Part shown: one piece after another, positions 1-64,000 of the stretch
Position numbering within the stretch: the first letter of the stretch is position 1
How the letters are laid out: every line of letters begins with the position of its first letter
Origin: Candidatus Latescibacterota bacterium
Lineage (GTDB): Bacteria > Latescibacterota > UBA2968 > UBA8231
NCBI GenBank assembly: GCA_965248265.1
Contig: CBDFJF010000002.1
Span: 1,344,001 to 1,408,000 of the forward strand
DNA: 64,000 bases
Reading direction: 5' to 3'
Made by a program: the position numbers and the translations under genes
Notes under the pieces: generated by a model
Seen by the model: only the letters and a program-made list of their open reading frames with translations
What the model was told of the DNA's origin: nothing
The model's database searches: none

Positions 1-1
1 C

Positions 2-1702
2 TGGCGGGATGAGACCATCTACGGATTTGTCTACTACGTGGATCAGCAGCACCCTGCGGCAGCCGACGACAATGCGGGCACCGAAGAGGCGCCCTTTCTG
101 ACGATTCAGGCCGCCGCCGAACTCGTCGAGCCGGGCGAGAAGATATTGATCAAGTCGGGTGTCTACCGCGAGCTGGTCCAGCCCCGACGCGGCGGCAGCG
201 GCGCTGATTCGATGATCAGCTATGAGGCGGCGCCGGGTGCCGAGGCCGTCATCCGTGGGTCCCAGGTGATCGACGCCACGTGGACGCATACGGGTGTGGC
301 TCGATCGCTGAGCGTGTGGACGGCGGATCTGCCTGAGAGCTTCTTCGCCGGGGATCATCCGTTCGCCGTCGCCAACACCACCAACGCGGACTTCGAACTC
401 ATGCACTGGGCGGAGGGGGAGCGCGGGCGGGCCCCGCACACACTGCCCCGGGCCATGGTTTTCCAGAACGGTCGCCGCCTGACCCAGTTGGGGACGCACG
501 ACGAGCTGCCCCGGGTCCCCGGCACATTCTGGATCGACGCCGAGAGCAAGACGTTGCTCGTGCATCCGTTCGAGCGCCAGAATCCCAACACCTGTGAAAT
601 CGAGGCCACGACCCGGCAATTTCTGTTCAACCCTCTGATCAAGGGGTTGGGGTACGTACGATTGGCCGGGTTGACTCTCGAGCAGGCCGGCAACGGCTTC
701 ATCCGCTCTGGAAACGGCGCCGTGACGAGTTGGGGTGGGCATCACTGGATCATCGAGGACAACACCGTCCGTCACATCAATTCCGTGGGTGTCGAACTCG
801 GCGGATTTACCGATGAGCGCTCAGAAGATGAAAACCGCAACGAGTTGGAAAAGACGACGGGCGGTCATCTGGTACGACGCAATCACATCTACGACTGCGG
901 CACCGGCGGCATCCAGGGAACGGTCGTCCCGCGAACTCTGGTGGCCGACAACCACATCCACGACTGCGGTTGGCAGGAAGTCGAACGCTACTGGGAGACG
1001 GCAGGCATCAAGATCCTCATCCTCACCGATACCGTAGTCCAGTGCAATCACATCCACCACTGTCACGCAGCTCCCGGAATCTGGATCGACTTCGCCAACG
1101 TGAATTCCCGGGTGACGCGAAACCTGCTCCACGACATCGCCTCGACCACCGGGGGCATCTTCTTCGAAGCATCGAATGTCGTCAACATGATTGACCACAA
1201 TGTCATCTACAACGTGGAGGCGGGCAGCGGCGTCTATCAGCAGGACTGTGACCAGCTCCTGATCGCCCACAATCTGGTACTGAATTGCGACCATGCCGGG
1301 GTCCACATGCGGAAGTGTCCAACCCGCGACCGCGTGGGCGTATGCAAAGACAACCGTATCATCAACAACGTCATCGTTGGATGCCCGAAGGGATTCGAAT
1401 ACGTGGTGATGGACAATGTCTCGGACTACAACGTGCTCGCCGGTATGAGAGAGGACTTCAGCCTCGACGACTGGCAGTCCAGCGGTCTGGATGCCCATAG
1501 CCGCATGGTAGAGCTCGACATGGTGATCGACGCCGAGGATCAAAGCCTAGCCTGGTCGTCATCGGCCGCTACGGTGAGGGTGAGCCGTGACGAGCTGATG
1601 AGTCTCGACTACTTCGGTCGTCCGTATCCCGAAGAGGAGGTCCCGGTGGGGCCTTTCACCGAAGGTTGGGGCCCGGGGGGGCGCCGACTGCGACTTCGGT
1701 AG
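2..1702 (+). CDS. Right-handed parallel beta-helix repeat protein (DUF1565 / GH120-like), 5'-truncated by the window
   Basis: Frame is open from base 2 (WRDETIYGFVYYVDQQHP). YYVD...DDNAGTEEAPFLTIQAAA...PGEKILIKSGVYRE cap motif and many NxIxxN beta-helix repeats (GIWIDFANVNSRVTRN). Confidence 0.8.
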   Translation, partial: WRDETIYGFVYYVDQQHPAAADDNAGTEEAPFLTIQAAAELVEPGEKILIKSGVYRELVQPRRGGSGADSMISYEAAPGAEAVIRGSQVIDATWTHTGVARSLSVWTADLPESFFAGDHPFAVANTTNADFELMHWAEGERGRAPHTLPRAMVFQNGRRLTQLGTHDELPRVPGTFWIDAESKTLLVHPFERQNPNTCEIEATTRQFLFNPLIKGLGYVRLAGLTLEQAGNGFIRSGNGAVTSWGGHHWIIEDNTVRHINSVGVELGGFTDERSEDENRNELEKTTGGHLVRRNHIYDCGTGGIQGTVVPRTLVADNHIHDCGWQEVERYWETAGIKILILTDTVVQCNHIHHCHAAPGIWIDFANVNSRVTRNLLHDIASTTGGIFFEASNVVNMIDHNVIYNVEAGSGVYQQDCDQLLIAHNLVLNCDHAGVHMRKCPTRDRVGVCKDNRIINNVIVGCPKGFEYVVMDNVSDYNVLAGMREDFSLDDWQSSGLDAHSRMVELDMVIDAEDQSLAWSSSAATVRVSRDELMSLDYFGRPYPEEEVPVGPFTEGWGPGGRRLRLR

Positions 1703-1729
1703 TAATGCCACGTCCATACGAGGAGTGTG

Positions 1730-2998
1730 ATGGCAACGAGTCGATTGTTGCGGGAGCTTGAACTGATGCTACACAGCCGTGTCCTGCGTTACGGAATGTT
1801 GATGGTCCCGATCTTCCTGGCTGCGTGCCTGTCGGTGCCGCGAGTCGAGTACCGCTCGGTCCTCGAGCCAAAGGAGTCGGAGCGAGAGCAGCATTCCATA
1901 GGGGATGACGGAATAGTCTCCTACCATCTGGAGGGCTCCCGGATTGAGGTGCAGTACATGACCGAGCCGGTGCTGAACGAGATGTTTCCCGACGATTCGA
2001 AAGGAGAAGAGCTTTCGACCAATCCCTACACCTACGGGGATTGGGTGGACCCGAACGTGGGGTACATACCGAATCGATTCACCGTGTTCAACATCGCGGT
2101 GTACAATTACACCTACGCCAAGATGCAGCTGGATCCACTGAAGGTCATCCTGTTGACTGACCGTGGAGGCTATCTGGAATCGTACACGATTGCCCCGGTG
2201 GCTGATCGCAAGAGCCTGGAGGGGTACTTCCGGGGCTTGCGCGGCATCAGCGGGAACGAGCACTATCGCTTTTCGAAACGGATCGGGATCGTGCGATCTA
2301 GCGCCTACGGAGAAGATGAGGTGATTTTCAAAGGGGAGAACTACAGCGGGCTTCTCGTGTTCGATCCCCTCCATCCCAAGGTGCGCAACGTGCGTGTGAT
2401 TCTCAAGGATTTCGCGCTCAAGTTCGACGCGTCGGGGCACCCAATCGAGACCATAGACATTCCCTTTGATTTCAACCGCACAGTCAGCAAGCAAGTAATC
2501 GCGGAGGACAGGGAAGCGGAACAAGGGCCCAGGGAGACGACGCGGGTGGTTATCCGGGGCCCGCGCCAGATCCGCGGCAACCAGCAGGGAGATCTCGCCC
2601 GGAACACCGGCGCGATCAATTCGATAGTCGACCGCAATCTCACTGATCTGCGGCGATGTTTTTCCGAGTCGTTTGACCAGGGAGATGCCGTCGAGGGCGT
2701 GGTGGAGGTTCAGTTCACGATTCGCGTGCACGGCGTGGTCGAAGCTGTGAGCGTGACAGAGTCCACGGTCATGAATGCGCAGGTGGGCGCCTGCATCGTG
2801 GCCGAAATGAAGCGCTGGCAGTTCCAACCCGCCGGACAGTATGCACAGCAGGCCAGGCCGTCTCAACAGAGCACATCGCAGGTTGGCGAGCCAGGATCGG
2901 CTGAATCGCGTCAGGACGAACTCTCAAGACCTCAGAGACGTCCCCCGGTGACCGATGTGATGGTGGTGTACCCGTTCACTTTTGAGGAGATAGAGTAA
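1730..2998 (+). CDS. Lipoprotein with C-terminal TonB-C-like / AgmX-PglI C-terminal domain
   Basis: AGGAG RBS at 1721; lipobox FLAAC; C-terminal LRRCF...EGVVEVQFTI...G.V....V.ES......VGACI...MKRWQF...VVYPFTF pattern. Confidence 0.7.
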   Translation: MATSRLLRELELMLHSRVLRYGMLMVPIFLAACLSVPRVEYRSVLEPKESEREQHSIGDDGIVSYHLEGSRIEVQYMTEPVLNEMFPDDSKGEELSTNPYTYGDWVDPNVGYIPNRFTVFNIAVYNYTYAKMQLDPLKVILLTDRGGYLESYTIAPVADRKSLEGYFRGLRGISGNEHYRFSKRIGIVRSSAYGEDEVIFKGENYSGLLVFDPLHPKVRNVRVILKDFALKFDASGHPIETIDIPFDFNRTVSKQVIAEDREAEQGPRETTRVVIRGPRQIRGNQQGDLARNTGAINSIVDRNLTDLRRCFSESFDQGDAVEGVVEVQFTIRVHGVVEAVSVTESTVMNAQVGACIVAEMKRWQFQPAGQYAQQARPSQQSTSQVGEPGSAESRQDELSRPQRRPPVTDVMVVYPFTFEEIE

Positions 2999-3160
2999 GT
3001 AGCAGCACTCCTTCTCGCGCGTCTCCACTGTTACTCGTCTCCATTCTCCATCCCATTTCCATATCCATCTTTCCATTCCTCCGCTATCATCTTGCTGACC
3101 ATTGAGATTGAGTAGGTTGTCGAGGTTTCCTGGCGACACTCGAGAGAGGGACTTCCGGGT

Positions 3161-5119
3161 TTGATAGAGAAACCGTCGGCGTCAGGCGTGACGCTGCGTT
3201 CGCTCGTCATCGGCGCGGCACTCAGCCTGGCGATCGGCGTGGGCGAGCCCTACGGTGCGTTCGTCATCATGGGCAGCCGGATGAGCGGATTGAACGGGCC
3301 CGCCGCCTTCTTCCTGTTCTTCCTGTGGGTGGGGGTTGTCCAGGTGGTGTTGGCGCTCATCCACCGGAGGCTGGTTCTGGGCAAGGGCGAGTTGCTGACC
3401 ATCTACATCATGATGGTCGTAGCCACGGCGTTCTCGGGGGGCGAGCGCAACGGCTTCTGCTTGATGCTCTTGGGGTCCACGGCGGGTTTGTTCTACCTGG
3501 CGACGCCCGAAAACGAGTGGGCAGACAGCATCCACCCCTACGTGGCAGACTGGATGGTCCCTCAGGACGAGCTCGGGATCAGCTGGTTTTTCGAGGGGAT
3601 GCCGGAGGGCGAGTCCATTCCCTGGGACATGTGGTTGTCCCCCCTGCTCTGGTGGTTCCTGTTCATGGTGGCGCTGTGGATGTTCTGCATCTGCGCCATG
3701 GTCATCCTGCGCCGCCAGTGGGTGGAGTACGAGCACTTGATCTATCCGATCACGAAAGTGCCCCTCGCCATGGTCGATGCGCCGTCGGACAGTTCTCTGG
3801 TAGCCCCGTTCTTCAAGAAGCCGTTGATGTGGATGGGACTGCTTATGGCATTCGGCCGCGAGAGCCTCAATGCCCTGCACCATTATTTCCCCTTCGTCCC
3901 CGTGATTCCGAGAAATCTTGGGCAACTGACCCTGATACAGCGATTCGCCAATGTAGGGTTCTCGGTGAATCTGATGATCCTGGGGTTTGCCTACTTCCTC
4001 AAGGCGGACGTCATGTTCGGGATGTGGGTGTTTTATATCCTGCGGCGCCTGGAGGAGGGCGTGTTGACGATGACCGGGCTTGGGATCGGGGAAGCACTCT
4101 CCAACTACGGCGGCGGTGGGGGTGTGAGAGGATTGCTGGCCCATCAGAGCATCGGTGCCATGATAGCGATGGTCCTCTTCGGACTGTGGATTGCCCGGGG
4201 GCATCTGCGGACGGTGTTCCGCAAAGCGCTCACAGGGGACGCGTCCGTCGACGATTCCGATGAAATCATGTCCTACCGCACCGCCGTTTGGGGGGTCATC
4301 CTCGGGTTTATCGGGATGAGCCTGTGGCTCTGGCGTGCGGGACTGCCCCTGTGGGCAGGGCTGCTGTTTCTATTCGGTGCGCTGGTGACCTTCGTCAGCC
4401 TGACCCGCATCATCGCCGAGGCGGGATTGCCGATGGTGTTTCCCCGCAACATCCCCCTGGATTTCGTGGTCTCTGGAATAGGGGTCCGCTACATAGGACC
4501 GACGGGGATGGCGGCCCTGGGTCCTACGGTAGTATGGACGGAATCCCTGGCCAGTACGATGATGGCACACACGGCCACCGGGTTGAAATTGACCGCTGAG
4601 ATTGTCCATAGAAAGCGCTGGCTCCTGCTGGCCCTGGTCGTCGCTATCGTGGTCTCTTCAGTCAGCACGTTCTGGACGTCGCTGTCGATAGCCTATCGCG
4701 AGGGCGGCATCAATGTCGCGCGTTCCGTCGGTTACCTGCCTGATTTCACCTGGCAGTATGTGGCAAGCCGGGTCGATGAGAACGCGGGACCGAACGGGTT
4801 GGGTTGGCTCATCCGATGCATCGGGGCCGCGGTGATGACGGGCCTGCTGTTCATGCAGCGCCGGTTCTTGTGGTGGCCCCTACACCCGCTGGGGTTTGTC
4901 GTCAGCATGGACCGGGTAATGGACACAGCTTGGTTTCCGGTTTTTCTGGCCTGGTTGATCAAAACGTACATGTTGAAGTATGGCGGCCCGAAGGCCTATC
5001 AGTCGCTCATCCCGGTCTTCTACGGGTTGATCCTAGGCCAGTTCGTGGCCGGAGGCTTCTGGCTGATCGTAGATTACCTCACCGGCATGATAGGTAACGG
5101 ATTGGGCATGATGTACTAA
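3161..5119 (+). CDS. DUF6785/DUF6784-like polytopic membrane protein (putative peptide/OPT-like transporter)
   Basis: 652 aa with many TM segments; VTLRSLVIG, ELLTIY, ATPENEW, LRRQWVEYEHLIYPI, FLWWPLHPLGF, LKYGG motifs. Confidence 0.8.
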   Translation: MIEKPSASGVTLRSLVIGAALSLAIGVGEPYGAFVIMGSRMSGLNGPAAFFLFFLWVGVVQVVLALIHRRLVLGKGELLTIYIMMVVATAFSGGERNGFCLMLLGSTAGLFYLATPENEWADSIHPYVADWMVPQDELGISWFFEGMPEGESIPWDMWLSPLLWWFLFMVALWMFCICAMVILRRQWVEYEHLIYPITKVPLAMVDAPSDSSLVAPFFKKPLMWMGLLMAFGRESLNALHHYFPFVPVIPRNLGQLTLIQRFANVGFSVNLMILGFAYFLKADVMFGMWVFYILRRLEEGVLTMTGLGIGEALSNYGGGGGVRGLLAHQSIGAMIAMVLFGLWIARGHLRTVFRKALTGDASVDDSDEIMSYRTAVWGVILGFIGMSLWLWRAGLPLWAGLLFLFGALVTFVSLTRIIAEAGLPMVFPRNIPLDFVVSGIGVRYIGPTGMAALGPTVVWTESLASTMMAHTATGLKLTAEIVHRKRWLLLALVVAIVVSSVSTFWTSLSIAYREGGINVARSVGYLPDFTWQYVASRVDENAGPNGLGWLIRCIGAAVMTGLLFMQRRFLWWPLHPLGFVVSMDRVMDTAWFPVFLAWLIKTYMLKYGGPKAYQSLIPVFYGLILGQFVAGGFWLIVDYLTGMIGNGLGMMY

Positions 5120-5306
5120 AGTGAATTCTTCACGATCGGGAACTAGATTCTTACCTACGTTCCATGTATCCAAGGATATTGCGCGCTTGGTCTCTTTCTC
5201 CGCGCACCGATGATGACGATTCTATCGTGATGCGGGTCAGCATGAACGGTTTCATCCGTGCCTATTCCATCTAATCATGCGTTGGAAGGCGGACTTCCCG
5301 GATCGT

Positions 5307-6221
5307 ATGTTCAGAGCAAGAGTTACTCTAGTTTTATTGATTCTCATCGGCAGCAGCGAACAGGTGCGGTCCGGAGCATGGGTACAGAGCAAGGGGGCGT
5401 ACTATCTCAAGCTCTCGTCCAGCCACTCGTCCACGACCAGGGAACTCAACTACCGCGGCGTGGGCCTGGACCTGTTCGAGGAGCACCCAGGGTTCGCCGA
5501 CGGCTCTTTCGTCGACTTCAATCTGACCACCTATGTGGAATACGGACTGAGCGACCGCGTCACCCTGGTATCCAACCTGCAGTACAAAGCCCTACGAGCA
5601 TCACGCACCGGGCTCATCGGCGGCGGCGCAGTGCGATACAGAGAAATCCTTCACACCAACGGCCTTGCCGATCTGAGCCTGTCCCTGCGCTATGCCCTGC
5701 TCATCTCTCCTGTGGCTGTTTCCCTGCAGGGCGGTACAAAGATGCCCCTGGGTTACGACAAAACGCCGACGAATGACGGTCCTCCCCTGGGCAGTGGCGA
5801 AGTGGATGGTGAACTCCACGTACTGGCTGGCAAAAGCCTCTACCCCCTGCCGCTCTATCTGTCTGCCGATCTGGGCTACCGCCGCAGGGGCGGGCGGTTG
5901 AACGACGAGATCCTCTACGCGGTCGAGGCGGGGTTAACGGCCGGCCGGTTGCTTTTCAAGGTGGGGCTCGACGGTGTGGAGAACACGAGCACTCCGCCGG
6001 ATATTTACGGTCAGACCGTAGTGACCCCTCTGCCCGGCGGTGGCGGAGTGTTGCCCGATCTCGTCGTCGGCGACCAGCACATCACCAAGCTCAGTCCGGC
6101 TCTCATCTACACCTTGAGGCCGGACCTACTACTGCAGGCGGATGTTTTTCATGTCCTTGCGGGCAAGAACACGCTCAGCGGTACTACGTTCGCTCTGGGT
6201 TTCGTCCTAGTGCGCTCTTAG
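5307..6221 (+). CDS. Putative outer-membrane beta-barrel (MetA-pathway-of-phenol-degradation / 'transporter'-like); alternative start 5277
   Basis: Signal peptide followed by AWVQSKG; YVEYGLSDR, GLADLSLSLRY, KMPLGYD, LGSGEVD amphipathic strands. Confidence 0.6.
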   Translation: MFRARVTLVLLILIGSSEQVRSGAWVQSKGAYYLKLSSSHSSTTRELNYRGVGLDLFEEHPGFADGSFVDFNLTTYVEYGLSDRVTLVSNLQYKALRASRTGLIGGGAVRYREILHTNGLADLSLSLRYALLISPVAVSLQGGTKMPLGYDKTPTNDGPPLGSGEVDGELHVLAGKSLYPLPLYLSADLGYRRRGGRLNDEILYAVEAGLTAGRLLFKVGLDGVENTSTPPDIYGQTVVTPLPGGGGVLPDLVVGDQHITKLSPALIYTLRPDLLLQADVFHVLAGKNTLSGTTFALGFVLVRS

Positions 6222-6270
6222 TCGGCCGGCATCGTGTGGGTGGGTAGCTGACAAGACTGGAGACAATGTC

Positions 6271-6966
6271 ATGAGAGTTGCGATTACAGCCATTCTTTTA
6301 GGGCTCTGGGCCGTGCTTTTGAGTGGTTGCGGCAGCGATGTGGTCTACCAGGTTCCTTCCCCGCCCGCTCCGGACAGCCAGGGACAGGGGGAAGAGGGAG
6401 AGGTTTTTATCACCGACAGGACCGGCAAGGTATGGGACGTGACCCACGCGGCCCGGAATTACGGCATGGGGCCATTCTTGTTCGAGTACGGTCTGGGGCC
6501 TTTTGCCATCCAACCCATAATAAACGCCAGGATGCTGTCCCCCGGCGACCTGAATTACCCGATCGACAGCCAGGGTGCTCTCGTGATCGGGACGAGCCTG
6601 AACGGTTTCACCCGCGCTTACCCCACCGAAATCTTGAGCCGGTTCGAAGTCGCCAACGAACAATTCGGGGACGCGCACGTGGCCGTGGCCTACTGACCGC
6701 TGGTCAACCTGGCTGCCGTGTACAGCCGAGAAATCGACGGACAGATCCTGACCCTGAGCGCCAGCGGATGGACCTATCAATCCACCTTCGTGCTGTACGA
6801 CTACGAGTCCGAAAGCCTGTGGTACCACCTGCCCGGCACGGACGGCCTGACCTGTATCGCCGGCGCCTACGCCGACCGCAAGCTGCCCGAACTCAGCTCC
6901 GTCTTCACCCGCTGGAACCGCTGGAAGGCTGACTTTCCGGATTCAAAGGTTTTCACGTACCCCTAA
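6271..6966 (+). CDS. DUF3179-domain lipoprotein, probable selenoprotein (UGA 6694-6696 read as Sec; 231 aa)
   Basis: ORFs 6271-6696 and 6718-6966 are in the same frame and separated only by TGA. Read-through gives RAYP..IL...EVANE.FG...VAVAY-U-PLVN...YSREIDG...SG......VLYD.ESESLW, where DUF3179 normally has vtyCPLc. Lipobox LLSGC. Confidence 0.85.
6697..6740 (+). promoter_or_regulatory. Candidate bacterial SECIS hairpin
   Basis: GGCTG(6711-15)-CCGTGTA-CAGCC(6723-27) stem-loop with a G-containing loop starting 19 nt after the UGA; possible weak lower stem. Confidence 0.55.
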
Positions 6967-7164
6967 GTGTCCTGTCTCAGAAATATGTCGACATTCTTCC
7001 GCCGATCCATCCCTGCTCGCTGCGTGGGACCGAACTCTTGGAGTTCGGCCTCGTCCCTGAGCGCCTTCACTCGCCGTACTCCACCAGTACGACTCGATCA
7101 GGCGCCTTGAGAGCAGGGCGCCTCGGCGGCCGAATTCAGTCAACCTATTTCTGAGACAGGTCAC
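6967..7164. mobile_element. MITE-like element, 198 bp, IS630-like terminal inverted repeats
   Basis: GTGTCCTGTCTCAGAAATA (6967-85) and TATTTCTGAGACAGGTCAC (7146-64), 18/19 complementary; flanked by CTAA / TAG; nested internal inverted repeats; no coding capacity. Confidence 0.7.
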
Positions 7165-7229
7165 TAGGAGCCGGAGATCCGAGCAAATGGAATACTCGGA
7201 CAGTTTGCTCTTGCGATGAGGACTGAGCC

Positions 7230-8885
7230 ATGAAATGGCCGAATCGGCTGTTGACCTGTATGGTGTTGTCGGCGTTGGGGTTGGCCGACTGTGGCAACGA
7301 AAGCCCCACGCAATCCGGCTCTGACCCCACCGTCCTGGAGGGAGATTTTTCCGTCCGTTCCCAAGAGGACCTGGACCTCCTCGTGGCTCTCGGAAGAGGT
7401 ACGTTCGGGATCTCTGGCGATCTATCGGTAGAGGATTCTCCCTTCATCACCCTGGAGGCCCTCGAGAATCTCACCAGCATCGGCGGGAACCTGTCCATCG
7501 GCAGTCTGGGGGCCGGCAACGCCCGGATGACCAGTCTGGCCGGTCTCGAGAATCTTACCAGCGTCGGCGGATACCTATCCATATTCGGCAATGCAGCTCT
7601 GACCAGCTTGGCAGGGCTTGATGGCGTCACCAGCATCGGCGGGGGTTTGTTCGTCAGGAACACCGTCCTGACCAGCCTGGCAGGGCTGGAGGGTGTCACC
7701 GACGTCGGCGAGTTCATGACCGTCGTCAACAATGATGTACTGACCAGCCTGGCGGGGCTCGACAATCTCACCCGCATCGGCGGGTCCCTGTCCATCGTCA
7801 ACAATGATGTATTGACGAACCTGGCAGGGCTCAACAACCTGACCGGCCTCAGTGGAGAATTGTCCATCCACGACAACCCCTCGCTGACCAGCCTGGCAGG
7901 GCTCGAGAAGATCACGAGCATCGACGAGGTGTTGGACCCAGCATCCGAAAGGGCTCCAGGCGTGTCGATCCTGGGCAATGACGCACTGACCAGTCTCGCG
8001 GGGCTCAACAATCTCGCCCGCATCGGTGGAAACTTGTCCATCGGCACAAATCGTGACGGCAACCCAGTATTGACCAGCCTGGCAGGGCTGGAGAATCTCA
8101 CCGACATCGGCGGGCGTTTGACCATCTCCCGCAACCCCGCGTTGACCAGCCTGGCCGGGCTCGAGAGTCTCACTCGCATCGGTGGATACCTGGGTGTATT
8201 CAACAACGCAGCGCTGACCAGCCTGGCAGGCTTCGAAAGCATCGCCAGCGTCGGTGGAGGCTGGTTTACCGGCAACCCCGCACTGGCGAGCCTGGCAGGG
8301 CTCGAGACGCTCACCAGCGTCGGCGGATTCCTGTCCATCGTCAACAACAACGCACTGGTCAGCGTGGAAGGGCTCGATAATATCACCAGCATCGGCGGGA
8401 GATTGAAGATACAACACAATAGTGCACTGATCAGCCTGGCACCGCTCGGGAATGTCACCCTCGTCGAGGGCGATTTGAATATCAGCGGTAATGAGAAACT
8501 GACCAACCTCGCAGGGTTCGAGAGTGTCACCAGCATCGGCGGAGGTCTGTCCATCTGGTACACCGCCCTGACCAGGCTGACGGGGCTCGAGACGCTCACC
8601 ACCATCGGCGGAGACCTGTCCATCGGCGGCAATGATGAACTGATCAGCCTGGCAGGGCTCGACGATCTCATCAACATCGGCGGGAGTCTATCCATCGGTG
8701 ATCGATTTACCGGCAACACCGTCCTGGCCAGCCTGGCAGGGCTCGAGAGTCTCACCACCATCGGCGGCGACTTGTCCATCCGCGGCAACGGAGCGCTGAC
8801 CGATTCGTCAGCTCAGGTTTTCGCAGATCGATTGGTGGCAAGCGGGTTCACGGGCAGCGTGATCATCAGTGGCAATCAGCAATGA
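7230..8885 (+). CDS. Receptor L-domain / leucine-rich repeat lipoprotein
   Basis: Lipobox-like LGLADC; 18 tandem repeats of consensus LTSLAGLEnLTsIGGxLsIxxNxx. Confidence 0.85.
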   Translation: MKWPNRLLTCMVLSALGLADCGNESPTQSGSDPTVLEGDFSVRSQEDLDLLVALGRGTFGISGDLSVEDSPFITLEALENLTSIGGNLSIGSLGAGNARMTSLAGLENLTSVGGYLSIFGNAALTSLAGLDGVTSIGGGLFVRNTVLTSLAGLEGVTDVGEFMTVVNNDVLTSLAGLDNLTRIGGSLSIVNNDVLTNLAGLNNLTGLSGELSIHDNPSLTSLAGLEKITSIDEVLDPASERAPGVSILGNDALTSLAGLNNLARIGGNLSIGTNRDGNPVLTSLAGLENLTDIGGRLTISRNPALTSLAGLESLTRIGGYLGVFNNAALTSLAGFESIASVGGGWFTGNPALASLAGLETLTSVGGFLSIVNNNALVSVEGLDNITSIGGRLKIQHNSALISLAPLGNVTLVEGDLNISGNEKLTNLAGFESVTSIGGGLSIWYTALTRLTGLETLTTIGGDLSIGGNDELISLAGLDDLINIGGSLSIGDRFTGNTVLASLAGLESLTTIGGDLSIRGNGALTDSSAQVFADRLVASGFTGSVIISGNQQ

Positions 8886-9151
8886 TTGCTTGCCTCACTG
8901 CATCCGCACCCTGACGATGGATAGTGCAGTTTCGCAGGAGGCGCTTGCCAGGGCCTCGGATAGACGGGTAGAGATCGAACGGCGTCGCTTCCCCAAGGTC
9001 TTGTGTACAAACAATCCCAGGTGTACAGTCTCTCCTCCATAGTCCGCGTGATTGTTCGCACTCTAACCTTCGGCGTGAGGTAGTTATCGCTCTTCTTCAA
9101 CGGCTCCCAAATCTTGCCGGTGCTCCGCTGATTCTCGCCCACGCCACTCTG

Positions 9152-11272
9152 GTGGCGTCCGCCACTCTGGTGGTGTCGTGCGAGAAATCCGGAGTCGCTG
9201 GGCACGAGAAGATGGTGGCGCTCCTGTCCAAGGAGGCCAAGAGGACGTCCCTGTTCGACAATAGGGTTGGACAGTTCCAGGCGCCGGCGTTGCGCCGTCA
9301 GGTCGCTGGCATGGCTGGGGCCGAGCCGCGCCTGCGGTGGCCGGTGCTGCGGGGCCTGGCCAGCGAGGAGTCACGGCTCGGGAATCTCGATGCGGCGATC
9401 AAGCACTATGCCGAGGCTCTCGATTTGATCCGCGCCGAAGGCATCGAGAACACGTCGCTCTATCTGAACATCCTCGAGCTCGCGATTGTCTACATGCGCT
9501 GGGGCGAGACCCAGAACTGCGTGGCCATGCATACGAGTGACAGCTGCATCCTTCCGATCAGTGAGAAGGGTGTTTATGTGAACCAGGAAGGCTCGCGCAA
9601 GGCGATCGAGCTCTTAGAGGAGTATCTCGGGAGGTTCCCGGGGGCGCCCGCAGCGCGCTGGCTGCTTAACATCAACTACATGACCGTCGGGGATTACCCT
9701 GAAGGGGTCCCTGCGCCGTTTCTGATTCCGCCCGACACCTTTGCCTCGGATGAGCCCTTTCCACGCTTCACGGACATCGCGCCCGAGCTCGGGTTGAACG
9801 CATTCAGCCTCGCCGGAGGCAGCATCGTCGACGACTTCAATGGCGACGGCTGGCTCGACATCGTGAGCTCGAACTCTGATCCTTCCGGCCAGATGCGCTA
9901 CTTTGAAGGCAACCCCGACAACACGTTCACCGAGCGCACGCAAGAAGCCGGTCTGGTGGGTTTGTTGGGCGGTCTCAACATGAACAACACCGATTACAAC
10001 AACGACGGATTCCTGGACATCCTGGTCCTGCGCGGAGCCTGGCTGGCCCGGGCGGGCACCACACCCAACTCCCTCTTGAGGAACAACGGCGACGGCACTT
10101 TCATCGATGTGACCTTCGACGCCGGTTTGGCCGAGGCCAGCTATCCAACGCAGACGGCGGGGTGGGCCGACTACGACAACGACGGCGACCTGGATCTGTA
10201 CGTGGGCAATGAAAGCGAGCAGGAGTTCACCGCTCCGTGCCAGCTCTTCCGCAACGAGGGCGATGGAACGTTCGTTGACGTGGCCAGAGAAGCGGGCGTG
10301 CTGAACGGGCGCTACGCCAAGGGTGTCATCTGGGGCGATTACGATGGGGACCGTTTCCCCGATCTTTACGTATCCAACATGTTCGGGGAAAACCGGCTCT
10401 ACCACAACAACGGCGACGGGACCTTTACGGACGTCGCCAAGAAGCTGGGCGTCCTCGCACCCCACACAAGCTTCCCGCCCTGGTTCTGGGACTTCGACAA
10501 TGACGGTGCCTTGGACCTTTGGGTCGCGTCCTACATAGAGTCGTTGGATGTATTCGTGGCCAGCTACCTCGGGTTGGAGCACGAGGGTGAGCTGGCATGC
10601 CTCTACCGCGGAGACGGCAAGGGTGGCTTCCGAAATGTTGCCTCGGAGCAGGGCCTCACGTTGCTGACGCTGACGATGGGCTGCAACTTCGGCGATCTGG
10701 ACAACGACGGCTACCTGGACTTCTACCAGGGCACGGGCTACCCGGGGTACGAGGCCCTGATGCCGAACGTGATGTACCGCAACCGCGGCGGGAAGGGCTT
10801 CGTGGACGTGACGATGGCCGGCGGGTTCGGCCACCTGCAGAAGGGCCATGGGGTGGCCTTCGCAGACCTCGACTACGACGGGGATCAGGACGTCTACATG
10901 CAATTCGGGGGCGCCTGGCCCGGCGACAAATACGGCAACGCGTTGTTCGAGAATCCGGGCTTCGACAACCACTGGATCAGGGTGCGGCTCTCGGGCGTAC
11001 AGTCAAATCGACCAGGGATCGGAGCGCGCATCCGCTGCGAGATCCAGGAGGCCGGGAAGCGTCGCTCGGTGTACAGGCACGTGAACAGCGGCGGGAGCTT
11101 CGGGGGCAACCCGCTCATGCAGATGATCGGGCTCGGAACGGCGACGCAGGTGGACGTGCTGGAGGTGTACTGGCCTACGAGTGATCGGTTGCAGACCTTC
11201 CGCGATGTGGCGGTAGACCAGTCGATCCTCATCACGGAGGGCCAGGATACGTTCGAGCGCCTGCCGCGCTGA
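9152..11272 (+). CDS. CRTAC1-family (FG-GAP/VCBS repeats + ASPIC/UnbV) lipoprotein with N-terminal TPR-like segment; start uncertain
   Basis: Repeated DxNxDGxxD motifs; GETQNC, HLQKGHGVAFADLD and GVQSNRPGIGARI...VNSGGSFG ASPIC/UnbV motifs. Confidence 0.9.
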   Translation: MASATLVVSCEKSGVAGHEKMVALLSKEAKRTSLFDNRVGQFQAPALRRQVAGMAGAEPRLRWPVLRGLASEESRLGNLDAAIKHYAEALDLIRAEGIENTSLYLNILELAIVYMRWGETQNCVAMHTSDSCILPISEKGVYVNQEGSRKAIELLEEYLGRFPGAPAARWLLNINYMTVGDYPEGVPAPFLIPPDTFASDEPFPRFTDIAPELGLNAFSLAGGSIVDDFNGDGWLDIVSSNSDPSGQMRYFEGNPDNTFTERTQEAGLVGLLGGLNMNNTDYNNDGFLDILVLRGAWLARAGTTPNSLLRNNGDGTFIDVTFDAGLAEASYPTQTAGWADYDNDGDLDLYVGNESEQEFTAPCQLFRNEGDGTFVDVAREAGVLNGRYAKGVIWGDYDGDRFPDLYVSNMFGENRLYHNNGDGTFTDVAKKLGVLAPHTSFPPWFWDFDNDGALDLWVASYIESLDVFVASYLGLEHEGELACLYRGDGKGGFRNVASEQGLTLLTLTMGCNFGDLDNDGYLDFYQGTGYPGYEALMPNVMYRNRGGKGFVDVTMAGGFGHLQKGHGVAFADLDYDGDQDVYMQFGGAWPGDKYGNALFENPGFDNHWIRVRLSGVQSNRPGIGARIRCEIQEAGKRRSVYRHVNSGGSFGGNPLMQMIGLGTATQVDVLEVYWPTSDRLQTFRDVAVDQSILITEGQDTFERLPR

Positions 11273-11348
11273 GAAGCTGGTTCGATGGCGCACCAGCCGA
11301 CTGCTTCCCTTGCTTGCGTTGGAAGTCTTCGGTTTCGAATATATCGTG

Positions 11349-12743
11349 ATGATGGTATTCTCATCTCCGGTGGTACTGCGTTGGGGAGGACTCTGCTGGC
11401 TCCTGGCGTACTATGGTTGCGGACCTCAGCCAACACTTCCGGAGCTCACGATTCCTGAGAGTCTCGATGCTGAGATCCGTTCCCTGGTAGATGATCGTCT
11501 CGAAAGGGTACGCGAAGACCCATCGAATGCGGAGCGGTTGGGGCAGCTCGGCCTGGTTTTCGAGGCAAACGTGCTCTGGCAACAGGCCCGCCAGTGTTTC
11601 GAGGCGGCGGTGTTACTGGCCCCGCGGGAACCCGTCTGGGCTTACCATGCCGCCCGCGCCACGCAGCATCTGGGCGATTTCGACGGCGCCGTAGCGGCCA
11701 TGCATGCGGTGGTGAAGAGCTTTCCAATCTTTGCTCCCGCCCAGCACCATCTCGGGGACCTGCTGCTCGAGTTTGGCGACGTCGAGGGGGCGGACGCAGC
11801 GTTCCGGCGTGCCGTAAAATTGCACGGGAAGTCCCCAGAAGGGCACGTCGGTATCGGCCGTGTCGCTCTCGAGCGTCGTGATTATCCTGGTGCCGTCACC
11901 GCTCTAGAGCGGGCTCTCTCGCTCCAACCGGGCCACAAAATGGCGGCATTTCTCGTGGGGCGCGCCTACCGGCGCCTCGGTCGCACCGAGGATGCGGATC
12001 GCGCCCAGGCTCAAGGTGAGGATGCCGAGAAGTCCTACATACTCGACCGCACGAGCAGGGACCTGGCGCGCTACTCCCGCGGCTACAGCACGCGGCTCGA
12101 TCACGCGGTGGGATTCATCCGCGCCGGCAAACCCGCAGACGCCATCGTCGTCCTGGAGAGGATGTATCAGGAGCGGCCGCGGGACTTGATGGTCATGAAC
12201 AACCTCGCGGTGGCGTATCGCCGGGTGAACCGCGCTCGAGAGGCCCTCGCCATCCTCGATGCGAGCATTGAGGTTCACCCTGACGCGTTCGGGACATACA
12301 TCAACAAGGCGGATTGCCTCGCCTCGCTCAAGCTGTATCCGCAGGCACTCGCGGCCGCGAACGCCGCCATCGAAAGGGGTCCACAGATCGCGCAAGCTCA
12401 CTTCGAGCGCGGCAAGGCGCTTCTATTCATGGGAGAGTTCGCCCCGGCGCGTGTGTCTCTGGAGACCGCCATCGGTCTCGACAACCGGCGGCCTGCTTTC
12501 CATCAGGCTCTTGCGCAGGTGTGCCTCCACCTCGAGGACCGCACCGGGGCGCGAGCGGTGCTGGAAGAGCTTCTCCGGCTCACTCCACAAAGCATCAGCC
12601 ACCTCGTCAACCTCGGCGTCGTCTGCGTGGATCTCGAGGACTGGCCCGCCGCGATGCGAGCCCTCGAGGCCGCTCGCAAACTCAACCCGAACCACCCAGC
12701 CGTGAAGCAATTCGAGCAATACTACGAGCAGCGCAAACCGTGA
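11349..12743 (+). CDS. Tetratricopeptide-repeat lipoprotein
   Basis: Lipobox-like YYGC; continuous TPR repeats (A...LG......G....A...F.RA..L.P). Start chosen among several candidates (11310-11352). Confidence 0.85.
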   Translation: MMVFSSPVVLRWGGLCWLLAYYGCGPQPTLPELTIPESLDAEIRSLVDDRLERVREDPSNAERLGQLGLVFEANVLWQQARQCFEAAVLLAPREPVWAYHAARATQHLGDFDGAVAAMHAVVKSFPIFAPAQHHLGDLLLEFGDVEGADAAFRRAVKLHGKSPEGHVGIGRVALERRDYPGAVTALERALSLQPGHKMAAFLVGRAYRRLGRTEDADRAQAQGEDAEKSYILDRTSRDLARYSRGYSTRLDHAVGFIRAGKPADAIVVLERMYQERPRDLMVMNNLAVAYRRVNRAREALAILDASIEVHPDAFGTYINKADCLASLKLYPQALAAANAAIERGPQIAQAHFERGKALLFMGEFAPARVSLETAIGLDNRRPAFHQALAQVCLHLEDRTGARAVLEELLRLTPQSISHLVNLGVVCVDLEDWPAAMRALEAARKLNPNHPAVKQFEQYYEQRKP

Positions 12744-14416
12744 TGCGCGCGCGGAGATCGTCCGTCGCGGCAGCGCTGTTGGTCGTGAGTCTCGGCTGCG
12801 AGCGAACGCCGACCACCACGAACAGGAACGCGACTGCCGAGTCCGGCGGATCCCCGTGGTTCGAGGACCGAACCGCGGGCTCGGGCATCGACTTCCTGCA
12901 CACGTCAGGCAAGCAGAAGCGATTCTGGTATCCGGAGATCGTCGCCAGCGGCGTTCTCCTCCTCGACTACGACGGAGACAGGCTCCTCGACGTCTATCTG
13001 GTTCAGGGTGGTGAGATCGCCGCCGGAGGAGATTCACCGGGGAATCGTCTGTACCGGAACCTCGGGGATTTTCGCTTCCAGGATGCGACGGAGAGCGCCG
13101 GCGTCGGCGACAGGGGCTATGGCATAGGCGGCACCGTTGCGGACTACGACGGCGATGGAGACACCGACTTCTACGTCACGAATCTGGGGGCGAACGTCCT
13201 CTACCGCAACGAAGGCAACGGCCAGTTCACGGACGTCACCACCGACGCCGGAGTCGGCGATGCGGACTGGAGCGCGAGCAGCGTCTTCTTCGACGCCGAC
13301 CGTGACGGAGATCTGGATCTCTATGTAGTAGACTATCTGCGCTGGTCGATCGCTGCCGACGTCGAGTGTTTCTCCGCATCCGGGCGGCGCGTCTACTGCA
13401 ATCCGAACAACTTCCAAGCGCCGCTGCCGGATGTACTCTACCGCAACGACGGCGACGGGCGCTTCACCGACATCAGCGCCGAGGCTGGCATCCACCAGGC
13501 GCGGGGTAACGGACTCGGAGTCGTGGCCGGGGATTTTGGTGGCGACGATCGCATCGATCTCTACGTCGCCAACGACGGCATGGCCAACCAGCTGTGGATC
13601 AACCAGGGCGGTTTGAAGTTCGTCGACGAGGGACTCTCCTCGGGGACGGCTTTCAACGCCGTCGGCGAGGCGGAGGCCGGTATGGGTGTCGCCGCCACGG
13701 ATGTCGACCACGATGGGGATCTCGACCTGTTCGTCTCGCACCTGAGGGAAGAAACGAACACGTTTTATGTCCGTGAGCAAGGCGGTTTCTTCGAGGATAT
13801 CACGAATCGCACCGGGCTCGGCTCAACGAGCTATGAGTTCACCGGTTTCGGGCTCGGCATCATCGACTTCGACCACGATGGCCTCCTCGACATCTACCTG
13901 GCGAACGGCCGCGTCGGCTACTGGGAACCGATCAACGACCCGGAGGACATCTACGCGGAGTCGAATCAGCTCTTCCGCGGCGTCGATGTGCTGAGATTCG
14001 AGGAAGTCGCGCCTCGGGGAGGTACCGCGAGGCCGATCGTCGAGACGAGCCGTGCCGCCGCCTTCGGAGACCTCGACAACGACGGCGCCGTCGACGTCGT
14101 CGTCAACAACCTCGATGCGAAGGTCACGGTTTTACGCAACACGGTCGGTTCACGGGGACATTGGGTGCAGTTCGCCGTCCGCGGCCGTGATGGGCGATAT
14201 GACCTGCACGCCCGGGTGCGTATCGACGCCGGGGGGGTGTCGCGCTGGCGGCGGGTGGAGCGGGCTTACAGCTACTGTGGAAGCAACGACCCTCGCGTCC
14301 ACTGCGGGTTGGGAGCCGCGGCGGTCGTGGACATGGTCACCGTGTACTGGACGGACGGCGCGACGAGTGAATTCGGACCCTTCGAAGTCGATCAAACTCA
14401 TGTCCTCCAACGCTAG
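12743..14416 (+). CDS. CRTAC1-family (FG-GAP + ASPIC/UnbV) lipoprotein
   Basis: ATG overlaps the TPR stop (TGATG); lipobox VSLGC; DYDGD repeats, AGMGV, SRAAAFGDLDNDG, SYCGSNDPRVHCGLG. Confidence 0.9.
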   Translation: MRARRSSVAAALLVVSLGCERTPTTTNRNATAESGGSPWFEDRTAGSGIDFLHTSGKQKRFWYPEIVASGVLLLDYDGDRLLDVYLVQGGEIAAGGDSPGNRLYRNLGDFRFQDATESAGVGDRGYGIGGTVADYDGDGDTDFYVTNLGANVLYRNEGNGQFTDVTTDAGVGDADWSASSVFFDADRDGDLDLYVVDYLRWSIAADVECFSASGRRVYCNPNNFQAPLPDVLYRNDGDGRFTDISAEAGIHQARGNGLGVVAGDFGGDDRIDLYVANDGMANQLWINQGGLKFVDEGLSSGTAFNAVGEAEAGMGVAATDVDHDGDLDLFVSHLREETNTFYVREQGGFFEDITNRTGLGSTSYEFTGFGLGIIDFDHDGLLDIYLANGRVGYWEPINDPEDIYAESNQLFRGVDVLRFEEVAPRGGTARPIVETSRAAAFGDLDNDGAVDVVVNNLDAKVTVLRNTVGSRGHWVQFAVRGRDGRYDLHARVRIDAGGVSRWRRVERAYSYCGSNDPRVHCGLGAAAVVDMVTVYWTDGATSEFGPFEVDQTHVLQR

Positions 14417-14576
14417 GAGCCCGTTGATAAACCCCATTTGGCCTGAGGCCGGCCCTTTCGTCCGATCTCTGCGTTGTGCTCACTCGCCGCATCCCACTGA
14501 TGCGACTCGATCGCACGCCTTGATATCGGCCAAAATTGCTCGGCCTCAGCTCCAAAGCGGGTTTATCAACGGGCTC
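14417..14576. mobile_element. MITE-like element, 160 bp, at a CTAG site (IS5/IS1182-like ends)
   Basis: Perfect 18-bp inverted repeats GAGCCCGTTGATAAACCC / GGGTTTATCAACGGGCTC, extended imperfectly to about 35 bp; flanks CTAG (contains the upstream gene's stop) and CTGG. Confidence 0.75.
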
Positions 14577-14639
14577 CTGGTATCCTGTCCGGCGGTGGTA
14601 GACCATCATGGTGACCGTCAGTCAATGAAGGGCTGATTT

Positions 14640-17516
14640 ATGACCTTTGATCTGCGCTCACTCATTTTTTTGATCCCGGTTTACGTTGCTTTTTTCGCAT
14701 CCGGCGCGAGTAGTCTGATCGCTGAGGTTACATGGAATCGGATGCTGATCACGGTCGTCGGTAACTCGATGAGTGCAACGGCCATGATTTTGGTTGCGTT
14801 CATGGGAGGACTTGGACTCGGAAGCCACATCGGGGGGAAATTCTTCAGCGGACGCAGCGCTTCGCTCGTTCCGTATATCTTGCTGGAGATTGCCATCGGC
14901 GCCTATGTATTTTTCTCGCCCGCGCTGTTCGATCTGCTGGCGTATCTCTTCACCCTACTGGCTGAGAATGTTGACGATCGAGCCAACCTGACCATCGCGC
15001 GCATCGCTGTCAGCCTTGCGGCGCTGCTACTTCCCGCCTTTCTGATGGGCGCGACGTTTCCAGCTATCATCTCGGCGGTAGCGCCGGATTCGTCGTCACA
15101 GCGAACAGCACGCACAGGCTATTTGTACAGCACCAACACCTTGGGTGCCGCCGTGGGTTGCTTCGTGGCTGGATACTTCCTGTTGGGCGAGTTTGGTGTT
15201 CAGACCACCTTGGCCTGCGCCCTCGGCCTTTATTTCGTTGCGGTGGTGTGTGCGTTCGCGGCCAGAGCAGCTACAAGGCGCAAACCCAGTGACGTCCCCG
15301 CCGCCGCGCCGATCTCCGGTGGTACCGGCCCGTTCGTAGACATTAGTTCGAAGCGTTTTCTAAACATCGCGACCTTCGGAATGGGATTCGTCGCGCTTGC
15401 CTACCAAGTGCTCCTGACGAGGCTGGGCATTCTGTACCTGGGTAACAGTGCACCGGTATTTCCGGTCGTGCTGACTGGTTTTCTCTTGGGAACAGGTATC
15501 AGTGCCATGCTGGGGACATGGCTCTACGGACTGTTGCGCCGCACCACGCAAAGAAGCAACAGCCTCTTTGGCCTCACTGCGCTTGGTGCTGGAGTGTTTG
15601 TCCTCTTGACCCCGTATCTTCTGTTGACGCTCAGCACAGACCAGTCTGCCCAGTTCGCTGCATTCAGTTTTGCAAACCTGGTACCTATTCTGGCGATCAT
15701 CGTCGCTCCCACGATTCTTATCGGTGCTCTGCTGCCGGTTGCGATCAGAATGCTCCAACCGGAGGGGCGTGGCCAGGCAACACGAGAAGCCGCCACACTC
15801 TATGCGCTCAATACGGCTGGAGGCCTGCTGGGTGCCGGCCTGGTAAATCATTACCTGGTCCCGCTCATCGGAGTCCAGGGCATCCTCATCAGTATAGCTT
15901 CGATATGTGCTGCAGTGGGCATCTGCAATCTGCGCTCTCCAGGTAAAAGTTTTCGCCGTTGGTCTGCCACCACTCTAAGTGTTGTCGCGTTAGCGGTTGC
16001 TCTCGCACTAACCCTGCCAAGGATCATAGATCTGTACGCAGCGAGACTCGCGGCATCCAAGAAAGCGCTTTCGACGGAGGTCCGCCTGATTCAGGAGGGA
16101 CGCGCCGCAACGGTCAGCGTCATTGACCAAGTGGATCCCAGGAAGGGCACATACCGCGACATGTACCTGAACGGTGTTGAGGAAGCTTCAACCCGTTATT
16201 GGCACACCCAACTGTTCAAGCTATTGGGAAGTTTTCCGGTGCTGGCCCACGAGGCGGAGGAACCCAAAGAGGTGCTGGTGATCGCCTTTGGGGCCGGTAT
16301 CACGGCGGGCTCGGTACTGGCCTCTGATGAGGTCTCCAACCTCGATGTCGTCGACCTCAATCCCGATGTGGAAGGCATCAACGACCTGTTTACGGATGTG
16401 AACGGGGATGTGTTTCACAAGCCGAGATTCCGTTTTCACAATGACGACGGCCGCAACTACCTGGTGACCAGCAACAAGCGGTATGACGTGATTATCAGCG
16501 ATTCGACCCATCCGCGCGCCTACGATAGCTGGGTTCTCTACACGGAGGAATTCTACCAGGCCGTCAAAGAACGTCTTCTTTCCGGTGGTATATTTGCGCA
16601 GTGGGTGCCGGTGCTCGGTGACATGCAGGGAGACCTGTTCACGATACATCTGAATACGTTCCGACGGGTGTTCCCCAACTCCACGTTCTGGTATGTCTAC
16701 GGCTCCGACCAGGCGTTTCTCCTGGCTACCCCCGAACCCTTCATGTTCGACGTTGAACGCCTGCAAAAGCAACTGGACCAGTTGCCCGAATGGTTTCGTG
16801 CGGAAGAATACCAGATCGACACGGTCACCCGCATCGCCGGTTTCTTCTGGATGGATGAGGCGGCCATGGCGACGATGATCGGTCGCGAGACGAGGGTCAA
16901 CACCGACGATCTTCACTACTTCGATAAGCAATCCGCATTGGTGCCGGCACCGGCGCAATTGCGGCTTCCACGATTCCAGACCGCGGCTCTTCCCTATCTC
17001 GACCAAGCAGATCATACGCTTGCCGTTGCCATCCGCGAAGAGCAGCAAGTGGCTCAACTGGTGGCCAGGTATGGGTTCTACCGAACCGAGGAAGATCTGT
17101 TCAGAGCCTACTGCATCATGCCTAACAATGGCAATGTGCGATATTTCTTGTCTCGAGGACTCCCCGACGGCAAGCTGCCGGACAACGAGACCTTCTGTGA
17201 GGGATTACAGATAAGGAATTATCTAGCAGCCATCGCGAGGCAACCTGATGATGTTCGCGCCATGACCGATCTGGCGCGTCTTCACGCAGGTAAGGGCAGG
17301 TATGCTGAGGCAGAACCGCTTCTCAGGCAGGCGTTGGCAATAAGGGAGAAGGCCCTCGGGCCAGAGCACCCCGAGGTGGCGCAATCCTTGACCGATCTGG
17401 CACACCTGTATGAATCCCAGGGCAGGCATTCCGAGGCTGAACCACTTTTCAAGCGATCCCAGGAAATATTGAAGAAAATCTTTGGGCGAAGCATCCCCGC
17501 GTTGCGGAAACCATGA
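14640..17516 (+). CDS. Fused MFS-like membrane domain / spermidine-synthase-like methyltransferase with C-terminal TPR
   Basis: SGASSLIAEVTW.R, FMGGLGLGS, LY..NT.G (twice); VLVIAFGAGIT, DDGRNYL, YDVIISD, LYTEEFY; ALAIREKALGPEHPEVAQSL TPR. Confidence 0.9.
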   Translation: MTFDLRSLIFLIPVYVAFFASGASSLIAEVTWNRMLITVVGNSMSATAMILVAFMGGLGLGSHIGGKFFSGRSASLVPYILLEIAIGAYVFFSPALFDLLAYLFTLLAENVDDRANLTIARIAVSLAALLLPAFLMGATFPAIISAVAPDSSSQRTARTGYLYSTNTLGAAVGCFVAGYFLLGEFGVQTTLACALGLYFVAVVCAFAARAATRRKPSDVPAAAPISGGTGPFVDISSKRFLNIATFGMGFVALAYQVLLTRLGILYLGNSAPVFPVVLTGFLLGTGISAMLGTWLYGLLRRTTQRSNSLFGLTALGAGVFVLLTPYLLLTLSTDQSAQFAAFSFANLVPILAIIVAPTILIGALLPVAIRMLQPEGRGQATREAATLYALNTAGGLLGAGLVNHYLVPLIGVQGILISIASICAAVGICNLRSPGKSFRRWSATTLSVVALAVALALTLPRIIDLYAARLAASKKALSTEVRLIQEGRAATVSVIDQVDPRKGTYRDMYLNGVEEASTRYWHTQLFKLLGSFPVLAHEAEEPKEVLVIAFGAGITAGSVLASDEVSNLDVVDLNPDVEGINDLFTDVNGDVFHKPRFRFHNDDGRNYLVTSNKRYDVIISDSTHPRAYDSWVLYTEEFYQAVKERLLSGGIFAQWVPVLGDMQGDLFTIHLNTFRRVFPNSTFWYVYGSDQAFLLATPEPFMFDVERLQKQLDQLPEWFRAEEYQIDTVTRIAGFFWMDEAAMATMIGRETRVNTDDLHYFDKQSALVPAPAQLRLPRFQTAALPYLDQADHTLAVAIREEQQVAQLVARYGFYRTEEDLFRAYCIMPNNGNVRYFLSRGLPDGKLPDNETFCEGLQIRNYLAAIARQPDDVRAMTDLARLHAGKGRYAEAEPLLRQALAIREKALGPEHPEVAQSLTDLAHLYESQGRHSEAEPLFKRSQEILKKIFGRSIPALRKP

Positions 17517-17605
17517 GCAGTATAGTGCCCTGTTACGAGCGCAGCTTTACCATGGCCAGGGCAAGTGCGCGGATGCGTTCGTAGATAACCAGCAGAGAGG
17601 TTGAT

Positions 17606-18817
17606 ATGTCCCAGGACAAAGCCTACCGTGTTCGCGCGATTCCCTGCAGCCACAAGGCGTCGGGAGAGGAGATTTACGAGCGGCTCAAGAGTATCACCGC
17701 GCCCCTGGACCGCTCCTGGGCGAAAATCGAAAAGGCCCGCAAGGTCGGAATCAAGTTCAATATGCAGATGCGGACCGAGTCTGTGCGCCGCATAGGGGGT
17801 CGGCGCCAGGAGCTGGTCGACGAGGACGTGGTGCGCGCTTCGCTGCGCCTCTTGCAGGAACGCACCGATGCAGAGCTCTTCGTCATCGATACCAGCATGG
17901 TCCCGGCGGGCCAGCGGCCCGGGCACGATTTCAACATGGCACCCGTCTTTGAGGAGTTCGGGATCCCGTACGTGGAGGCCGGTGACCCGCCTTTCGAACG
18001 CTACAAGGTTCCCGGTGGGGGTACGATGTTTTCCGAGTACCAGCTTTCGGCCGCTCTCGGCGAAGCGGATGCCTTCGTGTCCGTCGCCAAGATGAAAAAC
18101 CACGGATTCATGGGGATCACCCTGTGTCTGAAGAACCTGTTCGGATTGCCGCCGATTCCACCGCACGGCCGGGTGCGGACCTACTTCCACCACGTCATCC
18201 GTCTCTCCTACGTGCTGCCGGACCTGGGGTTGATTACCCAGCCCTGCCTGAACATCATCGACGGTCTGACCGGCCAGGCCAGACGGGAGTGGGGTGGGGA
18301 AGGACGGATCTGCGATGCCCTGATCGCCGGCGACCACGTGATTGCCACCGACGCCTGTGGAATGCATCTGATGGGAACGGATCCACATCTCGATTGGCCG
18401 CATCCGCCTTTCCGACGGGATCGAAGTCCGATCGCGGTCGCTGCCGAACACGGTTTCGGCACGACGAACCTGGAGGAAATCGATTTTGACACGGGCGGGT
18501 TGCAACCGCCATTAGCCGAGTTCGATTCGGAGGAACTGGTGCCTGGTGAAATGGTCAAGAACCTGCGCCACACCGCTTGCGAGCAGGCGCTGTTCTACCG
18601 GGAGCACCGCCAGCGCCTGTGTGATCAGCACTCCGGCTCCTACATCTTTCTACAGGACGGCGAAGTCGTCTGGAGTGGCGCCGACCCCAACAAGGCCGGC
18701 ACGGTCGAGGATGTCACTGGGGACCGCAAGGATCACGCCGTGTGGCTCAAACTGGTCGATCCCGATGAGCGGGAGGGAGAGCACATCGGCGTGTATGAAC
18801 GCATTCTCGCGGCCTGA
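17606..18817 (+). CDS. DUF362-domain protein
   Basis: VGIKFN, SVAKMKNH...GITLCLKNLFG, LNIIDGL, IAGDHVIATD motifs. Confidence 0.8.
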   Translation: MSQDKAYRVRAIPCSHKASGEEIYERLKSITAPLDRSWAKIEKARKVGIKFNMQMRTESVRRIGGRRQELVDEDVVRASLRLLQERTDAELFVIDTSMVPAGQRPGHDFNMAPVFEEFGIPYVEAGDPPFERYKVPGGGTMFSEYQLSAALGEADAFVSVAKMKNHGFMGITLCLKNLFGLPPIPPHGRVRTYFHHVIRLSYVLPDLGLITQPCLNIIDGLTGQARREWGGEGRICDALIAGDHVIATDACGMHLMGTDPHLDWPHPPFRRDRSPIAVAAEHGFGTTNLEEIDFDTGGLQPPLAEFDSEELVPGEMVKNLRHTACEQALFYREHRQRLCDQHSGSYIFLQDGEVVWSGADPNKAGTVEDVTGDRKDHAVWLKLVDPDEREGEHIGVYERILAA

Positions 18818-18834
18818 GCCGTCTACCGCGCCTT

Positions 18835-19647
18835 TTATCCGTACTCTCCTACTGAGTTCCAGCCAGGGTACTGTTCCTCCAACGCCTCGAGTGTCTGCTG
18901 CGTGTAATACGGGTGTCCGGCCGGCGGGAACCTGAACAGCTCCCGCTCACGCGCCGAGAGGCCGGAGATGAACTTGCGGAAATGCGGATCGGTGCCGACG
19001 CGGGTGTAATGGGCGACACCCTCCCAGTAGTGGTCGGCGTGGCCGTAGGCGAACTTCCATATGTACTTCTGGCCGTCCGCTCTCAGGTAATCCGGAGCTC
19101 CATGCCAGGTGTAGTTGTGAAAGACCGCCAGTGTTCCGGCGGGACCGACCATGTCGACGGCTCTGGCCATGTCCTGGCCGTCTGCGGTCGCGATGAGCTG
19201 AGTCGGCGCCTGATCCTCATCCACATCCTCCAGGTAGAACCAGAAATTGATCTGCCCATACCTCCGATCGGAGGTCGACGGAGGTAGCAGCGAGTTGTTG
19301 CCGTTGTCGATATGGCCTTCGCTCACCCTCGATTTGAAGCCGGGGTAGCGGACGATCGAACCACCGGGACGGTAGTGGATATGGTCCGTCCCCAGCCATT
19401 GCTGAGAGAAGCGGATGGCCTCCCAGTCGACGATGGACTGGTTGAGGATCTGCTCGGAATAGGGAAAGACCTCGAATACCGTGCGCTCTTCGGGCGGGTC
19501 GTCCTTCACCTCGTCCCATGGCTTGAGTATCCTGCGTATTGCAGTAGCCATCTGTTCGCACTGCGCTTGCGGGAGATAGCTATCTATGATGAAGAAGCCG
19601 TTTTCACTCAACTCATCGAAGTGGGCTTGCGTCAGTCTTGGAGACAT
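18835..19647 (-). CDS. PhyH-family Fe(II)/2OG dioxygenase
   Basis: ENGFFII, HID, FYLEDVDEDQAPT, GPAGT...WHGA. Confidence 0.85.
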   Translation of the reverse strand: MSPRLTQAHFDELSENGFFIIDSYLPQAQCEQMATAIRRILKPWDEVKDDPPEERTVFEVFPYSEQILNQSIVDWEAIRFSQQWLGTDHIHYRPGGSIVRYPGFKSRVSEGHIDNGNNSLLPPSTSDRRYGQINFWFYLEDVDEDQAPTQLIATADGQDMARAVDMVGPAGTLAVFHNYTWHGAPDYLRADGQKYIWKFAYGHADHYWEGVAHYTRVGTDPHFRKFISGLSARERELFRFPPAGHPYYTQQTLEALEEQYPGWNSVGEYG

Positions 19648-19675
19648 GTGCTCAGCTCGCGGTCATGATCGGGGA

Positions 19676-20566
19676 TCAGACCCGGTGGGGCCCTCTCGCA
19701 GGAGGATGTTGGTGCATCTGTTCCAGGGCTTCGTCCCAGAGTTTACACCACGAAGCGTGGTCGGTCAGGACGCTTCCGGGGTCGGACGGACTGCGCACGG
19801 GGAAATCGGGATGAAACGGGCGCCCAGTCGGTGTCCCGCTCTGCTGGTAGCGCAGGTCGAGGCTCCAGCGTACATCCCATTCGGTCACGTTGGGCCTTGA
19901 GCGATGGGGAGTGAACTGACTCATGAAGATGACGCCGCCCTTGTCGACCTCGGCGACCAGTGGTTCAACCTGGGGCAGCAGGTCCGGCCTGATGGTGGTG
20001 CCGCCCTCAGCCTGATGGTGCAGGTGTCCGTTCTCGAAGACATCCGGCATCACCTGGATGCAGCCCCTGTCCCGGGTCGCGTTCACCAGAGGAATCCAGC
20101 AGGTGACAATCCTGACCGCGTCCGCCTCTGCCCAGGTGACTCCCGAATCCTGATGCCATGGCGTGTCGTAGTAGAAGTTTGGCTCCGTCAGCCGGTTCGG
20201 AGGTTTGTCACGCAGGTGTTGGATGGGTGAACAGGTGATCTCGGATCCGATCAGGCTGGCGACCGCATCGAGCAGATGGTCGTTGCGCAGAAAGTCGAAC
20301 AGGGCCGGCGCCCGCATGCGGTTGATGTCGATTCCGTGACCGATTTCGGCACTCTGAGCCCGGAGTTTGGCATAGCGCCGCTCAAACGGCTCGTCTTCGT
20401 GCAGCTCCTCGAGCTTGCCCTGAGCTTGCAACGTCAAGGCGCGCCGGTTGACGAAATCCGTGACGGCATCGATGGTCGGCTGCAGATCGGCATCGCTCAA
20501 CACACCCTCCGCGATCAGCACGCCGTGCTCCTCGAAGGTCGCTACCTGTTGCGCAGTCAGGGACAT
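19676..20566 (-). CDS. PhyH-family Fe(II)/2OG dioxygenase
   Basis: LT.QQV..FEEHGVL, TPWHQD, TCWIPL, HRSRPN, RWSLDLRY. Confidence 0.9.
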   Translation of the reverse strand: MSLTAQQVATFEEHGVLIAEGVLSDADLQPTIDAVTDFVNRRALTLQAQGKLEELHEDEPFERRYAKLRAQSAEIGHGIDINRMRAPALFDFLRNDHLLDAVASLIGSEITCSPIQHLRDKPPNRLTEPNFYYDTPWHQDSGVTWAEADAVRIVTCWIPLVNATRDRGCIQVMPDVFENGHLHHQAEGGTTIRPDLLPQVEPLVAEVDKGGVIFMSQFTPHRSRPNVTEWDVRWSLDLRYQQSGTPTGRPFHPDFPVRSPSDPGSVLTDHASWCKLWDEALEQMHQHPPARGPHRV

Positions 20567-20670
20567 GGGGCTAGGCTCTGATCGGGGGTGACAGGCTGTG
20601 GAAAAAGAACAACATTTCGGGATGTGTCGGCCACCACAGATGTGGGCGCGTTTGCGCCACAGGAGCGGTA

Positions 20671-21516
20671 ATGCAGCAAGAGGATTACGATTTCTTCAAA
20701 AATAACGGTTATCTGTCACTAGGAAAGGTCCTCAGCGACGATGAGGTGGCCCGCTTCGAGGACGCCTTCGACAGGGACCGACGCGACTTCAGCCGCTCCT
20801 GGACTACGACCGGCATCTGGCAGACCGAGAATCTACATGCACTCCTGACGGCTCCCGAGTTCGATGAAATCGTTCGCCATCCCGTGGTCCTGGAGGCTCT
20901 CGAGGCGCTGATGTGTGATGAGGTCTGTTTCTCCGAAATCGGCATAAGGTACATGGGACCCTACGAGGGAGAGCCGGTTCCGGCCATGCGGTCGTGGGAC
21001 GGCCCTGTAGGCTATCGCTGGCATCGAGACGGAGGAACAAGCTTGATGTGGCCGGAACATCCGCTGCGCCTCGGCTACGCCCAGGTGATGGTCTACCTGT
21101 GCGACGTCAGCGATACTACCCACAGTTTCGCCATTTCCCCAGAGTCAGCTGATAGTGAGATCCTGAATATCGAGGGCCAACTGGCACGGAACGGAATGCG
21201 AGAGCTGCACGGCTGTGCCGGCACCGCGCTCCTATTCGATGCGTCGCGTGTGCACACGGTCGTCGTGCGTCCGACACAGTCCGAGCGCAAATCCGTGCAG
21301 ACTTACTATGGTCATCGACACCGCGAGTTCCTCAGCGAGCAGTCCTATACTCCTGCAGCGCTATGCCGTGACCATCCAGACGAGGAAACTCGTGGATTCT
21401 ACGGTGTGCTGAACAACAAGACCCGGGAATTCTTGAAACGCACTGCTGGGCGCGCCGACGTGCCCGTGAACGAAGCCCTGGAGATCCTGGCCGACATCAA
21501 GCCACAACCTGATTGA
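20671..21516 (+). CDS. PhyH-family Fe(II)/2OG dioxygenase
   Basis: FFKNNGYL, WHRD, MVYLCDV, AGTALLFD...H. Confidence 0.85.
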   Translation: MQQEDYDFFKNNGYLSLGKVLSDDEVARFEDAFDRDRRDFSRSWTTTGIWQTENLHALLTAPEFDEIVRHPVVLEALEALMCDEVCFSEIGIRYMGPYEGEPVPAMRSWDGPVGYRWHRDGGTSLMWPEHPLRLGYAQVMVYLCDVSDTTHSFAISPESADSEILNIEGQLARNGMRELHGCAGTALLFDASRVHTVVVRPTQSERKSVQTYYGHRHREFLSEQSYTPAALCRDHPDEETRGFYGVLNNKTREFLKRTAGRADVPVNEALEILADIKPQPD

Positions 21517-21553
21517 ATACACGACCCATGGTCGATGACAAAGGGGACATGAA

Positions 21554-22675
21554 GTGAGCATCGAAGCCCAGAGAACGCAGCTGATGGAGTCCGGATACGT
21601 CATGTGCCGCGGCATGATTCCACCCGACGAATTACAGCGGTTGCGCGCAAGTGTCGATCGCATCGTAGCGCGGCCGCCGGAACCGTCGAGCCGGGTGGAC
21701 CTCACCGAATGGGTCGATGGAGAGACCGCCGACGCGGTCGAATTTTTCTTCGACGAGCGCACCCTCGGCTTCAGTTGTGATTTGATGGATGTGGCCGAGG
21801 CAGAACCGCTGGGATTGTGGGTTCTGTGCCAATCGGGAACGGGCTGGCATCGAGACATCCATCCCATCGACATGGCACCGCTCGATGGGTTGCAGGAGGA
21901 CATAAAACTCAACGGCCCGCCTTATCTGCAATGGCACGTGGCGCTGTACGACGACAGCTTCCTGCACGTGATACCGGGGAGTCATCGTCGGCGCAACAAC
22001 GACGAAGAGCGCAAGATCGAGAGGCGCATGGGGGTGGTGCCGCTGCCCGGAGACACGGTCGTCGACATGAAGGCCGGTGATGGGGTCGTCTACATCAATA
22101 ACTTCCTCCACGCGGCCGAACCCAACGGCGACATCAAGCGCCGCACCTATCACATGGGATACCAGGCGTTCGGCAACAAAGGATTTACCCATTACCTTCC
22201 GAACTCCATGGGAGTCGGCTTCATCGAACACCTGTCGCCACGGGCCGCCGAGCAATGCAGACAGTTCGAGCGCCTGCATTCGCAGAAGAACGACCAGATC
22301 GCGGCCACATTCCGCGGCATCATCGACGGTGATGGCACAGCGTTCATGGAGGCCTTCGACACGCTACACCCGAGTGAGCACGCGCGGATGACGTCCTTGA
22401 TCGTGCTGTCGAGAATCGCCTACCAAATTCGCAAGTACAAGGATTCCGACGACGATGACTACCACAACACTGACACGGTCCAAGCACTAGGTGCACACTT
22501 TAGTGCCGAGGAGCTCGATCGGCTTCAGGAGCGATTCGCCGCGCTAGAGGACAAACTGACGGCGGACACGGAGCAGTACGAGTCGCTGTTTCAGAACGCG
22601 GCGATGAAGTATTACTTCTACGAAATGCCGAAGAACTTCGGCATTCACGACCTCATCGCCAGCTGGAGCAGATGA
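21554..22675 (+). CDS. PhyH-family dioxygenase with helical C-terminal extension (paralog of 37287)
   Basis: GWHRD, LQWHVALYDDSFLHVIPGSHRR, MKAGDGVVY...LH. Confidence 0.85.
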   Translation: MSIEAQRTQLMESGYVMCRGMIPPDELQRLRASVDRIVARPPEPSSRVDLTEWVDGETADAVEFFFDERTLGFSCDLMDVAEAEPLGLWVLCQSGTGWHRDIHPIDMAPLDGLQEDIKLNGPPYLQWHVALYDDSFLHVIPGSHRRRNNDEERKIERRMGVVPLPGDTVVDMKAGDGVVYINNFLHAAEPNGDIKRRTYHMGYQAFGNKGFTHYLPNSMGVGFIEHLSPRAAEQCRQFERLHSQKNDQIAATFRGIIDGDGTAFMEAFDTLHPSEHARMTSLIVLSRIAYQIRKYKDSDDDDYHNTDTVQALGAHFSAEELDRLQERFAALEDKLTADTEQYESLFQNAAMKYYFYEMPKNFGIHDLIASWSR

Positions 22676-24857
22676 TCTTCCTTATTTGACCAACGCCATC
22701 TTGCGCGTTTCCATGAGTTCCTTTCCCGCCAGCAGTCGATATACGTACACGCCGCTGGCCAGCTCGCGGCCTCGCTCATTGCGACCATTCCATCGTACGG
22801 TATAGACTCCAGCCTCTCGAGATCCGTCTACGAGCTGCACCAGCTTTTGCCCCGCCAGATTGTATACGGCCAGCTCTACCTCTTGTTTTTCTCTCATTTC
22901 AAATCGGATCACCGTCTCAGCGTTGAACGGGTTGGGATAGTTCTGCTCCAGAGAGTAGCCCTGCGGCAGCGTCGTGGGGTGCTCTTCCAGTACGGTGGTG
23001 GCTACTGGGGGCCTTGCCGGTGCGGCGACAGCAACCAGACGTATGTCGTCGAGGTAGAAGGTGCCATGCCCTCGCCCCAAAAAACCGATCCTGGTGATCA
23101 CATCCAAGTTAAAAGACTCCAGTGGTATGTCTATCACCTGCCACTCCTTCTTGTCCAGGTCCACCTGGCTGCTCCTTCGACCCCAGAACAGAGGCAGTGA
23201 ATGTTCGTCTATGATTACAGTAATAGCCAAATCGTTACCCGGCACTCCGTAATTGCCCGGGTGAAAGGCAAAGCGCAGGGAAGCGAATCCGAAAGCGTCT
23301 ACAGGGTCGGTCGGTTCGTAGAATACTCGGAAAAAGGAGTTGATGTTCCTGAATGCCAGCGCTGAGGCGCCCAGGTAGACGACCTGGCTTTCCTGAGTAT
23401 CCAACTCCCCACCCCTCATCCGGTTCGTCACCCGCCACTGGTCTCCCACTTCATCTCCGAACACCAGCAGATCCCTCGCAGGATAGACGTGAAAGGGTAC
23501 GTCGTAGGGATACAAGCGTCCCTGATCATCTTCCAGCTGAACCTTTATTCGATGCTCACCACTGTGCAGGTCCTGTGGCACCTGAATACGCCCGGTAAAT
23601 AGCCGTCCACCGGCCCCATCTCCGTCGTCGAACAGTGTCCACTCTTCCGTCTCTTTTGTGTCAAAGAACCGGGCGGAAACCCGGGCGATCTGTCCGGTGA
23701 TTCCGCGCGGTGATGGCGCGGTTGTCGCGGTCACCGTCACCCAGTCCGAGTAGCCCGCAACCGAAGACTGGGCACTCAACGATACCTGCCTGATGCCGTG
23801 GGACGGCTCATCAAAGCGGAATGCCAGCAGGGCGGGCGCACCGACGCCACGCACGTGACGCGCGTTATCGGCCACATAGATCAAGCCGTCGGTATGAGGT
23901 TGTGCACCCCAGGCACCGGGCGAGGAGAAGTAGGCGATCTCTACCGGATGATCCGGGGTGGCGAGATCGAAAATGCGCACTCCGGCGTCGTAATAGGCCC
24001 AGTAGAGCAGGCCGTCCCGGGCATAGGGGTTGTGGGGGCCCGTTGTCTCAAAGAAAGGGGGTGGTTGAGCACGGAAGGTCCCCACCTCCACCGGGTAGCG
24101 CGGATCGGTCGCGTCGATGATGTGCAGAGGTCGATTCCAGCCGCCGTATTCCTGGTTGCAGTAGACGAATCCGTTCTCCATCCAGGCGCTGTGCAGCCCT
24201 TCGGCAATGGGCACAGAGGACAGGGTAACGGGATTATCGGGGTCGGCCAGGTCCAGGATAACCAGACCTCCGCTGTCGCCAAAATCGTTGCTGACGCTAA
24301 GGAAGGCCATGTCATCGCGGATGAAGACATCATGGATGAAATTACTGAAGCCCTCAGCGTCGTTCATCCAGAAGCCCGATTCCGACGGTTGCGCAGGGTT
24401 TGAAATGTCCAGAATCGTCATGCCTTCGTCGATGGAGCTGACCAGATAAGCGCGATTCTTGTAGAGGAAGAGGTTGTGTACCCCTCCGCGGTCCGAGGCC
24501 TCGAAGTTCGAGAGGATTTGGGGATTGGACGGGTCGGAAATATCGATGAAGATCACCTCGCCCAAATAGTTTCTCTGCGCCCCGACGGCGGCCAGATCTC
24601 CGCTGACCTTTATGTCCAGTGAACGAATGCCAAATAGGAACAGCGAGGTGTCCAGGCGCATGGCCTGTGGTTGAGAAACGTCCACGATGTGTAGTACGTC
24701 TCGATCCCGATTGCCGACATAGGCATGGCTGCCAGCGACATACAGGTCGGTCACGCCCTCCAGCACAATACTGTCCACCAAGGCCATACTGAAGGTATGG
24801 GCGTATGCCGAGGCAGGCGCAGCCTCCCACGAGGATTCTGCCGCAACTTCGCCCTCA

Positions 24858-24916
24858 TGTGCGTCCGCACCGTGTGCGTCCGCACCGTGTGCGTCCGCAT
24901 CATGGGCATCTGCATC
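24858..24916 (-). repeat. 15-bp coding tandem repeat (about 4 copies) encoding (D/G)ADAH
   Basis: GTGTGCGTCCGCACC units on the + strand; protein DADAHDADAHGADAHGADAH. Confidence 0.85.
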
Positions 24917-25005
24917 AGACGAGAGTGCCGGGTAGGTCAGCAACAACATGAAACAACAACTGATGTGACAAACAGTGAATCGCCCCGGGTTTTTCGGAGA
25001 CTCGG

Positions 25006-26237
<1,232 letters not shown>

Positions 26238-26440
26238 GACTCCAATCCTCTCAAGAAATGGAGCCTCCGGCAACCCCGGGGCGATTCAACAGCGAAAAGG
26301 CGGTTGGGCTTTGCTGTCTTCATGAGATTGCCCATCGAAAAGCGAGTCTGCACCGAAGGGGAAGATACGCAACGGCGCCGGAAAAAGCCCAATGAGTGTT
26401 TCTCGCACTCACCTACCGACGTCCAACTTCATGTCGACTT

Positions 26441-28708
26441 TCACCTGACCAACGCCATCTTGCGCGTTTCCATGTGTTCCTCTCCCGCCCATAGCCGATA
26501 TACATAGACGCCGCTGGCCAGTTCGCGGCCTTGCTCATCGCGACCACTCCATCGTACGGTATGGACTCCAGCCTCTTTCGATCCCTCTACGAGCTGCACC
26601 AGCCTCTGCCCCGCCAGATTGTAAACGGCCAGCTCCACTTCCTGTTTTTCTCGCATTTCAAATCGGATCACCGTCTCACTGTTGAACGGATTGGGATAGT
26701 TCTGCTCCAGCGAGTAACCCCGCGGCAGCGTCGTGGGGTGCTCTTCCAGTACGGAGGTGGTTGCTGATGAAGTGGCTGTCACCAAGCGCATATCGTCGAG
26801 GTAGAAAGTGCCTTTCAGCCCCCCCCAAAAACCAATCGAGGTGATCACATCCGAATCAAGAAAATCCAGCGGTATGTCCATCAACTGCCACTCCTTCGTG
26901 AGAGTATCCACTGCGTTCCCTCCCCAATCACCAAACAGATATACCTGCTTTCCGTTTATGATAAGAGCAAGCTCCGTGTACGCCGTGGAATCGCCCGGGT
27001 GAAAGGCAAAACGCAGGGAAGTGAACCCGAAAACACCAGCAAGGTTAACGGGTTCAAAGTACACGCGAAAGAAGTCGCCGATGTTCCTGAATGCCAGCGC
27101 TGAGTCGCCCCGGTAGACGAGGCCGCTTTCTTGACTATCCAAGTCGACGCCACTCATCCGGGTTGCCTGCCACTGGCTCGCCAGCGAATCTGAGAACAAT
27201 ACGAGATCCTCGGCCGGATAAATACGGAAAGATACATCGTGGGGATATGCACGAGCCTGATCATCTTCCAACTGAACTCTTATTCGTTGCTCACCGCTGT
27301 GCAGGCCCTGTGGTACCTGAATCTGCCCGGTAAATAGCCTTCCACCGGCCGCTTCGCCAGCCGTACCGTCGTCCAACAACGTCCATTCTTCGGTCTCTTG
27401 TATGTCAAAGAAGCGGGCGGAAACCCGGGCGATCTGCCCGGAAATACCGCGCGGTGATGGCGCCGTCGTCGCTGTCACCGTTATCCAGTCCGAGTTGCCC
27501 GCAACCGAAGACTCCGCACTCAACGATACTTGCCTGATGCCGTGGGACGGCTCGTCAAGGCGGAGTGCAAGCAGGGCGGGTGCACCGACGCCACCGACGT
27601 TATCTGCGCTATCGGCCACATAGATCAAGCCGTCGGTATGAGGCTGGGCACCCCAGGCACCGGACGATGAGAAGTAGGCGATCTCCACCGGATGATCCGG
27701 GGTGGCGAGATCGAAAATGCGCACACCGGCGTCGTAATAAGCCCAGTAGAGCAGGCCGTCCTTGGCATAGGGGTTGTGGGGGCCCGTTGTCTCAAAGAAA
27801 GGGGGTGGTTGAGCGCGGAAAGACCCCATCGCCACTGGGTGGCGCGGATCGGTTGCGTCGATGATGTGCAGGCGCTGATTCCAGCCGCCGTATTCCTGGT
27901 TGCAGTAGACGAATCCGTTCTCCATCCAGGCGCTGTGGAGCCCTTCGACAATGGGTACGGAGGACAGGGTAACGGGATTATCGGGATCGGTTAGGTCTAG
28001 GATAACCAGGCCGCCGCTGCTGGTTAAGTGGTTGCTGACGCTGAGGAAGGCCATGTCATCGCGGATGAAGACATCGTGGATGAAACTACTGAAGCCCTTA
28101 GCGTCGTTCATCCAGAAACCCGATTCCGATGGGCGCGCGGGATCCGAAACGTCCAGAATCGTCATGCCTTCGTCGAAGGAGCTGACCAGATAAGCGCGGT
28201 CTTTGTAGAGGAAGAGGTTGTGTACCCCTCCGCGGTCCGACGCCTCGAAGTTCGAGAGGATCTGGGGATTGGACGGCTCGGAAATATCGACGAAAATCAC
28301 CTCGCCGACAGAGTTTCTCTGCGCCCCGACGGCGGCCAGATCCCCGCTGACCTTTATATCGAGGGAACGTATCTCCGACAGCGTCAGCGACGTGTCCAGG
28401 CGCATGGCCTGCGGCTGAGAAATATCCACGATATGCAGCACGCCTTGATCCCCATTGCCGACATAGGCGTGGTTGCCGGCAACATACAAGTCGGTCACGC
28501 CCTCCAGTACAATACTGTCTACCAAGGTCATGCTGAGGGCATTGGAGTGGACCGACGTGAGTGCACCCTCGCCGGCGGACTCTGCCTCACCTTCGCCGTG
28601 ATGAGCGTCTACATCATGCGCACTTGCGGCACCGGCCAGCAACAGCATGAAACAACAGCCGACGCTGAGAGCGAGTAGGCGGTGGTGTTTTGATGTCCAC
28701 CACTTCAT
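26441..28708 (-). CDS. LVIVD-repeat secreted protein with Ig-like, CBM-like and FlgD-Ig/T9SS-like C-terminal domains (intact tandem paralog)
   Basis: Colinear with the 22682 gene; signal peptide MKWWTSKHHRLLALSVGCCFMLLLAGAASA; LEQNYPNPFN tail. Confidence 0.85.
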   Translation of the reverse strand: MKWWTSKHHRLLALSVGCCFMLLLAGAASAHDVDAHHGEGEAESAGEGALTSVHSNALSMTLVDSIVLEGVTDLYVAGNHAYVGNGDQGVLHIVDISQPQAMRLDTSLTLSEIRSLDIKVSGDLAAVGAQRNSVGEVIFVDISEPSNPQILSNFEASDRGGVHNLFLYKDRAYLVSSFDEGMTILDVSDPARPSESGFWMNDAKGFSSFIHDVFIRDDMAFLSVSNHLTSSGGLVILDLTDPDNPVTLSSVPIVEGLHSAWMENGFVYCNQEYGGWNQRLHIIDATDPRHPVAMGSFRAQPPPFFETTGPHNPYAKDGLLYWAYYDAGVRIFDLATPDHPVEIAYFSSSGAWGAQPHTDGLIYVADSADNVGGVGAPALLALRLDEPSHGIRQVSLSAESSVAGNSDWITVTATTAPSPRGISGQIARVSARFFDIQETEEWTLLDDGTAGEAAGGRLFTGQIQVPQGLHSGEQRIRVQLEDDQARAYPHDVSFRIYPAEDLVLFSDSLASQWQATRMSGVDLDSQESGLVYRGDSALAFRNIGDFFRVYFEPVNLAGVFGFTSLRFAFHPGDSTAYTELALIINGKQVYLFGDWGGNAVDTLTKEWQLMDIPLDFLDSDVITSIGFWGGLKGTFYLDDMRLVTATSSATTSVLEEHPTTLPRGYSLEQNYPNPFNSETVIRFEMREKQEVELAVYNLAGQRLVQLVEGSKEAGVHTVRWSGRDEQGRELASGVYVYRLWAGEEHMETRKMALVR

Positions 28709-28837
28709 TGGTTGTTCAAACAAGAACGCGTCCGATCGAGTAGAGATCCGTATTCTGAAGTCGACCCAGATCGTTAGTATGAAAAGATCCGGGATGTGTA
28801 GCAAAAATACTTCTCGACACTGCGGCCTGACGGACCT

Positions 28838-28998
28838 AGACTAACGGACACCCTTCAGGAGGTGAAGAATCCGCTTATTCATCGCCAGCGCTCTTCTTCT
28901 GGCCGCGTTGGTCACCCGAGGGTACCAGGATCATCATCGGCTCCTTTCGTGACGCCGCTATCAATGTCTACGCGATGAACGCCAACGGCACCAACCTC
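28838..28998 (+). pseudogene. Relic of a PD40/TolB repeat running into the SDR start
   Basis: In-frame upstream translation WPRWSPEGTRIIIGSFRDAAINVYAMNANGTNL resembles the repeats at 41670-42410; in-frame stop at 28837 and no start codon upstream of 28975. Confidence 0.65.
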
Positions 28999-29730
28999 AG
29001 GGTTCTCATCACCGGTGCTGCCGGTTACGTCGGCGGTCTGCTGCGCTCCCACTGGGGAGACCGCTACCCGTTACGGCTCGCCGATCGGCGTCCAGTCGAA
29101 GGGCTTGCCGACAACGAGGAGTTCGTAGAAGTCGACATCACCAAATATGAGCAAATGCTGGAGGTCTGCCGCGGCATGGACGTCGTCGTTCACCTGGCCG
29201 CCGACCGCAGTCCGGCAGCCAAGTTCTACGAGACGCTGCTCGAGCTCAACATCATCGGCGGCTATAATGGCTTCGAGGCAGCGCGCGAGGCGGGGTGCAG
29301 GCGGATCGTCTTTGCCAGCAGCATCAACGCTGTGCTGGGCTATGAAAACATCACTGACGTCGCCTGGGATGCGCCGGTCTATCCAGTCAATGTGTACGGC
29401 GCGTCAAAGTGCTGGGGGGAAGCGCTTGGCCGGGTCTATTCTGATCAGCACGATCTGTCCTGCATCAGCGTACGTCTCGGCAATCCGCGCTTCGACCAGG
29501 GCGGCGACTGGGACCCGGAAGAGATCCACGGCAACGTGTCGCCGCGCGACTGCGCCCAGCTGTTCAGATGCTGCGTTGATGCTGACGATGTCGATTTCGC
29601 CATCGTTAACGGCGTGTCCAACCATCGACGATCGTCGCTGGATCTCGAGGTGTCACGGCGGATCGTCGGCTATGAGCCCGAGGATGGGACCGCCTTTCCG
29701 AAAGCGGACCGCTCACAGCTGGGAAGCTGA
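28975..29730 (+). CDS. NAD-dependent epimerase/dehydratase (extended SDR, uronate-dehydrogenase-like)
   Basis: VLITGAAGYVG, VVHLAA, IVFASS, YGASK motifs. Confidence 0.9.
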   Translation: MNANGTNLRVLITGAAGYVGGLLRSHWGDRYPLRLADRRPVEGLADNEEFVEVDITKYEQMLEVCRGMDVVVHLAADRSPAAKFYETLLELNIIGGYNGFEAAREAGCRRIVFASSINAVLGYENITDVAWDAPVYPVNVYGASKCWGEALGRVYSDQHDLSCISVRLGNPRFDQGGDWDPEEIHGNVSPRDCAQLFRCCVDADDVDFAIVNGVSNHRRSSLDLEVSRRIVGYEPEDGTAFPKADRSQLGS

Positions 29731-29742
29731 CCCACCCACTCA

Positions 29743-31335
29743 CTACAGTTTGTAGGCGAACAACTTCGCCTGAAACATCCTCACCCGAATGGCGGCCATT
29801 TCACCGACTCCGGAGATATCGCTGTCCCCATTCCAGGTAACGACCTGGTCCTCTTCATCTCCGACCAGGCGGTCGCACTCCTCAAAAGTGAATCCCTTGA
29901 GCGCATTGGCATCCACCGCCATCATCGTGGGTATGTAGCGGAGCAACTCGATCTCGATCCAGCCACCCGGCGCGCAGCGGTAGTTCAGACGCAGTTCCTT
30001 TTCCCGGCGATACACGGTGGGAATGGTGAACCGCCCCTCGGTTTCCGCCTCCATGCCGCACAGGCGATGCGGGCGCCAGCGCGCCCATCGTATCTGGCTC
30101 GCCTGCATCTCCGGGAACATATCGGACTTGTACTCTTCCGGTGTGGTGTGCGTCGAAGAACGGGCCTGGTAGGACAGAGCCCAGTAACCGTCAGGAAGCT
30201 CAACCAGGCCGTTGCGCCACGGATGGAGCTGGCATTCCTCCCCGCTACCGCGAGGGCCTACGCTGAGTACGGCGCGTCGTTCCGGCCGTGTCCAGACGAT
30301 GCCGTCGCGACTGAAGGCGAGCTGCAGATCCAACGTGTCGGTCACCATGTGGAACACCGGCAGAATCATGGCGTGGAGGTCCTGGCGTCCCGGATAGGGG
30401 GAGTAGGCCGCCCCGTAGAACGAGATGTCGAGGGGATCCTGCGCATCGGGATGGACCAGGAGCTTGGCTGCCGGCCAATGACGGAAGTCCTTGGTCCGGG
30501 TGAGGCCGACGGCTCGACGCACCACCTCGGTTTCGATGATGCCAGTGCCCAGGGCCACGGGCTCGTCCGGAGCACACCCCTGCGGTTGGATGTAGGCGAA
30601 GTAGGTTCCACTGGCGGCGTCATAACCGGGACAGAGGCCGCCGTTGACTGAATAGTTGGCGAGCGGTTCTTCGATCTTGGTCCAATGAAGGCGGTCCGGG
30701 GAGGTGAACCCGACCATCGCCCCCTTCAACACCACCTTGCGACCGGTGTAGGCCTCTCCTTGATACTGCTCGGCTTGCCAGTGTTCGTGCGCCTCGTCGC
30801 CGTCGACGACTTCGCCGGAATCGCGGTCGAGCCAGAAGCCCTCGGCACCCAGCGACTTGTAGCGCTCGGCGGGCGGGGCTGATGGATCCTCGATGATGCT
30901 GCCCTGCATCCCCGCTTCGAGGAGGTTGTTGTCGGTGGAGCCGTTGAACTCTACCTCGCCCAGGTGCGGCCGTTCCCAATGGTAGCCATCATCACTGACC
31001 GCGTAGCAGTTGAGCGGACCGGCACCATAGGTCATGTGGAGCTTGCCATCCTCATGCCAGACGTGGTACGGATGGACGTCGCGGTCCAGTTCCCATTCCT
31101 TTTCGGGCGCCAGAAACGGCTCGGATCTGTTAGCCTCTTCCACTCTCAGCTGGACGCCGATCGGCGCGTCGAACACCTCGTAGGTTCCGGCACTGGTTGT
31201 GCTGCGGTGGCCGCTGAAGACCTCCATAACGTCCACCAATGCCATCCAGGTGCCGGGATTGGACCGTGGGCGCACCCAGTCGCCGGGGAAATAGCTGCCG
31301 CGTTCCTGGATCTTTTGTCGTTGGTCGTCCATCAT
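29743..31335 (-). CDS. Uncharacterised glycoside-hydrolase-like (GH32/43/130-type) beta-propeller protein, paralog 1
   Basis: CYAVSDDGYHWERP.LG, EDPSAPPAERYK, TSPDRLHW, QLAFSRDGIVW.R, C-terminal AKLFAY; no signal peptide; AGGAG RBS. Confidence 0.7.
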   Translation of the reverse strand: MMDDQRQKIQERGSYFPGDWVRPRSNPGTWMALVDVMEVFSGHRSTTSAGTYEVFDAPIGVQLRVEEANRSEPFLAPEKEWELDRDVHPYHVWHEDGKLHMTYGAGPLNCYAVSDDGYHWERPHLGEVEFNGSTDNNLLEAGMQGSIIEDPSAPPAERYKSLGAEGFWLDRDSGEVVDGDEAHEHWQAEQYQGEAYTGRKVVLKGAMVGFTSPDRLHWTKIEEPLANYSVNGGLCPGYDAASGTYFAYIQPQGCAPDEPVALGTGIIETEVVRRAVGLTRTKDFRHWPAAKLLVHPDAQDPLDISFYGAAYSPYPGRQDLHAMILPVFHMVTDTLDLQLAFSRDGIVWTRPERRAVLSVGPRGSGEECQLHPWRNGLVELPDGYWALSYQARSSTHTTPEEYKSDMFPEMQASQIRWARWRPHRLCGMEAETEGRFTIPTVYRREKELRLNYRCAPGGWIEIELLRYIPTMMAVDANALKGFTFEECDRLVGDEEDQVVTWNGDSDISGVGEMAAIRVRMFQAKLFAYKL

Positions 31336-31590
31336 GGTCTCCTGATTTACAATAGTATCAATAGCACAAACTTCAAAAACAGGACAAGCTGCAATAGGCA
31401 TCGTGCCGACCGCGCGGCGCGGCGGACAGAGCAATGTCGCAACACTCCCACTCAGGGACAAGATCTCATGGCCCCCGCGTTTCGGTACTCGGTGAGCAGG
31501 TCAATTACCTTTGTCCACCGCACTGCACCGAAAAATCGATATATTGTTGGCTTCGCTGAAAATTGGTCCCCTTGATTGCGGAGAAGCAGG

Positions 31591-32637
31591 ATGGATATCC
31601 TCGAACGGTACGTTGCCATCGACAACAAGTGCGCCTGGCCGAATCTGACCCTGATGCCAGACGGCAGCATCGTGGCGACCATCTTCGGCGAGCCCTGTCA
31701 CCAGCTGTGGGAAGGGTCGTCCGAGTGCTGGATCAGCACGGACGGCGGCAAGCTCTGGTCCTTCATCAGTGTTCCGGCTCATCACGAAGCCGGCCGTACC
31801 CGTGGAGACCTGGCGGCGGGTTTGACCCACGAAGGCGCCTTGGTGGCTCTGGTCAGCGGTCGCAAGTTTGTGCCGCCAACAGGTGAAATCCTCGACCGGG
31901 ACAGAACCCTGGAAGAGCAGGGAAACTATGAAGCGGCGATCTGTCGCTCCACGGATGGGGGCAAGACCTGGACCATAGAAGGAGCCCTAGACGACTTTCC
32001 TCCGAATGTGTCCAATGCCGTCCCGTTCGGGGATGTGGTGAAGCTACCCGGAAATCGGCTGGCTGTTTCCTGCTACTCGATGCCGGCCGACCATCTGGAG
32101 GATGAAGCCGACGACAGCGCCTGGATCTACTTCAGCGACGACGACGGCCGCACCTGGGGCGACGCCCGCATCCTCGGCCCGGACCGCTACAACGAAACCG
32201 ACCTGCTGGTCCTTGGCGACGGCAAGATGCTGGCCGCCAGCCGCACGACGAAAACGGGCCACACCGAGATCTTTGCCTCTGCTGACGATGGGCAGACGTG
32301 GACCTGCCGCGGTCCGGTGACGGCGGCCATGCACATGCCGGCCCATTTGCTGCAGTTACAGGATGGGTCAATTCTATTGACTTACGGCGTGCGGCTGCGA
32401 GGGATGCTGGGTGTGTGTGCGATGATCAGCGGCGACGAAGGAGTCACGTGGGATGCTCCGCGGGTGCTGTTCAATACCGAAGTCTACAAGTCGAATACCA
32501 GCCCCCAGGGCACAGATGGGGGGTACCCCTCAAGCACGCAGCTGGCCGATGGCACCATCGTCACAGCCTACTACTGTCAGCGCATTCCGACGCACCAGCG
32601 CTATCACATGGGGGTCGTGCGTTGGCGCGTTTCTTGA
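31591..32637 (+). CDS. Exo-alpha-sialidase-like BNR/Asp-box protein
   Basis: Five S.D.G.TW boxes; YNETD, LTYGVR, DGGYPSS...DGTIVTAYY. Confidence 0.85.
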   Translation: MDILERYVAIDNKCAWPNLTLMPDGSIVATIFGEPCHQLWEGSSECWISTDGGKLWSFISVPAHHEAGRTRGDLAAGLTHEGALVALVSGRKFVPPTGEILDRDRTLEEQGNYEAAICRSTDGGKTWTIEGALDDFPPNVSNAVPFGDVVKLPGNRLAVSCYSMPADHLEDEADDSAWIYFSDDDGRTWGDARILGPDRYNETDLLVLGDGKMLAASRTTKTGHTEIFASADDGQTWTCRGPVTAAMHMPAHLLQLQDGSILLTYGVRLRGMLGVCAMISGDEGVTWDAPRVLFNTEVYKSNTSPQGTDGGYPSSTQLADGTIVTAYYCQRIPTHQRYHMGVVRWRVS

Positions 32638-32698
32638 TCCGGGATCATACAGCAGCAACACAGATCTGAAGGCGAGATTCTCAACAGGAGATAGAAGA

Positions 32699-34288
32699 GT
32701 GAGCACTGAATGGAATGATGCGCGAGGGTATTTCCCGGGTGACTGGGTCAGGCCCAGGAAGAGCACTGGGAATTGGCGTCCACTGGTCGATCTGACGGAG
32801 GTCTTTCCCGGCCATCGCTCCATAAACCGCGCCGGCGCTTTCGAGCTGTATGATGCTCCTATCGGCGTCCGCCTGGCGGTGGAGGAAGCGGACAAGTCGG
32901 ATCCGCTGGAGTTCGAGGGCGACATTGACGACGACGTCGATGACGTTACCAACTCCCTGCAGGTGTGGCGAGCGGATGACGGCTACCACCTGCTTTACTA
33001 CCAGGGACGACATGTCGCCTATGCGGTGAGTGAGGACGGCTACCGATGGACCCGTCCCTCCCTGGGGATCATCGAGAAGGATGGCTCGAAGGAAAACAAC
33101 CTGGTTACGGATGTCGGCGGTGACATGCTCAAGGCGGTATTCGAGGATCCGACCGCGCCACCGGAAGAGCGCTTCAAGGGTATGGGCTGCGAGGGAGCGT
33201 GGATCAATTCCGCGACCGGCCAGGTTGCCAACCAGGGCGAGGAAATGGATGAGAACGCAATCAAGAAATGGTGGGCTGATCAGGAGTATCAGGGACCAGA
33301 CTTCGAAGGCCCCCGGCTTGTTCTCAAAGGTCGAGTAGTCGGTTGGACCTCTCCCGACCGCATTCACTGGAAACGGTCTGACCGGATTCTGGCTAATTAT
33401 CCCATGGACGGAGGGCTTTCCGCCCGCTACGACGAAAAGTCCGGTTGTTACTATTCATACTGTCGCATCAACGGCGTGCCCCAGGAACAGTTCGAACTGA
33501 TCGGCAGCGGTGTTACCGAAGACACCATCTTTCACCGGGCGATCGGACTGACTCGAACCAAGGATTTCTACGACTGGCCGGCTCCCAAGCTGCTCATTTT
33601 TCCGGATGGCCAGGACGCCCCCGACCTTTCGTTCTACGGTGGCGAGTACTTCCCCTACCCGGGCGGGGATGATCTGCATTGCATGTTGGTACAGGCGTAT
33701 CATCATGCCACCGATTCCGTGGACAGCCAGCTCGCCGTCAGTCGCGACGGCCTGATCTGGCAGCGTCCCGAACGCAAGGCGATCATTCCGCTGGGCGCTC
33801 CCGGCGCCTCCGATTCAGCCCAGGTCTATTCCTGGGGTAGCGGCATCGCGGAATTGCCGGACGGCTCCTGGGGGTCACTCTACGCAGGATACACCACCCT
33901 GCACAACGAACATGCCCGGGAAGCGCACGACAAGGCTATACGGTGGGCCCGCTGGAGGCCGCACCGATTCTGCGGCGTCGAGGCCGACGTGGAGGGAAGA
34001 TTTACGATTCCGACGGTGACACGCACCGGCAATCAGCTGCGGCTCAATTACCGCTGTCGTCCGGGGGGATGGATCAAGGCAGAGATCCTGCGCAACATTC
34101 CGTCGAGGATTCACCCCGACATCGATCCGGTCGCTGGTCTGACGTTCGAAGAGAGCGATCTCCTCAAGGGAGATGCCCTCGACCAGGTGGTCACCTGGAA
34201 CGGCAACAGCGATCTGTCAGGGGCAGGGGAGACGGTGGCGATCAGGCTGCGGCTGTTCCAGGCGAAGGTCTTCGCGTACCACGTCTGA
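32699..34288 (+). CDS. Uncharacterised GH-like beta-propeller protein, paralog 2
   Basis: GTG start after AGGAG; YFPGDWVRPR N-terminus and the same motif set as the 29743 gene. Confidence 0.7.
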   Translation: MSTEWNDARGYFPGDWVRPRKSTGNWRPLVDLTEVFPGHRSINRAGAFELYDAPIGVRLAVEEADKSDPLEFEGDIDDDVDDVTNSLQVWRADDGYHLLYYQGRHVAYAVSEDGYRWTRPSLGIIEKDGSKENNLVTDVGGDMLKAVFEDPTAPPEERFKGMGCEGAWINSATGQVANQGEEMDENAIKKWWADQEYQGPDFEGPRLVLKGRVVGWTSPDRIHWKRSDRILANYPMDGGLSARYDEKSGCYYSYCRINGVPQEQFELIGSGVTEDTIFHRAIGLTRTKDFYDWPAPKLLIFPDGQDAPDLSFYGGEYFPYPGGDDLHCMLVQAYHHATDSVDSQLAVSRDGLIWQRPERKAIIPLGAPGASDSAQVYSWGSGIAELPDGSWGSLYAGYTTLHNEHAREAHDKAIRWARWRPHRFCGVEADVEGRFTIPTVTRTGNQLRLNYRCRPGGWIKAEILRNIPSRIHPDIDPVAGLTFEESDLLKGDALDQVVTWNGNSDLSGAGETVAIRLRLFQAKVFAYHV

Positions 34289-34386
34289 GTTGCCGGGTTC
34301 ACCCCGACGAAGGCCGGCACGCACCGGATCGGAGTCCGGGGCGGTGCGCGACGAGCCGTGCGCTCACATCGGGAAGCGGCGGCTCC

Positions 34387-35976
34387 TCACACCTGGTAGG
34401 CGAATATCTTGGCCTGAAACATTTTCAGCCGGATAGCCACAATGTCGCCGATGCCGGAGATGTCACTCCTGCCGTCCCACGTCACGACTTGATCGCCGGC
34501 ATCCCCCGTCAACCGGTCACACTCCTCGAAGGTGAACCCCGCGAGCGGGTCGACGTCGCCGTGCATCATGGATGGCATCATGTGCATGAGCTCCACACTC
34601 ACCCAACCACCGGGTTGGCAGCGGTAGTTCAGGCGCAATTCATTATTGCGACGGTAGATAGTGGGTACGGTGAATCGCCCCTCGGTCTGGGCATCGAAAC
34701 CGCAAAAGCGGTGCGGCTCCCATAGGGCCCATCCCATCTTTCTGGGCTGATTTAGCGGGAACAGGGTGTTGACCGACTCCTTCTTGATGTTGTGGAGCTG
34801 GGATTCGCCCCAGTAGGTGGCGCCCCAACGGCCATCACCCAGTTCGACGATACCCGAGGCGCCGATCATGCAATCTTCGCCACTACCGGGAGGGCCCAGC
34901 GTGACGATGGGTCGGCGTTCGGGGCGGTACCAGATAAGCCCATCGCGGCTGAAGGCGATCTGCGCGTCCATCTGGCCGGTCATGTGATGGAAGACCGGCG
35001 TCAGCATGCCGTGGAGGTCCGAGCGTCCCGGATAGGGGAAGTAGCAGTGTGCGTAGAAGGCGATGTCGAGGGGGTCCTGGGAGTCGGGATGCATGATGAG
35101 TTTGGAGCCCGGCCATTTTCGGAAATCCTTGGTTCGGCAAAAACTGTTGGCACGGCGCACCATCTCGACTTCCTGTACGCCCGTTCCGATGCCGATCGAT
35201 TCCGGGGGAAATCCCTGCGGTTGCATGTACGCGAAGTAGGTGCCGCTGGCCTCATCATAGCCGGCGTTGACGCCGCCGTTGACGGAGTAATCCGCCAGCG
35301 GCTCCTCTATCTGCTTCCACCCGTGAAAACGATCCGGGGATGTCCAACCGACCATCCACCCGCGCAGCACCACCTTGGGACCCTTGTAATCATTGCCCTC
35401 GTAGTGCATGGCGTTCCAGCGCTTGCGGGCTTCCTCTTCATCCAGCTTTTCCCAGTTGTCGGGATCGTACCAGCCGGCACCCGCGCCAACGGCCTTGAAG
35501 CGTTCCTCCGGCGGTGCAGAGGGGTCCTCGAAAATGCCCCCCTCCGGGTGGTTGGCGTGCATGTTGTTCTTCTTCGAGCCCTTGTACTCCACCTCTCCCA
35601 GTTCGACACGGGTCCAATGGTAGCCGTCGTCACTGACGGCGTAGCAGTAGGCGCTGGGCCCAGAGGCCTGGTAAAACATGTGGTAGCGCCCCTCTTCGAC
35701 CCACACATCGCCTGGTGAGACCCCCTCCTTTTCCCATTCGACCTCTGAGTCAAATACGATTGGCGCCTTGGTGGCTTCTTCTATTTTGAGCTCAACCCCT
35801 ATGGGAGCGTCGTAGAGGTTGTACTCGCCCTGGCGGGAAACGGATCGGTTGCCGGGAAAAATTTCTGAGACATCGATCAACGGCATCCACGTGCCAGGGT
35901 TGCTTCTGGGCCTGACCCAGTCACCTGGGAAAAACCCCTGCCATGGTCCGTGGGGCATGTCTCTCTTTTCATTCAC
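34387..35976 (-). CDS. Uncharacterised GH-like beta-propeller protein, paralog 3
   Basis: FFPGDWVRPRSNPGTW N-terminus; colinear with paralogs 1 and 2. Confidence 0.7.
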   Translation of the reverse strand: MNEKRDMPHGPWQGFFPGDWVRPRSNPGTWMPLIDVSEIFPGNRSVSRQGEYNLYDAPIGVELKIEEATKAPIVFDSEVEWEKEGVSPGDVWVEEGRYHMFYQASGPSAYCYAVSDDGYHWTRVELGEVEYKGSKKNNMHANHPEGGIFEDPSAPPEERFKAVGAGAGWYDPDNWEKLDEEEARKRWNAMHYEGNDYKGPKVVLRGWMVGWTSPDRFHGWKQIEEPLADYSVNGGVNAGYDEASGTYFAYMQPQGFPPESIGIGTGVQEVEMVRRANSFCRTKDFRKWPGSKLIMHPDSQDPLDIAFYAHCYFPYPGRSDLHGMLTPVFHHMTGQMDAQIAFSRDGLIWYRPERRPIVTLGPPGSGEDCMIGASGIVELGDGRWGATYWGESQLHNIKKESVNTLFPLNQPRKMGWALWEPHRFCGFDAQTEGRFTVPTIYRRNNELRLNYRCQPGGWVSVELMHMMPSMMHGDVDPLAGFTFEECDRLTGDAGDQVVTWDGRSDISGIGDIVAIRLKMFQAKIFAYQV

Positions 35977-35994
35977 GGTTTTTTTCCTCTCTGA

Positions 35995-37107
35995 CTAATC
36001 GGCTTCTATGGTCGTGCGCGGCAGGGCGAGCACTTCTGCACTCAGTTCGCGGCCCAGACCGGGTCGTTGGGGTAGGGGCAGGTGGCCCTGCGCCCATTCG
36101 ATGGGCTCATCGAGCCAGTTGTTCCATACAGTATAGTGTTGGGGCGTGTGCTCCAGGTGGCGGGTATTCGGGATGACGGCCATCAGATGCGTCAGGGCCA
36201 GACAGCTGAACGGTCCGTAGTTGTGCGGCGCCATCGGGATGTAATGGGTCTCGGCGTAGGTAGCGATCTTGCGGAGTTCGGAGATGCCGCCGGCCCAGGC
36301 GATGTCCGGGTTGAGCACGTCGGCCGCATTCGATTCGATGATCTCACGGAAACCCCAACGTGACAGGATGCGTTCGCCGGCCGCGATCGGCACCCCGGAG
36401 CTTTCGCGCACCTCGCGCAAGGCGGCAGGGTTATGCGGCTGTATGGGCTCCTCCATGAAGTAGGGGTTGAACGGTTTGATCGCCCGGCCGATACGGATGG
36501 CACTGGGCACGTCGAAGGAGCAGTGCAGATCGATTCCGATTTCCATCTGATCACCGACGGCCTCGCGCGCCCACTCGAAGCGGCGGGCGCCTTCGGCGGC
36601 ATTGGCCGCGCTGATATAACCGGCCGTGTCGCCGTAGAAGTCACCGAAGAAGCGGGCGGTTTTGCAGGCGGTCCAGCCAGCGTCGACGCATTTTTTGGAC
36701 CAGTCCTGGACCTCGTCTTTTTTCATGTCCACCGGATCATAAATACCGCTGTAATAGATGGGAACCTGGTCGCGGGTCTGGCCGCCGAGGATGCGGTAGA
36801 GCGGGCGGTCGAGGGCTTTGCCAAGCAGGTCCCACAGCGCCAGGTCTATGCAGCTGATAGCCCGCAACTCCGCGCCCATGAAGCCGAACAGGGAGGCCCG
36901 TTTGTACATCTGTTGCCAGATCTTCTCGATGTCTTCAGGATTGCTGCCCAGCAAGATGGAGCTGGCGTATTCGTGAATGAAGGCCTCGGCCCCATGGGCG
37001 CCATGGTGCGTTTCGCCGATACCGACAAGACCGGTATCCGTATAGACGAGAATCCAGCAGTACCCTTGAACGGTTGAGCGAACAGTCTCTACTTTGACGA
37101 TCTTCAT
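35995..37107 (-). CDS. Mandelate racemase / muconate lactonizing enzyme family (galactonate-dehydratase-like)
   Basis: MKI..VE, TDTGLVGIGE, IDLALWDLLGK, IDLH, MEEP, AAGER, APHN. Confidence 0.9.
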   Translation of the reverse strand: MKIVKVETVRSTVQGYCWILVYTDTGLVGIGETHHGAHGAEAFIHEYASSILLGSNPEDIEKIWQQMYKRASLFGFMGAELRAISCIDLALWDLLGKALDRPLYRILGGQTRDQVPIYYSGIYDPVDMKKDEVQDWSKKCVDAGWTACKTARFFGDFYGDTAGYISAANAAEGARRFEWAREAVGDQMEIGIDLHCSFDVPSAIRIGRAIKPFNPYFMEEPIQPHNPAALREVRESSGVPIAAGERILSRWGFREIIESNAADVLNPDIAWAGGISELRKIATYAETHYIPMAPHNYGPFSCLALTHLMAVIPNTRHLEHTPQHYTVWNNWLDEPIEWAQGHLPLPQRPGLGRELSAEVLALPRTTIEAD

Positions 37108-37286
37108 CTTCGGTCTTTCTGCATTGGCTGGAACAGCGCGGATGGAGATTTGGAGTACAAGATGATGCGGGAATGCACGGCAAGATATCCAAATCCACGA
37201 CACCGCTCAAGCACCGGCAACAACAGCGGCTCGGTGCTTTGGATGCCCGGCATCAGGTGGAGGCCACCAACTCTTAGGGAGGCTTG

Positions 37287-38429
37287 ATGAAGGCGACGAT
37301 CGAACAGCAACGAGAGCAGCTCGCGGAGTCGGGATACGCCATCATCCGCGGCATGATCCCACCAGACGAGCTGCAGCGGCTGCGCGAGAGTGTCGAGCGG
37401 ATGATCGAACGGGTTCCGGAGTCAACTCCAACTGACCGGCTGACGACAACCGAGTGGGTCGAGGCCGAAACCGCCGACGCCGTGGAATTCTGTTTCGACG
37501 AGCGCACCCTCGGCCGCAGTCGGCGATTGATGGATGTGCCTTCCGTGGCACCATTGGGAATGTTTCTGGTGTCCACCTCGGGCACGGGGTGGCATCGCGA
37601 CATCGTACCCATGGACATGGCTCCTCTTGATGGACTGCGGGAAGATCAGAGGCTCAACGGTCTGCCTTACCTGCAGTGGAACGTGGCGTTGTATGACGAC
37701 AGCTTCCTGCATTTCGTTCCGGGAAGCCACCTGCGTCGCAACAATGCCGAGGAGCGCAAGATCGAGCGGCGGATGGGAGTGGTGCCGTTGCCGGGAGCTA
37801 TCACCGTCGACCTCAAGGCCGGTGACGCGATCGTCTATAACCACCACTGCCTTCACAGCGCCGCGCCCAACGGCGAGCTCACGCGGCGCACCTTGATCAT
37901 GGGGTACGAGGCCTTCGGCAACAGGGGGTTCGTCCACTACCTGCACGAACCCATCGGCGTCGATTTCGTCGAACACCTTTCGCCACAGGCTGCGGAACAG
38001 AGTAAGCAGTTCGACAGGCTGCACGAGCAAAGACGAGACGAAATCGTAGCCACCTACCGCGCCATCATCGAGGCAGACCGCACGGTGTTCCTGCGCGCGC
38101 TCGATTCTTTGCATCCGAGTGAGCACTGCCGGATGACGTCTCTGATCGTGCTGACGAAAATTGCCTACAAACTGCGCAAGTACAAGGATTCAGATTCGGA
38201 CGACTGGCAAAACACCAATGCCATCAAAATCCTCGGAGCGCGTTTCACCGCGGATGAACTGGATCGGCTCTGGGATCGATTCGCAGTGCTGAATGACGAA
38301 TTGACGGCGGAAACGGAGCAGTCCGAGTCGCTGTTTCAGGGCGAACCGGCGATGATGTATTACTACTACGAGATGCCGGCCAACTTCGGCGTGGAGGATT
38401 TCATCGCCAGCTGGGACGGTTTGAGGTAA
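37287..38429 (+). CDS. PhyH-family dioxygenase with helical C-terminal extension (paralog of 21554)
   Basis: GWHRD, LQWNVALYDDSFLHFVPGSH; colinear with the 21554 gene. Confidence 0.85.
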   Translation: MKATIEQQREQLAESGYAIIRGMIPPDELQRLRESVERMIERVPESTPTDRLTTTEWVEAETADAVEFCFDERTLGRSRRLMDVPSVAPLGMFLVSTSGTGWHRDIVPMDMAPLDGLREDQRLNGLPYLQWNVALYDDSFLHFVPGSHLRRNNAEERKIERRMGVVPLPGAITVDLKAGDAIVYNHHCLHSAAPNGELTRRTLIMGYEAFGNRGFVHYLHEPIGVDFVEHLSPQAAEQSKQFDRLHEQRRDEIVATYRAIIEADRTVFLRALDSLHPSEHCRMTSLIVLTKIAYKLRKYKDSDSDDWQNTNAIKILGARFTADELDRLWDRFAVLNDELTAETEQSESLFQGEPAMMYYYYEMPANFGVEDFIASWDGLR

Positions 38430-38435
38430 GTCGAT

Positions 38436-39224
38436 ATGGCCGAATATACGTTTCCAGATCTGCAGGGCCTGGTTGCGGACTACGACCGGGATGGCTATGC
38501 CGTCATCCGTCGCGTGCTGGATGCCGATCTGGTTCAGGAGTTGGATCAGCACGTAGACTGGCTGATGGCGAAGCACCCCGAGCTGTCGCCGGAAGAGCTT
38601 CCCACCAGGCTCATCGCACAGGATCCATTCTGGGTTCGTTTCTTGTCCGATCAGCGATTGCTGGATGTGGCCGAAGCCCTGGTGGGTCCCAACATCGCCC
38701 TGTTCGCCGCCGATTACATCTGCAAGCCGCCGCTCAAGGGCCGTGCTGTTGAGTGGCATCAGGACGGTCACTACTGGCCGCTCGATCCGATGGATGTAGT
38801 CACCGTCTGGTTTGCCGTGACTCAATCTGTAAAGGCCAACGGATGTGTCCGGTTTATCCCCGGCAGCCATCGCCTGGGTATCCAGCAACACTCAACGGAG
38901 CGGGATGAGACCAAGATGCTTCGCAAGGTCGACGAGGCCGCCCTCGACGAGAGCCTGGCTGTCGATATTGAGCTCGAAGCTGGCGACATTTCGGTCCATC
39001 ATCCACACCTTCTGCATGGATCCGAACCCAACACCAGCGAGCGATGGCGGCGCGGCGGATCGATTCAGTACATGCCGGCCACCACCCGGGTGACGGTGCA
39101 GAAGTGGCCTAGCCTGTTCCTGTTCCGGGGCGAGGCAGTCGAAGGTGTCAACGACTACCGTCCACGTCCCATGTATGTCGAGGGTGAGCACATGCCGTTT
39201 CGCAACTGTGAGGCGTGGGCGTAA
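38436..39224 (+). CDS. PhyH-family Fe(II)/2OG dioxygenase
   Basis: YDRDGY, CKPP, WHQD, NGCVRFIPGSH, LLHGSEPN.S..WRR. Confidence 0.92.
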   Translation: MAEYTFPDLQGLVADYDRDGYAVIRRVLDADLVQELDQHVDWLMAKHPELSPEELPTRLIAQDPFWVRFLSDQRLLDVAEALVGPNIALFAADYICKPPLKGRAVEWHQDGHYWPLDPMDVVTVWFAVTQSVKANGCVRFIPGSHRLGIQQHSTERDETKMLRKVDEAALDESLAVDIELEAGDISVHHPHLLHGSEPNTSERWRRGGSIQYMPATTRVTVQKWPSLFLFRGEAVEGVNDYRPRPMYVEGEHMPFRNCEAWA

Positions 39225-39699
39225 AGACTGGCTTCAGGAGGCTTCGTTTACCTTCCAACCGGGCAGCTTGGGGCCCCATTCGAGCGGGTTGTGCCAATCC
39301 TTGAATACAGTTTCATCCAGGTGCTTGTCAGGGTCCCTGAAGTCCAGGACCTTGCCTGACGGGCATTGGGTTAGATCGATCTGCGCCAGCACTATGTTCG
39401 TAGCGTTGTTGTCTTCAGCCACCTTCAGTCCCTTTCAGAAGAGCTCCCTACACACGGAGAACGATGAGGTCCGGACGAAATTGCTAGGCATATCGTTAGT
39501 TTATATCGCTTTGGGAGTTGGTGTCGAGTGGAACCCTCGCCAACAACTTCACGAGGTTAGCAACACCTCACGCTCCTGCCGCCCTTCTTGGCACGTCCCT
39601 TGCAATGGTGTATGGTATTGCCCTCGGACGACTATGCTCTGAAAACTATCAGCCACACAATACCGTTCTTGTTCACCGTACATCCACCCGGGAGATACC

Positions 39700-42600
39700 A
39701 TGCAGCTTTCCGTTCGACGATACCTCGTTTTTCTCAGCATCCTGGTCCTGGCCCCGCTGGCACAGGCCAGTGCCCAACCCTTCTTCACCAACATCACCGA
39801 TGCCGTCAGCCTGACCGCCTCCGACCTCGATAATACTCCTCCGACCGGTCTTGTCTTCAACGACTACAACAACGACGGCTTCCAGGATGTTTTTGTTTCG
39901 AATTTTCCCGGAAACCGTCTCCACCTGTTGCAGAACACGGGAGACGGTCGCCTGATCGACATGACCTCCGCAATCCCGAGTGAGCTGCACAGGGTCCCGG
40001 GGTTCGGCATTATAGCCGACTATGATAACGACGGGGATGAAGACCTTTATCTGGCGGTTTCGTTCCCTCCTCGCAATCTCCTCCTGCGCAACGACCACGG
40101 TCTATTTACCGAAGTCACCTGGGACGCCGAAGCGACTCCGTTGTTTTCCGCTGGAGCGATCTGGCTCGATTATGACCGGGATGGGCATCTCGACCTCTAC
40201 GTCGACAACCATTTCGGCAACCCGCTGCGAGGCAAACGACTGTTTCGCAGCAACGGTGCGGGCCTCTTTGTCGATCGCACGGCAGTGTCAGGTTTGGACA
40301 GCATCTTTCATCCCCAGTCGGGCGGCTCTGTTGGCGGCATGGCCGGCGGCGACTTCAACAACGACGGCTGGCCCGACCTCTATATCGGCGTTGGCGCCCA
40401 CCCCCTTTTCGGCGATGCCACCAACATTCCGAATCGACTGTTTCTCAGCGACGGCCAGGGCGGCTTCGTGGATGCTACCACCGGTGCGATTGCCGACGAG
40501 GGCGACGCGGTCAGCGCTGTCGTCGGAGACATCGACAACGACGGGGACCTCGACATCTTCCAGCCCGCGATCGGATGGACCCGTGATGGAACCGGGTTCG
40601 AGTTTGCTTTCGATGAGCAAGGATCCCGTAACCTGATGCTGTTGAATCTGGAGGACGGGCAGTTCCTTGACGTCACCGAAGGCGTCGGCCTCGGTGTAAG
40701 TGTCCTGGGTGCCAACTCGACGGGTGCCGTTTTCGCTGATGTCGACAACGATGGCGATCTGGATCTCATTATCGGCACTTCGGTAACGCAATCGGGACCG
40801 AGGAACTTCCTTCTGCTGAATGACGGCAGCGGTGTCTTCACGGACGCGACGAACCAATCCGGAATAGACGACCGCGGAATAGTTCTGGCCTTTGGCGACT
40901 TCGACGAGGACGGTTTCGTCGATCTCTTCTACTCCGGCACTCGTTGTTGCGCCTTCGTCTACCGCAACAACGGCAATAACAATCACTGGCTGCGAGTCGA
41001 GCTGAACGGCATAGAGAGCAACCGCAATGGCATCGGCGCCCGTTTGATCGCTGAGGCCGGCGACCTGGAGCAGATGCGGGAGATGCCGGGCGGCAAGGGT
41101 CGACAGCAGAACGAGAGGGTTGCGCACTTCGGCCTGGCCCAGCACACCCAGGTGGACCGGCTGGAGATCCGCTGGCCTTCGGGACAGGTGGATGTACTGG
41201 CGAACATTCCCGCCGACCAGAAGATCCGCGTGGTTGAAGGGCAGGGTGACTATCACATTGTCCACCCGACGATCTGGGAGCGGCGGCCACCGACCGCCCT
41301 GGTCGCGGAATCGACGGGCGAGCTGACCGCCCTGGTTCGTCCAGCTCTGTTCGACGCTCAATCCCGGATCACTCGAGTCACCGCTGATCTGAGCGGGGTG
41401 GGAGGGCCGATGGCGTTCGATCTCAGCCCTGAAGAAGAGGGTACCTACCGACTGAACGCGCCTTATCAGATCGACGGGCCCAATCGCGTCGAGACGGTTT
41501 GGGTCACCATCGAGCAGGCGACGTCTCTCGGGCCGTACTGGACGAAGCTTGCGGCACAGATCGAGGTCTGGCCCACCGGGGATCTGAGCGTATTCGGGGA
41601 TGCGAGCGCGGGATGGGCACTGACTCAGGAGCGGATCGAAGTGCGCCTGACGCACGACAGCGCCCGGGATGAACGCCCATCATGGTCACCGGATGGCAGC
41701 TCGATCACGTTCGCTTCATTTCGGGATGGCGATGCCGAGATCTACGTGATGGACGCGGATGGGACGAACCAGGTAAACCTCACCAACCATCCTGACGCTG
41801 ACCTGGATGCGGTGTGGTCACCCGATGGCACCCGCATCGCTTTTCACTCTGATCGGGATGGCGATTAGGATGTGCACGTGATGGACGCAGACGGCGGCAA
41901 TCCAATGGCTCTGACGACCAGCTTAGGCGACGACACTTGGCCGACGTGGTCGCCCGACGGGACCCGCATCGCCTTCTCCTCTGAGCGCGACGGGGATCGC
42001 GAGCTGTATGTGATGAACGCCGACGGCACGAACGACGTGCGACTGACGGAGCATCCGGGCCCTGACTCTAAGCCGAGATGGTCGCCGGACGGCTCAAAGA
42101 TCGCCTTCGAATCTGAGCGCGACGGAGAGTGGGAGATCTATGTGATGAATACCGACGGCTCGAATCAAGTGAACCTGACCAACAGTCCTTCTTCTTCGGA
42201 TCATCGGGCGACCTGGTCTCCCGACGGCTCGAGGATCGCCTTCGAATCCACCCGTGACGGAAACTTCGAGATCTATGTGATGAACGCCGACGGCAGCGGC
42301 GTCGTTCGGCTCACCGACAGCCCCGGGCAAGACTTGTCTGCCAGCTGGTCGCCCGACGGGACGAAGATTCTGTTCACCTCAGGTCGGGCAGGCAACTTGG
42401 ACATCTATTCGATGGAGGTCGGAGCAGGGGCGCTGACCGTTCTGGATCCGCAACCGATGGAAGTGGTCTTCGAAGGCGATACGGCGCTGGAGGTGATCGC
42501 CGACGGAGACTGGAGCGTGGCCTATGCGGCATCTGAACCCCACGCCCAGACAGGGTACGACGTCCTGCGCCTGGCCCTTCACCCCGGCGATGTTACAGCG

Positions 42601-43155
42601 GGGGCCGGTAACGCTGTTCGGGTTGCTCTCAATAGCGGCCGGATCGTCAATCTGCTCGGCGGTGACCTCGAAGGCGTGGAGATCGACCTGACCCGGAAGG
42701 AGTGGCAGTCTGTGGAGATTCCCCTGTCGCTCTTTGCCCTGGACGGACCCGTTGACGTCATCAAGCTGTCCGGGAATCTCAGCGGCCGCTTCTATGTGGA
42801 CGACATTCGGCTGGTGCGCGCCACCCCTGGGCAGATCACGGCGGTCGTCGAGGAAGAGGTCTCTATTTTGCCCGAGGAGTTTACCCTCGATCAGAACTAC
42901 CCCAACCCCTTCAACAGCGGCACCGTAATCCGCTTTGCACTGCCCAAGGCTGATGACGTGGAGCTCGTCGTCTACAACCTCGCCGGGCAGAGGGTCATGA
43001 ATCTGGCGCAGGGGCCGCGCAACGCCGGGTCCTACACGCTGCGCTGGGACGGGCGCGATGATGCGGGGCGCGAGCTGGCCAGCGGGATGTACCTGTATCG
43101 ACTGCAGGCGGGGGAACAGCTGGTGGAGACGCGGAAAATGGTGTTGTTACGATAA
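39700..43155 (+). pseudogene. Secreted CRTAC1/ASPIC + PD40(x6) + FlgD-Ig protein split by an in-frame TAG at 41866-41868 (ORFs 39700-41868 and 41872-43155)
   Basis: Same frame on both sides of the stop; SDRDGD*DVHVMDADG aligns with SERDGEWEIYVMNTDG in a sister repeat; C-terminal LDQNYPNPFN tail. Confidence 0.8.
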
Positions 43156-43210
43156 AGTGCGGAGGGTGCGCGCCACTTGTGCTCGGTATTGATGGGCATC
43201 GAGATAGTGC

Positions 43211-44203
43211 TCACAGCGGTAAAGAGACCGCCCGGCCCTGTGACGAGGACCTGTACGCCGCCTGCAGAAGTTCGGTGAGATTACGGCCGTCCTGGATGGT
43301 GATGCTCATTTCCGTTCCATCCTCGATCGCGTTGATCCACTGCTCGATGGCAGAGGGAAGCTCCTCCGGACCCCCGGCGACATAGTCTGCCGCCTCCTCG
43401 TCCGAAAGCACCGTCGTCTTCAACACCGGCGGCCCTGCTCCGATGGTCAAGGATCCCTCCGTGCCGAACAGTTCGAACGGGTTCGGACCCGATCGGTGAA
43501 CGAAGGAGACGTCCACCATACCGATGCCCTTGTTGGCGAACTCGATGATGGTCGCCGAGTTGTCATCGATGGTATAACGGCTACTGATGTTGTTGATGAT
43601 CGCCATTACCTTCTTCGGCTCTCCCATCATCCAGCGCACGGCGTCGATGCGGTGACAGCCCAGATCGAAGAGGGCCCCACCGCCCGCCTGTGCGGGATCG
43701 ACAAACCAGGCGCTGTCCCCGCCGAACCATTTATCCAGGGCAGCCGCATGGGCCACCCGGCCCCGGCACAGGGTGACATCGCCGAGCAGTCCGTCGTCGA
43801 TGGCCTTGCGCGCCAGAAGTAGATTTTTGTCGGACCGGTACGGGAGAGAGATCATGAATTTCACCCCCGCCGCCTCTACCGCGGTGATGATCCGGTCGCA
43901 CTCATCCACCGTGATCGCGAGGGCTTTTTCCGTGAAGATGTGCTTGCCGGCCCGGGCAGCCGCCACCATTACCTGCGGATGCAGGTTGGTTTCGGCATTG
44001 ACCATGACCGCATCGATGTCGAGCTCGAGCAGCTGGTCCAGGTCATCGCAGAACGGCACATTGAAGTCTTGTGCCGCAGACTGCCCTCTGGTTTCCTGGT
44101 GATCCCATACCGCGACCAGCTCCGCTCTGTCGTTGTCGCAGACCTGATCGGCATATGCCCTGGCGTGAACATGGGCAAAAGTCAGCACGCCAATTCTCAC
44201 CAT
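43211..44203 (-). CDS. Gfo/Idh/MocA family oxidoreductase
   Basis: AARAGKHIFTEKAL, GGGALFDLGCHRID, ELFGTEG. Confidence 0.9.
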   Translation of the reverse strand: MVRIGVLTFAHVHARAYADQVCDNDRAELVAVWDHQETRGQSAAQDFNVPFCDDLDQLLELDIDAVMVNAETNLHPQVMVAAARAGKHIFTEKALAITVDECDRIITAVEAAGVKFMISLPYRSDKNLLLARKAIDDGLLGDVTLCRGRVAHAAALDKWFGGDSAWFVDPAQAGGGALFDLGCHRIDAVRWMMGEPKKVMAIINNISSRYTIDDNSATIIEFANKGIGMVDVSFVHRSGPNPFELFGTEGSLTIGAGPPVLKTTVLSDEEAADYVAGGPEELPSAIEQWINAIEDGTEMSITIQDGRNLTELLQAAYRSSSQGRAVSLPL

Positions 44204-44219
44204 CTTTGCGGCTGCTCTT

Positions 44220-45410
44220 TCACCATCCCTTCCAGCTGCCGTCGGCATGGCGGTATTGACGAAATGCCATGGGCTGGTGCGGGATTTTGGCGATGTCCGC
44301 TTCCTTTACCTCGATCCCCAGGCCCGGCCGGTCGCTGACGTTGATGTAGCCATCCGCAATCTCCCAGTCGTGTTCGGCATAGCTGGAGAATCGCTCGAAG
44401 TACTGCGCAACCATTTCCAGAATCAGAAAATTCGGCGTGACCGCAGACGCGTGGAAGGTCGCCGCGTTGCCGATCGGACCGGCCACATTGTGGGGCGCCA
44501 TCAACATCTGCTGCCGGTTCGCCCTCTTGGCAATCTCGCAATAGGCCGTAATGCCAAAACAGTGGGTGATGTCCGGCTGCAGGAAGGCGCATGCCCGGCG
44601 CTGGATCAGCTCTTCGAATTCTCTGACGGTGAACAGCTGCTCACCCGTGGCGACAGGGATGGGGCTGCGCTGGGTGACGTCCATGAGCGCGTCGACGGAC
44701 CCGACCTTGACCGGCGCTTCGAGAAACATGGGGGAATACGGCGCCGCCCGGCGAGAGAATTCGATGCTCAACTCCGGGGTCGGGCTCCCGTGGGTGTCGA
44801 GGAGGATAGCGGGATCTGGCCCGATCGCTTCCCGCACCGCGGTGATGCACTCGAGGCTGCGATCGATCGCTGCCAGATCCATCGGCGCCTGTCGCGATTC
44901 GAGCGGGTTGCCCTTCACTCCGCCGTAGCCGTTGGCAATATGTCGTTGGGCGGTCTCTGCTGCCTCGCTGGGGGAGCTTTCGATGAGCCCGCCGCTGGCG
45001 TAGACTTGAAGGCGGTCCCTTCGCTTGCCACCCAGAATCGTATGCACGGGCACCCCCCAGGCCTTACCGGCAATGTCGTACAGGGCCATGTTTATGGCGG
45101 CGATCGCCGTGCCGATGATGGGCCCGCCTTTCCAGGGGGAGAACAGCTCGACGTCGTCGGTCAGCGCTTCGACCTGGGTCGGATCCCGGTCGAGCAAGAG
45201 TGGAACCAGCTCCTGCAGCATCGTCTCCACAGAGCCTACCAGCCACTCTCCACTGCCCTCGCCCCAGCCACTGATTCCGGCATCGGTTTCGAGCTTCAGG
45301 AAGAGCCAGCTTTTGTGCGTGCTGCACATCAATTCGCCGGTACCGGGATCGCGGATTTCCTGGCCCGTGGGCACGGACAACGGATAGGTTTTTACCGATG
45401 TGATTTTCAT
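44220..45410 (-). CDS. Mandelate racemase / enolase superfamily dehydratase (DgoD-like)
   Basis: WLFLKLETDAGISGWGE, MALYDIAGK, LLDTHG, ATGE, QPDITHC.G, APHN. Confidence 0.9.
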   Translation of the reverse strand: MKITSVKTYPLSVPTGQEIRDPGTGELMCSTHKSWLFLKLETDAGISGWGEGSGEWLVGSVETMLQELVPLLLDRDPTQVEALTDDVELFSPWKGGPIIGTAIAAINMALYDIAGKAWGVPVHTILGGKRRDRLQVYASGGLIESSPSEAAETAQRHIANGYGGVKGNPLESRQAPMDLAAIDRSLECITAVREAIGPDPAILLDTHGSPTPELSIEFSRRAAPYSPMFLEAPVKVGSVDALMDVTQRSPIPVATGEQLFTVREFEELIQRRACAFLQPDITHCFGITAYCEIAKRANRQQMLMAPHNVAGPIGNAATFHASAVTPNFLILEMVAQYFERFSSYAEHDWEIADGYINVSDRPGLGIEVKEADIAKIPHQPMAFRQYRHADGSWKGW

Positions 45411-45494
45411 GATGTAATCTTCATGGCAGCGATAGTATGATTCGTACCCGGCGATTTGTCGAGAGGATGTTTTCAGCTACAACAGGAGGCAGGT

Positions 45495-46612
45495 ATGGCC
45501 GTCATCGAAGTCCTGGACCATCACATTGTCTACGAGAACCCCCGGCCCCAGAATCGCGCCCGGCACGGCTACTTCCCCGGCCTGGTGCAGCTGCCATCGG
45601 GTGAGTTGTGGCCCTGTTCATTCTTGGCGAAGCGCTCGAGGCGGCCGACGTGACGACGATGGTGACCCGTTCGCAGGATGGGGGACGCACCTGGAATCTG
45701 GAAGGCCCGCTGATTCAGAAAGGGGACGCCGACCGCTACAACTCCGACTACATGAAGCCGACGCTGTTGAAGGACGGCAGGCTGCTGGCCCTGGGTTACA
45801 ATTTTCATCGTACCGATCCGGATCAGACCCTCGTCAACCCGGAACCGGGGGTCGATGGGTGCCGAGATGGCGACAACCTGGTTTCGTTCTCCGAAGATGA
45901 TGGACATACCTGGTCACACCCCACCGTCATCCCCCGAAAGCACCCGGAGTTGATCGAGCAGTCCGGACCTGCGATTCAGCTGCGCAGCGGGGTCCTGCTG
46001 GGGGCCGGCTCGATGTTCCCACTCTGGGACGGTGGCAATCCCAGCGGCTGCGTCGGGGCGCTGTGGCGCAGCGAGGACGACGGCCAGACCTGGGACGACA
46101 GCACTCACTTCTTCGAAGATCCCGCCGGACGATACGCGCCGGCCGAACCGAGGCTGTGCGAAATGCAGGACGATCGCATCATCTCTCTGAACTGGATGTT
46201 GGATCACCTCAGCGGCACCAACGTGACCAATCACATTACGGTGTCCGACGACGGTGGCGCAACCTGGTCTGAACCGATCGACACGGGTGTCTGGGCTCAG
46301 GCCTCGAATCTGATGCATTGGGAAGAGGACATCCTGCTGACCATCCACTGCCACCGAGAGGGCGAAGAAATCGGGCTGTTCGTGAGGATCGTTGACCTGG
46401 CCGGAGACCGCTGGCGCATCATCGAGGAGTGCAAGGTCTGGGGGAACGTCCCATCGATGAAAATCGGCGGCTATTCGACCATGGGTCAGAATCTCCGGTT
46501 TGGACAGTCATCCCTTCTACGCCTGGATACGGGTGATATCTTGGCGACTCACTGGGTGGTCGTGGAGGGACAGGGCCGCATCCTTACGCATCGGCTGCGG
46601 GTTGCGGTCTAG
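45495..46612 (+). pseudogene. BNR sialidase-like protein with a 1-nt frameshift near 45608
   Basis: MAVIEV...GYFPGLVQLPSGEL (RBS AGGAGG) continues in another frame as ALFILGEALE...RSQDGGRTW; the sequence GAG TTG TG GCC lacks one base. Confidence 0.75.
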
Positions 46613-46688
46613 GAGCCTGTGGCCGAGCACATCCTATGCTACGCAATTGCTCGACCTCGCCTACGAAGCGACTTTTCACCACGGGCTC
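46613..46688. repeat. Short MITE/REP-like element after a CTAG stop
   Basis: GAGCCTGTGG ... CCACGGGCTC inverted ends, similar to the ends of the 14417 element; also follows CTAG. Confidence 0.45.
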
Positions 46689-46776
46689 CCGAGGGCATGG
46701 TAGGGCTGCTGCGGTCCTCTCTGTGTAGATTTCCGCGACGGGTTCCTTAACGCGATTCGACCGTGAGAAGAGGTTA

Positions 46777-47637
46777 ATGATGGCTAAAGCCGAGCCGAAG
46801 ATCCGGGTAACGGAAGAGCAGGTCGAGTTTTTCTGCAGGGAAGGCTACCTGGCGATCGAGCGGATTACGAGCGACGAAGAGGTCGAGCGTCTGCGGGCGA
46901 CCTACGACGAACTCTTCGAGCGCCGCGCCGGCCGTGAGGAGGGCAGGCAGTACGACCTGGCCGGCACCGACGAGGAAGACTCGGTGGCAACCCTGCCGCA
47001 GATTCTGGAGCCACGCCAGTATGCGGCACAGCTGCGCAACACCCATTACGAGGCCAATGGCCTCGCCATCGCCGAACAACTTTTGGGGGGTCTGGCCGAG
47101 ACGCTACAGGAGCAAGTTCTGTCGTCTGAAATCGTCGACCTGGGCTTGCACGCCATCCTCAAGCCGGCGGGGATCGGTAGCGAAACGCCGTGGCACCAGG
47201 ACGAGGCTTACTGGGACCCGGCGAAGTACTTTCACGGCCTGAGCGTGTGGATGCCGCTTCAGGAGGCGACCGAAGAGAACGGCTGCATGTGCTTCATCCC
47301 GCGGACCCACACCGGAGAAGTGCTGCCGCACCACCACGCCGGCGACGACCCGAGGATCGAGGCCCTGGTGGTGGACGATGGCCACATCGACGTCTCCCAG
47401 GCAGTGGCCTGTCCGATCCCGGCCGGAGGTGCCACCTTTCATTTCTGCCGCACCTTTCACTATACCGGGCCCAACCGCTCGGTGGTACCGCGTCGTGCTC
47501 TCGCTCTGACCTGCTGCTTACCGCAGTCGACCCGTGAGGTCTCGCGCGACTTTTTCTGGCAGGGGGAGAAACGGACCAACGCGGGAAAGAGGAGAGAGGA
47601 AGCGGCCCGGCGCCTGACAGAATCAGAGAAGGACTGA
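46777..47637 (+). CDS. PhyH-family Fe(II)/2OG dioxygenase
   Basis: VEFFCREGYL, LKP, TPWHQD, SVWMPL...ENGCM, HYTGPN...RRA. Confidence 0.92.
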   Translation: MMAKAEPKIRVTEEQVEFFCREGYLAIERITSDEEVERLRATYDELFERRAGREEGRQYDLAGTDEEDSVATLPQILEPRQYAAQLRNTHYEANGLAIAEQLLGGLAETLQEQVLSSEIVDLGLHAILKPAGIGSETPWHQDEAYWDPAKYFHGLSVWMPLQEATEENGCMCFIPRTHTGEVLPHHHAGDDPRIEALVVDDGHIDVSQAVACPIPAGGATFHFCRTFHYTGPNRSVVPRRALALTCCLPQSTREVSRDFFWQGEKRTNAGKRREEAARRLTESEKD

Positions 47638-47688
47638 GACGGGCCGGCGCCGTCGGCATCAACCAGTTGAGAGGAGTGGGGCAAGCGT

Positions 47689-49022
47689 ATGTCTGGAACA
47701 CCATCGGGACTTTTTCATCGTGATCCGACCTACACCTATCCCGTCATCGTTCGGGGGGACGGAATCTATCTCTATGATGAAGCGGGCAAGCGCTACATCG
47801 ACGGTGGTGCCGGAGCGACGAATGTAACCCTGGGACATGGTCGCGAGCGCATCGCCGCGGCGATGGCACAACAGGCGGGTGAGCTCGCATACGTCTTCTC
47901 GGCGCGTTTGGCGAATCAGCCGGCGATCGAGTTCGCCGACCGCATCGCGGCGATCGCCCCCGGAGACCTGAACCATGTCTACTTCGTGTCCGGGGGATCG
48001 GAAGCCAACGAAAGCGCGCTCAAGATGGTGCGGTTATACCATCAGGAGCGGGGCAACGGTGACAAGCGGCTGGTGATCTCACGCTGGCGCAGCTATCACG
48101 GCGCGACACTCGGTGCCCTGTCGCTGACAGGTATCCCATCGCTGAGGAAAAACTTCGATTCGTGGCTGCTGCCGTTTCCGCACATAGATCCCTGCTATCC
48201 CTACAGATGCCCCTTGGGCTGTGAGGGCTCCTGCAATCTTGCCTGTGCCGATGCTCTGGAGCAGGCGATTCTCGAATCCGGGCCGGAAAACGTGGCGGCC
48301 TTCATCGCGGATCCGATAGGCCCGGCGGCTGTTTCCGTGCCCCCGCCCGACTACTACTCGCGGATTCGCGAGATATGCGACCAGTACGACGTCCTGTTCA
48401 TCGTCGACGAAGTCATCACCGGCTTCGGCAGAACGGGGAAGTTTTTCGCCATCGAACACTGGGATACCTTCCCGACATGATCACCTTCGGAAAAGGAGCC
48501 AGCAGCGGTTATTGTCCTCTGGGCGGTGTGATTCTGACCGATCGGGTACGGGAGGCCGTGACCGAATCGGGCAACAGCTTTCCCCATATTTTTACCTACG
48601 TCAACAATCCCCTTGCCGCCCGCGTCGGACTCGAGGTGCTGGATATCATCGAAGAAGAAAACATGATCGCTCGCGTTGCCGAGGCAGGCGATCAACTGTT
48701 TGAACGGGCAGCGGAGCTACGCCAACATCCGATTGTGGGGGATGTGCGCGGTAAGGGCCTGCTGCTGGGAGTGGAATTGGTGAAGGATAGGGCCACCAAG
48801 GAGCCTTTCCCCCCATCCTTGGAAGTGAACAAACGGTTGGACAAGATCTTCATACGAAAAGGTTTGTCGTGCGCCACGGGGGGTGCTTCAACGGAATGGA
48901 CGAGTAGTGATGACTTCCTCCTGTCACCGCCGTTCGTCATCACCGGACCTCAAATCAACGAGCTAGTCCAAATCATCGACGAGGGACTGGCCGAGCTTCA
49001 GGAGGAACTATCCGGTCTGTGA
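47689..49022 (+). pseudogene. Class III PLP aminotransferase with a 1-nt frameshift at about 48470
   Basis: YIDG, SGGSEANE, SYHG.T, DEVITGFGRTG in the first frame; PDMITFGKG and DVRGKGL in the second; ACC TTC CC GAC ATG is one C short. Confidence 0.85.
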
Positions 49023-49051
49023 ATCGGCGACACCTGTCGATGGCCGGCACA
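48928..49051 (+). repeat. About 124-bp direct repeat A, copy 1 (aminotransferase 3' end and trailer)
   Basis: Nearly identical to 54460-54584. Confidence 0.9.
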
Positions 49052-49090
49052 TCATGCGAGTACGTCGTGCGAGTAGGTCATGCGAGTACA
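49052..49090 (+). repeat. 3 x 13-bp tandem repeat
   Basis: TCATGCGAGTACG TCGTGCGAGTAGG TCATGCGAGTACA. Confidence 0.85.
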
Positions 49091-49171
49091 CGGACGACGA
49101 TCAACGCCCTCGAAAAGCCTCAAAAGCGCTTGACTGACTCCCGATAAAGCTGTTTATAACCACTAACCATC
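49091..49171 (+). repeat. Direct repeat B, copy 1, containing a promoter-like TTGACT...TATAAC
   Basis: 49101-49171 matches 52973-53043 with one mismatch. Confidence 0.9.
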
Positions 49172-49358
49172 TCATCTGGTGATTTTAACTGTTGAAAAGG
49201 GGGATTTGTCGATAGTATACCAGCTCGGCAGAGATCCTGGGAGTCCGAAGGCCGCCAAGCTTCGATTGGCCTGATTTAGTGCCTGGTCGCCGCTGATAGG
49301 TTGTGCCTTCAATGCTTATTCCCGAGCCGGCCAGGCCGTTTTCGCAAGGTACGACATC

Positions 49359-52300
49359 GTGGAATTGAGTAAGGATGTGGGAGTGTTTGACGGCAAGAGA
49401 GCGGCTGTTATCTCAATTGTAAGCCGAGCACTCTGTGCCGTCCTGCTACTCCTGATCGCCTGCGTCTTCGCTGCGCCCGCGGACGCGCAGTTCCATAAGC
49501 GCGCCACCGCCTACCGCGCCACCGGCCCGCTCGAGATCGATGGCCGGCTCGACGAAGCTTCGTGGGCCTCTGTCGCTCGACTGGGGCCCTTCGCCGATTT
49601 GGAGTCGAGCGCAAAGGCCCGCAACGAGACGTTCTCCCGCCTCCTGTGGGACGACGACTACCTCTACATCGCATTCGAGTGTGAGGATCCGGATGTGCGG
49701 GCGACGAAGTCGCGCCGGGACCAGCGGGTTAATGAGGACGACATGGTCGAGGTTCAACTCGATCCGGATGGGGATGGACGGGACTACCTGATTTTCTCCG
49801 TGAATCCGTTGAACACGCTTGGCGATCGCCACCAGGAACGCGCCTACACGGAAGGGGAAGATGACATCTACCATCTCGACTGGGATGCGGAAGGCGTGCT
49901 CACAGGCGTGCACATCGAGGGGACGCTCGAGGAACGCGCGGATCGAGATCGACGCTGGTCCGTGGAGATCGGGCTGCCCTGGAAGGCCCTGGAGACCTAT
50001 GCCGGCGGCCAACAGGTGCCGCCGACCGAGGACTCTGTGTGGCGCGTCGGACTCTATCGGCTCGACCTGTGGGGCGAAGGCGATGACGAAGGCCATGAGA
50101 AAACGGCGTGGTCTCCCACACGCCAGCGGTTCTGGGAAGATGCCGAGCGCTTCGGAGCCGTGCTGTTCTCGGAAGAAACCGCCATGGACCGTCCGGCGCT
50201 GAGCCTCGCGAAGTACGCGACCCGGAATCCGGCCAGATCTGACGAGCGCCGTTCGTTGCCAGCGCCGGGTGAGGAGCTCGTCGTCGAGGTCACGCTCCGG
50301 AACCAGGGTAACAGGACTGCGACCGACATCACCGCCACGCTACGGGGCACCGATCCCCAGGTGACGGTGCTGGATTCCGTCGTGGAGGTGGGCCGCATCG
50401 ACGCTCTCGATACCGCCACAGCCGGGTCCTTCCGCCTACAAGTCGGGATGGGCTACACGCCGAACACGCCCCTGCCTGTGAGATTGCACCTGCGCGACCG
50501 GTCCGATCGACGCTGGGTCGAGGGACTGGACCTCTACCTCGACTTCATCGAGGACCGGCCGTACAGCCGAAGGGACGTCGAAGGCAAGAGGTTCGTCGCG
50601 CTGACGACTTGGCGGTATCACCCCGGCGATGACATGGCGTGGGCCGATCCAGCCTTCGACGACAGCTCCTGGGAGCTGGTGAATTCCATCCTGACTCGCG
50701 ATGACCTGCCGGAGGCAGGCTGGCAGGGCATCGGCTGGTTCCGGCGGCGCGCGATGGTCGATTCCACCCTGTGGAACAGATCGCTGGCGCTGATTGTGGA
50801 AGAATCCTCCGGGGCCGCCGAAATTTACCTGGACGGCAGGCTGCTCTACACCCTCGGCACCGTGGGTACGTCGGCCGCGGAGGAGGAGGCCCGTCGGGAC
50901 CCGAATCCGAAAGTGATCCCCCTCGACGATTCTCCAGCCCACGTGATCGCCGTGCGGTTTTCGAACTTTTCCGCCGAGCAGTTCTTCGCACTGAGGGGGC
51001 CGGCGGGCTTCTCTCTCGCGCTGGCTGGCCTGAACGAGAGCATCGCTCGGCGGGCGGAAAACGCCCGGGAATCCTCGGTTTATCAGACGGTGGCCACAGT
51101 TCTGCCCCTGGTCCTGGCCATTCTGCACCTGTTGCTGTTCCTCTTCTATCCGCGTCATCGCCAGAACCTGTACTACGCGGTCTCTACCGCGCTGTTCGCC
51201 TCTATCATGTACCTCTCATTCCAGTTCCAGTTCAGCACCGATCCAACCGAGCTGCCGGAATTCTTTCGGGGTTTCAAGATCCTCTTCGTCCTCGCTTTCC
51301 TGGCCACGGCACAGTTCGCGTATTCTCTGTTCTACACCCGAGTGCCCCACCAGTTCTGGGTATTCTTCGCCGCCGGCGTGGTGTTGATCGTCTGGGACTG
51401 GATCGACCCGGCAGAGGACCCGACCTACCAAGGCGTGTTCGTATCGATCCTGCTCGTCGAGATCGCCCGGGTGATCGTCACCGCTGTCATCCGCAGAAGG
51501 GCCGGGGCGTGGATCATCGGCCTGGGATTCGCGGGCCTGATCCTGGGGTTTGCGCACTTCTTCGCCGTAATCCTCGATGTCCTGCGGCCTGTCGATGCGC
51601 CGCTCCCCATCTATGGAGGACTTTGCCTCCTCGCCTCGATGTCGGTTTTCCTGGCCCGCACCTTCGCCCGCACGAATCGAGACCTCGAGGAGCAGATTGT
51701 CCAGGTCCAGAAGCTGTCCGCCCAGACGCTCGAGCAGCGCGACCAGGCGCGCACCGAGCTGGTGCGGGAACGCCGACAGCGCATCCAGGTGCAGCCACAC
51801 GAGATCGAGCACTGGACTCTCGAGGACTTCGTCGGTTCGAGTGCGTCCTGGCAGTCGGTCCGCTCTCGAATCCGCGATCTTCAGCCGGACGACAGCCGCA
51901 CGCTGATCCATGGCGAAGCCGGTACAGGCAAGGAGCTGGTCGCTCGGGCGATCCACGCAGGCAGCCGGCGAGCAGATCAAGCCTTCGTCGCGGTGCGATG
52001 CGCCGGACTGCCGAGACAGGTAGAGTCGCTGACTCAGCGGACCGAGGCGCTGTCCATTCTGTTCGGCCATACGCAAGGCGCCTTCCCCGGTGCTACAGAA
52101 GACCGTCAAGGGCTTCTTCAGCAGGCGCAGGGAGGTACTTTATTCTTCGACGAGGTCGGTCTACTACCGGTGGCTCTGCAGGCGCACCTGATGCGAGTGT
52201 TCGCACAGGGAGAGGTGCGACTGACCGGCGCCTCCGACAGCGATCCTCTCGACGTGCGGGTGATGGCCGCCACCAGCGAGGATCTGGAGATGCAGGTCGA

Positions 52301-52589
52301 AGTAGATGGCTTCAACCGTAAACTGTACGAGTACCTGGCGACGAACGTGGTGGCCGTACCGCCGTTGCGGGATCGGCGGGAGGACATCGCCCCGCTGGCC
52401 CGGCAGATCGCCGATAGTGCGTCGAGAGAGCTGGGGCTGGATTCAGCACCTATTAGCGACGAAGTGCTGGCATTGCTCGATGAGTACGGCTTCCCAGGGA
52501 ACGTACGACAGCTCCGGCGTACCTTGGAGCAGGCGCTGAGGATGAGCAGCGGTCCGATCAAGCCAGAGGATATCAGCCTGCAGGCATAG
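49359..52589 (+). CDS. Membrane receptor: CBM9-like + Ig-like + galactose-binding-like + 7TM region + degenerate sigma54-activator AAA+ domain (no HTH); start uncertain
   Basis: IDGRLDEASW, LWDDDYLYIAF, WSVEIGLPW; WRYHPGDD..WA.P.FDDSSW, GIGWFR, AEIYLDG; about 7 TM helices; GEAGTGKELVARAIH, LFGH..GAFPGA, GGTLFFDEVG, FPGNVRQL. Confidence 0.85.
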   Translation: MELSKDVGVFDGKRAAVISIVSRALCAVLLLLIACVFAAPADAQFHKRATAYRATGPLEIDGRLDEASWASVARLGPFADLESSAKARNETFSRLLWDDDYLYIAFECEDPDVRATKSRRDQRVNEDDMVEVQLDPDGDGRDYLIFSVNPLNTLGDRHQERAYTEGEDDIYHLDWDAEGVLTGVHIEGTLEERADRDRRWSVEIGLPWKALETYAGGQQVPPTEDSVWRVGLYRLDLWGEGDDEGHEKTAWSPTRQRFWEDAERFGAVLFSEETAMDRPALSLAKYATRNPARSDERRSLPAPGEELVVEVTLRNQGNRTATDITATLRGTDPQVTVLDSVVEVGRIDALDTATAGSFRLQVGMGYTPNTPLPVRLHLRDRSDRRWVEGLDLYLDFIEDRPYSRRDVEGKRFVALTTWRYHPGDDMAWADPAFDDSSWELVNSILTRDDLPEAGWQGIGWFRRRAMVDSTLWNRSLALIVEESSGAAEIYLDGRLLYTLGTVGTSAAEEEARRDPNPKVIPLDDSPAHVIAVRFSNFSAEQFFALRGPAGFSLALAGLNESIARRAENARESSVYQTVATVLPLVLAILHLLLFLFYPRHRQNLYYAVSTALFASIMYLSFQFQFSTDPTELPEFFRGFKILFVLAFLATAQFAYSLFYTRVPHQFWVFFAAGVVLIVWDWIDPAEDPTYQGVFVSILLVEIARVIVTAVIRRRAGAWIIGLGFAGLILGFAHFFAVILDVLRPVDAPLPIYGGLCLLASMSVFLARTFARTNRDLEEQIVQVQKLSAQTLEQRDQARTELVRERRQRIQVQPHEIEHWTLEDFVGSSASWQSVRSRIRDLQPDDSRTLIHGEAGTGKELVARAIHAGSRRADQAFVAVRCAGLPRQVESLTQRTEALSILFGHTQGAFPGATEDRQGLLQQAQGGTLFFDEVGLLPVALQAHLMRVFAQGEVRLTGASDSDPLDVRVMAATSEDLEMQVEVDGFNRKLYEYLATNVVAVPPLRDRREDIAPLARQIADSASRELGLDSAPISDEVLALLDEYGFPGNVRQLRRTLEQALRMSSGPIKPEDISLQA

Positions 52590-52942
52590 AAGTGGCGGTC
52601 AGGGCTGAGAACGGCGGATAAAATTCGCTGATCGAAAGAGGATGTCGTCCCGCCGAATCGGAATGGAGGTACGGCCTGTACCATATGCGCCTTCACGAGT
52701 AACAGGGATCATTGCCAACCCTGCATTAAGTGATTTGTGAGTTTGCGGTGCGTGATCCAACCGATAACACCGCGCTCGCGCTGCGCGGATTCGCAAAACC
52801 GAGAACCGCTGTCGGCAACCTGGTTTCTGTCTTTGTTCTGGAAATCTGACGCCCAGTTGTTGAATCGAAACCAATCGCTAACAGCTGCCGCTGCGCCCGC
52901 AGAGGCTGATCCGGGCAGCCTGTCCGCTGGTCCATCGTTCAC

Positions 52943-53043
52943 CGGACGACGATCAACGCACAAGAACGGCCCTCAACGCCCTCGAAAAGCCTCAAAAGCG
53001 CTTGACTGACTCCCGATAACGCTGTTTATAACCACTAACCATC
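52943..53043 (+). repeat. Direct repeat B, copy 2
   Basis: Matches 49091-49171 with an extra 20 bp bounded by a TCAACGC microhomology. Confidence 0.9.
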
Positions 53044-53640
53044 GTCTATCCTACCTGAGGACACCGCCATTCTTTTGACGAGCTGGGGCCAGGTGAAGGA
53101 AACCCCCGGCGGGAGCGACTGAGCCTCCGCGAACGTGGTGGACAGCTAAACGTCCCTGCGGACTGATCATATGTGTTACCCCTGTCAACTGATACACCGC
53201 ACAACCCTCAGCAACCTGCCGCGCTCATGCGCCGCTACCACCACACTCATAATCCCAACTCTGAACAAAGCACCCTTCTCAACGAAATCGTGAGTCATCT
53301 TTCGATCACCGTCTTTCTTTTTTGAGATGGTCCAGCACAGTCGTGGGAGATGATAGTCTACAGCAGGAGCATCGTCGAAGCGATTCGGGATGACTGTCAG
53401 TATCAGTTGACGCTGTTAGATCCGGTTCCAGCGTCGTTTGTCGAACTGCGCTCTTGGCCTGACGCTGCAGAGAGGTGTTGCGCTCAAGGGCCAGTTCCCT
53501 GGCCGCGTCCAGCGAAAAAAGGAAATGGATCGTCAGCCACAGCGGGCGCCGGGCCGAGATGCTACTTCGTGTCACACGCGCTTTTTTGCCAGAAACCTGC
53601 CGTCGCAGGACGATGGCGCCTGGCGGTGCCTATCCGTACA

Positions 53641-54327
53641 ATGCCGGTCATGTTTGCGATCTTCGGGAGACTGCTACATCAAGCCAGACAAAAGCGGTGG
53701 GCAAACCTGCTGGTGGTAACTCTGCGCATCGGCCTCGCCTTTGCCTTTGTGCCGGCGGGGCTGAAGAAGGTGATATATCAGCCCTTTACCGATCCGCAGA
53801 ACACGGGTCTCTTTCATGAATTTCTGCACGCCTTCTACGCCACGGGCGCCTTCTACTCGTTCGTTGGAGTCATGCAACTCCTGGCGGCCCTGCTGCTCCT
53901 GTCTCAGCGTTTTGCCCTGGTGGGGGCGCTCATCCTTCTGCCCATTGTTTCGACCATTCTCGTGTTTTGCTGGAGTACGCAGGTCTACCCCACGGCGACG
54001 GTTGTGTCGTTCATGTTTGCCGCCACATCGGGCCTTGTCCTGTGGGACTTGCAGAAATGGCGCACTGTTTTCTTCCAGGATCAGCGGGGTGGTGAAATTC
54101 GGATGGAGCCCTCCTCTGCCTCCGTTGACCTGAATCTGTGGACTGGGTGCGGAGTCCTGGTCACGTCGCTGTACCTGCTGGTCTGTGCCCTGACGGGTGG
54201 CGTCTACCGCCCTATGGGTGCCGAGTTCGATCGCCCTGCTTTTTACGTCTTCCCCCTGATGCTCCTGATCTTCGCCGCGACCTTCATCGTCGATCAAATC
54301 CGATACCGGCGGTCGATCCGGGGCTGA
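53641..54327 (+). CDS. DoxX-family membrane protein
   Basis: LRIGLAFAFVPAGLKK, FYSFVGVMQLLAALLLL, GALILLPI; start chosen at the first convincing ATG. Confidence 0.75.
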   Translation: MPVMFAIFGRLLHQARQKRWANLLVVTLRIGLAFAFVPAGLKKVIYQPFTDPQNTGLFHEFLHAFYATGAFYSFVGVMQLLAALLLLSQRFALVGALILLPIVSTILVFCWSTQVYPTATVVSFMFAATSGLVLWDLQKWRTVFFQDQRGGEIRMEPSSASVDLNLWTGCGVLVTSLYLLVCALTGGVYRPMGAEFDRPAFYVFPLMLLIFAATFIVDQIRYRRSIRG

Positions 54328-54459
54328 GTTCTCAAGTGACAGGACTTCCCCGCTCGAGCGATGGGGACGATCATCTGCCAGCTGTTTTTCCGGCTTGACG
54401 CAGATACGTTTTGGCGATATTGCCGCGCTGGGAGAAATCCGGCGTTAGCAATGCAACAA

Positions 54460-54584
54460 CGCCGTTCATCATCACCGGACCTCAAATCGATGAGCTGGAC
54501 CAGATCATCGACGAGGGACTGGCCGAGCTTCAGGAGGAACTATCCGGTCTGTGAATCGGCGACACCCTGTCGATGGCCGGCACA
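54460..54584 (+). repeat. Direct repeat A, copy 2 (orphan aminotransferase C-terminus)
   Basis: Encodes PFIITGPQIDELDQIIDEGLAELQEELSGL*, with no upstream gene body. Confidence 0.9.
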
Positions 54585-54593
54585 CTGGGTGGG

Positions 54594-55139
54594 TCAAGCC
54601 GATTGCGGTTCGCGGGCGAACGTAGACTGGTAAGAGGCAAGCGCCGCTCCACCGAGCCGTTCACCCATGGTCCGGAGCTCTTCGCGCCGGTACTCCCACG
54701 TGCCAGACCGCTCGACCTGCTCCAAATGGTCACACAGGTGTAGTCGCATCAGGTCCTCGAATTCCTGGTTGGACAGGTCCAGGGTTTCGCCCGACAGCCG
54801 GTCTACGATCGCGTAGCGGTCCTGGTGTTTGTCGACCAGGGCAAAAAACGAGGCGCGATCCATGGCACAGTTGGCATAGGCGATCAGCTCTGCCCGGGGC
54901 CCGATCAGCGTGCGCAGTTCCTCGCGCCGATCCAGCGGGAGGGTGAAAGCCTGAAACCCTTCGGTACCGTAGATCGAATGGAACACGGCAGCGCGGCACA
55001 TCTCCTCATCTGCTTCCCACGATTTCATGTAATTGTACACCCCGACCGCGTGGCCCAGGTAGGTCGTGCCCGAATGGGGGAGTTTGGCCACACCCAATTC
55101 GTGGATGTAGTTCGTCATCGTTTTTACCGGCAGAGTCAT
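54594..55139 (-). CDS. DUF6817-like (HD-related) protein
   Basis: PHSGTTYLGH..GV......W......CRAAVFHSIYGTEGF...R..LR.LIG.RAE; GGAGG RBS. Confidence 0.75.
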   Translation of the reverse strand: MTLPVKTMTNYIHELGVAKLPHSGTTYLGHAVGVYNYMKSWEADEEMCRAAVFHSIYGTEGFQAFTLPLDRREELRTLIGPRAELIAYANCAMDRASFFALVDKHQDRYAIVDRLSGETLDLSNQEFEDLMRLHLCDHLEQVERSGTWEYRREELRTMGERLGGAALASYQSTFAREPQSA

Positions 55140-55396
55140 CGTTGCCTCCTCGTATTCAGCAGGTCGGACAGGCCAAACGCGGTGTCCTGCCAACCCGCGA
55201 GCGGATTTGCATCACAGAGATTCGGGCTTTTCCTGGATCATTTCCAGCTCTCGACAGGGTGGAGTCTTCAGCCCATACTAACGGCGGCTCCCGCAACTAG
55301 CGCATCGACTTACGCACTTTGATCAATCTCTTTTTCTCGGACGCCGCTGGAAGATCAATGGAACAGCGTCAGCCCGCCCCACACAGGTAAGCAGCG

Positions 55397-56887
55397 ATGA
55401 ATGTGCTCCTGATTCTGGCCGACCAGTTCCGCGCCGATTGTCTGCATCATGCCGGCAACGAAGTGATTCAGACTCCCAATCTGGACCGGCTTGCCTCTGA
55501 GGGAGTCTCGTTCACCCACTGCTTCAACCAGACAGCCCCGTGCGGTCCCAGCCGCATGTGCATCTATACCAGCCGGTACCTGTGCTCGACGCGGGTCGTC
55601 CACAACGGGACCCCGCTGCTGGACGCTGAGGACAACGTCGCGTTCATGCTCAAGGAAGCCGGCTACGACCCGGGGTTGATCGGCTACAACAGCTACACCA
55701 TCGATCCGGCCCGCCTGCCCGAGGGAGATATCCGCCGCAACAGCCTGGACTACCACAACAGCCTGCCCGGGTTCGAATGGATATTGAATCACGAAAAGGA
55801 CAGCGACGAGTACTTCCAATGGCTGGGCGACGGGAAAGGGTACCCTCCTCAGCTGCTGAACCACGACGCCATTCACGAACCGGCAGTGCCCGAGGAGGGG
55901 CCGGGCGAGCATCTGCCGCAGCATTTCCCGGCTCGATACCGCAAAGAGCACAGCGAATGCCGCTACGTAACCGAGCGGGCCGTCGATTATGTGCGCGAGC
56001 GCAAACCGTCCTCGCCCGTGGACAAAGGCTGGGTGTTGAGTCTCAACTACAACAAACCGCACCCGCCCAATATCTGCTGCGAGCCGTATTGCGACATGTA
56101 CGACCCGGCCCACATGCCGCCGGCGGCGCGATCAGAAGAAGAGCTGACTCCGGCCCATCCGTACCTGCGGAAGCTGGCGCATAAGGCTCTGACGGACGAG
56201 TTGCATCTACAAGAGTACCGCGCCTGCTACTACGGCATGATCACCGAAGTGGACGACAACCTGGGACTGCTGTTCGATGCAATCGATGAGAGCGGGCAGT
56301 GGGACGACACCTTGATCATCTTCTCCTCCGATCACGGCGAGCATCTGGGTGATCACTACATAATGTCAAAGGGCCAGTTTCACGACGGCGGCATGCGCAT
56401 TCCCTACATCATCAAGGATCCGTCTCCCGAAGCCGATGCCACCCGCGGTCAGATCATGCCCCACTTCATCGAGTCCATCGATTCCGCCCCAACGATGATG
56501 GAGGCTCTGGGTCAGCCGATCCCCGATCGCTTTCAAGGGCGCAGTCTCCTCGGGCTCTTGCGCGACGACGCGGAGTACGAACCGCGCGAAGAGATACACT
56601 ACGAGTTCGACTACCGCGGCCGCCGGTGGGCGGGAGAGAATCCGGATCCGGATGTCCATGTTCTCTGGGTGGTGCGGGACCGGGAGTTCAAATACATCTA
56701 CTTCGCCGACGAGGAGATGCCGCCTATTCTCTTCGATTTGACAACCGACCCAGACGAGCTGACGAATGTGGCCGGACGGCTGGAGTACGCCGCCGCCGAG
56801 TTGCGCTACAGCCACAAGCTGCTGCGCTGGCGCATGAAGAACGAAGATCAACGCATGGAGCGCTGGGCCCAGCCACTGCGCGACTAG
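55397..56887 (+). CDS. Formylglycine-dependent sulfatase-like hydrolase (phosphonate monoester hydrolase-like)
   Basis: NVLLILADQ, TPNLDRLA, CGPSR, KPHPP, FSSDHGE.LGDH, LFDL..DPDE. Confidence 0.9.
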   Translation: MNVLLILADQFRADCLHHAGNEVIQTPNLDRLASEGVSFTHCFNQTAPCGPSRMCIYTSRYLCSTRVVHNGTPLLDAEDNVAFMLKEAGYDPGLIGYNSYTIDPARLPEGDIRRNSLDYHNSLPGFEWILNHEKDSDEYFQWLGDGKGYPPQLLNHDAIHEPAVPEEGPGEHLPQHFPARYRKEHSECRYVTERAVDYVRERKPSSPVDKGWVLSLNYNKPHPPNICCEPYCDMYDPAHMPPAARSEEELTPAHPYLRKLAHKALTDELHLQEYRACYYGMITEVDDNLGLLFDAIDESGQWDDTLIIFSSDHGEHLGDHYIMSKGQFHDGGMRIPYIIKDPSPEADATRGQIMPHFIESIDSAPTMMEALGQPIPDRFQGRSLLGLLRDDAEYEPREEIHYEFDYRGRRWAGENPDPDVHVLWVVRDREFKYIYFADEEMPPILFDLTTDPDELTNVAGRLEYAAAELRYSHKLLRWRMKNEDQRMERWAQPLRD

Positions 56888-56945
56888 AGTCCGTGTGCGC
56901 ACCGGCTCGTCCGATGCGATTTAAATACAAATAGAGGGACAAGCG

Positions 56946-58463
56946 ATGGCGATGTTAGAGATTGGATCCAGCAAGCAGCTGTTCTTCGACGACTACCTGA
57001 TTGAGAGCCTGACGCACGCCACCCGGGGGTTGAACCAGGCAATCAAAGTGGATGAACCCATCCTGCAGCAGGAGCGGCCATGGGAGGGAAACTGCATGCG
57101 GCCGCAGAAGGTGATCTTCGATCCCCACGACCAGCTGTTCAAGATGTGGTACTCCACAGTGACCACCTCGGTGATGGTCAAGGACGGCAAACCTGTGCGG
57201 GGCGGCTTTGACGGTTACCTGTGGGATTCATCCGGGTCGGCCACGTGTCTGGCAACATCCAAGGATGGCGTGAACTGGGAGCGGCCGTCACTGGGATTGA
57301 CCGAGTTCGACGGATCGACGGACAACAACATTCTTCCGGAGCGGGAAAACCTGCCCAATGTACCGTCGTTTCAGGATCTCCACGAGAAGGATCCCGCCAA
57401 ACTCTACAAGGCGATGACACTGACCGGCGGTACGCAAACGCGGGGTTTGCAGTACGACCTGTTCTACTCTCCCGACGGCCTGGCCTGGACCCCGTACGAA
57501 GGCAATCCCGTCATTGATACAGGGCAGGAGCTTGGACGCTGGGCGGGCAGATTCTTCCCCTGGGACCCGATTCGGGAGACTTACTTCGTGACGATGGAGG
57601 CCAGTCACCACTGGCGGGGTCCCTACGGCAAGCGTCTTGTCGGCAGGGCGGAAAGCCCGGACATGATTCACTGGAGCGAGCCCGAGATTCTTCTGGTTCC
57701 GGATGATAAGGACGCCGCGGACACGGAGTTCTACAGCTTTCCCATATATCCCTACGAGGGGATCTACGTCGGGTTGTTGTGGATTTTCCGCACCACGAAT
57801 GTTACCCATCATCCCGAGGTCGCGTTCAGCCGCGACGGTTTTCACTTCCAGCGCAATTTCAGGGAGCCGTACATCCCGCGGGGGGGCGCCCTGGGGGAGT
57901 TCGACTCGAGCAGCGTCTATACCATGGACACGATCGTCCACGGGGACCGCATCATGACCTACTACATCGGCACCAACAGGCGCTCACCTGAAGTCGGTTT
58001 CGCCCTGGGCGACAAGGCCAGGGAAGGCGTCGGTCTGGCCATCTCGCGCCTCGACGGTTTCGTTTCCCTGGACAGCGGCAAGGGCTGGATCGTCGCCGAT
58101 CGATCGGAAGAGGAACTGGAAAAGACCTCGGGAGAGCGGGTTCTGTTCGACGAACCTGAATCGTTCGGCCAGATGGTGACGCGACCCTTCGGGTTCTCAG
58201 GGTCGAGTCTTCACGTGAATGCGAGTATGGCGCCGCTCGCTGCCGGACCCGGCCCCGGTGAGGTGCGGGTTGAGATCGTGCGGTCGAACCACAAGAAGTT
58301 GCCGGGATTCAACTTCAACGATGCCGACCCGATAACGGAAGGCAGCACCGACCACGTCCTATCGTGGAACGGCAACACCGATCTGAGTGCGCTTGCCGGC
58401 CAGCCGATCAAGCTGCGCTTCTACTTCAAGAATGCCAAGCTCTACTCCTTCCAGTTCAAGTAG
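56946..58463 (+). CDS. Uncharacterised GH-like beta-propeller protein, paralog 4 (more distant)
   Basis: KQLFFDDYLIE, FKMWY, ATSKDGVNWERP.LG, FSRDG, RLDGFVSL, KLRFYFKNAKLYSFQF. Confidence 0.7.
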   Translation: MAMLEIGSSKQLFFDDYLIESLTHATRGLNQAIKVDEPILQQERPWEGNCMRPQKVIFDPHDQLFKMWYSTVTTSVMVKDGKPVRGGFDGYLWDSSGSATCLATSKDGVNWERPSLGLTEFDGSTDNNILPERENLPNVPSFQDLHEKDPAKLYKAMTLTGGTQTRGLQYDLFYSPDGLAWTPYEGNPVIDTGQELGRWAGRFFPWDPIRETYFVTMEASHHWRGPYGKRLVGRAESPDMIHWSEPEILLVPDDKDAADTEFYSFPIYPYEGIYVGLLWIFRTTNVTHHPEVAFSRDGFHFQRNFREPYIPRGGALGEFDSSSVYTMDTIVHGDRIMTYYIGTNRRSPEVGFALGDKAREGVGLAISRLDGFVSLDSGKGWIVADRSEEELEKTSGERVLFDEPESFGQMVTRPFGFSGSSLHVNASMAPLAAGPGPGEVRVEIVRSNHKKLPGFNFNDADPITEGSTDHVLSWNGNTDLSALAGQPIKLRFYFKNAKLYSFQFK

Positions 58464-58508
58464 CCGGGGGGAATGAACGAGGCTGATGCCCGCGGCGGAG
58501 TCGCCGGG

Positions 58509-59342
58509 CTACGAGATATGTCCTCTGTAATCGGCCAGCAGCGCCGCGGCGCCGGCGCGAATCAACCCGATCTCCGACTCGGTCTCGAAAAAACAGGCGC
58601 CCTTGCGGACCCATTCGCCGGCCGCCTCGCCGTCTGACGGCGTGGTTCCGAAGGCGATTCCGTACTTCTTGCACAATTCAAGTACGTCTTCCATCGGTCC
58701 GCGCACCTCCGGGTGATTGTAGTCGCCAGGGTGTCCCAGTTCGATCGACGAATCACCCGGCCCCACATAGCACATATCGATGCCAGGCAGGCTCAGGATA
58801 TCCTCCGCGTTCTTGTACGCCAGCGCGGTCTCGAAGTGGACGACGACGACGGTCTCCTCATCCTGTTCGTCCATCCAGCGTTGCCAGTCCGTGACGCCAC
58901 GGTAGTCGCTGTTGCCCCATCCCGGCGCCACCGCACGGGTTCCTCCCGGCGGAAATTTCAGGTAGCTCAGCAAGGTCTCGACCTGGTCGCGCGTCTCCGC
59001 CCTGGGCAACTGGATGCCCACGACGCCAGCCTCCAACAGCTTCGCCACCTCCTGCCGATCCAATTGCGGGGTTTTGGCGATCACGGGGAGTCCGTTGTCG
59101 CGGGCTGATTGTACGGTATCGACCAGATCTTCCGGGTCGAAAGAGGTGTGTTCGTATTCGATGTAGACGAAGTCGTACCCGGCATGCTGAAACAGTTTGA
59201 TCAGTGCTGGCCTGGCGAATTGCTGTAACATGGGGCCGATCAGGACGTCCCGTTTGAGTCTTGCCTTGAGGTGCCGTCCGGGTCCCCCCTCCGGGTACCA
59301 GGGGTTGTCGATGCCAACGCTGGATATGGATTGCTGTGCCAT
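58509..59342 (-). CDS. HpcH/HpaI aldolase/citrate lyase family protein
   Basis: GYDFVYIEYEH, GIQLP, KFPPGGTR, FET, YVGPGD. Confidence 0.9.
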   Translation of the reverse strand: MAQQSISSVGIDNPWYPEGGPGRHLKARLKRDVLIGPMLQQFARPALIKLFQHAGYDFVYIEYEHTSFDPEDLVDTVQSARDNGLPVIAKTPQLDRQEVAKLLEAGVVGIQLPRAETRDQVETLLSYLKFPPGGTRAVAPGWGNSDYRGVTDWQRWMDEQDEETVVVVHFETALAYKNAEDILSLPGIDMCYVGPGDSSIELGHPGDYNHPEVRGPMEDVLELCKKYGIAFGTTPSDGEAAGEWVRKGACFFETESEIGLIRAGAAALLADYRGHIS

Positions 59343-59367
59343 GGTTCCTCCGCTGGGCCGCAGTTGT

Positions 59368-59924
59368 TCAGATATATCCGGGAGAGCTGAGGATCTCGAT
59401 CTGGTCACTGAGGCGTTCGAGCACGTGATCGGGATAGATGGACATGCGCTGGTCGGGCAGGTTGTTGCGCCCGATGGCCGGCATGTAGTTGAAGAACACG
59501 GAGCGGCGGACTGAGTCGTCCGTCACCGGGTAAGCATTGTGGGTCATACCTTCAGAGAAGATGACGACATCGCCGGGCGCCGCGAACATCGGCACGCACA
59601 TCGGATTCTTGCTGGCATCGCTCATATCGAACGGGCAGGCAAAATTGGCCCTGTGGCTGCCGGGAATCGCTGCGAACGGTCCGCTTTCGATGTAGGTCAT
59701 GTCGGAAAGGATGACGACGCTCTTGGTGCTGCAGCAGGCAAAACGCTGATTGGTGTGGTCGTAGGCGTAATAAATGTCCCGGTCAATGGGGTAGCCACCG
59801 TTGTGGAGCCTGCCACCGATGGCGGGTCGTAATGTCCTTTGAGAACAAAGTAGCCCCGGAGATCGAGTTCATATTTCTGTTCGGGGGTGACCTCAAATTC
59901 TGTGCTGGTTTCGATGGATGTCAT
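59368..59924 (-). pseudogene. PhyH-family gene with an internal deletion and frameshift at about 59822
   Basis: EQKYELDLRGYFVL N-terminus is joined out of frame to IGGRLHNGG...VILSD...AIPGSH...PGDVVIF....H. Confidence 0.75.
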
Positions 59925-60178
59925 GATTCTGCTCGGTTGGGTGAAAAGCCTTCGGACGGTCAGGGCAACGACGTCATAGGTGGAGTGTCGAAGGAAGTAA
60001 ATTCACTAAGCACAGTCAACGAAACACCGGAAAACCAGGATGACTCTCTCTCGACAGAGCCCGATGCTCGCCCGATACTAACGCGTCTGTGCAGACGTGT
60101 AAGCGGTCTCGGGAACCTACCGCGAAGGTTTTCGCTTTCAGCATACGCAATCTACAAGAAAGGAAGGGTTGAGCGTTG

Positions 60179-61009
60179 ATGTCTGTGACGATTACAAGGC
60201 AAGAACGTGCATCCGGGTGTCTGACCAGTACTAGTGTCAACCAAGCGGTGGAGGCGATCCGGCGTGACGGGTTCGTCGTAATTGAGAATGCGGTGTCCGA
60301 TGAGCCGCTCGACATGCTCAGGGAAAAAATGGATGAAGACTCGCAGGTCATGATCGACCTGGAGTGGTGGGGTGGAGCAGGGCGTCTCAAAGGACATCTA
60401 CAACAGGCGCCACCACCATTCAACCCCTTTGTTTTTTCCGAGATCGTGGCCAATCCGTTCGCCATTCAAGTCAACATTGCACTCCTCGGCAGTGGTATCT
60501 CCAACGCTTTCTGTACCGGGAATACCAACTGTCCCGGCAGTGAGACTCAGATGCTACATCGCGACGGTGCGCCGCTGTGGCCGGGCCATGAGCCGGCCCA
60601 CCCGACCTCAAGGGTCGTCGTCAATATTTCACCCCACGATGTGACGGAAGAGAACGGCGCGGTGGAATTGTGGCCGGGTACCCATCTGCATCCATTTCCG
60701 GAGAAACCGATTGGTGAAGTCCTGGAAGCGGAGCAACGGCGGGTCGCACCGCCCGTGCGAGGGTGCGCCAGGAAAGGAAGCATCGTCATCCGGGATGTTC
60801 GACTCTGGCATCGGGGTGTGCCCAATCATTCAAATCGGCCACGCCACATGATCGCGTTCCTTCACATGATCAACTGGTTCCGCAAAACTGAGCCCCAGAA
60901 GTTCAACACCGGCTGCGAAGAGGCCTTTCCGGACGATTGCGGCCTGGATCACAATGTTCAATTCACCGACGAAGCGATTGACTATCTGAATCTCAAAAGG
61001 ACGTCATGA
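60179..61009 (+). CDS. PhyH-family Fe(II)/2OG dioxygenase
   Basis: RRDGFVV, Q.LHRD, ENGAVELWPGTH, KGSIVIRD.RLWHRG.PN.S..PR.M. Confidence 0.9.
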   Translation: MSVTITRQERASGCLTSTSVNQAVEAIRRDGFVVIENAVSDEPLDMLREKMDEDSQVMIDLEWWGGAGRLKGHLQQAPPPFNPFVFSEIVANPFAIQVNIALLGSGISNAFCTGNTNCPGSETQMLHRDGAPLWPGHEPAHPTSRVVVNISPHDVTEENGAVELWPGTHLHPFPEKPIGEVLEAEQRRVAPPVRGCARKGSIVIRDVRLWHRGVPNHSNRPRHMIAFLHMINWFRKTEPQKFNTGCEEAFPDDCGLDHNVQFTDEAIDYLNLKRTS

Positions 61010-62812
61010 CATCAGTGCCAGCAGAAGGACCCCAAAGGCTGTGGTACGACAGACCCGCCGATGGCTGGCTCGAGGCCCTGCCGGTCGGCAACGGCCGTCT
61101 CGGTGCGATGGTCTTCGGGGGGGTCCCCGCCGAGCGCATGCAACTCAACGAAGACACCCTGTGGACCGGTGTGCCCGGAGGCTGGAACGAACCGCGGTCG
61201 AAGGATCTCATCCCGATGATCCGTCGTCTCGTCGACGACGAACGCTATGCAGAAGCGACCGAGCTGTGCAAGCAACTGCAGGGTCCGTTCAATCAGGCGT
61301 ACCAACCCGTCGGTGATCTCTTTGTCGAATGCGACCACGACGGCGATCTATCCGATTACTGCCGCGAGCTTGATCTGGCTACCGGCGTTGCGTCGACCGT
61401 CTACCGTGCCGGCGGACGCACCTGGCACCGTGAGGCCTTCGCCAGCTATCCCGACCAGGTTATCGTCATGCGGCTGGAATGCGACCGCCCCGGCATGGTC
61501 GGGTGCTCCCTCAGCATGTCGAGTCCTCTCAGACATCAGGTGGAATACACGCCATCCGGCAGCATCCGGCTTGTCGGGCGTTGTCCCCGTCAGGTGATCG
61601 CCCGCGGCTGGGACACCGTTTTCGTCTACGACGAGGATCAGACGGAAGACATGCGGTTCACGAGTTTGAATAAGCGCCAGCCGCTCGAGGAGCCGGTAGG
61701 TTGTATGCGGTTCGAGGCCCGTATCATGATATGCGCCGAAGGGGGCCGTGTGGCCATGTCCGATGATCGCCTCACGGTGTCGGATGCCGATGCCCTCACT
61801 CTGCTTGTTGCCGCGGACACGAGCTACAACGGACATCGAGCCCATCCCGGCAGGGAAGGCGTGGATCCATCTGAGGAGGTCGAAGCCGTGCTCGCTGCGG
61901 TAGGGGATGTGCCGTACGAACGCCTGCGCGAACGGCATACGGCTGATCATGACGAGCTGTTCGGCCGGGTGACCGTCGATCTGGGAGCGGCATCGACCTG
62001 CGACCTGCCTACCGATGAACGGATCAGCGCATTCGGCCAATCACCAGACCCGTCGCTGGTCTCTCTCCTGTTTCAATACGGTCGGTACCTGACGATCGCC
62101 GGTTCGCGTCCCGGCTCGCAGCCTTTGAACCTTCAGGGTATCTGGAACGATCAGATCGATCCCCCCTGGTGGAGCAACTGGACTATCAATATCAACACCG
62201 AGATGAATTACTGGCCGGCAGAGGTGACGAATTTGTCTGAGTGCCACACGCCTCTGTTCGATTTCATCGACGGGCTTGCCGACAACGGCGCTGAGACGGC
62301 ACAGATCAACTACGGGCTCGATGGCTGGGTCGCTCACCACCAGGTCGATCTCTGGCGCCAGAGTGCACCGGTGGGCTGCTTTTTCGGGAATTCCAACTAC
62401 GCCATGTGGCCGCTGGGCGGTGCTTGGCTCAGCCGTCATTTCTGGGAACATTTCCTGTTTACCGGTGATCGCGATTTTCTGCGTGACCGCGCCTGGCCTC
62501 CCATGAAGGGCGCTGCCGAGTTTTGCCTGGGCTGGCTGATAGAGGACGATAGCGGTTTCCTGGTGACCTCGCCGTCGACCTCGCCCGAGCACGTGTTCAG
62601 GCTTCCGGATGGCACCAGGGCTTCGGTGAGCAAGGCCTCTACCATGGACATGGCCATCATCCACGACCTGCTTGGCCATTGTATCGACACCGCCGCCATT
62701 CTCGGAATCGATGCCGAATTCGCCGAACGCTGCGCCTCGGCACGCTCACGTCTGTTCCCTCCGCCGATCGGTGAGGACGGTTCCCTGCTAGTGCTCTGTT
62801 AAGAAATCGAGC

Positions 62813-62841
62813 TTGTACTTTGTCGTAAGTCGTGGTATCAT
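62813..62841 (+). promoter_or_regulatory. Sigma70-type promoter of the IS630 transposase
   Basis: TTGTAC-17 nt-TATCAT with an extended -10 TG; AGGAGG RBS at 62864. Confidence 0.55.
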
Positions 62842-62877
62842 GGATACATATGGTGAATCCGTCAGGAGGGTGATGCT

Positions 62878-63938
62878 ATGTGTCTCCATGCTCGTTCGCC
62901 GAACGCGGCGGAGTCTAAGGAACTGGGACGGTGGCTGAAACGGCCTCGCAACGCCGTGCAGATGCGCCGTGGGCAGTTGATCTCGTTCAGCGCCCAGGGC
63001 ATGCGCGTCCAGGAGATCTCGGATACACTGCATCTGCATGAGGAGTACGTTCGCCAGTTGATCCGCCAGTACAACGAAGGGGGATTGACGGTTTTGCGCA
63101 CTCGGGCACGTCCGGGGCGTCCTTCGAAGTTGACGCCGGAGGACGAATCCGTGGTGGTGGAAATTGCCACGATGCCCCCCCGTGCATTCGGCCAGCCGTT
63201 CAACCAGTGGTCGTTGCGCAAGCTGACCGACTGCCTGGTGGGACGGCAGATGATTCCCGAGGTTTCGCATGTGACCATCGGAAAAATCCTGGATCAACAT
63301 AAGGTTACCTATCAACGGACGCGCACCTGGAAAGAATCAAAGGACCCGGAGTTTGTCTCTAAAAAAAACGCATCAACCGACTCTACAAGCGGGCGCCGAA
63401 AGACACGGTCGTAGTCTGTTTCGACGAACTGGGACCAGTCCAGATCAAGCCGCATGCCGGTGCTTCCTGGGCCCCACACAAGCGCCCGGTCCGGCATCGG
63501 GCAACCTATAGCCGCCACGGCGGCGTCAGCTATTTCTTTGGAGCCTATAACGTCCATGAGGACATCCTGTGGATGCATCACAAACCCAAGAAACATGCGT
63601 CGGTCGTACTCGATTTCCTCAAGGCCATTCGGCTCCGCTATCGCACGGCGGAGCGGATCTATGTCGTCATGGATAATCTGTCGACGCACAAGACACCGCC
63701 GATCCTGCAGTGGTGCCGACGAAACCGGGTCTCGCCGGTCTTCACCGCCACCAACGCGTCATGGATGAATCGGCTCGAATGTCACCTCACCGCAGCCCAT
63801 TATTTCGTCATTAAAAACAGCGATCCCAACGATCATCGAGAAGTCGGCCAGCGCATGCAGGAGTACCTGAGGTGGCGAAACAAGAACACGGACAACGCCA
63901 AGCTGGCCAAAGTCCAAAACTCAATGCCCACTCTTTAA
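62878..63938 (+). CDS. IS630 transposase (programmed -1 frameshift at the A8 run 63361-63368)
   Basis: OrfA HTH with RPGRP and WSLRKL; the -1 frame carries VCFDE, VMDNLSTHK, SWMNRLE (DDE). Confidence 0.92.
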
Positions 63939-64000
63939 CAGAGCACTAGAATGGTTCCGTGATTTCACTCCCCAGGATCCCGAGCATCGCCACCTGTCGC

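Follow-up and report, generated by a model that had tools for sequence, protein, structure and literature searches.

The window, i.e., the whole stretch of 64,000 nucleotides that was analysed, contains on its forward strand two MITE copies and, much further downstream, an IS630-family insertion sequence. The first copy, E1 (6967..7164, + strand, 198 bp), belongs to subfamily A and carries a 37-nt hairpin insert (7026..7062, +) that parts the conserved 5' junction motif CTGCGT (7020..7025, +) from the remaining core (7063..7109, +). This core consists of a helix P2 (7063-7066 paired with 7100-7103), two TCNNTC loops (7067-7072 and 7094-7099), an apical helix P3 (7073-7080 paired with 7086-7093, loop 7081-7085) and the conserved 3' junction GCCTTG (7104-7109), all on the + strand. 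The second copy, E2 (14416..14577, +, 162 bp), belongs to subfamily C, and its core (14469..14522, +) comprises CTGCGT (14469-14474), P2 (14476-14479 paired with 14513-14516), the loops (14480-14485 and 14507-14512), P3 (14486-14493 paired with 14499-14506, loop 14494-14498) and GCCTTG (14517-14522), again on the + strand. A stop codon adjoins each element, as the sequence-only reading had noted: E1 lies between TAA (6964-6966), the stop of the upstream ORF, and TA (7165-7166), while the TA to the left of E2 (14414-14415) forms with the first G of the element the TAG stop (14414-14416) of an ORF of 700 aa (12314-14416), the right flank being TG, a decayed TA. The insertion sequence (62791..63946, +, 1156 bp) encodes a DDE_3 domain, is one of 17 copies in the genome, is flanked by cTA on the left and TAg on the right, and has an end repeat that starts GTGCTCTGTTAAGAAA.

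The core of the two MITEs had been singled out from the letters as a common structured motif, and this part of the reading holds. The segments 7067-7110 and 14480-14523 are as quoted and agree at 34 of 44 positions in an ungapped alignment; six of the differences amount to three compensated base-pair changes in the apical stem, the change from AGG to GCA is balanced by CCT versus TGC in the 4-bp helix P2, and CTGCGT stands 5' of both cores. The long rods were likewise confirmed, with fold energies of -105.7 and -95.9 kcal/mol (z -9.3 and -10.9) that 0 of 200 shuffles equalled. On the other hand, the ends of the two elements are not unrelated, as had been claimed. E1 and E2 align collinearly over their whole length, their end repeats follow the common pattern xxxxCCyGTy, and both have TA flanks, mostly with cTA before a first G and TAg behind a last C. 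The shells are thus homologous throughout, the proposed capture of the core by unrelated transposon shells is not supported, and the labels "IS630-like" and "CTAG-targeting" denote one and the same thing here.

Full-length copies number 33 in the genome; they measure 160-216 bp, in most cases 162-164 or 198-199 bp, and fall into about six subfamilies with end repeats of at least 19 nt in each. Among 32 copies, TA flanks the left end in 24, the right end in 23 and both ends in 18, and it is extended to CTA on the left in 17 and to TAG on the right in 17; copies whose outer bases depart from CTAG fit a 2-bp TA duplication. As G is the first and C the last base of the MITEs, a TAG stop codon is restored after insertion, and the frequent position behind stop codons follows from the CTAG/TA target. 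All ten genome matches to the 37-nt insert lie inside MITE copies, of subfamilies A, B and X, so that some module exchange between subfamilies does occur. Copies that are 98-99% identical are present at different loci, an indirect hint that a transposase may mobilise them in trans; neither an empty site nor a moving copy was seen. In addition, a hand count gave about eight "mini" copies, internally deleted with both ends retained, from which it follows that deletions across the rod happen in this genome. The IS630-family copies are flanked by cTA and TAg in 17/17 cases, and by hand count 13 of 19 positions of their end agree with that of subfamily B; in one relative, the end of its IS630 element agrees with the end of its own MITE at 14 of 19. 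No insertion sequence that shares its ends with subfamilies C and D was found in the genome. An IS630-family insertion sequence is the likely kind of helper for these MITEs, and both window elements very probably belong to one superfamily of non-autonomous, TA-duplicating, CTAG-preferring MITEs of the IS630/Tc1-mariner type.

The plan of the core is that of two covarying helices, P2 (4 bp) and P3 (8 bp), set between near-invariant unpaired motifs: GCGTTG on the 5' side, TCNNTC on each side of P3 and CGCCTTG on the 3' side. In 25 copies of this genome, 90.7% of the cells are paired, versus 74.2% in shuffled sets and 27-41% with slid partners. The number of copies and this degree of pairing lie far above what chance would give. 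Across phyla, 99 rows gave 81.2% versus 53.9% in shuffles, part of the invariance in this set being imposed by the search pattern, and the 35 rows unforced by any pattern gave 89.6% versus 64.1%, with two-sided changes in 21 of 22 pairs. Consistent with constraint, none of 270 cells deviates within subfamilies at GGCGCCTTG, compared with 2-9% in other regions and 0.5% in the 37-nt insert. Covariation in three row sets, together with this fixity, bears out the claim of a conserved structured motif under selection.

The core reaches well beyond this genome. It is present in 29 of 61 related genomes, and a 22-letter pattern returned at least 120 matches in named genomes of several phyla, where about one would be expected by chance on our own estimate. 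The flanks were read at 26 loci among the 80 matches listed and are mostly those of palindromes bordered by TA or CTAG, three having no readable ends. Records with the core are labelled Latescibacterota, Gemmatimonadota, Actinomycetota, Bacillota, Myxococcota and Pseudomonadota, and TA-flanked elements carrying it occur in at least five phyla besides that of the window. Between phyla the arms are almost wholly replaced, being AT-rich in Bacillota and GC-rich in Actinomycetota; the junction motifs, by contrast, are retained. One relative has 39 cores and no DDE_3 transposase gene.

Rfam gave a chance miRNA match alone (E 8.2) in positions 6000-15500 of the window and no match at the element in eight loci from other phyla. 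Nevertheless, the statement that the motif is not a named family has to be corrected, as the core belongs to the ERIC (MITEEc1) type. A covariance model built without ERIC (R2) had only two hits in the chromosome of E. coli K-12, both of them ERIC (E 0.12 and 0.18), and with filters off it found ERIC in place at six of six ERIC loci (E 3.8e-5 to 0.83); a model limited to Latescibacterota (R1) did not find ERIC in K-12, its single hit (E 6.9) being a REP. Because the core has the same arrangement as the ERIC centre, the family is part of an ERIC-like superfamily with members in several phyla. The best reading of the two elements is that of ERIC-superfamily, IS630-type MITEs whose strand-asymmetric core would act on single-stranded DNA.

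The two strands of the element fold unequally. With RNA parameters, the complementary, purine-rich strand is predicted to be more stable than the quoted one in 93 of 93 elements, by 18 kcal/mol on average, and G-U pairs number 504 on the complementary strand versus 290 on the quoted one; with DNA parameters the same strand is favoured in 33/33, by a mean of 9 kcal/mol. The copies are also oriented with respect to replication. Of the 33 copies, 31 have the quoted strand on the G-rich strand (p 1.3e-7), fragments show the same orientation in 11 of 12 cases, and dnaA is located at the skew switch. As controls, IS630 genes show no bias (9/17) and crude gene calls fall on the leading strand in 52%. 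Subfamilies C and D, whose near-identical copies are young, already show the bias (11/12). Orientation thus follows replication and not the neighbouring genes, as the crude gene calls that read into the elements do so in sense in 14 cases and in antisense in 11. The bias is, however, uneven and not general across relatives. With replichores assigned from 20 samples of 20 kb each, a relative with 39 copies has 29 of them co-oriented (p 0.003), a relative with equal strand asymmetry has 68/130 by the nearest skew sample or 78/130 after smoothing, and a third has 40/82, five of its elements differing between strands by 0.7-5.9 kcal/mol, with weaker folding and weaker asymmetry.

A mechanism that would connect both observations can be proposed on the basis of the sequence and of modelled folding energies. 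Seen on the complementary strand, the TCNNTC loops become GANNGA opposite GANNGA and may form tandem G.A pairs, so that this purine-rich strand would zip up as a nearly uninterrupted rod, whereas open pyrimidine bubbles would persist on the quoted one. The core would in this way render hairpin formation in single-stranded DNA strand-asymmetric. Copies whose strongly folding strand serves as the lagging-strand template would be lost through hairpin-stimulated deletion or breakage, and among the survivors the strand that folds weakly would be found on the G-rich, leading-sequence strand, which is what is observed. We regard such a strand-asymmetric hairpin mechanism as a serious possibility whose chances fall somewhat short of even, whereas identity and mechanism taken together as the best overall explanation are, by a small balance, probably correct. 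The loss model is incomplete, in that alone it leaves the retention of the exact GCGTTG and CGCCTTG across phyla unexplained, and the co-oriented young C and D copies fit an insertion bias as well as they fit rapid loss.

This last point leads to the view that insertion itself is coupled to the fork and strand-specific, with a transposase or host factor recognizing the core on single-stranded DNA and allowing one orientation of entry. The co-orientation of 31/33 copies, and of the young ones in particular, would be expected from it, the unpaired motifs between covarying helices resemble a recognition surface, and the strand with the open loops is, on our reading, the lagging-strand template. 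Yet the near-perfect inverted repeats and TA flanks are those of double-strand cut-and-paste IS630 elements, the IS630 copies themselves are unbiased (9/17), no Y1/HUH transposase was found in this 92%-complete genome, and the bias is slight or absent in two relatives rich in copies, all of which make fork-coupled insertion unlikely, albeit not negligibly so. The suggestion that the core is a substrate of a HUH/RAYT nuclease finds no support on related grounds, since no Y1_Tnp match was obtained in this 92%-complete genome and the elements have TA flanks and terminal inverted repeats.

It has also been considered that the core works at the RNA level, as a structured module that serves 3'-UTR processing or stability or binds a protein, and is selected through co-transcription with the upstream gene, as reported for ERIC in Yersinia. 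ERIC RNA hairpins alter mRNA decay in an orientation-dependent manner through an RNase E site, according to the portions of the literature available to us (PMC2229807, PMC10969869, PMC3184786), and the covariation, the conserved loops and the many copies immediately behind stop codons would all suit this role. But gene orientation is 14:11 where replication orientation is 31/33, the CTAG/TA target accounts for the position behind stop codons, a T-run behind the rod is absent in both window elements, and the strand that folds better is the opposite of the one on which the sequence-only reading had built its proposal. A sense-oriented 3'-UTR function, as that reading envisaged, is not borne out, and an RNA role in general appears distinctly improbable.

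A further view takes the core as a double-stranded DNA site for a transposase or host protein, i.e., a transposition enhancer or a polar complex in which the GCSTTG pair and the TCNNTC pair are direct-repeat sites. The direct-repeat layout of the near-invariant motifs, the fixity of GGCGCCTTG within subfamilies (0/270) and the conservation across phyla, where an IS630-type transposase is the only nameable common partner, speak for such a site. Covarying helices and an excess of G-U pairs on one strand, however, indicate folding of single strands; moreover, the relative with 39 cores lacks any DDE_3 gene, and mini copies without a core persist. We therefore give duplex recognition little credence.

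Just as little can be given to the idea that subfamilies C and D, with ends CTAGGAGCC, are MITEs of the IS1182/IS5 type that duplicate a 4-bp CTAG, the family then spanning two transposase types. MITEs with 4-bp repeats and IS1182-like ends have been reported, at least in the part of the source available to us (PMC11578231), and where CTAG stands on both flanks the TA and CTAG models are indistinguishable by sequence. Against this, copies flanked by TTA before the first G and TAT behind the last C, or by ATA and TAG, fit a 2-bp TA duplication and misfit a 4-bp repeat; three informative C and D copies speak for TA and zero for CTAG. Nor was a DDE_Tnp_1_6 transposase or an autonomous element with C/D ends found in this 92%-complete genome; DDE_Tnp_1_6 matches occur in 14 of 61 relatives, none of them among the copy-rich ones (G002, G008, G020 and G032). 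Finally, that the core itself is functionless, being the slowest-changing remnant of a common ancestor with orientation as a by-product, would agree with the homology of all copies and with the genomes that lack a bias, but it is very improbable in view of arms replaced between phyla around retained junction motifs, helices varying through compensated pairs, 0/270 deviations at GGCGCCTTG against 2-9% elsewhere (the 37-nt insert aside) and identical strand asymmetry in 93/93 elements.

Returning to the preferred reading of an ERIC-type core acting on single-stranded DNA, its most far-reaching form is that the ERIC centre is an ancient, cross-phylum module of IS630-type MITEs, whose non-Watson-Crick purine "zipper" folds one strand, leaves the other open and links the fate or insertion of copies to fork direction. 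We advance this only tentatively and hold it to be rather doubtful. If true, it would provide the first general mechanism for ERIC-like repeats and mark out a group of cut-and-paste MITEs that take their orientation from replication, and the ERIC centre would be no enterobacterial oddity.

Among known systems, ERIC or IRU elements (MITEEc1, MITEYpe1 and MITEPlu5 in ISfinder) are the closest, being TA-flanked, rod-folding, intergenic MITEs like those described here. Their centre has the same order of GCGTTG, a TC-rich strand, a central hairpin, a second TC-rich strand and CGCCTT(G/C). On the other hand, ERIC is about 127 bp long with a much longer central inverted repeat, whereas the present elements have 162-198 bp and an 8-bp apical stem, and the arms have no sequence in common. 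The ERICs of E. coli K-12, unlike the copies of this genome, show no replication bias (7:5, relative to oriC and ter). The reviews, in the parts available to us, place ERIC in enterobacterial and vibrio hosts (PMC10969869, PMC3184786), while the present elements probably reside in Latescibacterota and other phyla. That the ends of ERIC-type MITEs resemble those of the IS630 type has been published before (PMC6267812). RUP of Streptococcus pneumoniae (IS630-Spn1) and Nezha of cyanobacteria are likewise small and non-coding, with TA duplication and with terminal inverted repeats that resemble those of an IS630-family element resident in the genome, but the available part of their description mentions no cross-phylum covarying centre or replication-linked orientation (PMC2229807).

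The Correia elements (NEMIS) of Neisseria are TA-flanked MITEs too, of about 100-155 bp and with no known transposase. Their sequence may carry the same two junction motifs. A different kind of likeness is found in IS200/IS605, for which Ton-Hoang et al. (2010) reportedly described orientation coupled to replication and imperfect hairpins in one DNA strand. In both respects these elements, their derivatives and REP/RAYT resemble the present family. IS200/IS605-type elements have no terminal inverted repeats, produce no target duplication and need a Y1/HUH transposase. The elements described here, by contrast with them and with REP/RAYT, have inverted repeats and TA flanks and reside in a 92%-complete genome in which no Y1 transposase was found. 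Lastly, in engineered and disease-associated repeats the unequal folding of the two strands leads to lower stability in one fork orientation, as proposed here, with the difference that in the ERIC-type core the asymmetry would be conserved and built into a natural mobile element.

The two elements of the window, E1 (6967-7164, 198 bp, adjoining the TAA at 6964-6966) and E2 (14416-14577, 162 bp, placed at the TAG 14414-14416 that ends a 700-aa ORF at 12314-14416), are copies of one ERIC-like IS630-type MITE, a real and well-supported feature of this DNA. Both 44-nt cores quoted in the sequence-only reading are present and match without gaps at 34/44 positions; their differences are, as claimed there, compensated pairs that lie in the apical stem and in a 4-bp helix just outside it, and CTGCGT stands upstream of the core in both elements. 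The long rods are likewise upheld, with folding energies of -105.7 kcal/mol (z -9.3) for E1 and -95.9 kcal/mol (z -10.9) for E2, far stabler than shuffled sequences. The core matched no Rfam family, either at the window's elements or at eight loci of other phyla. Readings dropped after inspection of the sequences by eye were an intrinsic terminator, a sigma-70 promoter, a K-turn, an integron attC site, a peptide-coding frame and a KOPS/Chi-like signal. Metagenome contigs from four DNA runs placed on 6000-15500 break at the elements, and among the joints listed none skips an element, so that no empty site was seen; for 6700-7400, no RNA data set was listed. In the same region, the summed metagenome-contig depth rises 10- to 200-fold at about 10100-10450 and 13000-14250, with many joints between both places, a sign of a repeated, conserved coding motif within the large ORFs found there.

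Searches with blastn and nhmmer against the window's own genome (7.32 Mb, 2 contigs, 59.6% G+C) recovered 33 full-length copies together with some 20 fragments or "mini" copies with internal deletions; the covariance model (CM) gave 34 matches, namely the 33 copies and one degenerate element. Subfamily A, to which E1 belongs, comprises 11 copies (seven with a 37-nt insert), B comprises 8 (two with the insert), C, which includes E2, has 5, C' and X have 1 each and D has 7; copies lacking the insert measure 162-164 bp and those carrying it 198-199 bp. The cores had been thought to sit in unrelated shells, one with IS630-like and the other with CTAG-targeting ends. All copies are alignable end to end, and the two descriptions cover one and the same behavior: the end repeats vary by subfamily, and since all carry the pattern xxxxCCyGTy, the ends of the subfamilies are diverged relatives. 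TA flanks the element on the left in 24/32 copies, on the right in 23/32 and on both sides in 18/32, mostly in the form cTA/G...C/TAg (slashes at the element limits). The elements have G as their first and C as their last base, so that a TAG stop is restored when an element inserts into it. The TAG at 14414-14416 consists of the target TA and the first G of E2, and in 14/33 copies the end of a crude ORF call falls 2-3 nt within the element limits. The targeting of CTAG and the rebuilding of the stop place MITEs exactly on stop codons, which explains a recurring annotation puzzle.

Between subfamilies A, B and X the 37-nt insert (7026-7062 in E1) keeps 97-100% identity, and 10/10 of its matches in the genome fall inside MITEs. 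Three different small hairpin insertions of the form CGAAC...GTTCG occur at three places in MITEs (7026-7062 and the copies at C2:525848 and C1:2725091 on the two contigs of this genome), which suggests that copies exchange modules or that a very small mobile hairpin nests in them. Composite elements, with an A-like element nested inside a C-like one and two opposed cores about 127 nt apart, were observed at L243 1400-1800, a locus of the related genome G057, and also at the loci L142 and L151; one genome holds ten opposed-core pairs, the nested element is flanked by TTG, not TA, and the composite has apparently spread as a whole.

The likely helper for the MITEs is an IS630-family insertion sequence of 1156 bp with a DDE_3 domain, present in this genome in 17 near-identical copies, one of them at 62791-63946. 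All 17 are flanked cTA/.../TAg; their end repeat agrees with that of subfamily B at 13/19 positions (hand count), and in one relative an IS630-type end agrees with the MITE end of the same genome at 14/19. The transposase at 62791-63946 occupies two frames, which join at a stretch of eight A, an arrangement suggestive of programmed frameshifting. A minor alternative takes the CTAGGAG-ended MITEs to be IS1182-type, with a 4-bp duplication, but the flanks of three informative C/D copies are compatible only with a 2-bp TA duplication, and no such copy is compatible only with the 4-bp one. Neither a DDE_Tnp_1_6 (IS1182-type) nor a Y1/HUH transposase was found in the genome, which is 92% complete. 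Of 61 genomes, 31 have DDE_3 matches and 14 have DDE_Tnp_1_6 matches; DDE_Tnp_1_6 is missing from several genomes rich in copies, and a genome with 39 cores has neither.

Read from the outside in, the core consists of the rod P1, a junction with (C)nGCGTT on the 5' side and GCCTTG on the 3' side, the 4-bp helix P2, a 6-by-6 internal loop with TCNNTC on each side, the 8-bp helix P3 and a loop that is usually CCACY. The earlier claim that this core is conserved and covarying was right, as its pairing exceeds that of shuffles in three alignments; these were fitted to the structure and their rows are related, so that independent lineages are much fewer than rows. In 25 rows from the window's genome, 90.7% of positions pair vs 74.2% after shuffling (27-41% when slid), and 15/22 pairs have changed on both sides; the corresponding values are 81.2% vs 53.9% (22-45%; 20/22 pairs) in 99 CM-fitted cross-phylum rows and 89.6% vs 64.1% (31-44%; 21/22) in 35 rows from 28 related genomes and one viral contig. 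The rows of the last set were chosen without any pattern, and all five measures lie above 500/500 shuffles; its columns that are at least 90% identical read C.GCGTTGC..TC..TC and TC..GCGCCTTG. Within the subfamilies of the window's genome, 0/270 cells deviate in GGCGCCTTG, other regions reaching 2-9% and the 37-nt insert 0.5%. On the whole-element alignment, a misalignment of subfamily D made RNAalifold miss the apical stem; the invariant GCGU/RCGC helix that it proposed excludes P2, is untestable by covariation and was rejected.

The core model matches in 29/61 related genomes, with up to 132 copies in a single genome, and by family the carriers number 24/36 (f1), 0/18 (f2), 1/3 (f3) and 3/3 (f4). 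A 22-letter pattern of conserved positions gave at least 120 matches in named genomes, the chance estimate being about one in the collection. Labels among the matches listed include Latescibacterota, Gemmatimonadota, Actinomycetota (e.g., Nocardioides, Actinoallomurus), Bacillota (Lachnospiraceae and others), Myxococcota and Pseudomonadota, as well as the record Sarcina sp. DSM 11001; the best-scoring outside matches are records labelled Candidatus Latescibacterota, so that the window's genome probably falls in this phylum. In 26 loci read with their flanks (of 80 listed), the match lies mostly in the middle of a TA/CTAG-flanked palindrome, three loci having no readable ends. The arms are group-specific, being AT-rich in Bacillota and GC-rich in Actinomycetota, and MITEs with TA flanks in several phyla have the same central module between almost wholly different arms. 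Phages are not an obvious carrier, since viral contigs gave a single match to the core pattern (L265 1545-1617, IMG/VR), low in GC and resembling the Lachnospiraceae elements. On a Roseburia-labelled contig, a TwoAYGGAY RNA (RF01731, 110.8 bits; L122 4695-4858, minus strand) lies 1.2 kb from an ERIC-like MITE and is unrelated to the core.

On the strand complementary to the quoted one, the TCNNTC loops read GANNGA opposite GANNGA, from which we infer tandem G.A pairs around two ordinary pairs; the loops are conserved and do not covary, which would be because tandem G.A pairs need G and A. The same kind of mismatch takes the place of P2 in Actinomycetota and Bacillota variants. With RNA parameters the complementary strand is stabler by a mean of 18 kcal/mol in 93/93 elements (33 from the window's genome and 60 of the 77 cross-phylum rows, those with enough flank), comparisons that are not independent because the common core contributes to each; with DNA parameters it is stabler in 33/33, by a mean of 9 kcal/mol. 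G-U pairs number 504 on the complementary strand vs 290 on the quoted strand, the excess sitting in the arms.

Orientation of the copies in the window's genome is linked to replication. The quoted strand lies on the G-rich strand in 31/33 copies (GC skew within +-100 kb; binomial p 1.3e-7) and in 28/33 when the same scoring uses +-10 kb, and the skew curve has two replichores with a switch at dnaA (C1:2,963,508). Among the controls, IS630 transposase genes have no bias (9/17), crude gene calls lie on the leading strand in 52% of cases, and genes reading into elements divide into 14 sense and 11 antisense, so that the proposed gene-sense orientation does not stand. As control genes are unbiased and copies follow the skew, the "sense" orientation of E1 and E2 reflects the replichore, not the genes. 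One of the two discordant copies (C1:485013) lies in a positive GC-skew island at C1 ~0.30-0.55 Mb within a negative-skew replichore, which may be an inversion or acquired DNA.

The same scoring was applied to three relatives, with 20 skew samples of 20 kb per genome; co-orientation was found in 29/39 copies of G008 (p 0.003), in 68/130 of G002 by the nearest sample (p 0.66) or 78/130 after smoothing (p 0.03), and in 40/82 of G057 (p 0.91). Two genomes have a strong orientation bias, a third a weak one and a fourth none; in at least two, the copies follow replication, not genes, in their orientation. The elements of G057 fold more weakly and less asymmetrically; in five elements of this type from other loci, the two strands are 0.7-5.9 kcal/mol apart. 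Across 8-kb loci from other phyla, windows too short to weigh, the oriented GC skew is positive in 15/20 low-GC loci (p 0.04) and in 32/58 high-GC loci (not significant). In a complete Actinoallomurus genome 11/15 copies fit only if the origin is assumed at position 0, and E. coli K-12 ERICs divide 7:5 relative to assumed oriC and ter positions.

Asymmetric palindromes are known to be lost in an orientation-dependent manner. In the surviving copies the weakly folding strand would be the lagging-strand template, and in copies of opposite orientation a near-perfect hairpin would form on that template and lead to loss. Deletions across the rod do happen in this genome, as is shown by mini copies of 55-100 bp (about eight by hand count) that have lost the core and kept both ends, as at C2:3198362-3198459, C2:701744-701817, C2:636410-636481, C2:2957526-2957603, C1:1098342-1098419 and others; in the single case examined in detail, the deletion endpoints lie at short direct repeats close to the base of the rod. 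An enrichment of mini copies in the "wrong" orientation, sought as a test of loss, was not seen, fragments and mini copies being concordant in 11/12 cases (5/5 with strict thresholds). Loss also leaves unexplained the invariant junction motifs and the little bias of one strongly asymmetric population. A first rival is fork-coupled insertion, by which the bias would arise at insertion; a second is a function as RNA, such as has been reported for Yersinia ERICs, and a third a protein site in the duplex.

ERIC repeats have served as a strain typing tool for over thirty years. If the range, the strand asymmetry and the replication-linked orientation described here hold, what the ERIC core is for becomes a testable question on hairpins at replication forks, and cultured carriers exist, with records named Nocardioides, Actinoallomurus and Sarcina sp. 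DSM 11001. Both the cross-phylum core and the replication-linked orientation look new: in the literature searched (few subscription journals, no supplements), no report was found of an ERIC-like core outside Gammaproteobacteria or of MITE orientation following replication. In published reviews, ERIC is a MITE with TA flanks that occurs in Enterobacteriaceae and Vibrionaceae (PMC10969869, PMC3184786, PMC2229807). The resemblance of ERIC-type ends to IS630-type ends is already in print (PMC6267812), and the same paper is the source for about 550 ERIC-type copies reported in Photorhabdus. The core, for which no known relative had been recognised, is ERIC-type. A Latescibacterota-only model (R1) found no ERIC in E. 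coli K-12, its single match (E 6.9) being a REP; only the broader R2, built on 77 cross-phylum rows with no ERIC included, reaches ERIC. On the K-12 chromosome R2 gave only two matches (E 0.12 and 0.18), both of them ERICs, the first lying between ahpC and ahpF, the other downstream of rplA; with filters off, it placed the ERIC correctly in 6/6 loci (E 3.8e-5 to 0.83). Located with the ERIC2 primer and read on the other strand, the K-12 ERICs have the order GCGTTG, a TC-rich strand, a long central inverted repeat, a second TC-rich strand and CGCCTT(G/C).

Follow-up and report, generated by a model that had tools for sequence, protein, structure and literature searches.

The gene at 49359..52589 on the + strand of the window (the whole stretch of Candidatus Latescibacterota DNA that was analysed, 64,000 nt long) encodes a transmembrane receptor made as one polypeptide, an assignment that is well supported: a glycan-type ectodomain is followed by a 7TMR-DISM membrane domain and then by an AAA+ cassette that descends from sigma54 activators (bEBPs) and has been neofunctionalised. 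The gene very probably belongs to a conserved, functional, non-canonical family, and the best explanation overall, which we advance tentatively, is a glycan-gated, ATP-binding, finger-less pseudo-activator that would work via protein contacts, perhaps on true activators. Its features are:

49359..52589, + strand: whole gene, 1076 aa, GTG start, stop included, frame open throughout
49359..49487, + strand: signal peptide, residues 1-43, hydrophobic core 20-38 (hydropathy scan)
49536..50168, + strand: CBM9-like domain, residues 60-270 (PF06452 CBM9_1, 45.3 bits, cut-off 23.4)
50274..50534, + strand: Ig-like beta-sandwich, residues ~306-392 (fold comparison of AlphaFold model)
50568..51059, + strand: galactose-binding-like jelly roll, residues 404-567 (fold comparison, homology to 7TMR-DISM receptors)
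51090..51659, + strand: seven-helix membrane domain, residues 578-767 (hydropathy, PF07695, homology to PF07695-bearing receptors)
51660..51830, + strand: signalling helix and conserved linker, residues 768-824 (alignments, predicted helix, family conservation)
51831..52343, + strand: bEBP-type AAA+ alpha/beta domain, residues 825-995 (PF00158 Sigma54_activat, 154.2 bits; structure match)
51912..51935, + strand: Walker A GEAGTGKE, residues 852-859, kept (Lys in 29/30 family sequences)
51996..51998, + strand: Arg880 at the glutamate-switch Asn position, NCA to RCA (R in 24/30 family sequences, N in 114/122 others)
52026..52049, + strand: eight-residue insertion SLTQRTEA, residues 890-897, with Arg894-Thr895 (R-T in 30/30 family sequences, 0/122 others)
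52077..52094, + strand: L1 motif GAFPGA, residues 907-912, Thr to Pro (Thr in 0/30 family sequences, 114/122 others)
52149..52154, + strand: Walker B Asp931-Glu932, kept (D in 30/30, E in 28/30 family sequences)
52311..52337, + strand: FNRKLYEYL, residues 985-993, N986 and Y992 replacing the FRxDLYYRL arginines (alignments, family table)
52368..52571, + strand: AAA+ lid, residues 1004-1071, with sensor II Arg1050 in PGNVRQL (AAA_lid_14; sensor II R in 27/30 family sequences)

The order of domains, that is, signal peptide, CBM9-like, Ig-like and GH2-type jelly-roll ectodomains, seven transmembrane (TM) helices, a long helix and an NtrC-type AAA+ domain, was recovered by hydropathy, Pfam and fold matches and agrees with a sequence-only reading that had called the third ectodomain galactose-binding-like and counted about seven TM helices. 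Pfam matches on the 1076-aa protein are CBM9_1, 7TMR-DISM_7TM (sub-threshold; PF07695, residues 584-744, 28.0 bits, slightly below the cut-off of 29), Sigma54_activat and AAA_lid_14. Signal peptide cleavage is predicted after APADA. Residues 280-575 were modelled with AlphaFold (pLDDT 84.8) and fold into two beta domains, of which residues 280-395 resemble Ig-like/MG-type domains (Z 9-9.8) and residues 404-567 resemble the GH2 N-terminal sugar-binding jelly roll, with 6d50_A as best match (Z 13.7, rmsd 2.6, 127 aligned), >20 GH2 entries at Z>10 and concordant Foldseek results. This jelly roll is homologous to the ectodomains of other 7TMR-DISM receptors; the Pfam 7TMR-DISMED2 model has no match here. 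PMC6107284 describes 7TMR-DISM ectodomains as predicted carbohydrate binders, and the earlier proposal of a sugar-sensing ectodomain fits both the GH2-type fold and the glycan-utilisation genes that neighbour the receptor gene in the window. Six above-threshold hydropathy segments between residues 578 and 767, together with a weaker segment near residues 603-623 read by eye, give about seven TM helices. The post-TM linker, the region previously read as a coiled coil, has a predicted helix at residues 771-806 (pLDDT 60-71) and is conserved family-wide (RERDQAR..ELV.ERR.RIEVQPH.IE.W..DDFV), with W819 and D823 invariant in 16/16 sequences.

The AAA+ model superposes on FlrC, NtrC1, FleQ, LuxO and ZraR (TM-score by target 0.85-0.94, rmsd 1.6-2.5). 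Motifs were called by aligning the protein, residue by residue, with NifA, ZraR and CapR, with PspF numbering carried over via motif correspondence, and these alignments contain every change that the sequence-only reading had listed (GAFPGA, the Arg switch, LSILFGH after an insertion, and FNRKLYEYL) as well as the Walker A, Walker B and sensor II motifs it had described as retained (GEAGTGKE, D931-E932 and R1050). A further change, absent from that list, is Ser973 at the sensor-I Asn (ATN). The insertion precedes LSILFGH and is modelled at the N-terminus of the helix leading to loop L1. The claimed absence of an HTH also holds: no HTH family gave a Pfam match even at E<=1, and five residues lie between the lid match and the C-terminus.

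These features recur in a family. A HMMER census over 1.84 billion representatives, from which the best 150 were listed, contained 28 sequences with the insertion signature; the window protein and P0003 bring the family to 30 sequences, set against 122 others. Clustered at 50% identity, the 30 form at least 28 groups, and they are rare among the representatives. The window protein has everything that marks the family, namely the R-T insertion, an aromatic residue at the R168 position, a Thr-less GAFxGA and an end directly after the lid. The GAFTGA Thr position is occupied in the family by P (14), A (11), E (2), D, S and R (1 each), and the L1 Phe is retained in 26/30. The R168-equivalent Arg is found in 0/30 family sequences (Y in 18, F in 10, H in 1 and 1 gap) compared with 115/122 others, the R162-equivalent Arg in 4/30 compared with 111/122, the switch Asn in 1/30 compared with 114/122, the sensor-I Asn in 0/30 compared with 99/122 and the Glu of SELFGH in 1/30 compared with 85/122. 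The tail past the lid is <=17 residues in 29/30 family sequences, and its median length in the 122 others is 80. An Arg one position past the R162 slot, considered as a 'shifted finger', occurs in only 12/30 family sequences (by-eye count) and was dropped. In a FastTree phylogeny of the 152 sequences minus 3 shorter than 200 aa, the family is monophyletic with support of 1.0, or 0.983 without 44 motif columns. Its basal member is REC-linked, the window protein lies within the clade as sister to P0003, and the nearest clade consists of canonical activators, a membrane-bound one among them.

Purifying selection on the family is a well-supported reading of these sequences, with dN/dS of 0.17 (0.104/0.617) in the one family pair compared, L147 and L153, matching the ratio below 1 that had been proposed as a check. 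An incipient pseudogene, or an assembly artefact fusing two genes, is consequently hard to sustain as an alternative; it has been largely refuted and we regard it as extremely improbable. In its favour, the exact full architecture is a singleton in a search of 5.8 billion proteins, and an adjacent gene is split in two frames. Against it, all 1076 codons are open, the dN/dS within the family is low, the substitutions are common to the 29 other family sequences and the C-terminus is alignable to within 0-9 residues in 27 of these 29. The sensor/AAA+ junction is also crossed by one per-run contig in each of four runs with 0 differences, although these runs come from one sample, possibly the window's own source, and are not independent. 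The idea that close orthologs might be intact and this copy simply decaying thus failed: 29/29 relatives are substituted and 28/29 lack a C-terminal extension, and the pseudo-enhancer-binding output suspected from the window alone is real and selected. Parts of the gene have a GC content of 62.5-64%, compared with 59.6% for the genome, an offset that is not diagnostic of transfer.

Beyond the census, a profile search of 168 genomes of the same phylum found a family member only in the window's genome (480 bits); the runner-up scored 317 bits, and the remaining loci that the search returned all had canonical motifs. Gemmatimonadota were sampled since one public family member bears that label, and neither the profile search (E<=1e-98, five candidates scored per genome) nor a strict DNA pattern found a member in the 401 sampled genomes, which means not found there rather than absent. 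Among named-genome contigs, the best 80 of at least 599 pattern matches were canonical activators, none with >44% identity, and included no family member. The same kind of scan in metagenomes gave 12 loci on short contigs, with L147, L153, L145, L149 and L152 as clear members and the REC-linked L150/L151 pair and the fragments L146 and L142 scoring lower. A literature search found the family undescribed in accessible papers, subscription-only ones being outside its reach.

The inputs joined to the cassette vary. Of 31 proteins scanned by Pfam, 25 were family proteins, with Reg_prop plus Y_Y_Y in 17, Reg_prop alone in 1, CHASE2, 7TMR-DISM and REC in 1 each and no further Pfam domain in 4; HTH_8 was found in 0 of the 25, and in one, P0144, FliG_C is placed after the AAA+ domain. 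The cassette is thus not typically the output of a 7TM receptor, as the sequence-only reading might suggest, but sits mostly behind Reg_prop/Y_Y_Y sensors (18/25 with Reg_prop). Residues 413-805 of the window protein are 47% identical (396 columns) to P0005, a PF07695-bearing 7TMR-DISM receptor with a PP2C output, and a Reg_prop-type family member matches residues 793-1074 at 70% identity. The overlap of these alignments places the crossover between 7TMR-DISM module and AAA+ cassette at about residues 793-805, within the signalling helix. A joint reading that we put forward as doubtful is that the cassette is portable, has been placed behind four or more kinds of sensor (Reg_prop/Y_Y_Y, CHASE2, 7TMR-DISM and REC) and acts as a pseudo-activator.

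The window's genome has one rpoN, a gene whose presence had been proposed as a check, and 28 canonical bEBPs. In all 28 the Thr and the two arginines are present and the insertion is absent, and the C-terminal tails are 53-131 residues long. One of them, on another contig (G000:C1:1275923-1278421), is an intact 7TMR-DISM-AAA+-HTH_8 paralog with 37% identity to the window protein over 711 columns and a perfect -24/-12 match about 220 nt past its stop. In the window, no second PF00158 gene was found, and the single perfect -24/-12 element lies 12.2 kb upstream of the receptor gene; a random site would fall within 12 kb of one of the genome's 29 PF00158 genes with a roughly estimated chance of ~1 in 9, so this distance is weak evidence. 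No sigma54 promoter with <=2 mismatches was found between 45208 and 54058, sigma-70 and terminator scans stayed at chance level, and an Rfam scan of 48000-56000 gave nothing at E<=0.1. The neighbouring aminotransferase gene is broken into two frames, which implies at least one frameshift in the assembly or genome. Elsewhere, family loci are flanked by a reverse transcriptase and a transposase-like gene (L147), Uma2 (L149) or unrelated genes (L150/L151), and L153 has genes for a TPR protein and a canonical bEBP, 88 nt downstream of the family member. No neighbour is common to the four other family loci with flanking DNA, and an intact bEBP adjoins a family member in only one of five loci (the window and these four), L153.

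Direct activation of sigma54 from the membrane, without DNA binding and by means of a variant L1 loop and the relocated arginines R880 and R894, is distinctly unlikely. FlgR and CtcC are examples of bEBPs without a DNA-binding domain. The existence of such proteins (PMC7175178), rpoN, the standard bEBP AAA+ fold, the conserved Walker motifs, sensor II and G-A-F-x-G-A scaffold, the canonical closest clade with its membrane-bound activator, and the upstream -24/-12 element with no other PF00158 gene nearby all speak for this reading. The Thr is, however, missing from 30/30 family sequences at a variable position (P, A, E, D, S or R), so contact with sigma54 is apparently not under selection. The trans finger is likewise gone in 30/30, no promoter with <=2 mismatches was found between 45208 and 54058, and the distance to the element counts for little. 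PspF T86A and a Thr-to-Pro change in NifA abolish function (PMC4132715, PMC4641369). In PspF T86A the ATPase is intact and the closed complex is not engaged, and mixed WT/T86A rings fail to activate (PMC4132715); the NifA protein concerned is that of B. japonicum, as cited in PMC4641369.

The preferred reading, a pseudo-activator acting via protein contacts, would operate as follows. Ligand outside the cell would alter helix-pair packing, and the altered packing would in turn change the AAA+ cassette, either in its nucleotide state or in its assembly. With both Walker motifs and sensor II conserved, the cassette would still be able to bind ATP-Mg. It has lost the Thr that contacts sigma54, the Asn residues of the glutamate switch and of sensor I, and both finger-region arginines, the trans finger among them, and therefore would lack a canonical inter-subunit hydrolysis cycle and canonical closed-complex engagement. 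The trans finger is NtrC1 R299 (PspF R168; PMC7175178), and PspF E108 has a cis contact with N64 and a trans contact with R162' (PMC4132715). Hydrolysis is not to be assumed from the Walker motifs, because the trans finger, sensor-I Asn and switch Asn are replaced; conversely, the conserved Walker B Glu and L1 Phe could equally mean ATP hydrolysis and a grip on a substrate, even sigma54, and the family-specific arginines R880 and R894 might stand in for the lost ones, so hydrolysis may be retained. The product would be a signal-gated, ATP-dependent binding module, in its simplest form a decoy or co-subunit that would join HTH-bearing bEBPs or hold them at the membrane, tuning sigma54-dependent genes. 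Candidate partners would be the 28 bEBPs of the genome, including the intact sister-clade 7TMR-DISM-AAA+-HTH paralog. There are precedents for such partnerships: HTH-less FleT acts with FleQ and HrpR with HrpS, and RedR2 is membrane-held (PMC10084136). The neighbourhoods examined nevertheless yielded no partner candidate for the window gene. We consider the decoy or co-subunit mechanism specifically to be possible, if somewhat doubtful, and have slightly less confidence in extending it to the family as a class of ligand-gated transmembrane pseudo-activators that steer true activators or sigma54 by co-assembly or sequestration.

The cassette may instead have left the sigma54 system and serve as an ATP-gated binding switch or slow remodeller of an unrelated client, such as another regulator or a membrane or secretion component, which we judge rather unlikely. 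Residues coupling nucleotide state to sigma54 engagement are replaced and the nucleotide-binding ones kept, new invariant residues have appeared (R894, T895, W819, D823 and, at the frequency listed above, R880), P0144 is fused to FliG_C, and no consistent sigma54-related neighbour accompanies the family loci. Weighing on the other side, no candidate client turned up, the family is nested among true activators at about 40-48% identity, and the sole suggestive neighbour is the bEBP at L153.

The window protein combines parts of several known systems. It has the AAA+ fold of the bEBPs (NtrC1, PspF, ZraR, FlrC, FleQ; PF00158), being 33-39% identical to those with solved structures, and retains both Walker motifs, sensor II and the L1 scaffold; it differs from them in lacking an HTH, the Thr, the switch Asn, the sensor-I Asn and both finger-region arginines and in having the eight-residue R-T insertion and a membrane tether. 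The intact paralog (relatives P0179, P0285-P0290), in the sister clade of the family, has the same order of jelly roll, seven TM helices, long helix and AAA+, but has GTFTGA, the switch Asn, both arginines and HTH_8 at 783-827, has no insertion and lacks the CBM9 and Ig-like domains. FleT of Rhodobacter (Cereibacter) sphaeroides is also an HTH-less bEBP-type AAA+ protein and needs the HTH-bearing bEBP FleQ (PMC10084136, PMC7175178); it is soluble and sensor-less, whereas the window protein is anchored in the membrane and has a large sensor. Other 7TMR-DISM receptors (RetS/LadS-type kinases, RgsP, and PP2C/cyclase forms) share the jelly roll, seven TM helices and post-TM7 helix (33-51% identical), with kinase, GGDEF/EAL, PP2C or cyclase outputs in place of a finger-less AAA+. 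A search with the paralog's sensor gave sigma54-type AAA+ in 8/43 matches, the paralog counted. The wiring that the sequence-only reading did not recognise is thus partly familiar: the accessible papers gave no account of the altered cassette, but joining 7TMR-DISM to a sigma54-type AAA+ domain is not unique, given the intact HTH_8 paralog in the same genome. Bacteroidota hybrid two-component glycan sensors have the Reg_prop plus Y_Y_Y periplasmic type also seen in 18/25 family proteins, with a kinase-receiver-AraC output instead of the AAA+ cassette; the window protein has no Reg_prop. Reg_prop/Y_Y_Y sensors bind oligosaccharides.

Sigma54 activators are the textbook case of an AAA+ motor bound to one client. 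This clade keeps the nucleotide pocket and loop scaffold, and the residues linking inter-subunit hydrolysis to sigma54 engagement are jointly replaced; it forms the end domain of signal receptors (in the 25 scanned, FliG_C follows the AAA+ domain in 1 and 4 have no other Pfam domain). The label 'sigma 54-interacting transcriptional regulator' that public records give to family proteins is unsupported by sequence, and the intact 7TMR-DISM-bEBP-HTH paralog offers a natural control partner for the window receptor in the same genome. An altered, HTH-less receptor output suggests an undescribed route of transmembrane signalling. Should the cassette prove to be a signal-gated decoy or co-subunit, it would represent a novel link from extracellular glycan to a sigma54 regulon without phosphotransfer or DNA binding; if its client differs, it would be an example of a bEBP motor re-purposed.

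The open frame of 1,076 codons at 49359..52589 (+) encodes the receptor with the following layout, in residues of this protein.

Domain layout of the receptor
20-38: signal-type hydrophobic segment (hydropathy)
60-270: CBM9_1 (Pfam)
584-744: 7TMR-DISM_7TM (Pfam, 28.0 bits; cut-off 29)
825-995: Sigma54_activat (Pfam, 154.2 bits)
1004-1071: AAA_lid_14 (Pfam)

Residues 280-575 were modelled as two beta domains (AlphaFold, 28-row alignment, pLDDT 84.8). Residues 404-567 resemble the sugar-binding jelly roll found at the N terminus of GH2 glycosidases (VIA-align; 6d50_A, Z 13.7, rmsd 2.6 over 127 residues; >20 GH2 entries above Z 10) and residues 280-395 resemble Ig-like/MG domains (VIA-align, Z 9-9.8); Foldseek agrees on both. 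Six hydrophobic segments exceed the hydropathy threshold within residues 578-767, and a seventh, weaker one was read from the sequence near 603-623. Pfam found no HTH family in the protein even at E<=1, and NCBIfam gave only sub-threshold matches (NorR, NifA, NtrC and others), all within residues ~777-1075. Because Pfam domains, hydropathy and ectodomain folds fit, the anatomy proposed in an earlier sequence-only reading, with a signal peptide, CBM9-like, Ig-like and galactose-binding-like ectodomains, about seven membrane helices and an HTH-less AAA+ domain, is correct.

Residue-by-residue alignment to solved NifA, ZraR and CapR also bore out the motif list of that reading: Walker A (GEAGTGKE), Walker B (DE) and sensor II (PGNVRQL) are retained, NCA is replaced by RCA, GAFTGA by GAFPGA and FRxDLYYRL by FNRKLYEYL, and eight additional residues lie ahead of LSILFGH. 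One change absent from the list is that of the sensor-I Asn (ATN) to Ser. AlphaFold predicts the standard AAA+ fold of bacterial enhancer-binding proteins (bEBPs, the sigma54 activators) for residues 770-1076 (pLDDT 84.4), with FlrC, NtrC1, FleQ, LuxO and ZraR matching at TM-scores by target of 0.85-0.94, and places the insertion at the N terminus of the helix running to loop L1.

If this one copy were simply decaying, its near relatives should have kept the motifs and the HTH; the substitutions are instead common to a family of 30 sequences, in which no such relative was found. Residues 770-1076 were searched with HMMER against 1.84 billion cluster representatives, and the best-matching domains of the best 150 matches were aligned with the window protein and the representative P0003 (152 sequences). 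The insertion is present in 30 of the 152, of which 28, including 5 fragments, are among the best 150 representatives to which this census applies; more distant family members may exist.

Residue states in the 152-sequence alignment, family then others (PspF numbers N64, T86, E108, R162 and R168 assigned by motif correspondence)
Insertion with Arg-Thr: 30/30; 0/122
GAFTGA Thr: 0/30 (P14 A11 E2 D1 S1 R1); 114/122
R168-equivalent Arg: 0/30 (Y18 F10 H1, 1 gap); 115/122
R162-equivalent Arg: 4/30; 111/122
Switch Asn: 1/30 (Arg 24, His 2, Pro 2, 1 gap); 114/122
Sensor-I Asn: 0/30 (Ser 21); 99/122
Glu of SELFGH: 1/30; 85/122
Asp164-equivalent: 2/30; 110/122

Family sequences keep the Walker A Lys (29/30), the Walker B Asp (30/30) and Glu (28/30), the sensor II Arg (27/30), the L1 Phe (26/30) and the L1 glycines (27-29/30). 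The C-terminal tail after the domain is <=17 residues in 29/30, compared with a median of 80 in the other 122; the sole exception, P0144 (514 aa), has FliG_C behind the AAA+ lid. In a 16-sequence alignment, more residues prove invariant across the family, and the linker (RERDQAR..ELV.ERR.RIEVQPH.IE.W..DDFV) is strongly conserved. The family forms a single clade with FastTree support of 1.0, or 0.983 without the 44 family-defining motif columns (3 of the 152 sequences, <200 aa, were left out of the trees). The sequence-only reading had also looked to a dN/dS below 1, and the metagenome loci L147 and L153 (82% identical), the one family pair close enough for this comparison, give a ratio of 0.17 (dN 0.104, dS 0.617); window-to-relative dS is near saturation. 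The window gene is thus a member of a conserved family, not a decaying copy. Two near-identical contigs (L150:9341-10441 and L151:3382-4482) encode REC-linked, more degenerate relatives that have lost Walker B as well (SG in place of DE), a further step toward a non-catalytic domain.

The AAA+ cassette appears to be a portable output domain found behind different sensors. In a Pfam scan of 31 proteins, 25 of them family members, 17 family proteins have Reg_prop plus Y_Y_Y, and Reg_prop alone, CHASE2 (P0128), 7TMR-DISM_7TM (P0130, 161 bits), REC (P0149) and FliG_C following the AAA+ (P0144) each occur in one; four, some of them fragments, have no further Pfam domain, and HTH_8 was found in 0 of the 25. 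Metagenome locus L149 holds a second REC-linked member, and the REC form is basal in the family tree, where the window's cassette is sister to P0003, among Reg_prop forms and away from P0130. In pairwise alignments, P0005, which is a 7TMR-DISM receptor whose output is PP2C, shares 47% identity with residues 413-805, and P0003 shares 70% identity with residues 793-1074; this places the crossover inside the signalling helix. Among 5.8 billion clusters, the exact domain combination of the window protein occurs only once. One contig in each of four runs spans the seam with 0 differences, making a single bad join less likely, although the runs come from one sample, possibly the window's own source, and are not independent proof. 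Receptors P0292 and P0295 carry CBM9, 7TMR-DISM and PP2C (37% identity over jelly roll and 7TM), so the CBM9-plus-7TM sensor arrangement also occurs with phosphatase output. Several unrelated proteins have two or three tandem Sigma54_activat domains (P0122, P0123, P0137).

The window's genome (7.32 Mb, 2 contigs) encodes one rpoN, a gene that the sequence-only reading had proposed to look for, and 28 canonical PF00158 (Sigma54_activat) genes scoring 212-252 bits, compared with 159 bits for the receptor gene; all 28 keep the Thr and both arginines, lack the insertion and end in tails 53-131 residues long. A profile search of the other 167 genomes of the phylum found no family member. One of the 28, an 832-aa paralog (G000:C1:1275923-1278421; L156:5924-8422, +), shares the layout of the window protein (jelly-roll ectodomain, 7TMR-DISM, long helix and AAA+; 37% identity over 711 columns) but has canonical motifs (GTFTGA) and an HTH_8 at 783-827, and is an intact membrane-bound sigma54 activator. 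Its close relative P0179 and a REC-AAA+-HTH protein form the sister group of the family in the tree. A perfect -24/-12 element (TGGCAC-N5-TTGC; C1:1278643) lies ~220 nt past the paralog's stop, with DUF2339, MFS, acyltransferase and sulfatase genes beyond it. The paralog's sensor part has 43 matches in the 5.8-billion set, 8 of which (paralog included) are of the bEBP-HTH type, the other outputs being PP2C, kinase or cyclase; activators anchored in the membrane by 7TMR-DISM thus do occur, though rarely. The window gene is a second, diverged version of this 7TMR-DISM-to-AAA+ wiring.

Genes for a BNR-repeat protein, two PhyH dioxygenases, a galactonate-dehydratase-like enolase, a GFO/IDH/MocA oxidoreductase, a sulfatase (PehA-like, below cut-off), GH95 and an HpcH aldolase surround the receptor gene, and further neighbours are FG-GAP/ASPIC and PD40 proteins, one of which has a type IX secretion tail. 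These genes indicate glycan use, and the content of window 43211-62802 suggests use of sulfated or fucosylated glycans. The neighbourhood fits a glycan-sensing receptor and does not name its ligand. Other features are as follows.

39589-39603 (+): the window's only perfect -24/-12 match (TGGCAC-N5-TTGC), 12.2 kb from the receptor gene and 97 nt ahead of the ATG of the next feature
39700-41868: 722-aa FG-GAP/ASPIC-UnbV protein; next comes the PD40 protein that has the type IX secretion tail
47689-48480 and 48375-49022 (+): class-III aminotransferase split over two frames that overlap (Pfam profile positions 11-252 and 240-401)
52590-53650: ~1 kb downstream of the receptor gene, no convincing ORF, Rfam match or Pfam match
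53350-54327: 325-aa frame resembling a multi-pass membrane protein, its true start probably internal

Either the aminotransferase gene is frameshifted or the assembly is wrong at this point. No canonical activator gene is present in the window. Genome-wide, 35 perfect -24/-12 matches were observed where base composition predicts 17, and 10 of those observed have a canonical bEBP gene less than 5 kb away; a link of the 39589-39603 element to the receptor gene is only a lead.

PMC4132715 describes a cis contact of the Walker B residue E108 with N64 and a second contact with R162' of the adjacent subunit, and PMC7175178 gives the trans finger as NtrC1 R299 (PspF R168). PMC4641369 cites a Thr-to-Pro change that inactivated NifA and points out that DVU2960, an uncharacterised protein, has GAFPGA. 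This network is exactly what the family has lost while keeping the nucleotide pocket, from which we infer that the cassette would bind ATP, that inter-subunit hydrolysis would be altered and possibly absent, and that sigma54 would not be engaged canonically. With Arg at the N64 position and R162 lost, the guanidinium that touches the Walker B Glu may have shifted from trans to cis; co-variation is not clean, some members keeping R162, and the shift is only an idea.

PMC10084136 describes bEBP-like subunits acting via other bEBPs (FleT with FleQ, HrpR with HrpS, RedR1 with RedR2), and its RedR2 held at the membrane is a precedent for membrane sequestration. According to PMC7175178, FleT is the only known bEBP that has neither a regulatory nor a DNA-binding domain. 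The S-helix is a known connector of sensors to NtrC-like AAA+ domains (PMC1592074). In our preferred model, the cassette is a putative signal-gated decoy or co-subunit for HTH-bearing activators. Gene context at five loci yielded no partner. On the metagenome contig L153:225-6198, genes for a TPR protein and a canonical AAA+-HTH_8 bEBP lie 88 nt downstream of a Reg_prop/Y_Y_Y family member; these two frames overlap, and a frameshift may have split what is a single gene.

In public records the family's proteins carry the name 'sigma 54-interacting transcriptional regulator' or 'ligand-binding sensor domain-containing protein'. The window domain probably descends from bEBPs and works like them; it failed four defining bEBP sequence features and was therefore not filed as a sigma54 activator. 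Full-text literature searches found no description of the family or of a 7TMR-DISM receptor with sigma54-type output, and the common 7TMR-DISM modules listed in PMC6107284 are kinase, GGDEF/EAL and PAS. What appears to be new here is a conserved, portable, finger-less output domain derived from bEBPs.
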